From positions 1 to 35,478 of IMG/VR virus record IMGVR_UViG_3300045988_136057: a DNA stretch of 35,478 bases; one strand, 5' to 3'. Positions within the stretch are counted from its first letter, which is position 1. Every line of letters starts with the position of its first letter. This document shows positions 1 through 35,478 of the stretch, in pieces. The notes beneath the pieces are model-generated. The model ran no database searches and was not told the origin of the DNA. It saw only the letters and a program-made list of their open reading frames with translations. This stretch comes from a virus. The position numbers and the translations under genes were made by a program.

Positions 1-55
1 CCCAGCGTAAATCTAAAGTCATACTGTGATAGCCAGTTTTAAAGTCATGAGTAAC
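1..55. repeat. 55-bp terminal direct repeat, identical to 35424..35478 (circular-assembly overlap or terminal redundancy)
   Basis: Direct comparison: cccagcgtaaatctaaagtcatactgtgatagccagttttaaagtcatgagtaac occurs at both window ends. Confidence 0.95.
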
Positions 56-1033
56 ACTACTCACCTGCATATAGTTATTGACAATAACGTCCCCAAAGTT
101 CTTTTTGACGTACACCATAGAGCCGCCTCTAACCCTAACATCGCCTATGACGTTATTGAGTTTTATCTCCCTTGTCTTACGATTCTTAGATGAAAGTACA
201 GCCTTAGCCTCAACAGTAGCATTAATATCCTTTTCACCAGGTACTATTAGATACTGCAATCGGCCCCATTTTTTGACGCTCTCCTCGTTGACCGCTATGA
301 ACGTATTCTCTAGTTTCTTGTCCTTACCATTAGGAACAGTCCTCACGACCTTAACATAGTTATATGTATCTTTGTCAATCGATGTAGTATAGCTAATACC
401 ACCGATTACATCATCATCAATATATATATCAGTTTTCAACGACTCGAAAGACTTCAACATGATTTTTCCGTTATCATCATACAGATGATAGTATGCATGA
501 TTCGGTGTATTAATCAAGGTCTTATCTAAGAGTTGCATAATCATTTCTTGTAAAGATTTATCCTTGAATACAATCTGAGGTTTCTCCGGTGTAGTCCATA
601 CCGTATTGTCCAGCTCTCCAACTTTCAGCCCATAATCCTCGCATACGTTCTTAACGAACTCATCGGCTCTCATTGGTGTGAGAACATAGCAGTCTTTATT
701 CTTCAAGTATCGTAGCTGGTCATACGCTATCACAGAGATTACATCTAGGTTATCCCTGCTTTTCTCAAATACATAGCCTTTGAATACATTCACGCCGTTG
801 ACCTCAAATGATACTGCGTTCCCCTCTTCAAAGTTTAGATTAGGGTCTTTAGGTACTTTAAAAGTCAACTTAGAGGGCGTACAGTCTACGGCCCTAGTGA
901 GTTGAACGCCGTCAAGGACGTCTACTATATATTGTGTTTCACCGTTAAGAATTGTTAGATTGTATACAATATCTATAGGCATAGGGGCGACATTCACCGC
1001 CCCGTTGATTTTACTTTTATTATCCTCGGCCAT
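1..1033 (-). CDS. Baseplate hub / XkdQ-like (gpD / Mu gp44-like) tail protein, N-terminal part; continues across the junction into 35423..34912
   Basis: ATG at 1033 overlaps the upstream stop as TAATG. I checked every codon of this frame from 1033 to 2 and found no stop. It is the same frame as the ATG at 22 (=35445). Translation MAEDNKSKINGAVNVAPMPIDIVYNLTILNGETQYIVDVL... and its position after the LysM protein match PBSX xkdQ. Confidence 0.8.
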   Translation of the reverse strand, partial: MAEDNKSKINGAVNVAPMPIDIVYNLTILNGETQYIVDVLDGVQLTRAVDCTPSKLTFKVPKDPNLNFEEGNAVSFEVNGVNVFKGYVFEKSRDNLDVISVIAYDQLRYLKNKDCYVLTPMRADEFVKNVCEDYGLKVGELDNTVWTTPEKPQIVFKDKSLQEMIMQLLDKTLINTPNHAYYHLYDDNGKIMLKSFESLKTDIYIDDDVIGGISYTTSIDKDTYNYVKVVRTVPNGKDKKLENTFIAVNEESVKKWGRLQYLIVPGEKDINATVEAKAVLSSKNRKTREIKLNNVIGDVRVRGGSMVYVKKNFGDVIVNNYMQVSSVTHDFKTGYHSMTLDLRW

Positions 1034-1707
1034 TATTTCAGCCCCTCAGTTTTCAAACTAATAATCTGACCGGCAGCAAGAACGGCAGGAACCGCTATCT
1101 TATTAACTGCTGCTATCTTGAACAGATTGTCAGTATTACCTAGTTCTCTTTTAACTATTTGTCTGAGTGTAGCACCCTTAGAGGCTTTTACGCTCTCATT
1201 CGTGGTCTTACCCTCAACGCTACGGCTTTGTGTAACAGTACCCTTAGCCACGCCGTCTTTATCGGTCTTAATCTCGATACGTTTAGCCCCCCAGGGCTTG
1301 TATTGTTTAAGCCTAATGTTAGCGTAGGCGTCGAATCCGTTGTCAGAATCCTCATCAATAGTATAATCTTCAAGCGTTACCTTGATATTAGTCATTGATA
1401 GCATATCGCCCTTAGGTTTCATTCTAACAACGATGAACTGGAACGGCGTCCTTTGTTTCTTCAACTTTTCAAGCTGGTCTAGGTAGTAACTAGCTTTCTT
1501 AGACTTAAAAAGCATAGACTGATTGAATGGATAATCAGAGTTAGGAAGTAGGAATTTAAAGGCTATCTCAGTCAACCCAGCTGGCTTGATGATATTCACC
1601 TCACCCTTGCCTATCAGTTCTATGACCTCATTCTTACCATTAATGGTAGTCGTCATTTCCTTAGGCGGGATTGGTATCTGCATAGTACCTAAATAAAAGT
1701 AGTACAT
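1033..1707 (-). CDS. XkdP-like tail protein with C-terminal LysM-like domain
   Basis: 224-aa ORF directly after the tape measure gene. C-terminus ATLRQIVKRELGNTDNLFKIAAVNKIAVPAVLAAGQIISL resembles LysM. Gene order matches PBSX xkdO-xkdP-xkdQ. Confidence 0.7.
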   Translation of the reverse strand: MYYFYLGTMQIPIPPKEMTTTINGKNEVIELIGKGEVNIIKPAGLTEIAFKFLLPNSDYPFNQSMLFKSKKASYYLDQLEKLKKQRTPFQFIVVRMKPKGDMLSMTNIKVTLEDYTIDEDSDNGFDAYANIRLKQYKPWGAKRIEIKTDKDGVAKGTVTQSRSVEGKTTNESVKASKGATLRQIVKRELGNTDNLFKIAAVNKIAVPAVLAAGQIISLKTEGLK

Positions 1708-3710
1708 TATACCCCTACCCCCTCTCGTTTAATCATAAAGGCGTCTTTAATACCCTTAGTAATTTGTGTAGTGAATCCGTCAAGGTCTGTTCCGTTGTTA
1801 ATATCAACGTCATTATTCATTACAACATTAATCACATGGGAATCCTGCCACTTTTTGAGTGTTTTATCAATAGCGGATTCTCTCAACGCCTTAATCTCAT
1901 CTTTAGTCATACTAATAGCGTCCGCCGTACGTTTAGCCTCTTTTGCGGCCTTGCCTGTGTTCTTAGCAGTATCTTTATTAGCCTTTGTAGACTCGTCAAT
2001 CTTACTTGTATCGAACTTTAAGCCGTCCTTGCTGAGTTCCGGCATCGTAGGGAGTCCTAAGCTAGCCCCTACGTTGTAGCCATTGTCAAAGGCGTCTGTC
2101 ATGCTCATATAATCCATAGTATCCATGACTTTATATTCATTCGCTATCTCGAAACGCTGCAACATTCCTGTACTATCACCTACTTTATCGATGTTAATAC
2201 CTGGAATCTTATTTATCGCTCCGATTATGTCATTGATACGGCCTTTCACAAAGTTCCAAATACCATTCCATATATCGATGAATAAGTTCCCTACGGATTG
2301 TAGAGGGGCGTGCCATACGTTGGCAAAGAAATTCACAAACGCTGCGACGTTGTTCCATATGAATATGAACACATTCGCCACGGCCGCACCAAATGCGTAA
2401 AAGGCTCCGACGATTATTCCTAATGCACTAATATTAGTGTCAGCGAAGTAGTTGATAGCCTCGACTGCTAGGAAGAACACCACTATCACGGCAATCACAA
2501 GCCCTATAATCCATGTTAAAGGACAAGCATACAAGGCAGCATTTAAGCCCTCTTGTGCTACTATCATAGCGACTATAGCGGCCGTTTCAGCCCAGTCAGC
2601 GACTGTCTTTATTGCTAATGCTCCAGCTGCTATTAAAGAACTACCAGCGGCTATTAAAGATTGTGTAGCGAAGAACCCCATAACACCAGCTAGTATAATC
2701 ATAACCCCTTTAACAATACCGCTATGCTCTCTTAGGAACGAGAACACGCTATTAAACGCCCATATGATAGTGTTCATTGTTTCACCAATAACACCTACTA
2801 TCCAGTAGAACACAGGGGCAGCAGCTTGTATCACATCAACGATACCGTCGACGGCCGTTCTGATAGCGTCTGAGTTCGCCATATCACTTATACGTCTGAA
2901 CACAGGCTCAAATAACTTGATAGCCTTAGATTCAATCTCGGTCATATGGTCGCTCCATTTTTTAGGCATAGCCTTGAATTGCTCTTCAATCTCCGGCATA
3001 TTGTCAACTATAGCTTTCTTGATTACATCAGCCGTTACCTTCCCCTCAGAGGCTAACTTTTTGAGTTCGCCACGAGATACGCCCATAGATTTAGCTATGA
3101 TATTCTCAATCATAGGGGCGTTTTCGGCAATAGAACGGAACTCATCGCCTTGTAACTGACCGCTTGCCATTGCTTGCGTCAACTGTAACATAGCGTTTCG
3201 TTGAGCCTCTTTACTTGCACCGCCTACGATGAATAACTTTTGAATACCCTCCATGAACTCAACGGCCTCTCTAGGGTCAGGGAAAGCGTCATGAGCGGAT
3301 TGAGATAGATGAGCAACGGCCTCAGCCATTGCAAGATAGCCACCTCTAGCCCTCAATGCAGATTGATATATCATATCATTGAGTACTATAGCGTTCTGTT
3401 GACTGCCTGCGACTAGCTGCATACGGGCCTGTACACTCGCCCAATGCTCAGCAGTAGATTGTAGATTATTGATAGCGTTATGTGTAGCGGCAACCGCCCC
3501 CATAATACCATTCGCCAGCATATTGCCTACTGTACTATTCAGTACACCCCCTAAACTAAAGGATAGGCTCGTACTTGCTGCGGTTACTGCACTCATCTTA
3601 GAGTGCAACGTGTTCATCTTGTTATAAGCGTTTGTGGTCGCCGTAGCTGCTGCGTTCATAGCGTTAGGGATATTTGTCTGTAAACTTATATAGTTAGATA
3701 ATGTAGCCAT
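1707..3710 (-). CDS. Tail tape measure protein
   Basis: 667 aa, follows the chaperone pair. Has an alpha-helical Ala/Gln-rich N-terminal region and a long central block of hydrophobic helices typical of tape measure proteins. Confidence 0.85.
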   Translation of the reverse strand: MATLSNYISLQTNIPNAMNAAATATTNAYNKMNTLHSKMSAVTAASTSLSFSLGGVLNSTVGNMLANGIMGAVAATHNAINNLQSTAEHWASVQARMQLVAGSQQNAIVLNDMIYQSALRARGGYLAMAEAVAHLSQSAHDAFPDPREAVEFMEGIQKLFIVGGASKEAQRNAMLQLTQAMASGQLQGDEFRSIAENAPMIENIIAKSMGVSRGELKKLASEGKVTADVIKKAIVDNMPEIEEQFKAMPKKWSDHMTEIESKAIKLFEPVFRRISDMANSDAIRTAVDGIVDVIQAAAPVFYWIVGVIGETMNTIIWAFNSVFSFLREHSGIVKGVMIILAGVMGFFATQSLIAAGSSLIAAGALAIKTVADWAETAAIVAMIVAQEGLNAALYACPLTWIIGLVIAVIVVFFLAVEAINYFADTNISALGIIVGAFYAFGAAVANVFIFIWNNVAAFVNFFANVWHAPLQSVGNLFIDIWNGIWNFVKGRINDIIGAINKIPGINIDKVGDSTGMLQRFEIANEYKVMDTMDYMSMTDAFDNGYNVGASLGLPTMPELSKDGLKFDTSKIDESTKANKDTAKNTGKAAKEAKRTADAISMTKDEIKALRESAIDKTLKKWQDSHVINVVMNNDVDINNGTDLDGFTTQITKGIKDAFMIKREGVGV

Positions 3711-3713
3711 AGT

Positions 3714-3890
3714 CTACCCTTTCGCTTTCTGCATTTCTTCTCGTTCATCTTTTGCGTGTTGCTCGATGAACGCTATAATCACGGCTTTCTCATTTACGTC
3801 CATATTGACAAAATCAATAGGGCGTACGCCATATTTAACAAATGCGACGTACGCTATATTGGTTTCGCCGTCGGACGCTAGGAGTTTTTT
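3714..3890 (-). CDS. -1 frame extension of the tail assembly chaperone (XkzB / GT-like C-terminal segment)
   Basis: The -1 frame entered at the heptamer reads LLASDGETNIAYVAFVKYGVRPIDFVNMDVNEKAVIIAFIEQHAKDEREEMQKAKG and ends at TAG 3714..3716, just before the tape measure ATG at 3710. Confidence 0.7.
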   Translation of the reverse strand, partial: KKLLASDGETNIAYVAFVKYGVRPIDFVNMDVNEKAVIIAFIEQHAKDEREEMQKAKG

Positions 3891-4312
3891 ACCGCTCTAA
3901 CCTTTTCGTCCATGCCTACCTCAAAACCTTGAGCCTCTACAACTGCGTTTAAGAGGTCAGCATATTCACCAGGTGTCAGCATTGCTTTGACAAGTTCCAA
4001 TGGGTCATTTACGCCCCAACTATTTTGAAGTTCCATATCGTCAAGGTTAGGGTAAATGATAGATTCTAAAAGCATAGCGTCGTTGAATCCTTGACTATCA
4101 AATTTTTCACGAGTAACGCCTGTCTTACTGTCTTTAATCATCTTTGTGTAGCGGTTGCGTAACTTATCAATGACTTTATTCTGTAAGACATTGATTTTCC
4201 ATGCAACAGGCTCATCGCCTGCTTTAATGCGGTTAGAGGCAACATATTCAACTTGATTGACGATTTCAACATTATTTTTTAAAAATGCGGTTAAGTTTTG
4301 AGTATCGGACAT
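3878..4312 (-). CDS. Tail assembly chaperone (XkdN-like)
   Basis: 144-aa ORF between the tube and tape measure genes. Carries the slippery site at its 3' end. Confidence 0.8.
   Translation of the reverse strand: MSDTQNLTAFLKNNVEIVNQVEYVASNRIKAGDEPVAWKINVLQNKVIDKLRNRYTKMIKDSKTGVTREKFDSQGFNDAMLLESIIYPNLDDMELQNSWGVNDPLELVKAMLTPGEYADLLNAVVEAQGFEVGMDEKVRAVKNS
3884..3890 (-). promoter_or_regulatory. Programmed -1 ribosomal frameshift slippery heptamer A_AAA_AAC
   Basis: Minus strand reads GTA AAA AAC TCC TAG. The heptamer is in X_XXY_YYZ phase relative to the chaperone frame and sits one codon (TCC) before its stop. Confidence 0.7.
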
Positions 4313-4350
4313 GATTCTGATTCCTTTCAGTTAATAAAAATTCACATATC

Positions 4351-4380
4351 TAAAAAAGATATGCAGGCTTACGCCTGCAT
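4351..4380 (-). terminator. Intrinsic terminator/attenuator after the tail tube gene
   Basis: Minus strand ATGCAGGC-GTAA-GCCTGCAT followed by ATCTTTTTT. The tube TAA stop lies in the loop. Confidence 0.6.
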
Positions 4381-4854
4381 ACCGTCTAACTCTTTAAAGT
4401 GTTCTGCGAACTTAACGCCCTCGAAAGTAAAGGAATGTTCGCTTTCAAGGTACTTACCGTCTGCGTCAAAGTTAGCAATAGGATATTCATCAAGGTTGAC
4501 CTTTTCCAAGATTACAGTTCTAGGGCCTGCATTAGAGGTAGGGTCATCATTAGTAACTTGCATATCGAAGTATGTATCAGTACCAGTCTTGACGTACTTT
4601 TCGCACATTTCATCGAAAAGTGCTGTGTTATGGTAGATTGTAAGTTTACCTGTATAGTCTACAGAGGTAGACTTATTACCTCTAGCCATGCGGCCAAGAA
4701 TACCTACTGTTTCCTTGTTTTTCTTAGCGGTTGCGGTCAAGTTTTTCGCTTGAAATAATAGTTTTCGTGTACCATTTACTACGATGTAGCAGCTGGCAAG
4801 TTTAGCGGAGATTACGTCCCCAGCCTCCATAGTTCGGATTGCGTCTAAAGCCAT
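4369..4854 (-). CDS. Tail tube protein (XkdM-like)
   Basis: 161 aa, directly downstream of the sheath gene. Sequence and size resemble PBSX XkdM-family tube proteins. Confidence 0.85.
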   Translation of the reverse strand: MALDAIRTMEAGDVISAKLASCYIVVNGTRKLLFQAKNLTATAKKNKETVGILGRMARGNKSTSVDYTGKLTIYHNTALFDEMCEKYVKTGTDTYFDMQVTNDDPTSNAGPRTVILEKVNLDEYPIANFDADGKYLESEHSFTFEGVKFAEHFKELDGMQA

Positions 4855-4866
4855 TTATTAAGCCCC

Positions 4867-6222
4867 CTATTCTACGACTACTGTCATGTACAATTTTTCC
4901 ATTGCAACGGTAGGCTGCAAGGATACAGTAACAACAACGTCCTCTTTCTTATCACCTTGAACTGGCATTTCAATATCTTTGTCATCAAAGCCTTGAATTG
5001 CACGCACTTTTTGGTATTCCTCAGCCAAGAATACGAGGTCGCCCCATAAGGATTTACGGCCGTCTGCGTCATTCTGAGCCTTATCAAGATACGTTTTGTT
5101 GAACAAGTGAGCTGCGTCAATCGCCCAGTTATCAAGCACTCGGATTACTTGATTGTAAGAGAAGTCTACGTTTTTCTCTTTTGTGAACTCAGTAAAGGTA
5201 TTGATGTCCTTAGCCACTCGAACGTCGCCCTTGATGTTGCCACCTACTGGGTCTGTTACGATATGGAACATGAACATACCGTCTTTGATTGCTTGCTCAA
5301 TCTCATACTGCTTGTGTTTAGTATCAACAGTATATTCGCCGTTGTATACCTCATTCCCTACTGTACGATTGATAGGGCAAGCTGCCTCTTTACCAGTTAC
5401 CCAGTACGCTAAGCTGCCTTTAGGTGTAGCCTCGTCTGTAACGTCATTCAAGATACTGATAACGCCCTCATGGTTTACCTTTTTCTTGCCATGAATTACA
5501 AGCTGGAACTTAGCCCCTGTTTGGTTACGGCAACGGTCAGTAAAGTTAATCAACAAGGATTTAACTGTTTCGTCATCGCCAGCATAACCTAAGATGTTGA
5601 AGTAGTAAGGCTCAATCATATCCAAGCCGTCTTGATAATTTTGAAGTGTGATTGCACTACCATTAGAGCCACCTGTAAACGCCTTGTATGCGGTCGCTGT
5701 CAAGTTACCGGACTTAGTGAATGTTACAAAGTCATTGTCTACTAATTGAGTAGCGTCCTTTAAGCCTTTTTGAATATCTACTGTTTTACGCACGCCGTCT
5801 GTTGTAAGGTAAGTAGTTACTACGAATTTACCCGCCTCGTCTGGGTCGTTTTGTACAGAGAATCCTAAGTCATTACCTCGAACGCCTTTATATTTAGCCT
5901 TGCCTACCTCAGATGTAGCCTGCTCGCCGTCGCTATTCAAACGATAGAAATAGCCAGTCTTTAGACCGATGAATAAATCACGTAAGCCTTTCATTTTGTC
6001 ATTACCGTAGTCATAACCAAAGTACTTGCGGCAGTTCTTTTGGAACTCATCAGCGTCTACTCTAAAGACCTCACCAGCAACGCCCCAGTCAAGGTCAAGC
6101 AACATAGCACCGAAACCTCGGTCAGATACATCGGCGTATGCACGATTTTTAGATACAAAGTTAATATATGTACCTGGCATTGTTTTGTTTTTAAACAAGA
6201 AAATACCGCCACCTAAAGCCAT
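4867..6222 (-). CDS. Contractile tail sheath protein (XkdK-like)
   Basis: 451 aa. N-terminus MALGGGIFLFKNKTMPGTYINF is typical of sheath proteins. Followed by tube and chaperone genes. Confidence 0.9.
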   Translation of the reverse strand: MALGGGIFLFKNKTMPGTYINFVSKNRAYADVSDRGFGAMLLDLDWGVAGEVFRVDADEFQKNCRKYFGYDYGNDKMKGLRDLFIGLKTGYFYRLNSDGEQATSEVGKAKYKGVRGNDLGFSVQNDPDEAGKFVVTTYLTTDGVRKTVDIQKGLKDATQLVDNDFVTFTKSGNLTATAYKAFTGGSNGSAITLQNYQDGLDMIEPYYFNILGYAGDDETVKSLLINFTDRCRNQTGAKFQLVIHGKKKVNHEGVISILNDVTDEATPKGSLAYWVTGKEAACPINRTVGNEVYNGEYTVDTKHKQYEIEQAIKDGMFMFHIVTDPVGGNIKGDVRVAKDINTFTEFTKEKNVDFSYNQVIRVLDNWAIDAAHLFNKTYLDKAQNDADGRKSLWGDLVFLAEEYQKVRAIQGFDDKDIEMPVQGDKKEDVVVTVSLQPTVAMEKLYMTVVVE

Positions 6223-6229
6223 ATATTAC

Positions 6230-6463
6230 CTAGCCTTTCACGGGCGTCGTCAACGCTCGATTTAAAATAATTTCAATTTCATCATGAGAATATAATTCAT
6301 CATCATTCAAGTACAATCTGAGCAAGTCAGAGTATCGCTTGTACTTATCAGATTGAATGATTGTTAAAGCGTCAAAACGCTCTACTTCATTAGTCGTAGC
6401 CTCTACGTTTTCAGCGGTCGCCTCAACGATTTCAGCAACGTCCTCAGCTTTCTTTCTAGCCAT
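6230..6463 (-). CDS. Hypothetical small acidic protein (head-tail joining region)
   Basis: 77-aa ORF. Its start overlaps the upstream stop (ATGGCTAG). Dense same-strand packing. Confidence 0.5.
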   Translation of the reverse strand: MARKKAEDVAEIVEATAENVEATTNEVERFDALTIIQSDKYKRYSDLLRLYLNDDELYSHDEIEIILNRALTTPVKG

Positions 6464-6890
6464 TCTTTACCCTTTCATTTACATCTAAATGTTTCATATT
6501 AGGCTCTCTCTCACCTTTTAAGGTGATTATGTTAGAGTATGTAACGAAAAAGTGTAGTACCCCGTCCGTGATTCTATACTTCATCTTATCCCCTCTAATC
6601 TTGCGGCCTTTAATATCAATGTATTCAAGTACATCAAACAAGATTCTAGCCTTGTCCATGATTGCCCTTGTATCGTCAATCCGTTCCGTATCATCGTTAA
6701 AGTACATCACATCAAGGTCGATTGTATTTTCATACATTTCACCCCTATGTAATGCTAGTGTAGGCTCGATTGCCTTAATATACACACATGGGAACGTCGT
6801 ATTATTCTCTTTGTGTTCGATATGAATCGGAACGCCTAAAGCCTTATGTACGGCAGCAGCGACGCCCTCGATTATGTCAATATCAATCAT
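6456..6890 (-). CDS. Putative tail completion / tail terminator protein
   Basis: 144 aa, positioned between the HK97 gp10-like gene and the sheath gene. Call is by position only. Confidence 0.5.
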   Translation of the reverse strand: MIDIDIIEGVAAAVHKALGVPIHIEHKENNTTFPCVYIKAIEPTLALHRGEMYENTIDLDVMYFNDDTERIDDTRAIMDKARILFDVLEYIDIKGRKIRGDKMKYRITDGVLHFFVTYSNIITLKGEREPNMKHLDVNERVKNG

Positions 6891-7413
6891 TCATCAAGCC
6901 CCTTTCCTCTAACCACTTACGGATAGCAGTATTCAATACTCGTCTAGCGTTACGGTTTACCATGTCCTCGGCTTTCTCAGTCATGTATTGACCGTCAACC
7001 CAGCCTTTAACTAGCCTTCCCCCTTGCTTAACGCCGTCAACTTCCGCACCAATCCACGGTAAGAACTGCCCTATCTTTTGCCTATGACCGTCATTCAAAA
7101 AAGAGGCGTATCTTGATGTATTGTATACCTCAATGATTGCCTCTCGATTGTTGACGACTAAATGGCCGCTGGCCCAGGATTGCCGTGTACGTTCTGAGTT
7201 AAAGCGTTTTGTTTTAACCTCATTCCCCATTTTGTACTTGACGCTCCTCGGCCCGACTGGTGTATTCAATTTAGCCGTTCTGATGTAGATAGCGGCCAGC
7301 GGTTTAAGACAATCTTTTTTAAGACTCATAAGAGAATCTTTATCATCTTTAACTTTTTGCAGGCTTTCCTCAAATTTTTTGAATCCTGCAAGGTCAAACT
7401 CGATACTATTCAT
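6883..7413 (-). CDS. HK97 gp10-like head-tail joining protein
   Basis: 176 aa. The segment LAAIYIRTAKLNTPVGPRS resembles the HK97 gp10 family signature. Position is conserved. Confidence 0.65.
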   Translation of the reverse strand: MNSIEFDLAGFKKFEESLQKVKDDKDSLMSLKKDCLKPLAAIYIRTAKLNTPVGPRSVKYKMGNEVKTKRFNSERTRQSWASGHLVVNNREAIIEVYNTSRYASFLNDGHRQKIGQFLPWIGAEVDGVKQGGRLVKGWVDGQYMTEKAEDMVNRNARRVLNTAIRKWLEERGLMND

Positions 7414-7784
7414 TACCTCACCTCTAAATTCTGTAGTTGAATCTCTTGATGAGTGTCATATCGAGCAGAAACTGAGGAACTGCGAAAAAGTTGTTTCGTA
7501 TTTCGCCCTGTAACAGCCACTTCGACGCCTTTAGGTATAAATACATTAGGCGAACAGAAAAGCGTTGTATACATAGCAAATTTTGAAATTTCAGAGGGGT
7601 CGCCTATATTTGACGTCTTATAAGACAATCTACAAGGATAAGGCCCGTGATTTTCGGTACTTTTCCTTACAATCCCAGTTAAAGGGTCAATATTGTCAAC
7701 CTCGGTCGTATATGTGAATGTACAATCATACATTTTCTCTAGTTGAGCAGTTGCGGCCGCTACCATTTTATGCGTCGGTAACAT
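7413..7784 (-). CDS. Putative head closure / head-tail adaptor protein
   Basis: 123 aa, between the gp6-like connector and gp10-like genes. Call is by position. Confidence 0.5.
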   Translation of the reverse strand: MLPTHKMVAAATAQLEKMYDCTFTYTTEVDNIDPLTGIVRKSTENHGPYPCRLSYKTSNIGDPSEISKFAMYTTLFCSPNVFIPKGVEVAVTGRNTKQLFRSSSVSARYDTHQEIQLQNLEVR

Positions 7785-8122
7785 GACAATTCCTCACTTC
7801 CATAATTCATAGAGTTAGTAATGAGTTCATTCAATACATCGCCTTTAGATTTACCAGTAAAGTTGATTTGAGTATCACCCATTTTTAAAGATGTAGGCGT
7901 CTGTAGATTATCGTCCCCTACTAACTTATTGAGGTTAGCTTTGAGATATGAGCCAGCTACCCTATACACGATGACGTGTTCTAATTCTTCCGGTAGCACT
8001 TTATGATGAATATCATTAAGCACTCTTTGAGTTTCAGATTCTACCATGTATTCAAGGACAGCCTCGTCAACGTCGTCGCTATTCGTCCAATTCTCGATTA
8101 GGGTCAGAATCTTCTCTATCAT
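7760..8122 (-). CDS. gp6-like head-tail connector (DNA packaging) protein
   Basis: 120 aa. RBS AGGGGGAAG upstream of the ATG at 8122. Sequence VLEYMVESETQRVLNDIHHKVLPEELEHVIVYRVAGSYL resembles the phage gp6-like connector family. Confidence 0.65.
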   Translation of the reverse strand: MIEKILTLIENWTNSDDVDEAVLEYMVESETQRVLNDIHHKVLPEELEHVIVYRVAGSYLKANLNKLVGDDNLQTPTSLKMGDTQINFTGKSKGDVLNELITNSMNYGSEELSCYRRIKW

Positions 8123-8282
8123 TTTCTTCCCCCTTGTTTACCTTTTTAGTGCCACCTCGTTTAGTGGTCTTTTTCTCAGTACCCTCAGAATCAGATTCTT
8201 TATTTTCTGTTTCAGTAGGGTCAACATTAGAGGCCGTATTTTCAACGGCCTCGTCTCTATGACGTCTTAACAACATACCCAT
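8079..8282 (-). CDS. Hypothetical low-complexity charged protein
   Basis: 67-aa ORF with RBS AGGTGA 4 nt before the ATG. Fills the gap after the capsid gene and overlaps the next gene by 44 nt. Confidence 0.4.
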   Translation of the reverse strand: MGMLLRRHRDEAVENTASNVDPTETENKESDSEGTEKKTTKRGGTKKVNKGEENDREDSDPNRELDE

Positions 8283-8296
8283 AGTATCACCTATCC

Positions 8297-9187
8297 TTAT
8301 TTTTTGAATGTAGCTTTTACTACTTTGGATTTATTAGTCAAAGCTGCGATGTAATGTTCTGTTACTGTGATTACATTTGTACGGCTTAAAATATCACGGT
8401 CAGCCTCAACTAAAGCGTCTCGTTTCAAGTAGATTGTAACAGCTGGCAATGCTGGAGTACCGTCCTCAATTTCTGGCTCAACTTGTACGATGAAGTTGTT
8501 GAAGTTGCCAGCGTTTTCTACGATTTTACGAGATACTACTACGTTACAGCCTGCTACTTTACCGATTACACCAGTACTCATAACCTCACCACCGAATTTA
8601 TTACGGTCAATAAAGTTAGGGTCTTTTCGTAAAGTTGCCTCTTGGGCTGGAGCGATAAACAAGTATTTGATAACGCCGTCTTGTTCTTCCTCGAACTTAG
8701 CACAAGCGTCAACAATACCCTCATAAGAGATAGCAGCTGTACTTGTACTTACGAGTGTAGCACCGTTCAAAGCAGCCAATACATCATTATCAACTTTAGA
8801 GGCAATAGACGCCGCAAGTTGACGAGCAGCGTTACCTACTGGGTCGCCAAAGCCGGATAATACTGCGGAGTCAGTCAACTCTACGCCTTTACCAGCCTCT
8901 TTGATTTTGTATTTGTCAGTAGTAGCGGACATTTTTTCAACAGTCATCGCAACGCCCTCAGTAAGGTCAACTGCGTCGCCGATGTAGCCCCATACAGGAA
9001 CAGTTACCTCATCGCCAGGGATACCAACGAGGGTATTATCGATAGCTGCGATTTGAGTGAATTTGATAGCTTTAGGTAAGCCAGCTTGTACCATGTCAGC
9101 CATTACTTGTGGTTTAATAACGTCAGAACTTGTAGTCTTGCCTGCTGCGAATAATTGCAAGCCGAAAGTGAAATTTGTGTTACTCAT
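8297..9187 (-). CDS. Major capsid protein
   Basis: 296 aa immediately after the scaffold gene. Strongly biased codon usage (GTA/GCT/ACT/CGT/GAG) suggests high expression. Sequence resembles HK97-fold capsid proteins of Firmicute phages. Confidence 0.8.
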   Translation of the reverse strand: MSNTNFTFGLQLFAAGKTTSSDVIKPQVMADMVQAGLPKAIKFTQIAAIDNTLVGIPGDEVTVPVWGYIGDAVDLTEGVAMTVEKMSATTDKYKIKEAGKGVELTDSAVLSGFGDPVGNAARQLAASIASKVDNDVLAALNGATLVSTSTAAISYEGIVDACAKFEEEQDGVIKYLFIAPAQEATLRKDPNFIDRNKFGGEVMSTGVIGKVAGCNVVVSRKIVENAGNFNNFIVQVEPEIEDGTPALPAVTIYLKRDALVEADRDILSRTNVITVTEHYIAALTNKSKVVKATFKK

Positions 9188-9794
9188 TGTTAGAATCTCC
9201 TTTAGTTAATTGATTGTAAAGTTCCGGATTCTCATCATAAACCTTAGCACGTTGACTATAGTTCATTTTAGAGAACTCCGCTGGTGTGATACCGGCTGGC
9301 GTTTTTCCACCTGGTTCGCCGGGTAGTGTACTATTAGGCTTAACATCAGTACCAAAGAGATATGGATTGTCTTTTTGAACAGATTCCAACTGCTCTTTTA
9401 ATCCTACGACTTCGCCATTCTCTACTTTAGCCTCATTAAGGTCTAACAACGCTCTAATTGCCTTTGTGTTCTTGCCGTTTAAAGACATGATAGACTTATC
9501 AACAATAGAATCGATTTCCATAGCTTTTAGCTTAGCAGCATACTCATTCTCCCGTGTAGCAGCTGCCGCCTTTAGGTCATCAATCTGTTTGATAAGTTCT
9601 TGATTGTTAGCATTAGATTGTTTTAGATTCTCAATCTCATCGGTCAATGTCTTGACCTCATCTTTACGATTTTTCAACTCCTCATTTTTAGCGTTGAATT
9701 GAGATTTAGAAACGTAGTTTTTGCCGTAGTCCTCAACGATTTTGTCAGCCTGTTCCTCAGTAATACCTAATTCCAATAGTTCGCTTTTAGTCAT
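9180..9794 (-). CDS. Capsid scaffolding protein (GP20-like)
   Basis: I place the start at ATG 9794 (RBS AGGGGG upstream), not the TTG at 9815 used in the track. MTKSELLELGITEEQADKIVEDYGKNYVSKSQFNAKNEELK plus a coiled coil is typical of scaffold proteins. Confidence 0.75.
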   Translation of the reverse strand: MTKSELLELGITEEQADKIVEDYGKNYVSKSQFNAKNEELKNRKDEVKTLTDEIENLKQSNANNQELIKQIDDLKAAAATRENEYAAKLKAMEIDSIVDKSIMSLNGKNTKAIRALLDLNEAKVENGEVVGLKEQLESVQKDNPYLFGTDVKPNSTLPGEPGGKTPAGITPAEFSKMNYSQRAKVYDENPELYNQLTKGDSNNE

Positions 9795-9852
9795 TATATC
9801 TGACCCCCTAATCAATTCACAATACGCTTGATTATCGTGAGCAACACCTCAC

Positions 9853-9882
9853 ATTATAGTCTTGTTGTTTATCGTCTAACAA
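9853..9882 (-). promoter_or_regulatory. Internal sigma-70-type promoter ahead of the scaffold/capsid genes
   Basis: Minus strand TTGTTA-N18-TATAAT (-35 at 9877..9882, -10 at 9853..9858). Confidence 0.5.
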
Positions 9883-9894
9883 TACCAAAACGAC

Positions 9895-9918
9895 AATATA
9901 AAAGCAGGTGATACCTGC
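9895..9918 (-). terminator. Intrinsic terminator after the Mu-F-like gene
   Basis: Minus strand GCAGGT-ATC-ACCTGC followed by CTTTTATATTG. Confidence 0.55.
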
Positions 9919-9926
9919 GTTCATAA

Positions 9927-10961
9927 CTATTCAAGATACTTGTCAGCCCATTCATCATATGTCATCTTCTCGATAGACATACTCTTTCCGTCCTTGCCCC
10001 TTGCCGTTCTTGATTCACCTTTCAAGCCCTCGATATAAGGGATTGTGGTAGACCGACAATAGCAATGAAACGGCGGGACTGTAACCCCTGGACGTGCGTC
10101 CTTGATAGGGACAATCTTTCCGTCCATACGTCGACATATCTTAGACGTCTTTCTGTCAAGTGTAGCCAGTATCTCCAGCTTATCAACGTCAAGGCGTTCC
10201 ATAGAGTCAAGGCTTGCCTGCTCATGTACCCTTGCCGTTTCTGTTTCAACTAGCCGCCTAGCGTTATTATATGATACATTCAACCGATTCGCCAGCTTTT
10301 CACTCATATTGTCCATACCCTCACCGACTATAAACGATTGAGTAAAATCATTCTGTAAAGCCTTAATCAGCTTGACCTTATCAGTCCATATACGACTAGA
10401 GAAGTCCTTGCCGTCGCTAGCCCATTCTGCATTGATGACTCTATCTACTGCGTCTGGATTGACCCTATTCACGATTGAGTATTCACCACGTTGAGATTGA
10501 GCAAGGTAAGCGGCCTTATACGCTGCTGATTCATATACATCGGTCAGCAATGAGTTCATCTTTATATTTTGTGATGTAGCCAACCGCTCAACCTCATGTA
10601 CAACGCTGATATATAACGCCTGCTCACGACTCAACCTCTCACGGATTGAGGCTTGCTCTAACATCTTAATATGAGATTCAGATAAGTCCTCACTCTTAGC
10701 CTCTTTGATAAAGCCTTTGAGGTCAAGTCTGAACTGCTTTAGTTCATAGTTGTTGAGAATCTTCCTAGCCTCTTGTAAGGTGATAGAGTTCTCATGAGCG
10801 AATCGTCTGTACCAGTCATTCATATTCTTTTCAAGCCTACGGATAGCCCTTTGATAGTTAGCCTTTAACTCCCCATTGGTGAGCCGTGCCTTTTTGATTG
10901 AATCATCAAGGCTTGCCTCGTATCTCTTAGCCCAGTACATCTTATTCTTTACGTCGTCCAT
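9927..10961 (-). CDS. Head morphogenesis protein (Mu F / SPP1 gp7-like minor capsid protein)
   Basis: 344 aa after the portal gene. ATLDRKTSKICRRMDGKIV...PPFHCYCRSTTIP matches the Mu-F family signature. Confidence 0.85.
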   Translation of the reverse strand: MDDVKNKMYWAKRYEASLDDSIKKARLTNGELKANYQRAIRRLEKNMNDWYRRFAHENSITLQEARKILNNYELKQFRLDLKGFIKEAKSEDLSESHIKMLEQASIRERLSREQALYISVVHEVERLATSQNIKMNSLLTDVYESAAYKAAYLAQSQRGEYSIVNRVNPDAVDRVINAEWASDGKDFSSRIWTDKVKLIKALQNDFTQSFIVGEGMDNMSEKLANRLNVSYNNARRLVETETARVHEQASLDSMERLDVDKLEILATLDRKTSKICRRMDGKIVPIKDARPGVTVPPFHCYCRSTTIPYIEGLKGESRTARGKDGKSMSIEKMTYDEWADKYLE

Positions 10962-10966
10962 GATTC

Positions 10967-12385
10967 CTATTCCTCAATGTCATCGTCCGGCGTGATAAAG
11001 TCCTCAGCTGCTGCCTCTTTCTGCTCAGCCTTAATTCTCTCAATCTCTTCCGCCGTCGATGTAGTCCATGGGTGATTAGATATAATCGTTTCCGCTGACA
11101 ATACTCCGACAGAGTTTCGACAGTTATTAATAGCCTCAGATTCATTGACAGGTGTCAATCGATTGAATATAAACTCAACGTCCTTGACTTGCTGACCGCC
11201 TACGATTGCATACGCTATATTGATGAACTCAATCATCAACTCAAAGGCTGCTTGATACTCGACCTCTAACTGATTAGAATCAAGGTCAATATCAGAGTAC
11301 ATAGACATGATATTCATCTGATTCGGATTGTTAGATAGTCGCTCGTCCTTAGCGTCATATCCTCGACCATTCTCAATGATTGAGCGTTTCAAGGCTCTCA
11401 TGATTGCCTCATAATTAGAGGCATTTACCTCGATGTGTAAAGTTTCAACGCCGCCCTCACCGTCTAGCGTTCTAACCTTAACCGCTCCGAATGTAGCCAA
11501 ATTACGTCTAAACTCAGATAGGTCAGTTCCGTCATAGTTCTTTAATACAAGGATTGTATTCCTAGTGTCCTCTTGCATATTATCAGCGAAGATAGAATAC
11601 ATTGTATTCAAGGCGTCTTGTAAGCACTTAACCCTATTAATTAAAGGCTGCTCGATGTGATTACCCTTAAAGCATATCAAAGGAACACGGCCGCCCCAGT
11701 CGTACCAAAGGTTGCCCATATTGATATGACCTTGTGTATCACGTTCAAGATTCACGGATAGACTTCCGTTCTTATAGATGTAATAAGAGATTCTATCCGG
11801 TGTATAGAACTCAACATGAGTTTCAACTTCTCGTATACCCATAATGTTATAGAGTTCTACCTCATAGAGATATACAAAGGCGTCTATCTGTGTATGTTCC
11901 TCATCGTGCCAATAAGGAATAACTTGCTCCGGTTTCAATCTCTTGAACGCTATCTTGCCATTATTGATATATGGGTATAAGTACCCTTTACCACCAATAT
12001 AAGAATCCATAGCCACGTTAAGTAGAGTCCGGTGCATTGACTTATTAAAAATATTGATAACTTCCTCATTATCAGTTTTAACCTCAATAGGCTTTCCTAG
12101 AATGTAGTTCACCTTTTGGTCTACTAAATCATCGAATTTATTGTCTACGATTTTACTATTAGGCAAGTGTTCAAGTTCTATACTTGTACTCGGCCCCTCA
12201 ATCATAGTTCTTTTTTTATTTAAGATTTCATGACGTCCCTCATAATAAGCCCGTCCGGTCATCATGTCCTTTCTTTCCTTGCTCGATAAGAATCGTTGAA
12301 TCTCATGTTGCAGAAAAGCCCTTTCTGATATACCAGCGTTGCCTTTTATGATTGCACGCCATACCTCATTAGTTGTTGTTAGCAT
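10967..12385 (-). CDS. Portal protein (SPP1 gp6-like)
   Basis: Start placed at ATG 12385 (TAAAGGGGTTATAATG context). The track start at 12418 would overlap TerL by 23 nt. Size and position after TerL fit a portal. Confidence 0.85.
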   Translation of the reverse strand: MLTTTNEVWRAIIKGNAGISERAFLQHEIQRFLSSKERKDMMTGRAYYEGRHEILNKKRTMIEGPSTSIELEHLPNSKIVDNKFDDLVDQKVNYILGKPIEVKTDNEEVINIFNKSMHRTLLNVAMDSYIGGKGYLYPYINNGKIAFKRLKPEQVIPYWHDEEHTQIDAFVYLYEVELYNIMGIREVETHVEFYTPDRISYYIYKNGSLSVNLERDTQGHINMGNLWYDWGGRVPLICFKGNHIEQPLINRVKCLQDALNTMYSIFADNMQEDTRNTILVLKNYDGTDLSEFRRNLATFGAVKVRTLDGEGGVETLHIEVNASNYEAIMRALKRSIIENGRGYDAKDERLSNNPNQMNIMSMYSDIDLDSNQLEVEYQAAFELMIEFINIAYAIVGGQQVKDVEFIFNRLTPVNESEAINNCRNSVGVLSAETIISNHPWTTSTAEEIERIKAEQKEAAAEDFITPDDDIEE

Positions 12386-12395
12386 TATAACCCCT

Positions 12396-14000
12396 TTACC
12401 AGCTGAAATTACTGCCATTCATAGACTTTCTTAAAGCATATCTTACGGCGTCTATTGAGTGGTCGTTACGCTTAGGATAGCTAGAAATAAAGTTATCGTC
12501 TTTATCTCGCTCGTACTCATACATGACAAACTCACGGTATGTATTAGGGCAACGCTTTTTATCGATATAGATTTTATATCGGTCAGCTAACCACTTAATA
12601 CCAAAGTTACGGCTATCCGGCCCTTTTTTGACCCCATAGGCTCGTAGCCCTAAGTCTGAAAGTTCAGCTATAGACTTAGGCTCAGCACTATCACAATAAA
12701 CTGCGTCGGTATTGACCTTATCTTTGATTCTCTCATAAGCGTCCTTGTTTTTAAGCCGTGTACTATATACCTCATCGAAGATATAAACAGTATCCTTTTT
12801 CACATCGAAGTGTAGCTTATCATACACGAATGGGTCAGTAGCGAATCCAAAGTCAATCCCATGATGAAGATTGTCAAAGTCGTCAATCATTTCATCTGTG
12901 ATTCTTAAATCCTCGACGTTATTGAATACGCCGCCGCCTGTTCCTGTAACCTCACCTAGATACTCATGAGCATATAAGTCCGGTCTTAAATCTCTTAACT
13001 TCTCAGCCTCGTTGATGAACTGCTCACCTAACCACTCCGGCGGTACCATTGTATAGTCAGAGTGGACAACCAGCCTATCCGGGTCATCGATGAGTTGCTC
13101 GACGTTGACCCAGTTATCACGACTCTTTGGCGGGTTAAACGAATAAAAACACCAATACTTATCACCGCCACGCAGCAATGATTGATTGATGTTTCGAATC
13201 TCGTTCATGCCTGCGAACTGGTCGAGTTCCTCGTACCATACAAAGCCTACATAACCGAATGGAAGTTTCAAAGATTTAATTTTCTGTTTATCATCAACGC
13301 CTAAGAATAGAATCCGCTGCCCTGTTGGTTTATAGATAATCTCCAGGGGGCTTTTCTTGAACTGAAAATCAGCTGAAACGCCTAGCTTATCGATAGCCCA
13401 TTCTATCTGCTGATAGACAGAGTTCTTTAACGTGTTGCCTACCTTACGCATTACTACTGCGTGCGTGTCTGGATTCTCGATAAGCCCCTTTGGAATCTGA
13501 GTACTAACATAAGATGACTTAGTACTACCACGGCCACCACTAAACCAGTAGTGAGTATGCCTATGACGTTTAATATCGCACGTTGCGGCGTCATAATGAG
13601 GGATTGTAATGTCAAGTATGTCAACCATATTTTGACCTTGCCCCTCATTCTTGACCTCATCGCCTACGTCCGGCGTCAATGATAAGAGTATCTCTACGGC
13701 CTTAGGGTCGCCATTGACCGCCTTGACCGCTTGTTTCAGAATCATAGCGTTCTGTAGCGTTAAGTTCAAGCCCTTAGCGTCCGCTAATGACTTAATCTTC
13801 TCATCTACCTTACCGCCTTTTAATGGTGTCGTTAAGATTGACCCTGCAACCTCACGCCATGCTTTAAGTTCTCTACGTTTGGCAACGCTCGCTTTACCTG
13901 CCTTAGAGGCTATACGCTTTCTTTCCTCCGGCGTGCGTTTATTCAAGGGTATAAGATTCTCTATACCCTTATTGCCGCCGCTACCCTTAGCCATTGCCAT
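12396..14000 (-). CDS. Terminase large subunit (PBSX XtmB-like) with a ~110-aa basic N-terminal extension resembling small-terminase N-termini
   Basis: Walker A in YWFSGGRGSTKSSYVS. N-terminus is MAMAKGSGGNKGIENLIPLNKRTPEERKRIASKAGKASVAKRRELK. No separate small-terminase ORF lies upstream. Confidence 0.9.
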   Translation of the reverse strand: MAMAKGSGGNKGIENLIPLNKRTPEERKRIASKAGKASVAKRRELKAWREVAGSILTTPLKGGKVDEKIKSLADAKGLNLTLQNAMILKQAVKAVNGDPKAVEILLSLTPDVGDEVKNEGQGQNMVDILDITIPHYDAATCDIKRHRHTHYWFSGGRGSTKSSYVSTQIPKGLIENPDTHAVVMRKVGNTLKNSVYQQIEWAIDKLGVSADFQFKKSPLEIIYKPTGQRILFLGVDDKQKIKSLKLPFGYVGFVWYEELDQFAGMNEIRNINQSLLRGGDKYWCFYSFNPPKSRDNWVNVEQLIDDPDRLVVHSDYTMVPPEWLGEQFINEAEKLRDLRPDLYAHEYLGEVTGTGGGVFNNVEDLRITDEMIDDFDNLHHGIDFGFATDPFVYDKLHFDVKKDTVYIFDEVYSTRLKNKDAYERIKDKVNTDAVYCDSAEPKSIAELSDLGLRAYGVKKGPDSRNFGIKWLADRYKIYIDKKRCPNTYREFVMYEYERDKDDNFISSYPKRNDHSIDAVRYALRKSMNGSNFSW

Positions 14001-14008
14001 TGACTAGA

Positions 14009-14764
14009 TTAGTCCTTTACGTTCTCAAACTTATAACCATATTTCTTTTGGTTACGTTTGAGGAAGTTGTCTACTGCCGCATTGCTATCCTTACCACGCA
14101 AGCCCTTTTTACGAGCCGTTGCTACTGCCTTAGTGAATCCGGCCGTATCAAAATGAGTTCCTTTAGTGATTTTACGGTAGCCACCACTATGTGTAGCAAC
14201 GATAGACTTAGCCTTTGTCCCTGCTAGTGCGAGCATATCAGCAGGACTAAAACTACTGTTATTAGGGTGATTATGTACAAGTGTACTGCCCTTATGGATT
14301 CGACCAGGCAGCCCTACGTTACTTTTACCGCCATGACTATAAGTATGTACAAAGCCGTTACTATCAATCTGAATCAAGTGTTCTTTATCACTCTTACCGT
14401 GCTTATTACGGAACGCCGCTATAGCGTCCCTCTCAGTCTTGGTCTTGATTTTGTTGTTCATTCGACTAGGCAAGTCGCCGCTCGTCTTACCAGTACGACC
14501 AGCTGCGTTACGCCACTCGTACTTATTAGCACCGGTACCGCTTGCACCACGACCGCCCTCGACTCCGAACTCAATATCTTCAAGTTCCTCAATCAAGGCA
14601 CTAGCTAGGGAATGACTTTCAAGGTCTGAAATAATCTCGGATTCATCTGTTACAGAGTTCCATAGTTCCCATTTGTTACCAGGTCTTTTAAACATGATAT
14701 AAGTATCATTCAGTTCGACCATGTTGTAGTCAATCATCTTCAATACAAAACTTTTAATCTTCAT
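14009..14764 (-). CDS. RadC-like JAB/MPN-domain protein with unknown N-terminal domain
   Basis: Start placed at ATG 14764 (RBS GAGGTG). The C-terminal half EHLIQIDSNGFVHTYSHGGKSNV...STLVHNHPNNSSFSPADM resembles the RadC/JAB E...HNHP...S..D motif, with a spacer one residue shorter. Confidence 0.55.
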   Translation of the reverse strand: MKIKSFVLKMIDYNMVELNDTYIMFKRPGNKWELWNSVTDESEIISDLESHSLASALIEELEDIEFGVEGGRGASGTGANKYEWRNAAGRTGKTSGDLPSRMNNKIKTKTERDAIAAFRNKHGKSDKEHLIQIDSNGFVHTYSHGGKSNVGLPGRIHKGSTLVHNHPNNSSFSPADMLALAGTKAKSIVATHSGGYRKITKGTHFDTAGFTKAVATARKKGLRGKDSNAAVDNFLKRNQKKYGYKFENVKD

Positions 14765-15809
14765 CTTTTTCACCTCGTTTAGACATTCGTTTTGTTACTG
14801 CATTATCAATGTAGCTTACTTCCAGCCCTTTATAATCATATCCAACGTCGCCCCCATAGACTATTATGTTTCTAGGCTCACATGATTCTATAGCGGCCGT
14901 CATTCCCTCAGTCCATACTTTAAAAGCCTCGTCGTCCCTTTTGACCCCTATAGTAGATATGGCAATCGTACCACCTTTAGGAATCCCTAGAAAAGCAAAG
15001 TCAAACGTACGGCTATCTCCCCAGGATACAGTAGGAATGACCGTGCAGCCTAAATCTTGCATAATCTGACCGACTAGCCTCGACCGATATATGTTCCATA
15101 TCATCATAGCGATAGGCATATCAAGATATAGACTAAAGTCCGGTGTCAGTACACAGTCCCATTCTGCAAGTATAGGGGCGTAGTCGTGAGGATTGTTCCA
15201 TATACGCTCGAATTGATAATCATCTAAGAAAAAGTGTACCCCTGCTTTGTCTACTGGTGGTGTACTTTTCACATAGTTGAATCCGATTAAATGCTCCGGC
15301 CTCACTACGACCCTGTCAAGTGTAGGAATCTGATAGTACCCCTCAGCCCTCGACTCATCGAAGTCATGCAAGTTATAGGTATTCATCGTCCTTTCACGTT
15401 CATTTTCTTTCTCGACCTCAACAGGCTCCGGGTCAACAGGGTCTATAACCTCGAATCCGAAGTCAGTCATATCAAAGTCAAGAATGTCATTCATTTCTAA
15501 GGCTAATAAGCCAGCGTCCCAGCTAGCCGCCTCAGATACTTTGTTATCTGCCAATCTAAAAGCCTTTATTTGTTGCTGCGTCAAGTCGTCCGCTCTAATA
15601 CAAGGCACTACCCTCATTCCTAATGATTGAGCAGCCGCATATCGTGTATGACCGCATATAATCACGTTCTTTTTATCGATGATGATAGGATTCTTGAATC
15701 CGAACTCTTTAATTGAGTTAGCAACTAAAGGTACTGCCTTTTGATTGTTGCGTGGATTCTTGTCATACAGGATTAAATCCGCAAGATTCATTTCTTCAAT
15801 CTTAATCAT
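14754..15809 (-). CDS. ParB-like nuclease domain protein fused to a DUF4417-like domain
   Basis: N-terminus has YDKNPRNN and GHTRYAAA (ParB/sulfiredoxin motifs). C-terminus has HFFLDDYQFERIWNNP...TPDFSLYLDMP, as I recall for DUF4417. Confidence 0.75.
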   Translation of the reverse strand: MIKIEEMNLADLILYDKNPRNNQKAVPLVANSIKEFGFKNPIIIDKKNVIICGHTRYAAAQSLGMRVVPCIRADDLTQQQIKAFRLADNKVSEAASWDAGLLALEMNDILDFDMTDFGFEVIDPVDPEPVEVEKENERERTMNTYNLHDFDESRAEGYYQIPTLDRVVVRPEHLIGFNYVKSTPPVDKAGVHFFLDDYQFERIWNNPHDYAPILAEWDCVLTPDFSLYLDMPIAMMIWNIYRSRLVGQIMQDLGCTVIPTVSWGDSRTFDFAFLGIPKGGTIAISTIGVKRDDEAFKVWTEGMTAAIESCEPRNIIVYGGDVGYDYKGLEVSYIDNAVTKRMSKRGEKDED

Positions 15810-15997
15810 TTGACTATCTCACTCCCTTTACGTTTGAGCCTGCGACCCTCACGCCTTACAATACCGCAAGCTGCTCTTGCAGCGTATGTCATTGTTATGT
15901 AGCTTTGACATAAGCCTTCATACTCAATCATAGCAGCCGTACATCGACCTCCTTTATTATTTAAGCACTTACGCTTAACGCACTTAATATCTGTCAT
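15806..15997 (-). CDS. Small Cys-rich protein (DUF1540-like)
   Basis: 63 aa. The spacing in CVKRKCLNNKGGRCTAAMIEYEGLCQSY resembles the DUF1540 Cys pattern. RBS AAGGGAG. First gene of the late operon. Confidence 0.45.
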   Translation of the reverse strand: MTDIKCVKRKCLNNKGGRCTAAMIEYEGLCQSYITMTYAARAACGIVRREGRRLKRKGSEIVK

Positions 15998-16009
15998 GAT
16001 TCTCCCTTG

Positions 16010-16186
16010 TTATCGATTCTAACCACGCCATAAGGCACTATGTTATAGTTCTATGGTTGTATGGTTGTTTGGTATAAGGATTGTTATGTTTGATGAAAGG
16101 AGTTTTTTTATGAGTTGTATGTTATCCACCTAAAGAGGTTTGTTGAAAGGAATCCCATGACCTCATGGCGTGGTTACAATCGATAA
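16010..16186 (-). promoter_or_regulatory. Structured leader/control region with a 22-bp long-range inverted repeat enclosing 133 nt
   Basis: The reverse complement of 16010..16031 (ttatcgattctaaccacgccat) equals 16165..16186 (atggcgtggttacaatcgataa) at 21 of 22 positions. Inside are tandem tatggttg x2 (16052..16067) and the palindrome CCATGA-cc-TCATGG (16155..16168). Confidence 0.6.
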
Positions 16187-16199
16187 TTCTTGATGTAAA

Positions 16200-16227
16200 A
16201 TGAGCCGCACTTTATAGCACGGCTCAT
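16200..16227 (-). terminator. Intrinsic terminator after the late-activator gene
   Basis: Minus strand ATGAGCCG-12 nt loop-CGGCTCAT followed by TTTACATC. Confidence 0.6.
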
Positions 16228-16252
16228 GACATATTTTGACCTCTATATCATA

Positions 16253-16708
16253 TCACATTTGACCGTGAATTTCAATGAATTTATCGACCTGTTCTAGGCC
16301 GTTCTTGATGTAATTTCTGACCGTCCTCTCATTGAGCGTCTTACCGATAATCAGCTTATCCCTTATTTCCTTAGCGGTGAATCCTGCTAGGTAGTAAAGT
16401 CTTAGTGCTATCTTGATTGTATTATCGTCAACGGCCTCAGCTATCAACTGTGTAGCGTTAACGTACTCTGTAAAGTGTTCCTTGATACGCTCATTAAGTT
16501 TACACTGCACCTCGTCGATACGAGCCACTAAGTCGCCTATATCCTTACGCTTGCCACCGCTAACGCTCACCGCTGAGTAGTCAACGGCCTTTAGTTGCCC
16601 TTTCATACTTTCAAGGACTATCACCTCAGCTTTAAGAGATTCAATCTCAGCCCTTAGCTGCCTAACACGCTGAAAGTACTCCCTAGCTGTCCTCTCCATA
16701 AAAACCAT
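16253..16708 (-). CDS. Putative late transcriptional activator (sigma-70 region 4 HTH / DUF1492-like)
   Basis: Start placed at ATG 16708 (RBS AAAGGAG). N-terminal coiled coil. C-terminus IALRLYYLAGFTAKEIRDKLIIGKTLNERTVRNYIKNGLEQV looks like a sigma region 4 HTH. Sits just upstream of the packaging operon. Confidence 0.6.
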   Translation of the reverse strand: MVFMERTAREYFQRVRQLRAEIESLKAEVIVLESMKGQLKAVDYSAVSVSGGKRKDIGDLVARIDEVQCKLNERIKEHFTEYVNATQLIAEAVDDNTIKIALRLYYLAGFTAKEIRDKLIIGKTLNERTVRNYIKNGLEQVDKFIEIHGQM

Positions 16709-16741
16709 TGCTTCTCCTTTGTTTCCTGGTGGTAAACACAA

Positions 16742-16906
16742 TCATAATATTTTTGACCGTCTAATATCAACCGGGCCTATAAAAACAGGCTCATCGTTTA
16801 AGAATAGAACGCCGTCTAACCGCCTAAAAGTAATGCTCTGAATCACTAGCCCAGCACGTTTTAGAATCTTAACGCCTTTTAGTTTCTGATATTCTCTATC
16901 ATTCAT
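16742..16906 (-). CDS. Hypothetical 54-aa protein (below the ORF-track cutoff)
   Basis: Hand translation: MNDREYQKLKGVKILKRAGLVIQSITFRRLDGVLFLNDEPVFIGPVDIRRSKIL. ATGAATGA overlap with the upstream stop. Fills an otherwise empty gap. Confidence 0.4.
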   Translation of the reverse strand: MNDREYQKLKGVKILKRAGLVIQSITFRRLDGVLFLNDEPVFIGPVDIRRSKIL

Positions 16907-17387
16907 GTGAATCCCTTTCATGCATTAAGTCTTTAATCTCTCTCGTCAAGAAATCAACCGCCATTTCATATTGATAACCCTCGATTGATAATAGGGCGTT
17001 CGCTAAGTTAGCCGTTAACCCCTTAGCCATGATAAAGTCCGATGAGGATATTGCCGGCGGTATATCTCGATTCATTTGACGTATCAAGTAGAATCTAGCC
17101 TTTTTGAGGTCTTGAACGATATTATCCTTATGACCTGCCCTAGATATGTACTTGACCGCATTACCAACACAAAAACCGTAGCCTCTTGATTCGATGTAGT
17201 CAAGCGGCTCTACTCCCCCATGAGTATAATGCTTAGGGGCTATCACCGCATTATCTGTATTGACGCTCACATAAGGTCTTAACATATCGAATAGGGTATC
17301 GCTGATAGTAACCCTTTGACCGTTCCTCTCAGCCTCTTGTAACGCCATTATCAGCTCATTTACAACAAAGTTTACTTTCTTACTCAT
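16899..17387 (-). CDS. DUF3310-like phage protein (SaV-like)
   Basis: Start placed at ATG 17387 (RBS AAGGGAG). HYTHGGVEPLDYIESRGYGFCVGNAVKYISRAGHKDNIVQDLKKARFYL matches the DUF3310 pattern as I recall it. Confidence 0.65.
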   Translation of the reverse strand: MSKKVNFVVNELIMALQEAERNGQRVTISDTLFDMLRPYVSVNTDNAVIAPKHYTHGGVEPLDYIESRGYGFCVGNAVKYISRAGHKDNIVQDLKKARFYLIRQMNRDIPPAISSSDFIMAKGLTANLANALLSIEGYQYEMAVDFLTREIKDLMHERDSHE

Positions 17388-17568
17388 GCTTATACTCCCT
17401 TGTACGCTCAACCTCTATCGTTAAGTACCTTTTACATCTAAGTTCATCAAACGTAGATATGCACTCTACTATATGATATGACGTATTCGGTCTATCTATA
17501 TCGATAATTTTGAGTTCATCTTCATCGCTTAAAAGTTCAAATATCTCTTTTAGAGTTTTTATCTTCAT
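17380..17568 (-). CDS. Hypothetical protein
   Basis: 62-aa ORF with ATGA overlap upstream and ATGAGTAA overlap downstream. Confidence 0.45.
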   Translation of the reverse strand: MKIKTLKEIFELLSDEDELKIIDIDRPNTSYHIVECISTFDELRCKRYLTIEVERTREYKHE

Positions 17569-18341
17569 AGTTCACCTCTCAATGTTTCATTACATCGCTT
17601 TAGTATATCAAGAATCAACGGTATAGGAATGTTACTCCGCTCGTTGTACCCTCTCGTATTCTTCCATGAGATAGTACTTTTACTCCCTATCTGCTTTAGT
17701 CTTAAATCAATGTTGCTACTAAACCGTGTAGGCTTTTTATAATCAAAGCCATAATCACTATAATAGGTCAGATTCTCATAAGGTAAGTCGAATCCTATAA
17801 TGTCCTCGATATATTCCCATATCCTACCAAAGGCAGGATTTTCAATCACAAAGATTTTAGGATTGTACCTCTTAATAATCTGAATCGTGTTATAGATACA
17901 CATTTCACCGTTTATTCTAGTCCTAAATTGATTGTCATATTTATACTGATAACGCTCATAATCAGAATAAGGTCTTATGGTGAATTTACTAGGCTCTTTC
18001 ATCTTTCCGAATAACGACGTCATAGCGTGTTCTTCCTTTTTCCAGCAAGCATTACCTTGTCGCATAGAACTTGCAACACTCCATGATTCGCAGGGCGGAC
18101 TAGCTAGGATAATGTCCGGTGTAGGGAGTTCATCAAGTTGACCGTATAAAGCGGCCTCATTATACAAAGTATTGACCGATAAGTCTTGATTCAAAAAATC
18201 AGTACTTTTATTCTCTCTATCGATTCCAATCGATATTATCCTAAACTACCCCCCCACATTTTGAGTATTATACTCATTTACAGCTTGTTTATAGCAGCCG
18301 TTACCACTATCAAACAAGCCCCATATAATAGGCTCACTCAT
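17565..18341 (-). pseudogene. C5-cytosine DNA methyltransferase interrupted by a single in-frame TAG (18246..18248)
   Basis: The ATG at 18341 gives MSEPIIWGLFDSGNGCYKQAVNEYNTQNVGG (motif I-like LFDSGNG), then TAG. The same frame continues FRIISIGIDRENKSTDFLNQD...ILASPPCESWS (motif IV PC) ...FVIENP (motif VI ENV-like). A G7 tract sits immediately 5' of the TAG. Confidence 0.7.
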
Positions 18342-18349
18342 ACTTATTT

Positions 18350-18523
18350 CTATACCTCATCAATCAATATCGTGATAATCTTATCACTATCACTCACAAG
18401 GCTATGCTCTATATATAAGCCCTTAGCCTTGTATTCCTTGTCTTTAACGTCTTTGAACTGAATTACATCATCATGAGTTGCGTCTAAAATTTGACGCAAC
18501 TCTTTTGTCGTTAAGTGTTTCAT
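18350..18523 (-). CDS. Hypothetical 57-aa protein (below the ORF-track cutoff)
   Basis: Hand translation: MKHLTTKELRQILDATHDDVIQFKDVKDKEYKAKGLYIEHSLVSDSDKIITILIDEV. TAATG overlap with the dUTPase stop. Confidence 0.45.
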   Translation of the reverse strand: MKHLTTKELRQILDATHDDVIQFKDVKDKEYKAKGLYIEHSLVSDSDKIITILIDEV

Positions 18524-18975
18524 TAACTTCTGCCAGTACTACCGAATCCGCCAGTTCTTTTAGCTTTAAAATCCTCGGCGTCATTCTCAGTAAGGTCGTA
18601 CTTTGTGAATATACCTTGTACGATTCTATCACCATACGCTACCCGGTATGGCTTATCTCCCATATTGACAATAGGTATCATGATGTGTCCCTCGTTTTGA
18701 GGATTGTCAGCATAATCTGAGTCTATGATTCCTGTACCATGAATCAAGAACACCTTATTCTTAGTCGCTATGCTACTTCTCATATGCAAGGCAAGATACT
18801 CACCGTCCTTAACATAGCACTTCAATCCAGTAGGTACAAATGCAACTTGACCCGGCTCGATTGTCATCGTTTCAGCTGCCTCAATATCATAGCCAGCACT
18901 TCCCTCAGTTTTTCGTGTAGGAAGATTGACTCTCCCCATGTACTCTTGAATCGGTCTAAATCTATTCACGCTCAT
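18523..18975 (-). CDS. dut: dUTP diphosphatase (trimeric dUTPase)
   Basis: Motifs GSAGYDI, GIIDSDY and RTGGFGSTG are present in a 150-aa protein. Confidence 0.9.
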   Translation of the reverse strand: MSVNRFRPIQEYMGRVNLPTRKTEGSAGYDIEAAETMTIEPGQVAFVPTGLKCYVKDGEYLALHMRSSIATKNKVFLIHGTGIIDSDYADNPQNEGHIMIPIVNMGDKPYRVAYGDRIVQGIFTKYDLTENDAEDFKAKRTGGFGSTGRS

Positions 18976-19289
18976 CGATATAACCCCAGCTTTCTATTCT
19001 TCGCTTTTGTAATTTCTGCTAACTTGCGGCCGCACTTATGGCTGCAAGTCTTTTGTTTTGACGCAGGATTCTGTAAGTTGAAATCCTTAGCACATATCAA
19101 GCATTGTCTAATATGTAGCTTACGCTCTTGATTGAGCCTGCTCACCGGTTTCTTTTTCACCACTCGTTTCTTAGGCTCTTTATGTTTAAGACTTTTAGGG
19201 GCTTTGTATACGTCATTCATCGGTGTATCATTCCATATCGGTAAAGCCGCTATAAAGTTCGGTATCTTCGCTCTAAACACATCATTCAT
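18972..19289 (-). CDS. Small basic protein with C-terminal zinc-ribbon-like CxxC...CxxxC
   Basis: CLICAKDFNLQNPASKQKTCSHKCGRKLAE. ATGA overlap with dut. Confidence 0.5.
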   Translation of the reverse strand: MNDVFRAKIPNFIAALPIWNDTPMNDVYKAPKSLKHKEPKKRVVKKKPVSRLNQERKLHIRQCLICAKDFNLQNPASKQKTCSHKCGRKLAEITKAKNRKLGLYR

Positions 19290-19306
19290 AGGTTATAGTT
19301 CCTTTC

Positions 19307-19540
19307 CTAGCAATCCGTAATACTATCAACGTCCATTTCAACGCCATTGATGTATACAACGCTCACGCTATCGCAAGCGTTATATACGCCTGCACAGTCA
19401 ATCGTTAAGTATTGATTGACAGCTGACTTGATTGTTTTCGCTAACTCCTCAGCTGCCTTTCTATCTAATGCGTACACAGTAACGTCAATATCTAGCGTCC
19501 CGGTTAAGTTAATTGAGTACTCTCTCGGTTCCCTCGTCAT
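19307..19540 (-). CDS. Hypothetical protein
   Basis: 77-aa same-strand ORF in a densely packed operon. Confidence 0.45.
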   Translation of the reverse strand: MTREPREYSINLTGTLDIDVTVYALDRKAAEELAKTIKSAVNQYLTIDCAGVYNACDSVSVVYINGVEMDVDSITDC

Positions 19541-19781
19541 CAGCTTTCACCTCACTCCCTGGATATTCAATCTTAGCCATATGATTAAGCATTGTGATTT
19601 TAGCAGCCATAAACTCCGCAGGACTGCACTCCGCAGCTATAGCTTTGAGCAAGCCCTCAATAGCTTGTACTCCGAAGTTCAAAATCTGAATAATATCAGC
19701 ACCTTGTACCTCAATGTTTACATGATTGAAATCAGTACTAAGTTGAATATAATCGTGTTCTTTATTGATGTTGTTGTTCAT
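19509..19781 (-). CDS. Hypothetical protein
   Basis: 90-aa same-strand ORF with ATG start. Confidence 0.45.
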   Translation of the reverse strand: MNNNINKEHDYIQLSTDFNHVNIEVQGADIIQILNFGVQAIEGLLKAIAAECSPAEFMAAKITMLNHMAKIEYPGSEVKADDEGTERVLN

Positions 19782-19796
19782 TTTCTAACTCCTCTG

Positions 19797-20312
19797 TTAA
19801 TAATTACCATTCCTAAAATCAAGATAAGAGATAGAGGCGGGGCGTTTGATTTTGGTCTTAGCCCCAGCCTTTTTGCGTGGCCGTGTAGGCGTTCTCCTGG
19901 TGGTGTCGCACCGGCGAACATACACATCATTGACAATGTGAGAATCCTCAGCAGTGGTTATCTCAATCTCTACTCGTGGATTCTCTTTGTCAATACCTGC
20001 AATAGTTGAGCCGTCATAGCTTGCGATGTACACATCGTCAATAATCACTTTGGCGGCTTGCAATATATCAGAAGTAGCCTGCAATAGCCCTACTAAATCC
20101 GGCCAATTGGCTTTGTTAGGCAAAAAGTAGCGGCACCTAACATTTACAACACCTTTGATAGTAGCAATCCTTTGTTTATTCAACTGCATGAGAGCAACTT
20201 TCTCATACTTTTGATATGCTTTTGACGGTATCAATACAGGTTTATTGTGTATAAACGAGATTGTACTACTATTTTTCTTAGTGGCCGGACGGCCATGAAT
20301 GACTATCTTCAT
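19797..20312 (-). CDS. rusA: RusA-like Holliday junction resolvase with a basic C-terminal tail
   Basis: MKIVIHGRPATKKNS...PDLVGLLQATSDILQAAKVIIDDVYI resembles the RusA pattern (GxPxxKxR/N ... D.DN.. K...D.L... DD..I). Confidence 0.75.
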   Translation of the reverse strand: MKIVIHGRPATKKNSSTISFIHNKPVLIPSKAYQKYEKVALMQLNKQRIATIKGVVNVRCRYFLPNKANWPDLVGLLQATSDILQAAKVIIDDVYIASYDGSTIAGIDKENPRVEIEITTAEDSHIVNDVYVRRCDTTRRTPTRPRKKAGAKTKIKRPASISYLDFRNGNY

Positions 20313-20455
20313 ATTGCCTCGTATAATTCTAACTTAAATTTTCGATTCTATATCGATTTTAGCCCCGCCTTGCCCCCTCTAATATTCCTCACGACTAATC
20401 TATCCTAAAACTTTTTAAACGAGCTTGTATGGGCTAATTTTTAAATTTTCGATAT

Positions 20456-21190
20456 TTATCGATGTGATTGACCTTTCAGTACAATGTCCAGGTACTCACC
20501 TTTGAGCCTATCACTAACACGCATACTATAGTTGGCGTTTGTCCAATCACGACTATAGTTGGTCGTCATGATGATAGGTTTCATTCGATTATAGCGGTCG
20601 ATGATTATATCATCAACCTTAGCAGCAACCCATTCAGACTTACCATACTCGGCTCCGAAGTCATCGAGCAGCAATAAAGGCACGTTCCGAATCTTGTTCT
20701 CGTACGACATATACACGTCGCTCGGCCCTTTGGATAAGGTGAGCAGCGTATCAAGTAGGCTCGGCATACTTAACATATAGCAGCCTTTACCTTTCTTCAA
20801 CGCCTCTTTCAAGATACTGACAGCCATTGACGTTTTACCAGTACCTGCCGGGCCTCTTAGAATCAGCCCTAAGCCTCTTGATATGTTGTACTCGATATTG
20901 TCAGCGTATTCCTTGATTATCTTATAGGCTTTTTCGTTTTCCTTAGGGAATGTACCATGCTCCCTTAACCACTCAAACGACATATCATGATAGCGTCGAG
21001 GGATATTACAAAGACTATAAGTACTACTTGCGTCATTTTGAATCACGACTGGCTTTTCGTATGTAGGCGTATAAAACTCATACGCCTCAGATTCTTTCTG
21101 CCTCTTTGTCCCAGTCGACAACTTCGTCCGCATTTCTTCTATTCGCCTTTGAACTTCCTCCGGCGTATAGCCCAGTTCCACCTTTTCCAC
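20456..21190 (-). CDS. DnaC/IstB-like AAA+ helicase loader
   Basis: Walker A in LILRGPAGTGKTS and Walker B in LLLLDDFGAE. Start is uncertain: the GTG at 21190 overlaps the upstream gene by 104 nt, and an alternative ATG lies at 21133. Confidence 0.8.
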   Translation of the reverse strand: MEKVELGYTPEEVQRRIEEMRTKLSTGTKRQKESEAYEFYTPTYEKPVVIQNDASSTYSLCNIPRRYHDMSFEWLREHGTFPKENEKAYKIIKEYADNIEYNISRGLGLILRGPAGTGKTSMAVSILKEALKKGKGCYMLSMPSLLDTLLTLSKGPSDVYMSYENKIRNVPLLLLDDFGAEYGKSEWVAAKVDDIIIDRYNRMKPIIMTTNYSRDWTNANYSMRVSDRLKGEYLDIVLKGQSHR

Positions 21191-21959
21191 TCTTTCGATT
21201 CACTTCCTTTACAACCGTACTTTGAACTACTTTCTCCAAGTAACCTATGGTAGTACCACCGTAAGATTGAGTTGCCTCAATCCCATTAACAACAGCAGCC
21301 TCACCGTAGGACTCAATTAAGTCGTCTAGTCGTTCTTTAATGACAGGCGACATTACACCGATTTTACTCATGTATAAATTATAAATTTTTTTAATATCGT
21401 CATCACTTTTTTTATTCTCTAGTATATCTAAATTAGATGATTGGATATAAGATATACTTTCTTTTCTTTTCTTTTCTTTTCTTTGTGTACTTTTGTTAAC
21501 ATAAACCGGGGTTTCTGTAACATTAACTGGGGTTTCTGTATACAATAACTCCCCTTGAGCCGAGTTATTGTCAGCACGATGTATACAATAACTCGGTTCT
21601 ATAGAATTATTTTTTCTACGTTCCGTTATTTTTAGATAACGATTCTGAATACCGATTGATGTTAAAATTTTATACTTTTTAAACATTGTTAAAGAAAAGA
21701 AATCCACTTCACAGGACTTATTAATCACCTCTTTGATGTAATCGTTTGTCAGCATTGTATCAAACGCTATGAGCGATGTTTCATCGTCGGTGGCTTTCAT
21801 GTAATAGCCCTCTTCCTTATATATCGTTGATAGGATATATATGAGTACGGCTATTGACTGAGGCCCGCACGACATGATGATTTTTTTTACTTTAATATCG
21901 GATATAAATCCAACGTCTAAGGGGAAATAGTCAACCCCTCTCGATGTAGGCCTCGCCAT
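21087..21959 (-). CDS. Replisome organizer / replication initiator (DUF4373-like N-terminus, DnaD-like C-terminus)
   Basis: N-terminus RGVDYFPLDVGFISDIKVKKIIMSCGPQSIAVLIYILSTIYKEEGYYM resembles Lin1244/DUF4373. Followed by the DnaC-like loader. DNA repeats lie in the linker region. Confidence 0.7.
   Translation of the reverse strand: MARPTSRGVDYFPLDVGFISDIKVKKIIMSCGPQSIAVLIYILSTIYKEEGYYMKATDDETSLIAFDTMLTNDYIKEVINKSCEVDFFSLTMFKKYKILTSIGIQNRYLKITERRKNNSIEPSYCIHRADNNSAQGELLYTETPVNVTETPVYVNKSTQRKEKKRKESISYIQSSNLDILENKKSDDDIKKIYNLYMSKIGVMSPVIKERLDDLIESYGEAAVVNGIEATQSYGGTTIGYLEKVVQSTVVKEVNRKSGKGGTGLYAGGSSKANRRNADEVVDWDKEAERI
21461..21595. repeat. Candidate origin of replication: iterons and inverted repeats inside the organizer gene
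   Basis: (CTTTT)n tract at 21461..21485. aac(c/t)ggggtttctgta occurs twice with a 21-bp period (21504..21519 and 21525..21540). gtatacaataactc occurs twice (21538..21551, 21581..21594) plus an inverted copy cgagttattg (21561..21570). An AT-rich stretch flanks the repeats. Confidence 0.55.
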
Positions 21960-21968
21960 GAATCCCCC

Positions 21969-22229
21969 TTAACAATAAACGAATGTATCTCTATCCCTAT
22001 TACAAAACTTAAATATACCCTTTTGCAGCCCATAATCTACGATTGATTTAATATCATTCGCAGGAACGCCGGTCTTGCGTTCTGTGAGGACGAACCATAC
22101 AGGATTGTACCTTGCCTTGCCCTTATTCACCTCTAATTCATGACCGATAGCTGCTCTAATCAAGCCCCATTCTTTACCAAACTGAGCAAGCATAACCTTG
22201 TCAGCGTTATCATCGTAGTACTTAGTCAT
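21969..22229 (-). CDS. Hypothetical protein
   Basis: 86-aa ORF whose start overlaps the RecT stop. Confidence 0.5.
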   Translation of the reverse strand: MTKYYDDNADKVMLAQFGKEWGLIRAAIGHELEVNKGKARYNPVWFVLTERKTGVPANDIKSIVDYGLQKGIFKFCNRDRDTFVYC

Positions 22230-23130
22230 GGATAATCACCTCACCGGTATTAGCGTCAACGACCTCACCATTAACGATATAAGTATCGTTTGTTGTAGGT
22301 GGTTCAACAGGCTCGTCATTAGTTCCCCAGTTTTTAGGTTCACTTTCAACTTGCTCATCAATCTCGGCGTCAATCGTTTCGCCGTCGAATGTAGCGTCAA
22401 GTTCGCCGTCCTCGTTCATACGAATCACCGCCCCGTCATTACTGATAGCCTGTGTCATGTGTACGTCCTCAATGGACAACGGCCCGAACTTGCTCAACAA
22501 TCTTTTAAGTACTGTTTTCTCAGCCATGACATTAAAGTCAGCGACGCCCCACTTCTCGGTGCCGCCTTTATAGTTTTGACTGTACTTTTTAGCGTGTGCC
22601 TGTGCCTCTTCGATTGTCATGTATAGGTACTTCTCGAATCCGTTTTTTAGCTTAAAATACGCTAGGTATCCGATGACCTTATCTGATACTTTCTCACCAA
22701 ACTCAAATTGACCTAACAGGCGATTCTTTGTTTCAAGCTCGCCCTCGTAGACAGTCGCTGAGCCAATATCAACATACTTGTCAGTACGTTGAGCAAGTTG
22801 AATATAGCCCTTGTATCCTAACTGGAATGACGCCGCCCCTTTATAAGGCACGATGTAGGCAAAGCCTAGCGACTGGTTGATAGGCAGGTCAAGCATAGCT
22901 GCCTGTGCCGCCGCACCGATGACCGTCGCAGGGTCAGCTTTCATAAGATAGTTGCTGTTATTGGTTACTGCAATGATACTAGAAATGAATCCAGGGGCTT
23001 TTTTCCCTAGCATTTCCTCAAATTTCTTACGATATGCAGGGCTTTCCAACATACCTTTTAAGGTCTTATCTGCCTTAGCAGCTTTAACGCTTGTATTTTT
23101 AATTGTTAATCCTTTATTGATACTTGCCAT
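22222..23130 (-). CDS. recT: RecT-family single-strand annealing protein
   Basis: LGFAYIVPYKGAASFQLGYKGYIQLAQRT is typical of RecT. Paired with the upstream YqaJ-like exonuclease. Confidence 0.85.
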   Translation of the reverse strand: MASINKGLTIKNTSVKAAKADKTLKGMLESPAYRKKFEEMLGKKAPGFISSIIAVTNNSNYLMKADPATVIGAAAQAAMLDLPINQSLGFAYIVPYKGAASFQLGYKGYIQLAQRTDKYVDIGSATVYEGELETKNRLLGQFEFGEKVSDKVIGYLAYFKLKNGFEKYLYMTIEEAQAHAKKYSQNYKGGTEKWGVADFNVMAEKTVLKRLLSKFGPLSIEDVHMTQAISNDGAVIRMNEDGELDATFDGETIDAEIDEQVESEPKNWGTNDEPVEPPTTNDTYIVNGEVVDANTGEVIIHD

Positions 23131-23144
23131 GTTTACTTACCTCA

Positions 23145-24083
23145 CTATTTTCTAACAATCTTGAACGGTCTAGCAGCCGCTCCCATTTTAACGTACTCGG
23201 TATACATATCCGGGTGTTCTGTTGCGAATCTCTTAGAGTCAAAGGACTCACGAGGTTTACTACTCTTATATGTGATTTTCCAATCATTGAGTGTAGCAGA
23301 TTCATGTTCGCCCATTTCTAACTTGATAGCGTTCTCTAACTCAGAACGTCGGTCTTTCGCCTCTTGTTCATCAAGTTTTGCCTGCTCCCATGCTATGAGT
23401 GTTTTCTCAAAGCTACTATCTAAGGTCATAGACTCCCCATTTGATGTAGGGAACATTGATTTAATGGCGTTTGAGCAAGCGTCGGAGCCGTCGACTGCTG
23501 GCATGGTCTTTGTTTCGACTAGGTGCCAAAACTCACGCCCTACCTCAATGATAGCTTGAATCACTTTCTCGTCCCGTGGTATCTCTTTATAGACAAAGTT
23601 ATTACCACCGATAAGGACTGCTATCCACCAGCTGGCCTTTCCTGTAACGGCCATATAGTGTTGACATTGAACGTAGTAGTTGTTAGGGACTTTGTCATCG
23701 TCCCATTCGCCCTTTAAGAACGCATTAGCGGTTTTACATTCAAGGCCGCTATCAACCCCTACTATTTCACGGTCAATGTTAGCTAAGAGATATGGATACT
23801 CTTCAGACTGCAATGTAAAGTTATTATTTCTAACTTTCATACCAGTCCGACGCTCAAACTCTTTAGCTACGACGTCCTCTAAGACTGTCCCCCAGTACAT
23901 AGCCTCAGATTCTTTCTCATCGATTTTATCAGAGGTTTTGTCTAGCCATACGTCGATAGGACTAGCCCATTGACTAACACCTAGTACTGCGGCCATATCA
24001 GAGCCACCTAGCCCCATTTTACGAACTTTGAGCCAGTCCTTACGACTTGCTCCCTTGCTATCAAAGATTTTTTTGTAACTCAT
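23145..24083 (-). CDS. YqaJ-like viral recombinase exonuclease (lambda Exo-like PD-(D/E)XK)
   Basis: N-terminus RKMGLGGSDMAAVLGVSQWASPIDVWLDKT matches the YqaJ family. 312 aa, adjacent to recT. Confidence 0.85.
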   Translation of the reverse strand: MSYKKIFDSKGASRKDWLKVRKMGLGGSDMAAVLGVSQWASPIDVWLDKTSDKIDEKESEAMYWGTVLEDVVAKEFERRTGMKVRNNNFTLQSEEYPYLLANIDREIVGVDSGLECKTANAFLKGEWDDDKVPNNYYVQCQHYMAVTGKASWWIAVLIGGNNFVYKEIPRDEKVIQAIIEVGREFWHLVETKTMPAVDGSDACSNAIKSMFPTSNGESMTLDSSFEKTLIAWEQAKLDEQEAKDRRSELENAIKLEMGEHESATLNDWKITYKSSKPRESFDSKRFATEHPDMYTEYVKMGAAARPFKIVRK

Positions 24084-24096
24084 TCCTTAAACTCCT

Positions 24097-24192
24097 TTAC
24101 ATGAATACAATCAATAATACCAAGAATGTTATCACTACTGCCAAGAATGTAGCAAAAGACAATAGCAGCAGTATCAGCATAAACAGGCTCAT
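24097..24192 (-). CDS. Possible 31-aa fully hydrophobic peptide
   Basis: Hand translation: MSLFMLILLLLSFATFLAVVITFLVLLIVFM. Fills the gap between two genes. No clear RBS. Confidence 0.3.
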   Translation of the reverse strand: MSLFMLILLLLSFATFLAVVITFLVLLIVFM

Positions 24193-24196
24193 ACAA

Positions 24197-24379
24197 TCAC
24201 CATTCTATGAATGTACTGCCAGTACACCACCAGTAGCCAAGCATGAATAAGAATGTAAACGTAACAATCAACTGAAAGTTGAAAGTTAATGATTCAACAA
24301 GTTCCTTGCGTTTCTCGTTACGCTCAAAACGGATACTCTTTCTTATCTTATGGCGTTGTTTGTAGTCAACATATGTCAT
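24197..24379 (-). CDS. Small protein with basic N-terminus and C-terminal transmembrane helix
   Basis: 60 aa, ...FNFQLIVTFTFLFMLGYWWCTGSTFIEW. ATG start, same strand. Confidence 0.45.
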   Translation of the reverse strand: MTYVDYKQRHKIRKSIRFERNEKRKELVESLTFNFQLIVTFTFLFMLGYWWCTGSTFIEW

Positions 24380-24394
24380 GTTTATTCACCCCTC

Positions 24395-24580
24395 TTATAG
24401 CAACTCTTCGATACTAACCTCTAAATAGTTAGCTATCTTTTCAATGTTTTTGAGGCTAGGCTCATAATCACCTCGACGCCAGCCTGTGATACTTGACGTT
24501 GGAATGTTTAAGTCCTTGCACATACGATAAGGGGTTAAGCCCTTATCAAATAGAATCTCCTCTATCTTTTTGTACTTCAT
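24395..24580 (-). CDS. XRE-family HTH regulator (Cro-like)
   Basis: 61 aa. LTPYRMCKDLNIPTSSITGWRRGDYEPSLKNIEKIANYLEVSIEELL is a classic XRE HTH. RBS AAAGGGGGA. Operators lie upstream. Confidence 0.8.
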   Translation of the reverse strand: MKYKKIEEILFDKGLTPYRMCKDLNIPTSSITGWRRGDYEPSLKNIEKIANYLEVSIEELL

Positions 24581-24602
24581 CTATCCCCCTTTCTCGTGAG
24601 GT

Positions 24603-24620
24603 GGTACAGATTTCTGTACC
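24603..24620. promoter_or_regulatory. Operator O1: perfect 18-bp palindrome GGTACAGA-TT-TCTGTACC in the XRE gene leader
   Basis: Read directly. Lies between the predicted -10 element and the RBS. Confidence 0.6.
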
Positions 24621-24634
24621 TTATCGACAACTAT

Positions 24635-24664
24635 ATACTACCACAGATTTCTGTACCATGTAAA
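24635..24664 (-). promoter_or_regulatory. Promoter of the XRE/early-left operon, with operator O2 (24640..24657) in the spacer
   Basis: Minus strand TTTACA-N18-TAGTAT, with TGG just upstream of the -10. The spacer is the half-degenerate palindrome GGTACAGAAATCTGTGGT. Confidence 0.55.
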
Positions 24665-24693
24665 GCACTTTTTAAAAAATATTTTTTCATACG

Positions 24694-24727
24694 AAAAAAA
24701 GCCCTATCCACCTAAGCGGATAAGGCT
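24694..24727 (-). terminator. Intrinsic terminator T4
   Basis: Minus strand AGCCTTATCC-GCTTAGGT-GGATAGGGCT (one G-U pair) followed by TTTTTTT. Confidence 0.6.
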
Positions 24728-24733
24728 TTATAG

Positions 24734-24832
24734 ACACAAAAACGCCCCTACGTTCCAGGAGTGAATTGGAGTAGGGGCGTTCTTGCTGATTGCAACATTG
24801 GAGTTAGTGTAAGTACCCAGGAAAGTTACTAC
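24734..24832 (-). ncRNA. Candidate small RNA 2 (~100 nt; own extended -10 promoter and terminator T3)
   Basis: TGTTATAAT at 24839..24847 (minus strand). The 10-bp stem ACGCCCCTAC/GTAGGGGCGT (24742..24780) is followed by TTTTGTG. The transcript contains ACUCCAAU twice and CACUCCUGG. Confidence 0.4.
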
Positions 24833-24856
24833 ACAGTTATTATAACAGATTGAGTG

Positions 24857-24937
24857 AAATAAGAAAAGCCCCTCGGAGGATTTTGAGGGGCTTTTTCTCA
24901 TAATCAAAAGTTTAACCTATGATTAACGCAACATATG
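24857..24937 (-). ncRNA. Candidate small RNA 1 (~80 nt; own promoter and terminator T2)
   Basis: Minus strand TTGTAT-N17-TGATATAAT (-35 at 24966..24971, -10 at 24943..24948). Hairpin GCCCCTC-AAAATCCTCC-GAGGGGC (24868..24891) followed by TTTTCTTATTT. Confidence 0.45.
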
Positions 24938-25118
24938 ACTATATTATATCAAAATGATTGTCATGATACAACATCAGATATATATCAATGTCATTATCTT
25001 AAATCCTGTTGCGAAAATTGGGGCTATATGCTCGTTTTCATAATCTCGTGAGTGTTTATATTAAAGAGATATAAAAGTCGCCTCTGAGGGCTTATTTTGA
25101 GCGTCTTTTTATAGGCAT

Positions 25119-25144
25119 AAAAAAAGAGGCTGCTATGCAGCCCC
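25119..25144 (-). terminator. Intrinsic terminator T1 after the early accessory operons
   Basis: Minus strand GGGGCTGC-ATA-GCAGCCTC followed by TTTTTTT, immediately after the TAA at 25145. Confidence 0.65.
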
Positions 25145-25513
25145 TTAGTCATAATAATCCTCGTCAAAGCACTCGTCCTCGTCATCGTCATCTACCTCGT
25201 CGATACGATAACCAAGCATGAGTTCATCAATTAAGAATCTCACGCCTTGCTCATCATACTCACCTGGGTCAATGATTGGCTCGGCTATCCAGTCAGCCGT
25301 CCAAATGTAGTCAACGCCCTCCGGCCAGTCAAAATCTAAGAAGTACGTCCCGCCTAGTTGCTGAGATTCCTCCCATTGTTCCCTCGTATTTTTGCAGATA
25401 CAAGGGGACGTTCTCATTTCTCTATCATATATAAAGTCCCAGGCGTCCTCATATGTTGAACACTCGTATAGAACTCTGTTTGAGTAATGGTCTTTCACTA
25501 ATAATGTAGTCAT
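25145..25513 (-). CDS. Highly acidic small protein (candidate DNA mimic / anti-restriction)
   Basis: 122 aa. By my count 35 Asp/Glu against 8 Lys/Arg. C-terminus EVDDDDEDECFDEDYYD. Last gene of an early operon. Confidence 0.55.
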   Translation of the reverse strand: MTTLLVKDHYSNRVLYECSTYEDAWDFIYDREMRTSPCICKNTREQWEESQQLGGTYFLDFDWPEGVDYIWTADWIAEPIIDPGEYDEQGVRFLIDELMLGYRIDEVDDDDEDECFDEDYYD

Positions 25514-25528
25514 CTGTTTTCACTCCTC

Positions 25529-25798
25529 TTATGCACGCAAGTCATGACCTGTTTCATCTTCGCAAGTATGCAAGATTTCACGGCGTAAAGCCTTGATTTC
25601 CTTTTCTTGCTCATCATTAGCACCATTTAATGTGATAGCCATATCATATAGTAACTCACATTTTGCCACGAAATAAGTAACGCTATATACTGGGTTATCA
25701 AGAATACTTTTTGTTGTTTCCCAGCCACGTTTTACCATTTCAATTTTTTCTGCAGCCATTTCTTGATTGATTGCATTGATAATAGTTTGTGTAGTCAT
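25529..25798 (-). CDS. Hypothetical early protein
   Basis: 89-aa ORF with RBS GAAAGGAAA, first gene behind promoter P_B. Confidence 0.5.
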   Translation of the reverse strand: MTTQTIINAINQEMAAEKIEMVKRGWETTKSILDNPVYSVTYFVAKCELLYDMAITLNGANDEQEKEIKALRREILHTCEDETGHDLRA

Positions 25799-25859
25799 TT
25801 TGATTTCCTTTCACCGCTCTGAGCGGATTCCTTAACCTGGGGTCATATCCCCTACCTTT

Positions 25860-25894
25860 GATTATATATTACTATATAATCATATAGACGTCAA
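25860..25894 (-). promoter_or_regulatory. Early promoter P_B with overlapping palindromic operator
   Basis: Minus strand TTGACG-N17-TAATAT (25889..25894 and 25866..25871). The 22-bp element gattatatattactatataatc (25860..25881) is GATTATAT-N6-ATATAATC. Confidence 0.65.
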
Positions 25895-25931
25895 GAACTT
25901 TTTTACTCAAATATGAAAGTTCATCAAACTT

Positions 25932-26117
25932 TCATAAAAGGCGGCTGCGTACATACTCAGATATGGATAAGCCAGCCTTAGAGGCTGCTGCTCTTACTTC
26001 CTCATACTCAGCGTCATTGAATAGAATCCCTCTGTTCTTACGTCGCCCCTCGTCCCCTACTGTTACTGGGCGTCCTGCTCCCTCACGATTGCCGCCCCAT
26101 GTTCCTTTACTCATCAT
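25932..26117 (-). CDS. Ribbon-helix-helix (CopG/MobC-like) DNA-binding protein; candidate autorepressor of the early operons
   Basis: GGNREGAGRP...RKNRGILFNDAEYEEVRAAASKAGLSISEYVRSRLL fits an RHH beta-strand plus two helices. Start placed at ATGATG 26117/26114 (RBS AAAGGTGG), overlapping the upstream stop. Confidence 0.6.
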   Translation of the reverse strand: MMSKGTWGGNREGAGRPVTVGDEGRRKNRGILFNDAEYEEVRAAASKAGLSISEYVRSRLL

Positions 26118-26304
26118 CTGCCACCTTTCTAAACGCCTCATCTATCACCTCACCGATAGCCTTGTTCCTTGCTCTGTACTCTTGCTCGTCAATCTCGTTG
26201 TTGAGATACATACAGTACACATAATTATAGTATGAGTTGAGTTCCCTCAACGTAGTTATAGGGCCAGCCCCTTTGAGGGGCCGGCTTAATATGTTCTTGC
26301 TCAT
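26107..26304 (-). CDS. Hypothetical early protein
   Basis: 65-aa ORF with ATG start, tightly packed. Confidence 0.5.
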   Translation of the reverse strand: MSKNILSRPLKGAGPITTLRELNSYYNYVYCMYLNNEIDEQEYRARNKAIGEVIDEAFRKVADDE

Positions 26305-26308
26305 GTCA

Positions 26309-26662
26309 TCACGCTTTCAACCAAAGACCGAAGAGTCGCTCTAGTGTAGGAGCGTACAACGTCTTACCGGATTCAAGCGTACATTGCCAGGACAATAAGC
26401 TATGGTCAAAGCGTGATGTAGGCACGAGTCCTGTTTTGTATTTAAACTCCGCCGCACTACTGATAGGTGCGTCCATGTCGTCGAATACATGGATAGTATC
26501 GCCCTCGTATTCAATCTTGAATGGCGTCCGGTCATATAGCAAGTACTTCATATAAGACTCTGATATGAGTTTCTCCGGATACACCTTTTCGCTCTTATAT
26601 TGTAATTCAGAAATGTAGCGACCTCGTGCCACTACTCGGTCATTGACGTACAAGTTTAACAT
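26309..26662 (-). CDS. Hypothetical early protein
   Basis: 117-aa ORF preceded by a GNRA-loop hairpin (CGGCCCC-GCAA-GGGGTCG) and RBS GAAAGGAAA. Confidence 0.5.
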   Translation of the reverse strand: MLNLYVNDRVVARGRYISELQYKSEKVYPEKLISESYMKYLLYDRTPFKIEYEGDTIHVFDDMDAPISSAAEFKYKTGLVPTSRFDHSLLSWQCTLESGKTLYAPTLERLFGLWLKA

Positions 26663-26712
26663 TGTTACTTTCCTTTCATGAGCGACCCCTTGCGGGGCCG
26701 CCTCTTAACTAC

Positions 26713-27075
26713 CTACTGCTCAACCTCTACAAGTTCAAAGTCATACTCGTCCTTACTGAGCAAGGCTCTCTTCATGACCTTTACAACGTCATCGATTGTC
26801 TTTAGTTGCTCCGGCTTGAATCGTGCGTTCTTATCACCAAAGAGTACTGTGTACCCTTGCTTGATTGAACTGATACAACGCCCCAGCTTTGACTTGAACT
26901 CACTAGCTGGCTCTCCGTCGTACTCACTCATCAAGTCCCCTAAGTCTGAGTCGTCGTGTACAAACCACCAGTCATGGTAGTACATAGCCGCTTGTCTGAG
27001 CAGCCCTATCATTGTACTAGCCTCGAACTGTACTCTACCCTCGCCTTTGATTCTCAACTCATAAGACTTTCTCAT
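26713..27075 (-). CDS. Hypothetical early protein
   Basis: Start placed at ATG 27075 (RBS GAAAGGAAA). The track GTG at 27096 lies inside the leader hairpin. Confidence 0.5.
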   Translation of the reverse strand: MRKSYELRIKGEGRVQFEASTMIGLLRQAAMYYHDWWFVHDDSDLGDLMSEYDGEPASEFKSKLGRCISSIKQGYTVLFGDKNARFKPEQLKTIDDVVKVMKRALLSKDEYDFELVEVEQ

Positions 27076-27141
27076 ATTCTGTTTTCCTTTCACCACCGCT
27101 GAGCGGTGGATTCAAACACTAAAGGTACAACTCATACCTTT

Positions 27142-27176
27142 GATTATATATTAACATATAATCAAGATAATGTCAA
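27142..27176 (-). promoter_or_regulatory. Early promoter P_A with overlapping palindromic operator
   Basis: Minus strand TTGACA-N17-TAATAT with TGT just upstream of the -10 (27171..27176 and 27148..27153). The 22-bp element gattatatattaacatataatc (27142..27163) is nearly identical to the one in P_B. Confidence 0.65.
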
Positions 27177-27379
27177 GCATTAATTTTTTCGATATAGTTT
27201 TCAACGTCAACCATACCAAAAATGTAGGCACGCTCCAGGTGGTACATACTAGGCGTTATCAAGGCAACCTTGCCATTGATGTATAGATGATACAGTCTAT
27301 TAGTCCATACTACCTTGAATGTAGCGTTCTTATGTACTTCTCTTAATCTTTTCACAAACAATGTATCTATAACTCTCAT
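27173..27379 (-). CDS. Hypothetical early protein
   Basis: Start placed at ATG 27379 (AAGGAG, 8 nt spacer). 68 aa. Confidence 0.5.
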   Translation of the reverse strand: MRVIDTLFVKRLREVHKNATFKVVWTNRLYHLYINGKVALITPSMYHLERAYIFGMVDVENYIEKINA

Positions 27380-27391
27380 GTCATTCACTCC

Positions 27392-27844
27392 TTATTCATA
27401 GCGGTGAGTCGCAACACGCTCACCAGTAAAGTTATTTACGATGTACCACTCACAACCAATAGAGCAGTTATGAGCATATTCAGATAGTTCCGCTTGTGTA
27501 TCAGCTTTCATGATGAGTTTATCATCGTGTAGGCTATACATAGAGTACTTACGATACAAGAACTCCATAGGTACGTTGATGTACTTGTCGACGTTTTCAA
27601 GTTCCTCAGTAAACAAGTTTACCTTGCCGTCTATCTCGTTATAAGCCAGGCCGTCGACTAGGCGGTTTAACTGATAACTCCGGTGAGTGTAAAAGTAGAG
27701 GTCATCTACCTTTATCATATAAAAGTCAGTATTGCTTTTATATCGACCTTGCTCAACGTGTTTCTTGATTACCTCGATGTGTAAAAATGGGTTAGCAGCT
27801 TGTAAAATCTCTTGTAATTTCTTTCTTGTGATTCTCTTAGTCAT
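27392..27844 (-). CDS. Hypothetical early protein, paralog of 27858..28136 with a C-terminal extension
   Basis: Start placed at ATG 27844 (AGGAG, 8 nt spacer). Shares KKLQEILQAANP and ...DGKVNL...VDKYINVPMEFL with the upstream gene. Confidence 0.5.
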   Translation of the reverse strand: MTKRITRKKLQEILQAANPFLHIEVIKKHVEQGRYKSNTDFYMIKVDDLYFYTHRSYQLNRLVDGLAYNEIDGKVNLFTEELENVDKYINVPMEFLYRKYSMYSLHDDKLIMKADTQAELSEYAHNCSIGCEWYIVNNFTGERVATHRYE

Positions 27845-27857
27845 CTTATTCACTCCT

Positions 27858-28136
27858 CTATTTCAACAACTCAACTGGTACATTGATGTACTTATCAACA
27901 CGATTGAACTGTACATCTTTTAATTGAAGTTTACCGTCAACGGTATTTTTAACCATATCAGCAACCAACGCTTTAAGTGTAGGATTGCCTACGATTCTGT
28001 AGTAGTAGAATCCTACTTTTACAGTAAAGCGTACATCATGGCCGCCGATACGGCTATACATATCAACTTTTTCAACTTTAATTTTTTCACCTGGGTTAGC
28101 AGCCTCTAAGATTGCTTTTAGTTTCTTACTTGTCAT
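27858..28136 (-). CDS. Hypothetical early protein, paralog of 27392..27844
   Basis: 92 aa. Contains KKLKAILEAANP and ...DGKLQL...VDKYINVPVELL. First gene behind P_C. Confidence 0.5.
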   Translation of the reverse strand: MTSKKLKAILEAANPGEKIKVEKVDMYSRIGGHDVRFTVKVGFYYYRIVGNPTLKALVADMVKNTVDGKLQLKDVQFNRVDKYINVPVELLK

Positions 28137-28199
28137 GGTGTAGTTTTCCTTTCCTTTTCATCATACCTTTTAGGGTTATTACCCTTACCTCTTGAATAT

Positions 28200-28228
28200 A
28201 GTGTAACATATATTTAAGTTAATTACAA
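28200..28228 (-). promoter_or_regulatory. Early promoter P_C (diverged copy of the P_A/P_B architecture)
   Basis: Minus strand TTGTAA-N17-TACACT with TGT just upstream of the -10 (28223..28228 and 28200..28205). Confidence 0.45.
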
Positions 28229-28260
28229 GTACTTTTTTCAAATTTCATAAAAATTTTTTC

Positions 28261-28318
28261 AAACACAAAAAGAGGGGCTATAGTACTGTGTTCTAGCCAC
28301 TTGTACTATAGCCCCTCT
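28261..28318 (-). terminator. Strong intrinsic terminator ending the late/lysis transcript
   Basis: Perfect 16-bp stem agaggggctatagtac / gtactatagcccctct (28271..28286 and 28303..28318), followed on the minus strand by TTTTGTGTTT. Confidence 0.75.
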
Positions 28319-28391
28319 AAGGTCTATCTTATATCGTTGTAATGCATATGCCACCCTCATATGCTAGGGAGATTGTGAATCACCCCCGGCG

Positions 28392-28916
28392 TTATTTACG
28401 GAACGCCCCCGCTAAGAATCCAATCACTCCAACGCCTGCCCATGTATCACGTTGACGCTTTAAGCGTTGCTCAGTCGCTTTGTTTCGCTTGATTTCCTCT
28501 TTCAATTCTATCAATGAGTTCGAGGCTTGACTTAACCTCTCGTCCTGCTCTGTCAATAGATTCGAGGCTTGATTCAACTCGTTCCTTTGTTGCTCGTTGA
28601 TTGCTTTCAAGGCGGTCAATTCCTGCCCCCTCTTCTCGTTGATACTCTTCAAGGCGGTCAATTCCTCGGCCTGCCTCATCGTTAAGCCGTCGACCTCGCT
28701 CAATGATTGCTTTGAGTTGTTGATTGATTCTTCTGCTTTCTGCAAGCTGCTTTTCAGTTGATTCCAATCGGTCAAGGGTACGCTTATAATCTGCTGCGGT
28801 GCTGATGTAGTTTGAGGCGATTCGCCACGCACTAATGAGCAGCAACAAACAAGCAAAAATAAAAACAATCCGCTTAACAGTAAGATACGATTTAATTTTC
28901 TTGATGTAACCCTCAT
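28392..28916 (-). CDS. Spanin-like lysis protein: N-terminal signal/anchor with a Cys cluster, coiled coil, C-terminal transmembrane helix
   Basis: 174 aa: MRVTSRKLNRILLLSGLFLFLLVCCCSLV..., a coiled coil with the tandem 14-aa repeat ELTALK(S/A)INE..., then ...TWAGVGVIGFLAGAFRK. Last gene of the holin-endolysin cassette. Its Leu, Glu and C-terminal Arg codons fit the genome better than the overlapping frame. Confidence 0.5.
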   Translation of the reverse strand: MRVTSRKLNRILLLSGLFLFLLVCCCSLVRGESPQTTSAPQQIISVPLTDWNQLKSSLQKAEESINNSKQSLSEVDGLTMRQAEELTALKSINEKRGQELTALKAINEQQRNELNQASNLLTEQDERLSQASNSLIELKEEIKRNKATEQRLKRQRDTWAGVGVIGFLAGAFRK

Positions 28917-28920
28917 ACAT
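28471..28920 (-). CDS. Alternative-frame ORF over the same DNA (Rz-like topology: N-terminal TM plus coiled coil); may be spurious
   Basis: MYEGYIKKIKSYLTVKRIVFIFACLLLLISAWRIASNY... followed by charged helical sequence. The ATG at 28920 shares the GGGGG RBS with the ATG at 28916. Uses many CGA and CTT/CTC codons that are uncommon in the genes I sampled. Confidence 0.25.
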   Translation of the reverse strand: MYEGYIKKIKSYLTVKRIVFIFACLLLLISAWRIASNYISTAADYKRTLDRLESTEKQLAESRRINQQLKAIIERGRRLNDEAGRGIDRLEEYQREEGAGIDRLESNQRATKERVESSLESIDRAGREVKSSLELIDRIERGNQAKQSD

Positions 28921-28934
28921 ACAAGCCCCCAGTC

Positions 28935-29336
28935 TTATAAGTCGTCCCAACGTGCCTCATATCCCCGCACGTCAACGTGTACGAATCCTTGATAGTAATA
29001 CTTACCAATACCGCCCTCAATACCTAACTCTTGACCGCAAGCCTCAGCGACCTCGGCCAAGTAGTCAACGTCAACGCCGTCATATGTAATGTCGGCTGCT
29101 GTGCCCTCAACATGTTGAGAGTTAGATACGCCGCCTACTTCCTCATTATGAGCAGGACAACGGTATCCACTTGTGATAGTAACAGGAACGCCTAAACGCT
29201 CACGGATAGCGTCTAAAAGGTCTACAAGCCGCTTGTCTATGATATGGTCTAGGACGTTACGACCTAAGTTATCAGTTTCGTGTCTATGGCAACTACAAGC
29301 GAACTCGTAGTCATCAAAGTATGTTCCAATCTTCAT
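28935..29336 (-). CDS. Endolysin, peptidase M15 family (zinc D-Ala-D-Ala carboxypeptidase-like), single domain
   Basis: SGYRCPAHNEEVGGVSNSQHVEGTAADI carries the H..D...H-type M15 motifs. 133 aa with no cell-wall-binding domain. Follows the holin gene. Confidence 0.8.
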   Translation of the reverse strand: MKIGTYFDDYEFACSCHRHETDNLGRNVLDHIIDKRLVDLLDAIRERLGVPVTITSGYRCPAHNEEVGGVSNSQHVEGTAADITYDGVDVDYLAEVAEACGQELGIEGGIGKYYYQGFVHVDVRGYEARWDDL

Positions 29337-29361
29337 ATATTACCTCACTTTCTAAATGAAA

Positions 29362-29384
29362 AGAGGGCCGTCATGCAGCCCTCT
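29362..29384 (-). terminator. Hairpin/possible attenuator between the holin and endolysin genes
   Basis: Minus strand AGAGGGC-9 nt loop-GCCCTCT followed by TTTCATTT. Confidence 0.35.
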
Positions 29385-29403
29385 ATAGTTGTGTAGTTCC
29401 CTG

Positions 29404-29934
29404 TTATTTCTTTAAAATCATATCGATTCTTGCACTAACTAATTCCAATAGTCCTGCTATTGTTGTATTCCCGCCGTCCCTAAGATTTTCTAAGATAGAT
29501 AAGAACTCAACAGAGGCAAGGTATAGCCATGTGATATTGACAGCGAACGCATATTGACCGCTAATGAAATCAAAACACCACGCCGCAGCAGTTGCCACGC
29601 AGTAAGTGAGTACCTTTGTAATAAAAGGCTTTCTCATGTGTTTTGAGTTAATCAATCCTTTACCAAATGCCGCAGGAATGGCGATATACTTATCAATGCT
29701 GCTCAGATTATCCGGTGTAGCACCTAAATCAATCAACATCTTATATCCAATAGCACCCCATTTAGTGATAAGGTCAAGGAATACAAGAATAATGAATATA
29801 CCTAACACCTGGACGTGTTTCAATCCAAGAATGTATATAGCCACCTCGGCGATAATCGATAATAAGACTTTTAGTACAAAGGATTCAGTCAGCGTTTCCC
29901 AGGCTTTATCTAAGAATGTAGTCAGTTCGTTCAT
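29404..29934 (-). CDS. Holin (Phage_holin_4_1 / TcdE-like, multi-pass membrane protein)
   Basis: 176 aa with about four hydrophobic helices. LDLITKWGAI ... INSKHMRKPFITKVLTY resembles the holin family 4 pattern. Directly upstream of the endolysin. Confidence 0.7.
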   Translation of the reverse strand: MNELTTFLDKAWETLTESFVLKVLLSIIAEVAIYILGLKHVQVLGIFIILVFLDLITKWGAIGYKMLIDLGATPDNLSSIDKYIAIPAAFGKGLINSKHMRKPFITKVLTYCVATAAAWCFDFISGQYAFAVNITWLYLASVEFLSILENLRDGGNTTIAGLLELVSARIDMILKK

Positions 29935-29956
29935 CGTTCTCCCTTACATTAGAATA

Positions 29957-30970
29957 TTATAAATGGTCTATAGTACCGCCGGTATTGATATATTTGTTAT
30001 TGTTTTCGTCCCAAACTATATCACTATAATTTATAATACGTAATTGTTTAGCACCATGCTCAACGGTACCGATTACAAATGCAGTATTTGTCTCATTGTC
30101 AAAGCGGTCAACAACTCCAAAACTGACATTCTTAGGGTTTCTAATGTAAATTGTTTTATCTTTAAATGTATCTTGTCGAATAGTACCGTTTTTATTGATA
30201 TATAAAGTCTTTTTCTTATTAGCATAAAGTTCGATTGTATCAATATTAGATTTATCCCACTTACCAAAGAAGTTGAATTGAGGCTCAGCCGGCCAGTTAT
30301 TAGACGTATTACTGCCTGTATATCCTGTTACATTGGCGACGATTTTACGGCCATACAAAGAGTATTTGACGCCGTTTTCTTCATAAGTATCGTCTGCTGG
30401 TCTTTCGATTTCTGCTGCCTTGCCTTTGATTGTATAATCACCTACCTTATCACTTGTGTAATTATGATATGTCAATTTCACATCATCTTCACCTAAAGGC
30501 TCGATTGTGATATTACCAACGCCTGCCTCGTCCAATCCGAACACGTCGATATCATTACCTACGACTTTGACGGTGTAATGAGGCTCGCCCTCAATACCAA
30601 TCACTCGCTGACCTCGTGCAGCATTGCCAACAGTCAAAGGTTTGAATGTAGTTCTAGGGAACGGCTTACCGATATTATCAATCAATGCGATGAGTACATC
30701 ATCAACGGTAGAATCCTCAACCCATACGTTACCGTGCAGCAACTTTTGATATGCCTTTTCTGCACTTGCGTCTTGGCCGTCCTTGCCTGGTTTACCCGGC
30801 TCGCCTGGCTCACCTTTAGGGCCTGGCTCACCTGGTTCACCTTTAGGGCCTGGAACTCCAGGCTCACCCTCACCGCCACGTCTACCAGGTACACCAACAT
30901 TAATTACAATCGTCTTAACGTCCTCAACTGAAACGTCCGGTACATTTACATTTTTGTTTTCATCTGCCAT
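29957..30970 (-). CDS. Collagen-like repeat tail fibre / receptor-binding protein
   Basis: G-X-Y tract GVPGRRGGEGEPGVPGPKGEPGEPGPKGEPGEPGKPGKDG near the N-terminus. Lies in the fibre region upstream of the lysis genes. Confidence 0.75.
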   Translation of the reverse strand: MADENKNVNVPDVSVEDVKTIVINVGVPGRRGGEGEPGVPGPKGEPGEPGPKGEPGEPGKPGKDGQDASAEKAYQKLLHGNVWVEDSTVDDVLIALIDNIGKPFPRTTFKPLTVGNAARGQRVIGIEGEPHYTVKVVGNDIDVFGLDEAGVGNITIEPLGEDDVKLTYHNYTSDKVGDYTIKGKAAEIERPADDTYEENGVKYSLYGRKIVANVTGYTGSNTSNNWPAEPQFNFFGKWDKSNIDTIELYANKKKTLYINKNGTIRQDTFKDKTIYIRNPKNVSFGVVDRFDNETNTAFVIGTVEHGAKQLRIINYSDIVWDENNNKYINTGGTIDHL

Positions 30971-30999
30971 TATTCTTTTCTCCCCTTTAATAATAAGAA

Positions 31000-31320
31000 T
31001 TAATGCATACTCACATCATGAACGATAGTCATATTCCCCATAACTAGCTTATAGACTTGTTCATCTGTGATTAGGAACACGTCATATTTGACCTTACGCA
31101 GTTTTTTGTCAAAGGTCAAAGAATCAGTCCCCTTTATCTCAACAAATAACCGATTATCTTCCATTGAGCATTGAGCCTCAGCGATAAGGTCATCTGCATG
31201 AGTTCTTAACTTACATACGCCTCTTGCATTGGTGAAATTAATATCACCGGTTATGGCGTATGCTCGAATCCAATCACTACCAATATGTAGCGTTTCATTC
31301 ACTCGTTTTACATAGTCCAT
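31000..31320 (-). CDS. Hypothetical protein (possible fibre-associated or assembly protein)
   Basis: 106-aa ORF between two fibre genes. Call is by position only. Confidence 0.45.
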   Translation of the reverse strand: MDYVKRVNETLHIGSDWIRAYAITGDINFTNARGVCKLRTHADDLIAEAQCSMEDNRLFVEIKGTDSLTFDKKLRKVKYDVFLITDEQVYKLVMGNMTIVHDVSMH

Positions 31321-31329
31321 TATATCACA

Positions 31330-32424
31330 TTAAACCTTTCGTCTAGCGATACATACATAGTTAGCAGTACCAGGTACCCAGTTATTAAATTCTCTATCAC
31401 CAGCACCGCCGCCACCGCCGGCGTAGTCTTGATAGTAACTACCACTAAATTCTGTCCCGCAACGTGCTTTTCTGCCCTCTATATAGCATTTAGTCTTAAT
31501 CTTATACCAGTTAGTATTTTGTCTAATATCTAACTTTATTGGGTTTACACTAGACTCATTAATGCTTAATAGATAATGACATTCGTCCGCTTTAAATCCT
31601 TGTGGGATAGGTAGTAATTGATTGTCAGAAATAACCCCGGATACAATCACCATGTCATCATCAAATAAGAACGGTTTAAAAGTATTAGTCTTATCTTTAC
31701 CATACCAGCCTGGACGATTATAACAACATAGATTAGCCTCTGCTGTGTAGTTCTTGCTGCCTAAGTCCAAGTTAGTTTGGCCGCCACTTGCACCACCGTC
31801 TGAAATGGTATGAAAGCCACCGCCAGCTTTACGATTGATTTTAATGTACGATGTGGTAGCTAACTCTATAGGGCCGGTCATAGTACCACCTGCTAATGGT
31901 AGATATTTCTTGACCTCGTTAAGCAGTTCTTCGTATGTCGCTAGTGGTTTAGCCCCTACGGTCTTATTGTACCATTGAGGCTTGTTAGTGCTGCATAGAG
32001 AAATAAGAGGGACTGCACCGTCCTCAGAATTATTGACGCCTATATCAAGATTGCCATGTATATTGATGTACATAGAGGCAGCCGTAACATTATTGACGGT
32101 ATTGAAGAATACTTTCTTGCCGGATTCAAAGGTCAAGTTGCCTTGCATGGTATCACCAGCACGTTTGACGAATGAATCATCTAGCATTTGATTAATATCA
32201 TCTGCTAGTTTAGCCGTAGTAACAGCTTTATCTCTAAGTTTAGGTGTAGTAACTGAGCCGTCCGGGTGGTCTAATACCAACGCCTCTTTATGCTTTTTAA
32301 TATTGTCTTGAAGTTTACCGAAAAAATCATCTATTTTTTGCCAGTTCTCATTTCTAAGATTGACGTCATATTTATCGGTTTCAAGTGGTTTCAATAGTTT
32401 AACTATCGGTGTGTAGTTCGCCAT
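31330..32424 (-). CDS. Tail fibre protein (XkdV-like N-terminus)
   Basis: 364 aa following the XkdU-like gene. N-terminus YDVNLRNENWQKIDDFFGKL...TTPKLRDKAVTTAKLADD resembles PBSX-type fibre N-termini. Confidence 0.6.
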   Translation of the reverse strand: MANYTPIVKLLKPLETDKYDVNLRNENWQKIDDFFGKLQDNIKKHKEALVLDHPDGSVTTPKLRDKAVTTAKLADDINQMLDDSFVKRAGDTMQGNLTFESGKKVFFNTVNNVTAASMYINIHGNLDIGVNNSEDGAVPLISLCSTNKPQWYNKTVGAKPLATYEELLNEVKKYLPLAGGTMTGPIELATTSYIKINRKAGGGFHTISDGGASGGQTNLDLGSKNYTAEANLCCYNRPGWYGKDKTNTFKPFLFDDDMVIVSGVISDNQLLPIPQGFKADECHYLLSINESSVNPIKLDIRQNTNWYKIKTKCYIEGRKARCGTEFSGSYYQDYAGGGGGAGDREFNNWVPGTANYVCIARRKV

Positions 32425-32999
32425 TATGGTAGTACCTCTTGATTTAATGCATAGTGAGTATATTCTTTTAGCTGCTTATGTGTGAATCTTGCTAAGTCGA
32501 TATGTCTATTATATAACAAATCAACATCAAAAATCAGATTCATAGGAATAATATCCTTTAACATCATAGCGACCTTATCCCTTTGTTTCTTGACCCCTAG
32601 CGATACTTTGAAGTGAACGTTATAGTTCTTGAAGTCCTCAATGATTTCATAGTTGCCAGCACCGCATAAGGTATCAAGCAGTTCCCTCAACTTAATCATC
32701 GTGTAGGGACGTTGACCCAGCAATGCTACTAGGATTGAGAAACGTCGAGTATCGATAGAATCATTCTCTTCCGGATATAACTCTAGGATATTCTCCCATT
32801 GAGTGAGGCCGTAGTCATCAGCAGTATAAATATACTGTTCCTTAAAGATTTTAATCATCAAGTCCCATAGAATTTGAATCTCAACGGATTCGATTCTATA
32901 GATTTCTTTCATGTCATCAGAATCTCGTGTTACAGGAACAGCATACTCGGATAAGTCTATTAAACGTCTAAATGTTCCAAAGTCGATTGTATTCATCAT
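32424..32999 (-). CDS. XkdU-like baseplate/tail protein (DUF2313-like)
   Basis: YIYTADDYGLTQWENILEL motif. Follows the baseplate J gene. TAATG junction downstream. Confidence 0.65.
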   Translation of the reverse strand: MMNTIDFGTFRRLIDLSEYAVPVTRDSDDMKEIYRIESVEIQILWDLMIKIFKEQYIYTADDYGLTQWENILELYPEENDSIDTRRFSILVALLGQRPYTMIKLRELLDTLCGAGNYEIIEDFKNYNVHFKVSLGVKKQRDKVAMMLKDIIPMNLIFDVDLLYNRHIDLARFTHKQLKEYTHYALNQEVLP

Positions 33000-34078
33000 A
33001 TAGCCACCAACTCAACATTGCCTAATACTGGTATTTGATTGTGCTTTAAGTCCAATCTTGTAATGGCTCGTCCATTGATGAGTATCTGACCTACGTCAAT
33101 TACATTATCAATATCGATAACTATAGCCGTTACTATGCTCGTCCGAACAGATACATACTCGTCCTCACCTTGCTTAGTCCACTCTTTACGACGTCCTAGC
33201 AGCTTATCAGCTAGTGCCTGCTTAACCTTAGATTGAATCTCAGATATAGTATGACCTTTTTTCATGTTGACCTCAATCTTATAGTTGACCGGAACGACTT
33301 CCGCACTAACAACTGTTACAGTATGACCGATAGGGGCCAGGCCGTAACCTTTCCCCTGATTAGGTGTAGGGTCGAATACGTTTTGTACCTCTTTTACAAG
33401 TTCATTGTCAGCCTTATTGAACTCACTATTCACAATAACCAGCTTAACAGTACCGCCACCGTTCCAACAACGATATACTTTGACGCCACCAACGCCGGCT
33501 ATAGCTAGGGCTTTCTCTTGATAGTCCGCACCATTACCGCCATACGCCTTTGATTTAATGGCTCTAAAGTACCGCTCTCTAAAGACCTCAGTTTCTTCCT
33601 CGTCTTCGCCAGGTGTGATAAGTTTCGTCAACTTAGATTCAGTCAGTCCATTGAGGCCGCTTATTGGTGTGATTGTACCAATGCTATTGTTGACAACACG
33701 GCCAGGAGTTTCAGCCACTAGCTTATATCTGTTTTCAGCTGCATTGATGACCTCAGATACAGAGAAGTTGAACTCATTAAAGTTGAATCGAGTACCAATC
33801 GGAACAGCAATATTGAACTTGCCCTCGAACTCAGCGAATGTAGCAGGCTCCGGTGTAATATTAAACTCAGACGCTCGTAAGATAAGAAAATCTCTATCAG
33901 CAGTTGCAGCATATGACTGTTTTAGAATCACGTCCGCCATAATGTAAAGTTCCGCTATCTCTTGTGATACTGGCCCTACTGAGTCGAACATGACGCTACC
34001 CTCACGCTTGTCGTAGTTATCTTTTGCTCGGTCGAGGATACGTCGTATAATCCTCTCACTTGTCATGTGTTCATACAA
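32996..34078 (-). CDS. Baseplate J-like protein (XkdT-like)
   Basis: 360 aa with conserved position. Start ambiguous: TTG at 34078 or ATG at 34066. Confidence 0.85.
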   Translation of the reverse strand: MYEHMTSERIIRRILDRAKDNYDKREGSVMFDSVGPVSQEIAELYIMADVILKQSYAATADRDFLILRASEFNITPEPATFAEFEGKFNIAVPIGTRFNFNEFNFSVSEVINAAENRYKLVAETPGRVVNNSIGTITPISGLNGLTESKLTKLITPGEDEEETEVFRERYFRAIKSKAYGGNGADYQEKALAIAGVGGVKVYRCWNGGGTVKLVIVNSEFNKADNELVKEVQNVFDPTPNQGKGYGLAPIGHTVTVVSAEVVPVNYKIEVNMKKGHTISEIQSKVKQALADKLLGRRKEWTKQGEDEYVSVRTSIVTAIVIDIDNVIDVGQILINGRAITRLDLKHNQIPVLGNVELVAI

Positions 34079-34499
34079 TGCCGTTTACCACCTTTCTTAT
34101 ATCTGTGATAGTTCCGTATATCGTCTTAACGCTAAAGTCAACGGATACGTCCCCTCTATCATTACTAAAACTAAAGTCATAGACGTCCTCTATCCTATCA
34201 TCATACAGTAACGCCTCTTTGATTCGACGCTCTAACTCAGCATAGACATAAGGAATTGGCTGCCCGAATAGGTCAGCTAACTCAATCCCATAGTTCCAGC
34301 TATATATGAGATATTGATAGCGTTCTGTGTTGATAATCTTATAGATAGCTTGTTTCATAGCCTCTATCTCATCAACATAGCCTTTTATTTGTTTGTCGCC
34401 GCCATACTCAATATTATAAGTGAATGTAGGCTCTGTATACTTAATAGCGTCAATAAGAACATTATCACCGCCATTAGGTAGTAATACGCTTTTTGCCAT
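34071..34499 (-). CDS. XkdS-like baseplate protein (DUF2634-like)
   Basis: TERYQYLIYSWNYGIELADLFG motif. 142 aa. Gene order matches PBSX. Confidence 0.65.
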   Translation of the reverse strand: MAKSVLLPNGGDNVLIDAIKYTEPTFTYNIEYGGDKQIKGYVDEIEAMKQAIYKIINTERYQYLIYSWNYGIELADLFGQPIPYVYAELERRIKEALLYDDRIEDVYDFSFSNDRGDVSVDFSVKTIYGTITDIRKVVNGIV

Positions 34500-34912
34500 T
34501 ACTTAGTCGTACACCCCCTATTAGGATTGTACCAGCGGTCAAGTGCGATGTAACGCTGGCCGCCTGTTTCCTTTAACAAAATAACCTTATCTCCCATTAC
34601 TAATTGATTGTGTACAAGGTACTTTTTACGGCCTTTGTACTCATGGTTATGACTAGCGAACTCAGCATATCCACCACCACCGGAACGATTCTCTGTGATA
34701 TGGTCGACGCTCATTTCCATAGTCCACTCGGTCGTGTTCTTAGTTAGGACGATGTTGCCCTCTTGAAGTATGATTTTAGGGTCAATCTTAATCTCCAAAG
34801 GGTCAACGCCTACCACCTCACCAATAATCACCTCTAGCGGCTCAGTAGCCCCTACTGATTCAAGGGCTATCTGTTTGATAGTATCGACTAATTGGCTGTA
34901 TATAGAATCCAT
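34499..34912 (-). CDS. XkdR-like baseplate protein (DUF2577-like)
   Basis: 137 aa. EPLEVIIGEVVGVDPLEIKIDPKIILQEGNIVL pattern. TAATG junctions on both sides. Confidence 0.6.
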   Translation of the reverse strand: MDSIYSQLVDTIKQIALESVGATEPLEVIIGEVVGVDPLEIKIDPKIILQEGNIVLTKNTTEWTMEMSVDHITENRSGGGGYAEFASHNHEYKGRKKYLVHNQLVMGDKVILLKETGGQRYIALDRWYNPNRGCTTK

Positions 34913-35478
34913 TAGCTAGCCCCCATTCTAATAATCTTAGTCGGAGCCTCGTCATTATGCCATGCATAGTTGACGTTGCCATATTTCATAGCATAGCCAC
35001 GTTTCGATGAGTTACCAAAGCAACCACCTGAGCCGTCTGCTATTACAACATGGTCGTCATTGCCATATATGAGCAAGTCGCCCTTGTTAGCATTGCCTGT
35101 GTACTGCTCAGTAGTGTAGCCTTTAGCCTCTAAGTTTTCTCTGAGTGTATCCACCCTTGCAGTACCCTTATTGAACTCATCTTTCAAATCTGAGTTGTAA
35201 TAAGAGCCCGCTGCACATACTGTATCAGCACAGCCATTACTACCATATTGAGAAACTCGGCCGTCATTAGCACTAAACGCCGTATCGACTTGTCCAGCTG
35301 TACCGCCTGCTGCTGTTTTCAATGTAGACGCCCCCTTTTTATTTTTGGCTTTTTCAGCTTGAATCTTTTTGACTGTTTCAGCGTCTGTGTCTTTCTTGAC
35401 CTCATAAGATTGAGGAGCGTCACCCCAGCGTAAATCTAAAGTCATACTGTGATAGCCAGTTTTAAAGTCATGAGTAAC
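34912..35478 (-). CDS. C-terminal part of the hub/XkdQ-like protein (same gene as 1..1033) carrying an NlpC/P60-like cysteine peptidase domain
   Basis: In frame with 1..1033 through the 55-bp overlap, giving 1,545 nt and 514 aa in total. C-terminus NGCADTVCAAGS ... KGDLLIYGNDDHVVIADG resembles the Cys...His arrangement of NlpC/P60 hydrolases. Confidence 0.7.
   Translation of the reverse strand, partial: VTHDFKTGYHSMTLDLRWGDAPQSYEVKKDTDAETVKKIQAEKAKNKKGASTLKTAAGGTAGQVDTAFSANDGRVSQYGSNGCADTVCAAGSYYNSDLKDEFNKGTARVDTLRENLEAKGYTTEQYTGNANKGDLLIYGNDDHVVIADGSGGCFGNSSKRGYAMKYGNVNYAWHNDEAPTKIIRMGAS

Follow-up and report, generated by a model that had tools for sequence, protein, structure and literature searches.

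A conserved non-coding island with two candidate small RNA genes at the lysogeny-module position of a Veillonella phage

Introduction

The closest experimental precedent for the locus described here is LhrC (LhrC1-5) of Listeria monocytogenes, an sRNA with three redundant CU-rich sites, placed in a loop, in a single strand and in the terminator loop, and complementary to Shine-Dalgarno (SD) sequences (PMC4132741). LhrC and other CU-rich Firmicute sRNAs (RsaE/RoxS, the RNAIII hairpins, SprD, FsrA) are RNAs of ~100-140 nt with their own promoter and an intrinsic terminator, a layout and a complementarity to SD sequences that are shared, as predicted, by the second of the two RNA candidates described below. 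Candidate 2 differs from this class in its motif, which is CUCC (within ACUCCAAU and CACUCC) where the LhrC class has UCCC, in matching no Rfam family by sequence or covariance model, and in its setting, on a phage of a Negativicute host rather than on a bacterial chromosome; its pairing is here a prediction.

Phages and prophages carry trans-acting sRNAs of their own, intergenic or moron-like and equipped with promoter and terminator, which have been proposed to modulate host or phage expression (PMC12197685). Our candidates resemble such RNAs (SprY of the S. aureus phage phi12, StxS, DicF, and the sRNAs of lytic Pseudomonas and Staphylococcus phages) in placement and in promoter and terminator, without homology to them, and differ in forming two tandem units exactly where a lysogeny module has been lost. 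We know of no phage sRNA from Veillonella or other Negativicutes, nor of any regulatory RNA from a Veillonella phage; the genus is abundant in the human mouth and infant gut, and its phages are almost unstudied. Small phage RNAs that replace, or lie beside, a protein repressor at an immunity or early-control region include the P4 CI RNA and the P1/P7 c4 RNA, which pair with complementary sequences in the transcript of the adjacent operon. The likeness to our locus is one of position: the predicted seeds of candidates 1 and 2 have no complement in the neighbouring transcript, and no lysogenic state is apparent.

Loss of a lysogeny module from a lytic lineage with temperate ancestors also has a counterpart. 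In virulent Streptococcus thermophilus phages, as far as one account describes them, the int-cI segment between the lysis and replication genes was replaced by diverse, gene-containing lysogeny replacement modules while a cro-like gene and those downstream of it stayed (PMC8470116). Host and phage family are unrelated to ours, and the replacement described below differs from those modules in being a 560-bp, ORF-free, sRNA-like cassette.

Results

The window analysed here is the whole of IMG/VR virus record IMGVR_UViG_3300045988_136057 (35,478 nt). An earlier note, made from the sequence alone, had pointed out an ORF-free island at 24581..25144, between a 122-aa ORF (25145..25513, minus strand) and the gene of an XRE protein, and had proposed that it encodes two small RNAs; the features described below all lie on the minus strand, which is the gene strand, except where stated. 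The island itself was upheld. It is the largest non-coding stretch of the window, the window end excepted (remaining gaps measure at most 255 nt), and contains no conserved ORF, its longest frames being 59 aa (24728..24907, TTG start), 56 aa (plus strand) and 55 aa (overlapping the end of the upstream gene), none of them conserved. Small coding ORFs were rejected as an explanation because relatives carry frame-breaking indels (+2 and -1, within candidate 2, in the 59-aa frame) and several lack the ATG. The short SD-linked ORFs, inspected by eye, are likewise not kept in relatives, in line with the earlier failure to find any, and no conserved short ORF of the kind sought for a type I toxin-antitoxin system occurs on either strand of the island. 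The gap is retained, with no gene called inside, in all related genomes found, about 27 metagenomic genomes of ~35 kb (L002-L012, L014-L024, L031, L033, L034), an apparently non-integrating group of uncultured Veillonella phages.

Temperate Veillonella relatives have an integrase, a cI repressor and cro at the position of the island, as judged by synteny, so the island replaces a lysogeny module; neither integrase nor repressor was found anywhere in the window. We considered that the island might be a decayed int/cI remnant and rejected this, as its DNA is not similar to that of the L025-L029 lysogeny modules, of which only the cro-like gene aligns. The XRE gene (24395..24580) encodes a 61-aa Cro/C1-type HTH protein, with matches to Pfam HTH_26 and HTH_3 above their cut-offs, and is the first gene of the recombination/replication operon. 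Its DNA is 66% identical to cro of L029 and synteny agrees; on these two grounds XRE is the orthologue of cro in the temperate relatives.

The last ~110 bp of the island (24581..24690), previously treated as sRNA space, turned out instead to be XRE promoter/operator and 5' UTR. The putative promoter region of the cro-like operon (24598..24691) comprises an A/T-rich upstream element, TTTACA (24664..24659), an 18-nt spacer and TG-TAGTAT (24640..24635). Repeat scans gave two ACAGAAATCTGT-centred palindromes, one in the promoter spacer (operator O1, 24657..24641) and one past the -10 box, downstream of the start (operator O2, GGTACAGAAATCTGTACC, 24620..24603). In loci with an 86%-identical XRE variant the half-sites of both change symmetrically, from ACAGAAATCTGT to ACGAAAATTCGT; operators that co-vary in this way with the protein variants are what a Cro/operator switch predicts. 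The int-cI context of the slot and the cro-like promoter in its 3' quarter had been missed in the earlier reading.

Four hairpins followed by U-runs on the gene strand had been claimed as terminators, and a terminator scan together with folding bore this out: the scan reported T1 (25146..25124), T4 (24729..24698) and the inner part of T3, while folding confirmed T2 (24891..24868, loop of 10 nt) and T3 in full (24783..24739). Hairpin loops of 9-10 nt, as here, are atypical for CRISPR repeats, a single one of which an RNA anti-CRISPR would mimic. Fold z-scores within the island were -4.4 (candidate 1), -4.7 and -7.0, and the island holds 4 of the ~7 strong gene-strand terminators of the whole genome. 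T1 (25124..25146; 10-bp stem, U7), which would end the upstream accessory operon, is kept in all relatives, with variation confined to its 3-nt loop (ATA/TAT). T4 (24692..24729; 14-bp stem, UUAG loop, U7) is predicted to be a strong terminator, and where the top of its stem has changed (L033/34) hairpin and U-run are retained. The spacer between T1 and the first promoter (24978..25115) is moderately conserved (mean pairwise difference 0.093) and gave no significant RNA structure (fold z-score +0.46). A possible third promoter near 25060 (TTTGATATAAAT), found in most relatives, was set aside: the window copy has neither the TG nor a terminator of its own. The two copies of a 9-mer, CTCACGAGA, at 25052 and 24600 are ascribed to chance, since relatives do not conserve them.

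Two perfect extended -10 boxes (TGnTATAAT) were confirmed in the island, each upstream of one candidate. The putative promoter P1 of candidate 1 (24943..24971) consists of TTGTAT (24971..24966), a 17-nt spacer and TGATATAAT (24951..24943); across relatives the TTG and the TGnTATAAT are invariant, and no part of the island varies more than the spacer between them (0.209). P2, for candidate 2, has the extended -10 box TGTTATAAT (24839..24847; pairwise difference 0.023) and a poor -35 located in the tail of T2. Relatives have either TGTTATAAT or, in L020-22 and L033/34, TGATATAAT at P2, so that the 'n' position of the extended -10 varies and the core does not. All five TGNTATAAT sites of the window lie on the gene strand, a count not beyond chance (14 of 100 shuffles). 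Invariance of the putatively transcribed part sets in 5-7 nt past the -10 boxes (5 nt for candidate 2, 6-7 nt for candidate 1). The anatomy predicted from these data is that of an autonomous sRNA gene, with a sigma-70-type promoter, a terminator 50-300 nt downstream and no conserved ORF; every relative found shares it for both units.

Candidate 2 is the stronger case. Its 5' hairpin H1 (GUGUAGUA..UACUUACAC, loop region CUUUCCUGGG, 24807..24834) was given by RNAalifold, which independently returned the same structure for the candidate; the helix begins exactly where invariance starts, 5 nt past the -10 box, and there is almost no variation in it, so that covariation gives no test of H1. The linker that follows (UAACUCCAAUGU(UA)UGCAAUCAGCA, 24784..24806) is predicted to be single-stranded (unpaired probability 0.8-0.99) and bears the first ACUCCAAU at 24804..24797; ACUAACUCCAAUGU within it is invariant in all distinct variants. 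Hairpin T3 (24739..24783) has a 13-bp outer stem, an AC bulge, an inner stem UCCA/UGGA and an invariant, CUCC-bearing 9-nt loop, AUUCACUCC (24766..24758). Its helix is paired in 100% of cells, with G:U intermediates present and slid controls at 0, and three of its pairs have changed on both sides, which none of 500 shuffles reached; because no copy occurs beyond one narrow clade this covariation rests on few independent events, and terminators would covary regardless of what is upstream of them. The layout proposed for candidate 2, promoter then terminator, stands; the end proposed for it, at T3 after ~100 nt, probably does not. The U-run of T3 is broken in L006 and L033/34, which places the 3' end of the predicted RNA probably at T4, for a length of about 141 nt.

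Candidate 2 (about 24834..24693) diverges from its relatives by 0.028-0.049 (2-5%), compared with 0.18-0.38 for YqaJ and 0.47 for XRE at third codon positions of the same genome pairs (binomial P 1e-8 to 1e-20), a 4- to 13-fold difference for which recent block exchange among mosaic phage genomes could be partly responsible. It is the most conserved segment within a 5-kb region, and the conserved block is sharply bounded, with divergence in the P1 spacer and just past T4. By these measures candidate 2 is non-coding and constrained far more than the neighbouring genes.

Candidate 1 (24857..24936, about 80 nt; MFE -26.3 kcal/mol, z -4.4) is the weaker case. It is predicted to have an unpaired 5' end, AUAUGUUGCGUYAAUCA, then a hairpin UAAUCA..UGAUUA, then T2 (stem 24891..24885 / 24874..24868, loop AAAAUCCUCC); 94% of cells are paired and one pair shows a double change. 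The UCCUCC thought to be exposed in its terminator loop proved not to be conserved, being inverted in L011 and altered in L003, L006, L019 and L020-22. The case for the motif AUGUUGC..AAUCA, shared by the two candidates, is weakened by a TA insertion that splits it in about a third of relatives. The conserved part of candidate 1 is its unpaired 5' end rather than the terminator loop.

The CUCC motifs of candidate 2 are as claimed, ACUCCAAU twice, 32 nt apart, and CACUCCUGG once. CTCC is scarce on the sense strand, with 18 copies in 35.5 kb as against 81 on the opposite strand; of the 18, four fall at 24878..24761, and three or more within 97 nt are found essentially in candidate 2 alone. All three motifs of candidate 2 are invariant, and two, in the linker and in the T3 loop, are predicted to be unpaired (probability at least 0.8), as in CU-rich anti-SD sRNAs with at least two exposed C/U-rich motifs, here CUCC and not UCCC. 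The further proposal that the RNAs are trans-acting anti-SD regulators is backed in part, by the autonomous anatomy and the invariant motifs predicted to be exposed, and not by pairing with phage translation starts beyond that of shuffled RNAs: duplex energies at 59 translation initiation regions (TIRs) were not above those of shuffled RNAs, nor was k-mer complementarity to phage TIRs or to the phage transcriptome above shuffled controls. The linker seed has no complementary partner in the phage (the sense strand contains no AUUGGAGU), and at up to 3 mismatches the single-stranded seeds of both candidates match only themselves in the phage.

One candidate target did emerge. The T3 loop (UUCACUCCU) shows perfect 9-10-nt complementarity to three upstream phage SDs, namely AGGAGUGAA of the 122-aa gene (25519..25527) and equivalent AGGAGUGAA-type sites at 27392..27383 and 27857..27848, a match that was found post hoc, concerns SDs that may be non-independent, and is a lead that is not statistically secure. 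The genes with AGGAGUGAA SDs are those of 122, 68 and 150 aa. Predicted energies of the loop with these three AGGAGUGAA(U) sites were -13.6 to -14.9 kcal/mol, those with a generic 16S 3' end -9.9 to -11.1, and the loop pairs poorly with the remaining TIRs. A match to purine-rich SDs is to be expected of whatever loop is rich in C and U, and we take the T3 loop to resemble the 16S rRNA 3' end minus one C.

The search of Rfam that had been suggested as a check gave, for the whole window, no hit that reached a gathering threshold (Rfam 15); in E-value mode the best match scored 28.6 bits (ncr1015, threshold 60), every hit was driven by terminators, and the LhrC and RsaE models were not among them even at E<=10. 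ARAGORN found no tRNA or tmRNA gene. GenBank phages gave no DNA similarity, and flanking proteins led to no usable relative in IMG/VR; a 22-mer hit (L013) was discarded as a chance match in a coding gene of an unrelated phage. The core pattern of candidate 2 is absent from 185,579 representative genomes, and its covariance model found nothing in temperate relatives or Veillonella prophage pieces, where hits of ~20 bits were generic terminators.

Discussion

We put at roughly 55% the probability that the island consists of a pair of autonomous genes for small non-coding RNAs and, after them, an operator-controlled promoter serving the cro-like XRE gene, in the slot of int and cI, with candidate 2 acting as an anti-SD RNA. 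Candidate 2 would be transcribed from its extended -10 promoter, starting near 24834, and would fold into a 5' hairpin, a ~22-nt single-stranded linker, T3 with its 9-nt apical loop, and T4, at the length of about 141 nt given above, or of about 97 nt if T3 terminates. The CUCC motifs exposed in the linker (ACUCCAAU) and the T3 loop (UUCACUCCU) would pair with SDs and block translation initiation, most likely, by analogy, in the manner of the CU-rich Firmicute sRNAs LhrC, RsaE and RoxS. Since the linker seed has no phage partner it would act on host (Veillonella) mRNAs, while the T3 loop, being complementary to three ribosome-binding sites, may shut off the three phage accessory genes just upstream. 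Candidate 1 would be a second, less constrained sRNA of about 80 nt ending at T2.

A more elaborate version, speculative and to our minds unlikely as a whole, is that the RNA cassette took over from the int-cI switch, with candidate 2 serving two purposes: the T3 loop, which would mimic the 16S 3' end with one nucleotide fewer, would outcompete ribosomes at the unusual AGGAGUGAA sites and so time the shut-off of the accessory genes, and ACUCCAAU would silence host or prophage mRNAs. An RNA regulator would then hold the slot of a repressor's temporal control in a lytic Negativicute phage, and, if the relation of T3 loop to SDs is true, the phage would be tuning its ribosome-binding sites to a competing RNA and not to the ribosome.

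The packing of four terminators exactly where two operons meet could also be read as a transcriptional boundary or leader, in which the terminators insulate the cro-like operon from late or accessory transcripts reading through, and P2 with T3/T4 feeds into it through regulated antitermination or attenuation, the short RNAs being by-products or cis sites for RNA polymerase or an antiterminator (compare lambda PR'-tR' with its 6S/StxS RNA, and HK022 put). A constitutive-looking promoter with terminators directly behind it and an operon after those fits this, as does the strong conservation of primary sequence, which a protein- or RNA polymerase-recognised RNA site would also show; short terminated RNAs are reportedly by-products of antitermination control elsewhere. 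However, downstream of T4 the XRE operon has a near-canonical promoter to itself, complete with A/T-rich element and operators; T4 is retained in every case and is very strong; the predicted ensembles contain no antiterminator fold competing with T3 or T4; no recognisable antiterminator gene adjoins the island; and candidate 1, with the same promoter-RNA-terminator layout, precedes a promoter and not genes. We regard this explanation as unlikely.

Invariance of the single-stranded linker and loop, the want of a phage complement for the linker or the candidate 1 5' end, the exact repeat of ACUCCAAU, as often seen in protein-binding sites, and the likeness of the T3 loop to the 16S 3' end, one C short, would suit a function through binding of protein or ribosome, as in a decoy RNA that sequesters a host RNA-binding protein or defence factor or in a global anti-SD mimic, or a function at the DNA level such as an origin or binding-site array. 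The preservation of hairpins by compensatory changes speaks against this group of readings, and the U-runs, being on the gene strand only, indicate RNA rather than duplex DNA; moreover, candidate 2 has no iteron-like array or AT-rich unwinding signature, the replication genes have their own non-coding gap 3-4 kb off, and no candidate binding protein was found, so we rate the group as quite improbable. Nor do we give much weight to the island having no dedicated function, as filler left after loss or replacement of the lysogeny module with its boxes conserved through recent block exchange. The family is narrow, its genomes are mosaic, the TGNTATAAT count is not significant by itself and the island is similar to nothing else; nonetheless the sharp borders of the conserved block, its 4- to 13-fold lower divergence than third codon positions, substitutions that are compensatory or G:U-compatible, and a CUCC composition opposing the genome-wide strand bias make such filler very improbable.

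The preferred reading, of sRNA genes with an anti-SD candidate 2, bears on phage regulation in a little-known host group: a constrained CU-rich phage RNA would be an example, in a diderm Firmicute, of a lytic phage exerting post-transcriptional control, and the island would be a natural case of what substitutes for a lysogeny module once a temperate lineage stops integrating. The locus would also offer parts for Veillonella genetics, with two predicted extended -10 promoters, four terminators predicted to be strong, and a cro/operator pair of which natural variants differ in specificity.

Gaps without ORFs upstream of YqaJ in the temperate relatives, considered as further sRNA loci, were rejected, as they hold small uncalled genes that are homologues of two ORFs of the window, of 60 aa and 31 aa. 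The second of these, which is hydrophobic, maps to 24097..24192, outside the island. In the JGI metagenomes the core pattern of candidate 2 yielded only one further member of the family.

Organization of the ORF-free island

All genes of the window are carried on the minus strand, where 564 nt (24581..25144) separate the stop of a 122-aa ORF (25145) from the ATG (24580) of a 61-aa Cro/C1-type HTH gene, here termed XRE, whose product matches Pfam HTH_26 and HTH_3; the longest ORFs listed within this island are of 55–59 aa. Reading along the minus strand, the island begins with terminator T1 (25146..25124) and a 140-nt spacer with no predicted structure (fold z +0.46). There follow promoter P1 (TTGTAT, a 17-nt spacer and TGATATAAT; 24971..24943) and the candidate 1 unit of ~80 nt, whose 3' end is hairpin T2 (stem 24891..24868) with its U-run. 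Immediately 3' lies the P2 box TGTTATAAT (24847..24839), and then the candidate 2 unit, consisting of a 5' hairpin (H1), a single-stranded linker of ~22 nt, the long hairpin T3 (24783..24739) and the strong terminator T4 (24729..24698). The predicted folds fall far below those of shuffled controls (z –4.4, –4.7 and –7.0). Last comes the XRE promoter, in which TTTACA-18-TAGTAT (24664..24635) follows A/T-rich sequence. A palindrome with ACAGAAATCTGT at its centre occurs twice here, within the promoter spacer and again shortly downstream, ahead of the Shine-Dalgarno sequence and ATG of XRE. The earlier note had described the four hairpins and the two promoters of the small-RNA candidates from the sequence alone, and its coordinates and motifs proved correct by ORF listing, terminator scan, folding and box search; its picture needs correcting for the last ~110 nt, which are the XRE promoter/operator and not candidate RNA. 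The 16-nt stretches after the T1 and T3 hairpins, TTTTTATGCCTATAAA (25108..25123) and TTTTTGTGTCTATAAA (24727..24742), are 88% alike and bracket the spacer and both RNA units, a likeness that may be left over from duplication or insertion, or be fortuitous.

Within the window, promoter evidence was at chance level: the five TGNTATAAT boxes, all on the gene strand, were matched in number by 14 of 100 shuffles, so that the count alone is without significance, and a generic promoter scan gave no excess over shuffles. The decisive evidence is instead the comparison among relatives, which were traced by way of the identical XRE protein, three more divergent variants of it (97, 86 and 79% identity) and an 89%-identical YqaJ. 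These are ~27 contigs, most of 34–36 kb and probably complete genomes, and every one keeps the gap without a called gene, bearing out the island as first noticed. (The 768-nt gap in L033/L034 is an annotation artefact, the XRE gene being present but uncalled in the source annotation at 4400..4700.) In P1 the TTG and TGnTATAAT elements show no variation, yet the 17-nt spacer varies more than any other segment of the island (pairwise difference 0.209), and in one lineage P2 changes from TGTTATAAT to TGATATAAT, confined to the free position. Downstream of each –10 box come four to six variable bases, after which invariance begins abruptly, which is what a transcription start would give.

Constraint and covariation in candidate 2

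Candidate 2 very likely functions as a small RNA that is transcribed independently. Three less likely explanations, each with specific evidence against it, are that the island is non-functional filler conserved through recent exchange, that it is a transcriptional boundary or an antitermination leader feeding the XRE operon, or that it is a DNA site or an RNA acting as a decoy or by binding protein. Mean pairwise difference is 0.038–0.039 for candidate 2, vs. 0.10 for XRE, 0.08 for YqaJ and 0.195 for the 122-aa gene. In comparison with L020, the lineage that has diverged most, the 143 nt of candidate 2 and T4 differ by 4.9%, vs. 38% for YqaJ and 47% for XRE at third codon positions (binomial P about 1e–20), and other genome pairs give similar contrasts. 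A reading frame through candidate 2 is ruled out by +2 (or +3) insertions in the linker and by the loss of one nucleotide (–1) around the T3 loop in 4 of the 16 distinct variants. By these comparisons candidate 2 is strongly constrained and non-coding.

The covariation check that the earlier note had proposed was borne out at T3, where the few substitutions include three pair-keeping double changes (one C:G to A:U and two A:U to G:C, the second of these in the inner stem), and others that pass via G:U. These three pairs were matched by none of 500 column shuffles and by no slid version of the structure, RNAalifold independently recovered the same three helices, and 99.4% of cells are paired in the named structure. 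The covariation is that of T3, a terminator-like helix, with H1 and T4 nearly invariant, and the double changes stem from two lineages only. In L006 and L033/L034 the U-run after T3 is interrupted while its hairpin and loop are intact, which suggests that T3 is retained for its loop and that the real terminator is T4.

CUCC motifs and possible pairing targets

The sense strand of the genome is purine-rich and strongly depleted in CTCC, with 18 occurrences in 35.5 kb vs. 81 on the antisense strand. Four of the 18 fall within 24878..24761, and only 0.15% of 97-nt windows hold at least three CTCC, a share small enough to be just those overlapping candidate 2, the window positions not being listed. 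All three CUCC motifs of candidate 2 are invariant in 16 of 16 distinct variants, and those of the linker and T3 loop are predicted to be unpaired. The UCCUCC of the candidate 1 T2 loop, by contrast, is altered in several relatives; in L011 (about 5700..5712, corresponding to 24884..24875 of the window) the 10-nt loop, AAAATCCTCC, reads as its precise reverse complement, GGAGGATTTT, on an unaltered stem, a hairpin-loop inversion presumably due to template switching. This motif is accordingly not under selection. The conserved portion of candidate 1 is its unpaired 5' end, CAUAUGUUGCGUYAAUCA, and structural support is modest (94% of cells paired, one double-change pair). Candidate 1 is probably also a functional, independently transcribed small RNA, with weaker support than candidate 2.

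Pairing with phage translation starts, as the earlier note envisaged, was not supported as a general property: neither duplex energies against 59 phage start regions nor counts of perfectly complementary k-mers within the phage exceeded those of shuffled RNAs. The linker seed and the 5' end of candidate 1 found no partner in the whole phage genome, even at three mismatches; if they pair at all, their targets would be host RNAs. The invariant T3 loop AAUUCACUCCU, which otherwise pairs poorly with start regions, is perfectly complementary over 9–10 nt to AGGAGUGAA(U), found three times on the sense strand (27857..27848, 27392..27383 and 25527..25519; 0.33 expected). All three are ribosome-binding sites of accessory genes close upstream of the island, which encode 150, 68 and 122 aa with no Pfam or PHROG match. 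Predicted duplexes with the loop reach –13.6 to –14.9 kcal/mol, vs. –9.9 to –11.1 for a generic 16S 3' end at the same sites. The site is kept at these three genes in relatives and is missing from ~60 kb of temperate relatives. We grade T3-loop pairing as a hypothesis, since the match emerged post hoc and its three sites may have a common origin. The sequence is an unusual ribosome-binding site, and in two of the three genes the listed ORF starts at a GTG inside it; translation of these two probably begins instead at ATGs (27844 and 27379), in line with the gene calls in relatives.

The island matched no Rfam family, as the earlier note had suggested checking, and a tRNA/tmRNA search found none. 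No copies were found in GenBank phages, IMG/VR or GTDB representative genomes, and JGI metagenomes yielded one further family member only. CU-rich Firmicute sRNAs share this architecture, with C/U-rich motifs in a loop, a single strand and a 3' hairpin loop; the nearest is LhrC, in which the lapB ribosome-binding site is bound by each of three redundant sites, in loop A, the single strand and the terminator loop (PMC4132741). An anti-Shine-Dalgarno mechanism is the best-supported inference for the candidate RNAs, though unproven. The small-RNA proposal as a whole is partly supported: the self-contained anatomy and the constraint of candidate 2 stand, and general pairing with phage starts and a role for the candidate 1 loop are not supported. 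The candidates would be unclassified phage-borne regulatory sRNAs in an interesting evolutionary setting.

The lysogeny-module slot

The host is very probably Veillonella, a Negativicute, since for both YqaJ and the portal protein the nearest relatives with a name come from Veillonella genomes and MAGs. Phages with YqaJ 62–69% identical are temperate (L025–L029 and L032). In these phages, genes for a serine integrase, a 157-aa or SNIPE-domain protein and a cI-type repressor run on the opposite strand at the island position, the repressor divergent from a 61–64-aa cro (e.g. L029 607..3669). The lysogeny genes are flanked on one side by lysis/accessory genes, among them a NikA-like gene that also occurs in the window, and on the other by cro-ant-YqaJ-RecT-replication; the window XRE gene aligns with their cro at 66% DNA identity. 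The island itself shows no detectable resemblance to these modules, nor does the candidate 2 covariance model match the temperate relatives. The large ORFs of the window encode tape measure, tail sheath, baseplate J, terminase, portal, methylase and a ParB_N-DUF4417 protein, and no integrase, recombinase or cI-like gene occurs anywhere in it. Together with the synteny, this absence suggests that the clade is derived and non-integrating, a 450-nt ORF-free cassette having taken the place of a ~3-kb lysogeny module.

Both operators at the XRE promoter (24598..24664) are retained in the clade, and change symmetrically from ACAGAAATCTGT to ACGAAAATTCGT or GAGTTTTC variants (L014–L019, about 5940..5985) exactly in the genomes with the 86%-identical, 63-aa XRE variant. 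On comparative grounds this co-change identifies the palindromes as XRE binding sites, and the operators and XRE variants would constitute a natural operator/repressor specificity switch.

Other features of the genome

A second non-coding gap (28137..28391, minus strand) holds a long terminator hairpin (about 28325..28275), then an A/T-rich element and a promoter-like site, probably the accessory operon promoter. This site has no operators, but is similar to the XRE promoter in its upstream/–35 region (AAAAAGTACTTGTAA, vs. AAAAAGTGCTTTACA at XRE). Between XRE and YqaJ are two small minus-strand ORFs, one of 60 aa (24197..24379), ending ...YWWCTG..W, and one of 31 aa (24097..24192), very hydrophobic, which may both be small membrane proteins; uncalled homologues occupy the same position in temperate relatives (L028 4619..4880, L029 4625..4885). 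The 122-aa protein (25145..25513, minus strand) has no family match, is highly variable among relatives in its middle and C-terminal parts, and ends in a very acidic tail, DEVDDDDEDECFDEDYYD, giving an impression, and only that, of DNA-mimic/anti-defence proteins. Tail sheath and baseplate J genes (listed with the DUF4417 protein at 4867..6222, 32996..34078 and 14754..15809, minus strand) indicate a contractile tail, notwithstanding which the terminase resembles those of Clostridium perfringens phages of the phiCP39-O group. The ParB_N-DUF4417 protein gene lies upstream of the terminase genes.

Follow-up and report, generated by a model that had tools for sequence, protein, structure and literature searches.

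A candidate ribbon-helix-helix feedback circuit over small orphan genes in an uncultured Veillonella-type phage

The window, i.e. the whole stretch of 35,478 nucleotides analysed here, is the complete circular genome (~35.4 kb) of a phage, in which a 3.1-kb block on the minus strand (28228 to 25124) is made up of three co-directional operons of small genes. On sequence grounds, we consider it probable, although by no means assured, that this block holds an Aca-like or Arc-like negative-feedback circuit. A small ribbon-helix-helix (RHH) protein would shut down the first transcription block of the phage, with cargo that most likely serves counter-defence or takeover.

The locus, its promoters, and its candidate operator dyads

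The phage is an uncultured Veillonella-type phage. Its nearest genomic relative is a Veillonella parvula prophage, and its terminase has only 52% identity to its counterpart in Clostridium phages. Among cultured phages, no match was obtained by megablast with the small-gene region or by a protein search with the RHH protein (g7). Neither an integrase nor a relaxase was found among the ORFs scanned in the complete circular genome.

The small-gene block (Table 1) sits directly after the terminator of the late (lysis) operon and is followed immediately by a gene for a Cro-like HTH protein and then by the recombination and replication modules. The best explanation is that it constitutes the first transcription block of the phage genome. 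P_C drives g1 to g3, P_A drives g4, g5, g6, and the RHH gene, and P_B drives g8 and g9; the hairpin at 25124..25146 is likely the common 3' end of all three transcripts. The hairpin that closes the late operon, upstream of P_C, is conserved in the related loci L090, L091, and L094.

Table 1. Features of the small-gene block, in window coordinates
Feature	Position	Strand	Description
Late-operon hairpin	28271..28318	-	Terminator-like, perfect 16-bp inverted repeat, just upstream of P_C
P_C	28200..28228	-	Promoter, TTGTAA-N17-TACACT; 62% copy of the P_B region
O_C	28192..28217	.	Candidate operator at P_C; degenerate dyad TTAAATATA-N8-TATATTCAA
g1	27858..28136	-	92-aa orphan, paralogue of g2
g2	27392..27853	-	Orphan of ~150 aa, start codon uncertain, paralogue of g1
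g3	27173..27376	-	67-aa orphan
P_A	27148..27176	-	Promoter, TTGACA (27176..27171), 17-nt spacer, TAATAT (27153..27148); TG extended -10
O_A	27140..27165	.	Candidate operator at P_A; 26-bp dyad TTGATTATAT-N6-ATATAATCAA
P_A 5' leader	27076..27141	-	Folding z = -3.5
g4	26713..27075	-	120-aa orphan, cargo family c12
g5	26309..26662	-	117-aa orphan
g6	26107..26304	-	65-aa orphan, family c28
g7	25932..26117	-	RHH DNA-binding protein, 61-62 aa (Pfam, PHROG); proposed repressor
P_B	25866..25894	-	Promoter, TTGACG (25894..25889), 17-nt spacer, TAATAT (25871..25866)
O_B	25858..25883	.	Candidate operator at P_B; ATGATTATAT-N6-ATATAATCAA
g8	25529..25798	-	89-aa orphan, family c31
g9	25145..25513	-	122-aa orphan, very acidic C-terminal tail, family c13
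3' hairpin	25124..25146	-	Intrinsic-terminator-like, with T-run (sequence scan)

The sequence-only reading had placed two promoters, P_A and P_B, in this region, and a check of the minus strand found their boxes exactly where it had put them; P_C is a third promoter of the same design. The -10 hexamers of P_A and P_B agree with the consensus in no more than 4 of 6 bases. Since a scan of the region returned no excess of promoter-like matches (43 found versus 40.7 expected from shuffles), promoter status rests on conservation in relatives, where the TTG of the -35 box and the TA...T of the -10 box are invariant across 31 related promoters. Host sigma-70-type promoters are the best explanation for all three. 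As also claimed, P_A and P_B have a nearly identical stretch of ~30 bp in common, AAAGGTA included. In addition, two hairpins and the ribosome-binding site GAAAGGAAA are common to their leaders. In the P_A leader, hairpin 1 lies at the extreme 5' end (27141..27121) and the GC-rich hairpin 2 (27109..27093) just before the ribosome-binding site. Compensatory change between the P_A and P_B hairpins is confined to two pairs and no RNA motif is claimed; an Rfam search of 24000..28500 gave no family at threshold. The TGA stop codon of g3 (27175..27173) falls inside the -35 hexamer of P_A.

One palindrome had been described over the -10 region of both promoters. Its exact form, GATTATAT-N6-ATATAATC, occurs twice in the window (25860..25881 and 27142..27163), where shuffles expect 0.00, and both copies do overlie the -10 boxes. 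At P_A the dyad extends beyond the 22 bp originally noted to 26 bp (O_A) and, counted from the inferred start of transcription, runs from about -24 to +2; O_B is identical across four close relatives (the window phage, L090, L091, and L094). The degenerate dyad at P_C is a perfect CTTGAATATA-N8-TATATTCAAG in close relatives. With the looser pattern TTGAWTATA-N8-TATAWTCAA, three matches were found in 35 kb and 0 were expected by chance. A dyad with the half-site TTGA(T/A)TATAT overlays the spacer, -10 box, and start site of each promoter; because the right arm overlaps the -10 box, discriminator, and start, part of the conservation could reflect promoter function.

The RHH protein and conservation of its putative site

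The four ORFs assigned to P_A by the sequence-only reading are in place (g4 to g7 in Table 1), and the last of them does encode an RHH protein: against the NikA-like profile PF21983 of Pfam, g7 obtains 31.1 bits, where the curated cut-off is 27. A weak match to PHROG 6506 (Arc-like repressor) and weak similarity to NikA and ParG in a PDB sequence search were also obtained, and NCBIfam matches to MbpA and MobA fell far under their cut-offs. The start codon of g7 is overlapped by the end of g6, which suggests translational coupling. Its N-terminal arm is Gly/Arg-rich (WGGNREGAGRP, with the conserved form WGGxRxGAG), and the polypeptide stops at helix B of the RHH fold, with no C-terminal toxin-binding tail. 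Among the remaining eight proteins encoded in the block, Pfam gave no DNA-binding match; the only further DNA-binding protein in the vicinity is the Cro-like HTH protein, and the palindrome flanking its promoter is a different one.

For comparison with relatives, 41 loci with at least 46% identity in the RHH protein were collected. The RHH gene is the last gene of a post-lysis small-gene array in all 41, and a recognizable variant of the dyad lies upstream, on the array promoters, in 40 of them, with up to four such promoters per locus; the palindrome is thus kept in relatives that retain the genes, as the sequence-only reading would have it. The exact site occurs in 11 viral contigs, all from related phages, and the fetched piece includes the RHH gene in nine; the other two end at the contig edge. 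Among metagenome contigs with the dyad in promoter context, the fetched piece has the RHH gene in 20 of 22, whereas the 53 out-of-context matches, mostly in AT-rich contigs, are chance occurrences and lack it.

Over 31 distinct related promoters, the dyad arms are 80% complementary in register, versus 37-50% in shifted registers. A TGA in the spacer is invariant and mirrors an invariant TCA on the opposite arm; these spacer bases are not needed by polymerase. The outer arms vary symmetrically, with compensatory pairs (CCTTACCTTT/AAAGGTAAGG, CCTTAACCTT/AAGGTTAAGG, and CCTTATCTTT/AAAGATAAGG). In some relatives the left arm is degenerate, reading GAATTTAT at P_A of L090 and GAATATGT or GAATAAGT in two clades. 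Operator half-sites and variable beta-strand residues do not co-vary across clades, which leaves a specificity switch without evidence; the comparison is uninformative, as the core of the operator hardly differs from clade to clade.

The circuit that these features suggest would run as follows. On DNA entry, host RNA polymerase would fire all three promoters, and the RHH protein would be made last, from P_A, predicted to be the strongest. It would then dimerise, and a dimer of dimers would probably occupy each dyad, with the conserved Gly/Arg N-terminal arms contacting the invariant outer TGA/TCA bases. Once bound, it would sterically block polymerase at -10 and +1, and the outcome would be a short, self-limited burst of nine small, fast-turning-over orphan proteins. 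Anti-defence operons under Aca control, and Arc/Pant of P22, follow such a logic.

Cargo genes and related systems

For the nine cargo proteins of the window, Pfam and PHROGs gave no match; NCBIfam and PADLOC yielded no usable one, the sole match being a weak one to g3 in PADLOC (13.7 bits). Ten representatives of the relatives' cargo likewise gave no match in Pfam or PHROGs. In these searches no cargo protein matched a known Acr or anti-defence family, and AcrIF23, AcrIF6, AcrVA3, csx20, and restriction-modification genes were absent from the window and from the scanned representatives. Pfam profile scans of the same two sets found no Ant, KilA-C, or Bro domain. For g4 and g9, PDB sequence searches returned nothing meaningful, homologue searches found 6-7 close relatives each, and AlphaFold models were poor (pLDDT 57 and 64, respectively), with no Foldseek match in the PDB below E = 0.5. 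A full HMMER profile search found five representatives of the g4 family among 1.84 billion proteins.

Around the fixed regulator, ~17 cargo families shuffle between loci, and cargo proteins are 39% to 98% identical among genomes that are 83-90% identical in DNA. Judging by this shuffling, the variable identity, and the rarity of the g4 family, the cargo appears to behave as accessory genes. Counter-defence, or another immediate takeover of host or prophage immunity, is its most likely role; we infer an anti-defence function from the architecture, the position after the lysis cassette, and the turnover of the cargo. The acr-aca interpretation of the sequence-only reading therefore stands in part: the promoter, operator, terminal RHH gene, and second operon agree with it, whereas the cargo matches no anti-defence family.

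In the immI region of phage P22, the RHH repressors Arc and Mnt act at an operator that overlaps the strong early promoter Pant; Arc, encoded by the first gene of its operon, controls a single antirepressor gene in a self-limited burst, and the region lies beside late genes. The locus described here likewise combines an RHH protein with a dyad overlapping a putative early promoter, a position beside late genes, and, as proposed, a self-limited burst. It differs in that g7 is last in its operon, three operons are involved, and no Ant-type domain is present. The best fold-family matches of g7 are NikA (R64) and ParG (TP228), and in ParG a flexible N-terminal tail takes part in operator binding. 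Unlike these two proteins, g7 comes from a genome with no relaxase, oriT, or ParF ATPase partner, and its genomic role is a different one.

Like Aca proteins, g7 is a small DNA-binding protein with an inverted repeat in the promoter of its own operon. Aca14, an RHH-type anti-CRISPR-associated regulator of 66 aa from Pasteurella multocida, recognises an AT-rich inverted repeat that lies across the -10 box and represses its own and a neighbouring operon; it is associated with AcrIF23, AcrIF6, AcrVA3, csx20, and restriction-modification genes (Feussner et al., NAR 2026; PMC13551039). Compared by description, g7 is of similar size (61-62 aa), the AT-rich inverted repeat at -10 recurs on the adjacent downstream operon in both systems, and the cargo of both consists mostly of unannotated small genes. 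The two differ in host phylum (Pasteurellaceae versus a Negativicutes phage here), in the lack of a known acr, csx20, or restriction-modification gene in the window operons, in the number of promoters with a site (three here and up to four in relatives), and in the described helical extension of Aca14 as against the WGGxRxGAG N-terminal arm of g7.

A Klebsiella plasmid encodes the bifunctional Acr-Aca protein AcrIE10, whose N-terminal RHH domain binds as a dimer of dimers to a 20-bp inverted repeat in its own promoter (Nat Commun 2026; PMC13530269). Both systems have an RHH domain and an inverted repeat lying across the -10 and -35 elements of the own promoter, a dimer of dimers on a site of ~20 bp is proposed for g7, and an RHH protein fused to an extra 84-aa C-terminal domain in some relatives echoes the fusion design. 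By contrast, g7 is a stand-alone regulator and showed no detectable similarity to AcrIE10 in the PDB sequence search. By analogy, our best reading is that the circuit would be the functional equivalent of Aca14 and of the AcrIE10 RHH domain. HTH-type Aca1 and Aca2 systems also resemble the locus in their strong promoter, inverted-repeat operator, variable small cargo, and terminal regulator, as well as in reaching neighbouring operons and in having structured 5' leaders (PMC13551039), but their DNA-binding fold differs from the RHH fold of g7. RNA binding by g7 would be pure speculation.

It is conceivable, although we hold it only tentatively, that the RHH protein with the WGGxRxGAG arm represents an undescribed Aca-type family of Negativicutes (Veillonella) phages. 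If so, the dyad would flag ~17 orphan cargo families as new anti-defence or anti-immunity effectors, among them g4, g5, g8, the acidic g9, and, in relatives, a 186-aa family and the RHH/84-aa fusions, which would be natural counterparts of the bifunctional AcrIE10, with Acr and Aca in one protein. With the locus, Aca-like control of the RHH type would reach into a Firmicutes-related lineage and take in a regulon of 3-4 promoters. Veillonella phages are almost unstudied and their means of countering host immunity are undescribed; a conserved regulator with a recognizable operator would offer a cheap, sequence-only bait for early-effector candidates in these phages and prophages. The search for Aca-associated motifs has already revealed anti-defence genes in bacteria and archaeal viruses (PMC13551039, PMC11065993).

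Alternative readings

The same circuit could carry an ordinary payload, i.e. the locus could be a generic Arc-like or Cro-like early shut-off whose cargo serves takeover, antirepressor-like, or housekeeping functions. We regard this as rather unlikely, while giving it real weight: the PHROG match of g7 is to an Arc-like repressor, the block directly precedes the Cro-like gene and the recombination and replication modules, and the cargo is without a match to anti-defence families. Core early functions are usually conserved, however, whereas the cargo set varies even from one close relative to the next and does not occur outside this phage group, and Pfam scans found no Ant, KilA-C, or Bro domain in it. 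Even if the cargo proves ordinary, the locus would remain a clean natural case of a compact family of negative-feedback promoters, with potential for reuse as a genetic part.

In temperate relatives, the array lies at the prophage end and adjoins the attachment site. In V. parvula (L071) and L035 it closes the prophage, with host genes next to it, and in L039 it abuts the integrase gene. A 'moron' locus, expressed at a low level in the lysogen for host benefit or exclusion and inherited by the integrase-less window phage, would account for this placement and for host-type promoters that are independent of the lytic cascade. This reading is nevertheless improbable, as the ~35-kb integrase-less lineage keeps the locus intact with three operators; neither an integrase nor a CI-type repressor was found in the examined windows and fragments of that lineage, where a lysogen-only function would be useless. 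The single weak PADLOC match to g3 is unusable as a defence match, and membrane or exclusion-type features were not noted in the cargo. A position at the prophage end by the attachment site is also typical of lysogenic-conversion or exclusion genes, and to that extent it counts against an anti-defence role.

We consider it quite improbable that the palindrome is bound by another factor, such as a host regulator or the Cro-like HTH protein, or is a structural or bidirectional-promoter feature, with the RHH protein acting in a relaxosome-like, partition-like, or recombination-directionality-like role. The similarities of g7 in Pfam, NCBIfam, and the PDB are to mobilisation and partition proteins (NikA, MbpA, MobA, and ParG), the site in some relatives forms a 50-bp element with full symmetry, readable as a pair of divergent promoters, and distant RHH homologues occur in other contexts, e.g. 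before HNH and terminase genes. Against this, the site and the RHH gene strictly co-occur, and polymerase requirements do not account for the invariance of the spacer bases. A role in partition or in a relaxosome was rejected, with no relaxase, ParF, or integrase partner for the RHH protein among the scanned ORFs of the complete genome, and the Cro-like HTH protein was rejected as the dyad binder because its gene possesses its own distinct palindromes.

RHH antitoxins commonly repress their own promoters through palindromes, but a toxin-antitoxin module with the RHH protein as autoregulating antitoxin is very improbable and was rejected, given that g7 ends with the RHH fold, without a toxin-binding tail, and that the gene adjoining it changes by clade (c28, c12, c13, c10, or c8) with no fixed partner.

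As a minor observation on gene order, the family to which g9 belongs is found directly upstream of the RHH gene in several prophage relatives.

Three promoters and their shared dyad

The sequence-only reading had described two early promoters, P_A and P_B, which were confirmed on the sequence at the positions proposed, together with a palindromic element common to both, GATTATAT-N6-ATATAATC, for which two exact copies were counted against 0.00 expected from shuffles. At P_A the dyad is longer (26 bp, TTGATTATAT-N6-ATATAATCAA). The two promoter–leader regions also have in common the -35 box, AAAGGTA at the inferred start site, two leader hairpins and the ribosome-binding site GAAAGGAAA. A repeat search returned a third, weaker copy, P_C, upstream of the first small gene past the late terminator, and the earlier observation is thereby enlarged to three operons. 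The P_C dyad is one base short of perfect in the window and perfect in three close relatives (CTTGAATATA-N8-TATATTCAAG); compared with the P_A and P_B half-site, its own has one changed base, symmetrically on both arms. Genome-wide, TTGAWTATA-N8-TATAWTCAA matched exactly the P_A, P_B and P_C sites, with no match in 100 shuffles.

A promoter scan of this AT-rich DNA was not above chance (43 found, 40.7 expected). The three were taken as promoters because they are conserved: the 17-nt spacing, the -35 TTG and the -10 TA...T are invariant in 31 distinct related promoters. The sole terminator-like signal in the block follows g9, the last small gene, so the three transcripts are probably nested with a common 3' end. 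The TGA stop codon of g3 falls inside the P_A -35 hexamer (TTGACA), and a terminator therefore cannot fit between the P_C and P_A operons. GC-rich stem-loops, showing little covariation so far, lie directly upstream of the ribosome-binding site (U)GAAAGGAAA in the P_A and P_B leaders and in the g4–g5 gap, and may be processing or stabilizing elements.

Selection on the symmetry itself was assessed in the 31 promoters, picked by right arm and -35 TTG only. Arm positions were complementary in register in 80% of cases, compared with 37–50% in registers shifted by 1–3 bases. The spacer bases TGA, not needed by polymerase, are invariant and are mirrored by an invariant TCA 21 bp off on the other arm. 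In one clade the symmetry reaches 42–50 bp, and the outer arms of paralogous promoters have changed in symmetric pairs; a few loci have a perfectly palindromic element, readable as two divergent promoters. Against selected symmetry, the right arm coincides in part with the -10 box and start site, and some relatives have a degenerate left arm. At three loci (L039, ~3330..3385; L036, ~4090..4145; L011, ~720..790) the operator lies within a perfect ~50-bp palindrome that includes the -35 boxes and can be read as a pair of divergent, fully interdigitated promoters; transcription from the leftward promoter would enter the upstream cargo gene in antisense.

Features of the small-gene block and its surroundings (window positions)
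Feature	Position	Strand	Remark
Identical 55-base ends	1..55 and 35424..35478		
Holin	29934..29404	minus	
M15 endolysin	29336..28935	minus	
Coiled-coil, spanin-like gene	28916..28392	minus	
Perfect 16-bp hairpin	28318..28271	minus	After lysis genes, before region of interest
P_C	28228..28200	minus	TTGTAA-N17-TACACT
g3 stop in P_A -35 hexamer	27173..27176		
P_A genes, in order			g4, 120 aa; g5, 117 aa; g6, 65 aa; g7, 61–62 aa
GC-rich stem-loops	27093..27109, 25814..25826, 26675..26700		
Terminator-like signal	25146..25124		
Small-RNA-like unit	24860..24971	minus	
Promoter of small-RNA-like unit	24971..24943		TTGTAT-N17-TATAAT
Tandem hairpins	24695..24840	minus	
Second tandem hairpin	24729..24698		Terminator
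HTH promoter	24664..24635		
GGTACAGAAATCTGT palindrome	24602..24617 and 24643..24658		
Cro-like HTH gene	24580..24395	minus	Then YqaJ exonuclease, RecT, replication and packaging genes
ParB–DUF4417 gene and 209-aa ORF	14754..15809 and 17565..18194		

The ribbon-helix-helix regulator and its linkage to the dyad

The last of the four P_A genes, g7, encodes a ribbon-helix-helix (RHH) protein, and its start codon overlaps the g6 stop. It matched Pfam NikA-like PF21983 with 31.1 bits (cut-off 27) as well as the PHROG Arc-like repressor family, and a PDB sequence search gave NikA and ParG as weak relatives. In the protein a Gly/Arg-rich arm (WGGNREGAGRPVTVGDEGRRK) is followed by a beta-strand and two helices, after which the chain ends.

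A search for the exact site plus AAAGG returned 11 viral contigs, all from related phages with holin and lysin ~75% identical; an RHH homologue lay in the fetched piece of nine, the other two being cut at the contig end. A protein-based scan gave 60 viral and 19 genome loci. Among the 41 loci with RHH identity of at least 46%, to which the position count was limited, the RHH gene is always (41/41) the last of a small-gene array directly past the lysis cassette, and all but one (40/41) have a recognizable dyad variant on the array promoters, with up to four per locus; the palindrome is thus conserved in relatives that keep the gene. When metagenomes were scanned with the 20 specified dyad bases, 75 contigs matched, 22 of them in promoter context. 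The fetched fragment carried the RHH gene in 20 of these 22, and for one of the remaining two the gene is on the contig's other fragment. The other 53, which lack an RHH gene and are mostly AT-rich contigs, are chance matches.

The dyads lie over the -10 box and +1, the regulator has the RHH fold, and the linkage of site and gene is strict. The regulatory interpretation, an RHH repressor acting on a shared operator, is well supported by this comparative genomics. The RHH protein would bind the dyads and occlude RNA polymerase at P_A, P_B and P_C, and the predicted outcome is a self-limited early burst. By analogy with Arc and AcrIE10, a dimer of dimers would be expected on the arms, whose inner cores are ~11 bp apart.

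Aca14 of Pasteurella multocida, a 66-aa RHH protein, recognizes an AT-rich inverted repeat that overlaps the -10 box and represses its own and a neighbouring operon (PMC13551039). The N-terminal RHH domain of AcrIE10 binds the inverted repeat of its own promoter as a dimer of dimers (PMC13530269). The two papers, both from 2026, establish the RHH-type kind (PMC13551039, PMC13530269). The window circuit would work like both systems, Aca14 being compared by description, and also like P22 Arc/Pant. It belongs to this recently defined kind, here in an unstudied phage group, and is only moderately surprising. The operational criterion for an Aca, or anti-CRISPR-associated regulator, is association with a validated anti-CRISPR, and the window shows no such association.

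In four loci (L012, L030, L035 and L038; RHH gene ~6001..6435) the RHH protein is extended at its C-terminus by an 84-aa domain found only in this fusion, and a regulator–effector fusion of the AcrIE10 type is possible. Distant homologues, including L053 and L073 (Selenomonas), keep a WGGAREGAGRP arm; their genes stand in another context, just upstream of HNH endonuclease and terminase genes.

Cargo genes

The remaining small genes, or cargo, comprise g1–g3 behind P_C (g1 and g2 being paralogues), g4–g6 behind P_A, and g8 and g9 behind P_B, g9 with a very acidic tail. No usable match was obtained in Pfam, PHROGs, NCBIfam or PADLOC for the window set, or in Pfam and PHROGs for the relatives' representatives. 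Both g4 and g9 belong to very small families; neither protein gave anything meaningful against PDB sequences, and their AlphaFold models were of low confidence, returning only noise in a fold search. Different loci combine different members of a set of about 17 cargo families; the g9 family, in the separate P_B operon in the window, immediately precedes the RHH gene in a Veillonella parvula prophage. In the temperate loci L071 and L035 the array is the final prophage segment before host genes, and in L039, also temperate, it precedes a convergent integrase gene.

An anti-defence role for the cargo is a plausible hypothesis. The circumstantial evidence is that these genes are small, orphan and turn over rapidly around a fixed regulator, that they head the transcription programme in a genome lacking an integrase, and that they occupy a post-lysis hot spot in temperate relatives. 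The circuit is useful as bait for effector discovery.

Genome setting and neighbouring elements

The identical window ends indicate a circularly assembled complete genome of ~35.4 kb. All genes are on the minus strand, in the order structural genes, lysis genes, hairpin, region of interest, HTH gene, recombination, replication and packaging; none of the window ORFs scanned was identified as an integrase or CI-type repressor. The G+C content of ~41% is consistent with V. parvula as host, and the regulator's closest genomic relative is a V. parvula prophage. No close relative was found among cultured phages by nucleotide search of the region or by protein searches with RHH and terminase. Contigs of 34–36 kb with the window gene order occur in several samples, with integrase absent from the fragments examined, and proteins encoded by one of these contigs, QZLY01000198.1, are 93–100% identical across the region.

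Elsewhere in the window, one gene joins a ParB N-terminal domain to DUF4417, and a 209-aa ORF matches C5 cytosine methylases over a short stretch only; for either, a part in DNA modification or counter-restriction is possible. Beyond the block, a small-RNA-like unit, kept in L091 and L094, specifies a structured ~77-nt transcript with a strong terminator at its end (fold z = -5.1), and matched no Rfam family. Between it and the HTH promoter sits a tandem pair of very stable hairpins (z = -7.7), and the 59-aa TTG ORF listed there is unlikely to be a gene. The Cro-like HTH gene has its promoter flanked by another palindrome, GGTACAGAAATCTGT, in two copies, which look like a separate operator system and argue that the HTH and RHH regulators have separate targets.

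Follow-up and report, generated by a model that had tools for sequence, protein, structure and literature searches.

The window, i.e. the whole 35,478-nt stretch of IMG/VR virus record IMGVR_UViG_3300045988_136057 that was analysed, carries a lysis cassette composed of a holin gene, an endolysin gene, two overlapping reading frames, here called A and B, and a terminator. All these features lie on the minus strand. They are listed here in the direction of transcription.

29404..29934, minus strand: holin, 176 aa (Phage_holin_4_1, PF05105 at 3.7e-05; phrog_199).
28935..29336, minus strand: endolysin, 133 aa, with a single Peptidase_M15_3 domain at residues 10-122 (Pfam 4.2e-23; phrog_894 at 3.3e-45).
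28926..28930, minus strand: Shine-Dalgarno sequence GGGGG, 5 nt before the ATG of B and 9 nt before the ATG of A.
28914..28920, minus strand: dual start ATGTATG, with the ATG of B at 28920 and that of A at 28916, 4 nt apart, A being in the +1 frame.
28471..28920, minus strand: gene B, 149 aa, with a short basic N-terminus, a transmembrane (TM) helix at residues 18-32 and one long charged helix.
28392..28916, minus strand: gene A, 174 aa, in the +1 frame of B (position 1 of A is position 2 of B).
28824..28916, minus strand: signal peptide of A, residues 1-31, with probable cleavage at VRG/ES (the slash marks the cut).
28825..28869, minus strand: transmembrane helix of B, IVFIFACLLLLISAW, with Kyte-Doolittle windows above 1.6 in both frames.
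28474..28726, minus strand: six 42-nt (14-aa, two-heptad) units, forming the coiled-coil part of both proteins.
28437..28460, minus strand: KRQRDTWA motif, encoded in A only, 3' of the stop of B; the most conserved motif of the family.
28401..28442, minus strand: C-terminal hydrophobic segment of A, WAGVGVIGFLAGAF, followed by RK; Gly/Ala-rich, Kyte-Doolittle value 1.63 in a 15-aa window.
28344..28364, minus strand: hairpin GCATATG-AGGGTGG-CATATGC, conserved, just 3' of the stop of A.
28266..28318, minus strand: intrinsic terminator of the late/lysis operon, 16-bp stem and U5 (fold -51.1 kcal/mol, z=-5.1).

The two frames, the 4-nt spacing of their starts and the common GGGGG lie where a preliminary description of the locus had placed them. 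A and B share 446 nt (28471..28916), corresponding to 99% of B and 85% of A. Frame B is open over 28471..28950, from a TTG, and its conserved start is the ATG at 28920. A single Shine-Dalgarno sequence probably serves both starts: ATGTATG and the Shine-Dalgarno are kept in 83/83 Veillonella-type loci, ATGTATG also in 11/11 close relatives, and GGGGG, AGGAG or GGAGG is found at the Shine-Dalgarno place in relatives. In Megasphaera-type relatives, at about 25% identity, 28-49 nt separate the two starts in every complete locus but one, and A has a Shine-Dalgarno of its own, within the B codons for K-E-E-V, followed by a TTG start, both inside B. Across loci, A ends 64-103 nt beyond the stop of B.

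The pair occupies the final position of the late operon, before the terminator, which was found by folding; a simple terminator scan missed it, because its loop is larger than 8 nt. The hairpin found between the stop of A and the terminator is preceded by an anti-SD-complementary GGGGGTGAT and shows compensatory double changes at 7/7 stem pairs (16 loci); no Rfam family matched it above threshold. The endolysin is, as had been proposed, a bare M15 domain. In other loci the pair is again always found directly 3' of the endolysin, which belongs to one of three unrelated types (the M15 enzyme, a 191-aa enzyme and a GH25-like enzyme).

Ten prophage copies were found in genomes of Veillonella parvula, V. 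atypica and Veillonella sp., two of them in V. parvula strain UTDB1-3, and distant copies in Megasphaera. The host is Veillonella, a diderm Firmicute, so the earlier guess of a host among the Negativicutes holds. Searches of INPHARED phages by blastn and tblastn gave no match for the region or either protein, and hence no named phage relative. Comparison of A and B with Pfam, NCBIfam, PADLOC, PDB sequences and, by Foldseek, BFVD returned only sub-threshold coiled-coil noise. Among phage families, B matches phrog_18860 with E=6.6e-33 (its residues 7-148 align with positions 3-135 of the 141-position profile) and is a full-length member of this family, which carries neither a functional annotation nor a hint of an overlapping gene. 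The matches to phrog_214 (Rz-like spanin) are not significant (E=0.026 for B, 0.05 for A). Literature searches on dual coding, spanins and phage lysis in Negativicutes, including Veillonella and Megasphaera, turned up no account of the A/B module.

The preliminary description had taken the last lysis gene for one gene, with a second long frame open over the same DNA. ORF maintenance and substitution pattern strongly indicate, instead, that it consists of two genes which overlap over nearly their whole length and are each under selection, and we regard it as very probable that both frames encode proteins. In this locus the third frame (frame C) contains 20 stops, and A and B none. In 83/83 loci ascertained through A, frame A is open for 174-232 codons, B for 149-206 and C for at most 24. 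Both frames are kept in 11/11 close relatives. In 24 distant loci, at 28-35% identity to A, the open lengths are 151-193 codons for A, 125-156 for B and at most 20 for C. Forward simulations in which selection acted on a single frame, carried to 32% divergence, left the other frame open in 0/300 runs, with 6-9 stops in it. T occurs at position 3 of A in 0/52 cases before AA/AG/GA codons, versus 18/94 elsewhere.

The substitution pattern was analyzed in 28 loci having the same endolysin and holin, which served as controls. Diversity at codon positions 1/2/3 is.123/.080/.431 in the endolysin and.143/.049/.417 in the holin, whereas it is flat in the overlap (.133/.184/.228). The ratio of position 2 to position 1 is 1.39 (CI 1.09-1.76) in the overlap versus 0.65 and 0.34 in the controls, and that of position 3 to the mean of positions 1 and 2 is 1.44 versus 4.2-4.4. 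Codon-position counts of the close clade differ from those of the controls with a chi-square p=3e-6. 'Synonymous' rates are 0.39 for A and 0.27 for B, against 1.4-1.6 in the adjoining genes. A comparison of selection frame by frame, as had been suggested, found both frames constrained. An OLGenie-like estimate gives dNN/dNS=0.65 for B (CI.49-.87), where constraint is modest (dN/dS about 0.65-0.74), and the control frame C has a dN/dS of 1.16. The corresponding dNN/dSN=0.42 for A could be produced by selection on B with none on A, as position 2 of B is among the NN sites; the case for A therefore rests on its tail, on ORF maintenance, on its own Shine-Dalgarno and on the slow B-synonymous sites. 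Recent horizontal exchange of the module was considered as a cause of the lower dS and rejected, because dN exceeds that of the adjoining genes and variation is greater at position 2 than at position 1. A programmed frameshift producing a B-A fusion was also rejected: the frames are open over their full length, and distant A has its own start and Shine-Dalgarno.

These data bear on the coding alternatives. A is the longer ORF, its tail is clearly coding, and most gene callers choose it (54 homologue clusters for A, 863 with a profile, against 15 for B), which would suit a locus where only A is a gene, specifying a unimolecular spanin anchored at both ends, and B is open by accident. Such a locus is, however, highly improbable. 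Among the 198 loci examined, frame B is open in all that are complete, in line with the earlier expectation that stops would not interrupt it in relatives. Given the A protein, 14.5 stops are expected in B with the codon usage of the window, and 6.1 when the codons of A are permuted; 0/2000 shuffles were stop-free. Furthermore, A-synonymous sites change about 4 times more slowly than the adjoining genes, with position 2 more variable than position 1, the ATG and Shine-Dalgarno of B are conserved, the main Shine-Dalgarno of the distant clades serves B and not A, and A has no lipobox (see below).

That only B, the PHROG 18860 protein, is a gene and A its shadow is hardly credible either. The curated family match concerns B only, B is the frame annotated by RefSeq in M. 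elsdenii, and A stays open in 16% of the shuffles in which the codons of B are permuted. Against this, 11.3 stops are expected in A, given the B protein and the codon usage of the window, and none is observed. Simulated selection on B only produces 6-8 stops in A, whereas A is open in 80/80 loci ascertained through B, apart from contig ends. A continues beyond the stop of B with the KRQRDTWA motif and, over its 25-codon tail, a gene-like, position-3-dominated variation (.173/.175/.327). In the distant clades it has its own Shine-Dalgarno and start, and B-synonymous sites change about 5 times more slowly than the adjoining genes. An origin of the extra constraint in nucleic-acid structure or a DNA site, with no second protein, could appeal to the conserved hairpin adjoining the gene, but is equally hard to believe, as the constraint consists of stop avoidance in one specific frame across 446 nt, the TM helix, heptads, start codons and Shine-Dalgarno sites are preserved, and indels come as 42-nt units.

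The second frame is thus a real one and, as first described, Rz-like, with an N-terminal TM helix and a coiled coil, its ribosome-binding region being in common with A. B has a hydrophobic segment at about residues 12-36, and its AF2 model is a single helix spanning residues 2-148 (pLDDT 89.7); the predicted topology is i-spanin-like, type II, with an N-terminal TM and a long helix. The DNA of the TM (28825..28869) also encodes the Leu/Phe-rich h-region of the signal peptide of A, and variation there falls on position 1 of B, which is position 3 of A, and exchanges one hydrophobic residue of B for another. Veillonella-type and Megasphaera-type forms of B are 11-22% identical.

A is composed, in order, of a signal peptide, a linker of about 16 aa, a long helix, KRQRDTWA and a short C-terminal hydrophobic segment; hydrophobic stretches are located at about residues 8-32 and 158-172. 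The AF2 model (helices 3-29 and 48-172, pLDDT 81.6) is helical, not beta, and the periplasmic part, previously described as helical, is modelled as one helix over residues 48-172. The canonical lipobox [LVI][ASTVI][GAS]C was found in 0/76 relatives of A, and a lipobox-like signal is absent from every ORF, in all frames, of the whole window. In 75/76 relatives the aligned place is occupied by SHA/AS, ALA/AS, SLA/AS or VHA/NS, of the signal-peptidase-I-like AxA/AS type. The Megasphaera-type A has a conserved, non-canonical AG[FWYL]C. The conserved Cys of the signal region was considered as a lipidation site and not adopted, its context being non-canonical and its position shifting; Cys codons (TGY) arise naturally in A where a Leu codon CTG/TTG of B is followed by a T- or C-initial codon. 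At the other end, KRQRDTWA is invariant in aligned Veillonella- and Megasphaera-type representatives, and a few other relatives vary (e.g. KQQRTIW). The C-terminal TM helix reported earlier stands as a hydrophobic segment, but it comprises only about 14 weakly hydrophobic, Gly/Ala-rich residues after a basic cluster (RLKRQRD on the N-terminal side), and anchoring at both membranes is putative. The segment is conserved in relatives as 13-17 hydrophobic residues, followed by K, R or RK.

The duplication that had been located at 28608 and 28650 is an exact pair of the 16-mer CAAGGCGGTCAATTCC, present in these two copies only, and belongs to a more extensive periodicity of 42 nt. At offset 42, the best window of 42 nt has 76% identity, and the pair 28507/28549 has 80%. 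The repeat was seen by offset and repeat analysis, and was not called by TRF with default scoring. Some relatives are short of exactly one 14-aa unit, in both frames. To judge from this sequence and its relatives, the helical region grew through 42-nt (two-heptad) duplications, both frames being preserved. The two coiled coils can share the same DNA because a TT dinucleotide specifies Leu (TTR) in A and Ile, Leu, Val or Phe (NTT) in B. Hydrophobic heptad positions consequently fall together in A and B, and their core residues do so at common TT dinucleotides with a Fisher p=2.6e-6.

The pair was compared with known lysis proteins. As in lambda Rz/Rz1 and P2 LysB/LysC (PMC6139136), A and B are the last lysis-cassette genes in a phage of a diderm host. 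B resembles an i-spanin in its N-terminal TM and periplasmic coiled coil, and A begins inside B, in the +1 frame, and extends beyond its end, as in the 'overlapped' spanin class, with the distant-clade A carrying its own Shine-Dalgarno inside B. The 446-nt overlap of A and B sets them apart: an embedded o-spanin begins at about 0.4-0.5 of the length of its i-spanin, and the two Jersey genes have 155 bp in common (PMC6139136). An o-spanin is, however, a small (about 60 aa), unstructured outer-membrane lipoprotein, whereas A has 174 aa, is helical, carries a signal of the signal-peptidase-I type and is hydrophobic at its C-terminal end. Most Rz/Rz1 pairs have periplasmic Cys, while none was found from residue 37 to end-25 in A or after residue 45 in B (76 sequences), and there is no sequence homology with Rz/Rz1. 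The hosts also differ: Negativicutes are devoid of Lol genes, and outer-membrane lipoproteins were not detected in V. parvula (PMC5491611). Classical spanins require an outer-membrane lipoprotein and depend on the Lol pathway, which would carry it there.

A had previously been read as a unimolecular spanin of the T1 gp11 type, which it resembles in that a single chain carries both an N-terminal export signal and a C-terminal hydrophobic segment, and in its place at the end of the lysis cassette. This reading is not upheld: the defining lipoprotein signal is missing, a long helix takes the place of beta strands, A is always co-encoded with a second protein, and its C-terminal segment is short, with positive charges on the N-terminal side. 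Neither spanin family fits A/B, because A has no canonical lipobox and Negativicutes have no Lol. Outer-membrane disruption without a spanin is represented by disruptin gp28 of phage phiKT, a cationic, membrane-active peptide. The C-terminus of A, a basic cluster plus a short hydrophobic stretch, is similar to a peptide of this kind and would be independent of Lol; A differs from the disruptin in being far longer, exported by a signal peptide and paired with B.

A/B is best read as an overlapped, lipoprotein-free, spanin-like pair, and a role in envelope or outer-membrane disruption during lysis appears reasonably probable. The pair would perform the last lysis step, replacing the spanin where the host has an outer membrane and no Lol lipoprotein sorting. 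B would reside in the inner membrane, N-terminus inside, with a helix of about 115 residues reaching into the periplasm. A would be exported via its signal peptide, exposing a helix of about 110 residues that ends in the basic KRQRDTWA cluster and the short Gly/Ala-rich hydrophobic segment; the latter may anchor A in the inner membrane as a type I protein, or may be membrane-active and engage the outer membrane. Once the wall is removed by the endolysin, the helices of A and B would jointly destroy the outer membrane. Type I inner-membrane proteins have been proposed by Kongari et al. as possible non-canonical spanins (PMC6139136). Both predicted anchors of A/B could sit in the inner membrane, in which case any link to the outer membrane would be putative.

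This last point is shared by the main competing explanation, that both frames specify real membrane proteins with no role in outer-membrane disruption; they might act as an antiholin-like timer of the holin, tether or activate the endolysin, or serve the lysogen, e.g. in superinfection exclusion. A spanin-like function is deduced only from gene position and topology, and A and B have no homology to spanins. On the other hand, the association of the pair with the endolysin holds in three unrelated endolysin/holin sets, and the pair fills the canonical spanin slot, last in the late operon; the host is diderm, the window contains no other candidate for outer-membrane disruption, and periplasmic helices of about 110 residues have the dimensions of an i-spanin. 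We consider a non-disruptive role unlikely, while giving it appreciable weight.

A stronger form of the spanin-like interpretation is advanced only tentatively, its chances being short of even: A and B, as two helices long enough for the periplasm, encoded by the same DNA with their heptad cores locked together, would constitute a lipoprotein-independent system specific to Lol-less diderm Firmicutes and a third class of spanins. B would be anchored N-terminally in the inner membrane, and the exported A would engage a membrane through its basic, hydrophobic C-terminal (or a free N-terminal) end; after wall degradation the two would assemble, fusing or rupturing the outer membrane. If true, this would be among the most complete natural cases of two interacting structural proteins obtained from a single sequence.

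Veillonella and Megasphaera are diderm Firmicutes abundant in the human mouth and gut, and A and B are the best candidates for the means by which phages get through the outer membrane of such hosts, offering a concrete candidate for phage exit that can be tested by mutation. The locus also brings to light an annotation error that is systematic. Only one frame of the two is given by gene callers and by RefSeq, sometimes under a misleading name such as 'Tar ligand binding domain' or 'peptidoglycan endopeptidase', and half of the module is therefore absent from every annotated genome examined.

As a case of near-total dual coding the overlap is unusually clean, with 446 nt and two full-length proteins conserved from Veillonella- to Megasphaera-type phages, and the simple TT rule (Leu in one frame, Ile, Leu, Val or Phe in the other) is useful in studying the evolution, and in the design, of overlapping genes. 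The A/B and D/E genes of phiX174, long same-strand overlapping pairs with interacting products, are comparable to this pair. The mammalian XLalphas/ALEX locus (PMC1186735), whose products likewise interact, is similar in that two unrelated proteins are encoded by one DNA in different frames, both under selection. A and B differ from these examples in being full-length, membrane-anchored coiled coils whose heptad cores derive from the same dinucleotides, and in having starts 4 nt apart behind a single Shine-Dalgarno sequence.

All long ORFs of the window (41.3% GC) lie on the minus strand. Positions 1..55 recur exactly, as a 55-nt direct repeat, at 35424..35478. Such a repeat marks a circular contig whose ends overlap by an assembler k-mer, and the window therefore represents a complete phage genome, about 35.42 kb long; contigs of close relatives measure 35.4-35.8 kb. 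At its end the late operon carries, in order, a collagen-like fibre gene, the holin, the endolysin and a region in which two frames, A and B, are open over the same DNA:

29957..30970, minus strand: collagen-like protein of 337 aa with GEPGxPG repeats, directly upstream of the holin
29404..29934, minus strand: holin (PF05105)
28935..29336, minus strand: endolysin, 133 aa, Peptidase_M15_3 only
28471..28920, minus strand: frame B, 149 aa from the conserved ATG at 28920; a TTG at 28950 opens the frame
28392..28916, minus strand: frame A, ORF of 174 aa
~28379..28387, minus strand: GGGGGTGAT, part of a conserved element 3' of A
28344..28364, minus strand: conserved non-coding hairpin, directly past the stop of A in Veillonella-type phages
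28266..28318, minus strand: terminator with a 16-bp stem, 3' of the A/B region
28259..28360, minus strand: 33-aa ORF (MRVAYALQRYK...) crossing the hairpin and the terminator stem, probably not a gene
27858..28136 and 27392..27853, minus strand: two adjacent ORFs of 92 and 153 aa, respectively, opening the next transcription unit past the terminator

The 337-aa protein is probably a tail fibre; its orthologues in relatives match Pfam Collagen, most of them weakly.

The two long overlapping frames reported in the preliminary description were confirmed, with their starts, the GGGGG and the repeat all present. In the sequence ATGTATG, the ATG of B lies 4 nt upstream of that of A, so that A is in the +1 frame of B, and positions 1, 2 and 3 of A correspond to positions 2, 3 and 1 of B; GGGGG precedes the two ATGs by 5 nt (B) and 9 nt (A). 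The overlap spans 446 nt. The 16-mer repeated at 28608 and 28650 is exact and is part of a series of 42-nt (14-aa) units covering the helical region; where relatives carry indels, these comprise complete 14-aa units in A as well as in B.

Relatives were collected as 10 prophages from GTDB genomes that all belong to Veillonella (V. parvula, V. atypica, Veillonella sp.), 80 IMG/VR loci found via A, 80 via B, 11 close relatives from metagenomes and 24 distant loci found through P0069, a homologue 31% identical to A, whose clade was placed in Megasphaera hexanoica and M. elsdenii by exact matches. Gathering loci also through B removed the ascertainment bias. The module occurs twice in V. parvula UTDB1-3 (loci L002/L005), the copies lying about 800 kb apart on the chromosome. 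In a large protein collection, 54 homologue clusters were found for A (863 by profile search) and 15 for B; PHROGs gave a match for B only (phrog_18860, E=6.6e-33). The two translations are each reported by gene callers, in different assemblies. Existing annotations give one of the two frames only, under inconsistent names (L002/L005; L117/L118, M. elsdenii type; L113, M. hexanoica type): B is entered as "Tar ligand binding domain-containing protein" (WP_027895487.1), A as "hypothetical" (AXB81797.1) and as "Peptidoglycan endopeptidase" (UniRef A0A8S5MVB2), the last with an N-terminus spuriously extended into the endolysin gene.

Chance is excluded as the origin of the double ORF. A and B are both open in every complete locus, no stop interrupting B in any of them, and the third frame, C, reaches at most 24 codons. 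With the protein of A fixed, 14.5 stops are expected in B by synonymous recoding at window codon usage and 6.1 by permuting the codons of A itself; none of 2000 such shuffles left B free of stops. Reciprocally, fixing the protein of B at window codon usage predicts 11.3 stops in A; A stayed open only when the codons of B itself, which are already adapted, were permuted, and then in 16% of shuffles. Where an AA/AG/GA codon follows, position 3 of A is never T (0/52); the figure is 18/94 at the other sites, and 33% of third positions across the window are T. When the window sequence was evolved in silico under single-frame selection to the observed divergence of 32%, the other frame gained 6-9 stops and was open in 0/300 runs, in both directions.

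Selection on a single frame is likewise at odds with the substitution pattern, compared over 28 loci having homologous endolysin and holin genes in common. Diversity at positions 1/2/3 follows the normal codon pattern in the endolysin (.123/.080/.431) and holin (.143/.049/.417), is flat over the overlap in the positions of A (.133/.184/.228), and becomes gene-like again in the 25-codon tail of A past the stop of B (.173/.175/.327). By bootstrap, the position 2/position 1 ratio is 1.39 (1.09-1.76) in the overlap vs 0.65 and 0.34 in the controls, and position 3/mean(1,2) is 1.44 (1.21-1.71) vs 4.2-4.4. In the close clade (7 distinct sequences, without indels), variable columns number 33/45/64 vs 59/42/208 in the controls (p=3e-6). 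Synonymous change appears slow in A (0.39) and B (0.27) next to the neighbouring genes (1.4-1.6), whose non-synonymous rates are exceeded by those of A and B; dN/dS for frame C, which is full of stops, is 1.16. An OLGenie-type estimator gave dNN/dNS = 0.65 for B (CI.49-.87), a conservative value, because selection on A alone predicts at least 1. The dNN/dSN of 0.42 for A (CI.31-.54) does not settle the matter by itself, since it could be lowered by selection acting only on B; the case for A therefore rests on its tail, the maintenance of the ORF, the five-fold slower B-synonymous sites and its own translation signals. Both frames, and not one, are thus constrained, and that A and B each encode a protein is well supported and very probable.

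ATGTATG with its Shine-Dalgarno is found in 83/83 Veillonella-type loci. In Megasphaera-type loci, B starts at TTG-TAT-CTT-CCG, preceded by AGGAGGTGAT, and A at a TTG located 28-49 nt past the start of B in all complete loci but one; a second Shine-Dalgarno (GAGGAGG or GAAAGGAAG), embedded in the K-E-E-V codons of B, lies 9 nt upstream of this TTG. Two initiation sites for two overlapping frames recall Rz/Rz1. In the lineage of the window, a single Shine-Dalgarno has come to serve both starts.

B, correctly described from the start as Rz-like, begins with a basic N-terminus, followed by a TM helix (residues 18-32) and a single unbroken helix reaching the C-terminus (AF2 pLDDT 89.7). A consists of a signal peptide, a disordered linker of about 16 residues holding the conserved TIxVPLxxWNxLK, a helix, KRQRDTWA and a C-terminal segment of 13-17 hydrophobic Gly/Ala-rich residues with K or R last; the model shows one helix over residues 48-172 (AF2, pLDDT 81.6). 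KRQRDTWA, encoded past the stop of B, shows no variation among the aligned Veillonella- and Megasphaera-type representatives; a few relatives depart from it (e.g. KQQRTIW). By the usual sequence rule A is not a lipoprotein: a canonical lipobox was found in 0/76 sequences, and SHA|AS, ALA|AS or a similar site in 75/76. Megasphaera-type A has a conserved, non-canonical AG[FWYL]C. No periplasmic Cys is present in A or B. The two helices place their hydrophobic core residues at coinciding positions (Fisher p=2.6e-6), and Leu in A is TTR in 13/15 cases, the same DNA being NTT (Ile/Leu/Val/Phe) in B.

Family and structure searches found no homology of A or B to a characterised family or structure. 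The pair always directly follows the endolysin, which belongs to one of three types, M15 peptidase (beside a holin of 176 aa), an enzyme of 191 aa (beside a holin of 130 aa) or GH25-like muramidase, and is the last gene region ahead of the terminator. With the remainder of the lysis cassette the module forms a mosaic (L002, L004-L011 and others; L102-L125). The hosts are diderm Firmicutes, as the preliminary description had guessed (Negativicutes), with prophage copies in Veillonella and the distant clade in Megasphaera. No lipobox-bearing ORF occurs in any frame of the window. Negativicutes are devoid of lolA-E, and outer-membrane lipoproteins were not detected in V. parvula (PMC5491611); hosts of this kind could therefore not sort a classical o-spanin or u-spanin. 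A/B falls outside both spanin families, since defining features were looked for and not found, and the single u-spanin-like gene first proposed gives way to two overlapping genes. Kongari et al. pointed to type I inner-membrane proteins, or other anchors, as possible unrecognised spanins (PMC6139136). Given cassette position, host, and lack of lipobox and Lol, we read A and B as an overlapping pair that would do the work of a two-component spanin with no lipoprotein; a role in lysis or at the outer membrane is plausible, and somewhat favoured by this context. Both anchors could lie in the inner membrane, and the outer membrane could be engaged via the basic and hydrophobic C-terminus of A, or its free N-terminal segment. 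Full-text searches on spanins, lysis or dual coding in phages of Veillonella, Megasphaera or Negativicutes found nothing.

The conserved element 3' of A contains GAGGTGATCC, which is complementary to the anti-SD; no start codon lies at the spacing of a Shine-Dalgarno from it. The adjoining hairpin has a 7-bp stem, with compensatory double changes at 7/7 pairs across 16 loci, and a conserved 8-nt loop, [AC]RGG[TC]GGA. No Rfam family matched above threshold, and the element is absent from the Megasphaera-type loci inspected, where plain terminator-like hairpins are found. Its role might be to stabilise the mRNA 3' end, or it might serve as a signal in packaging or attachment. Past the terminator, the 153-aa and 92-aa ORFs, which had no match in the family searches of the window's ORFs, look like paralogues, with the motifs L..IL.AANP and VDKYINVP.E.L in common.
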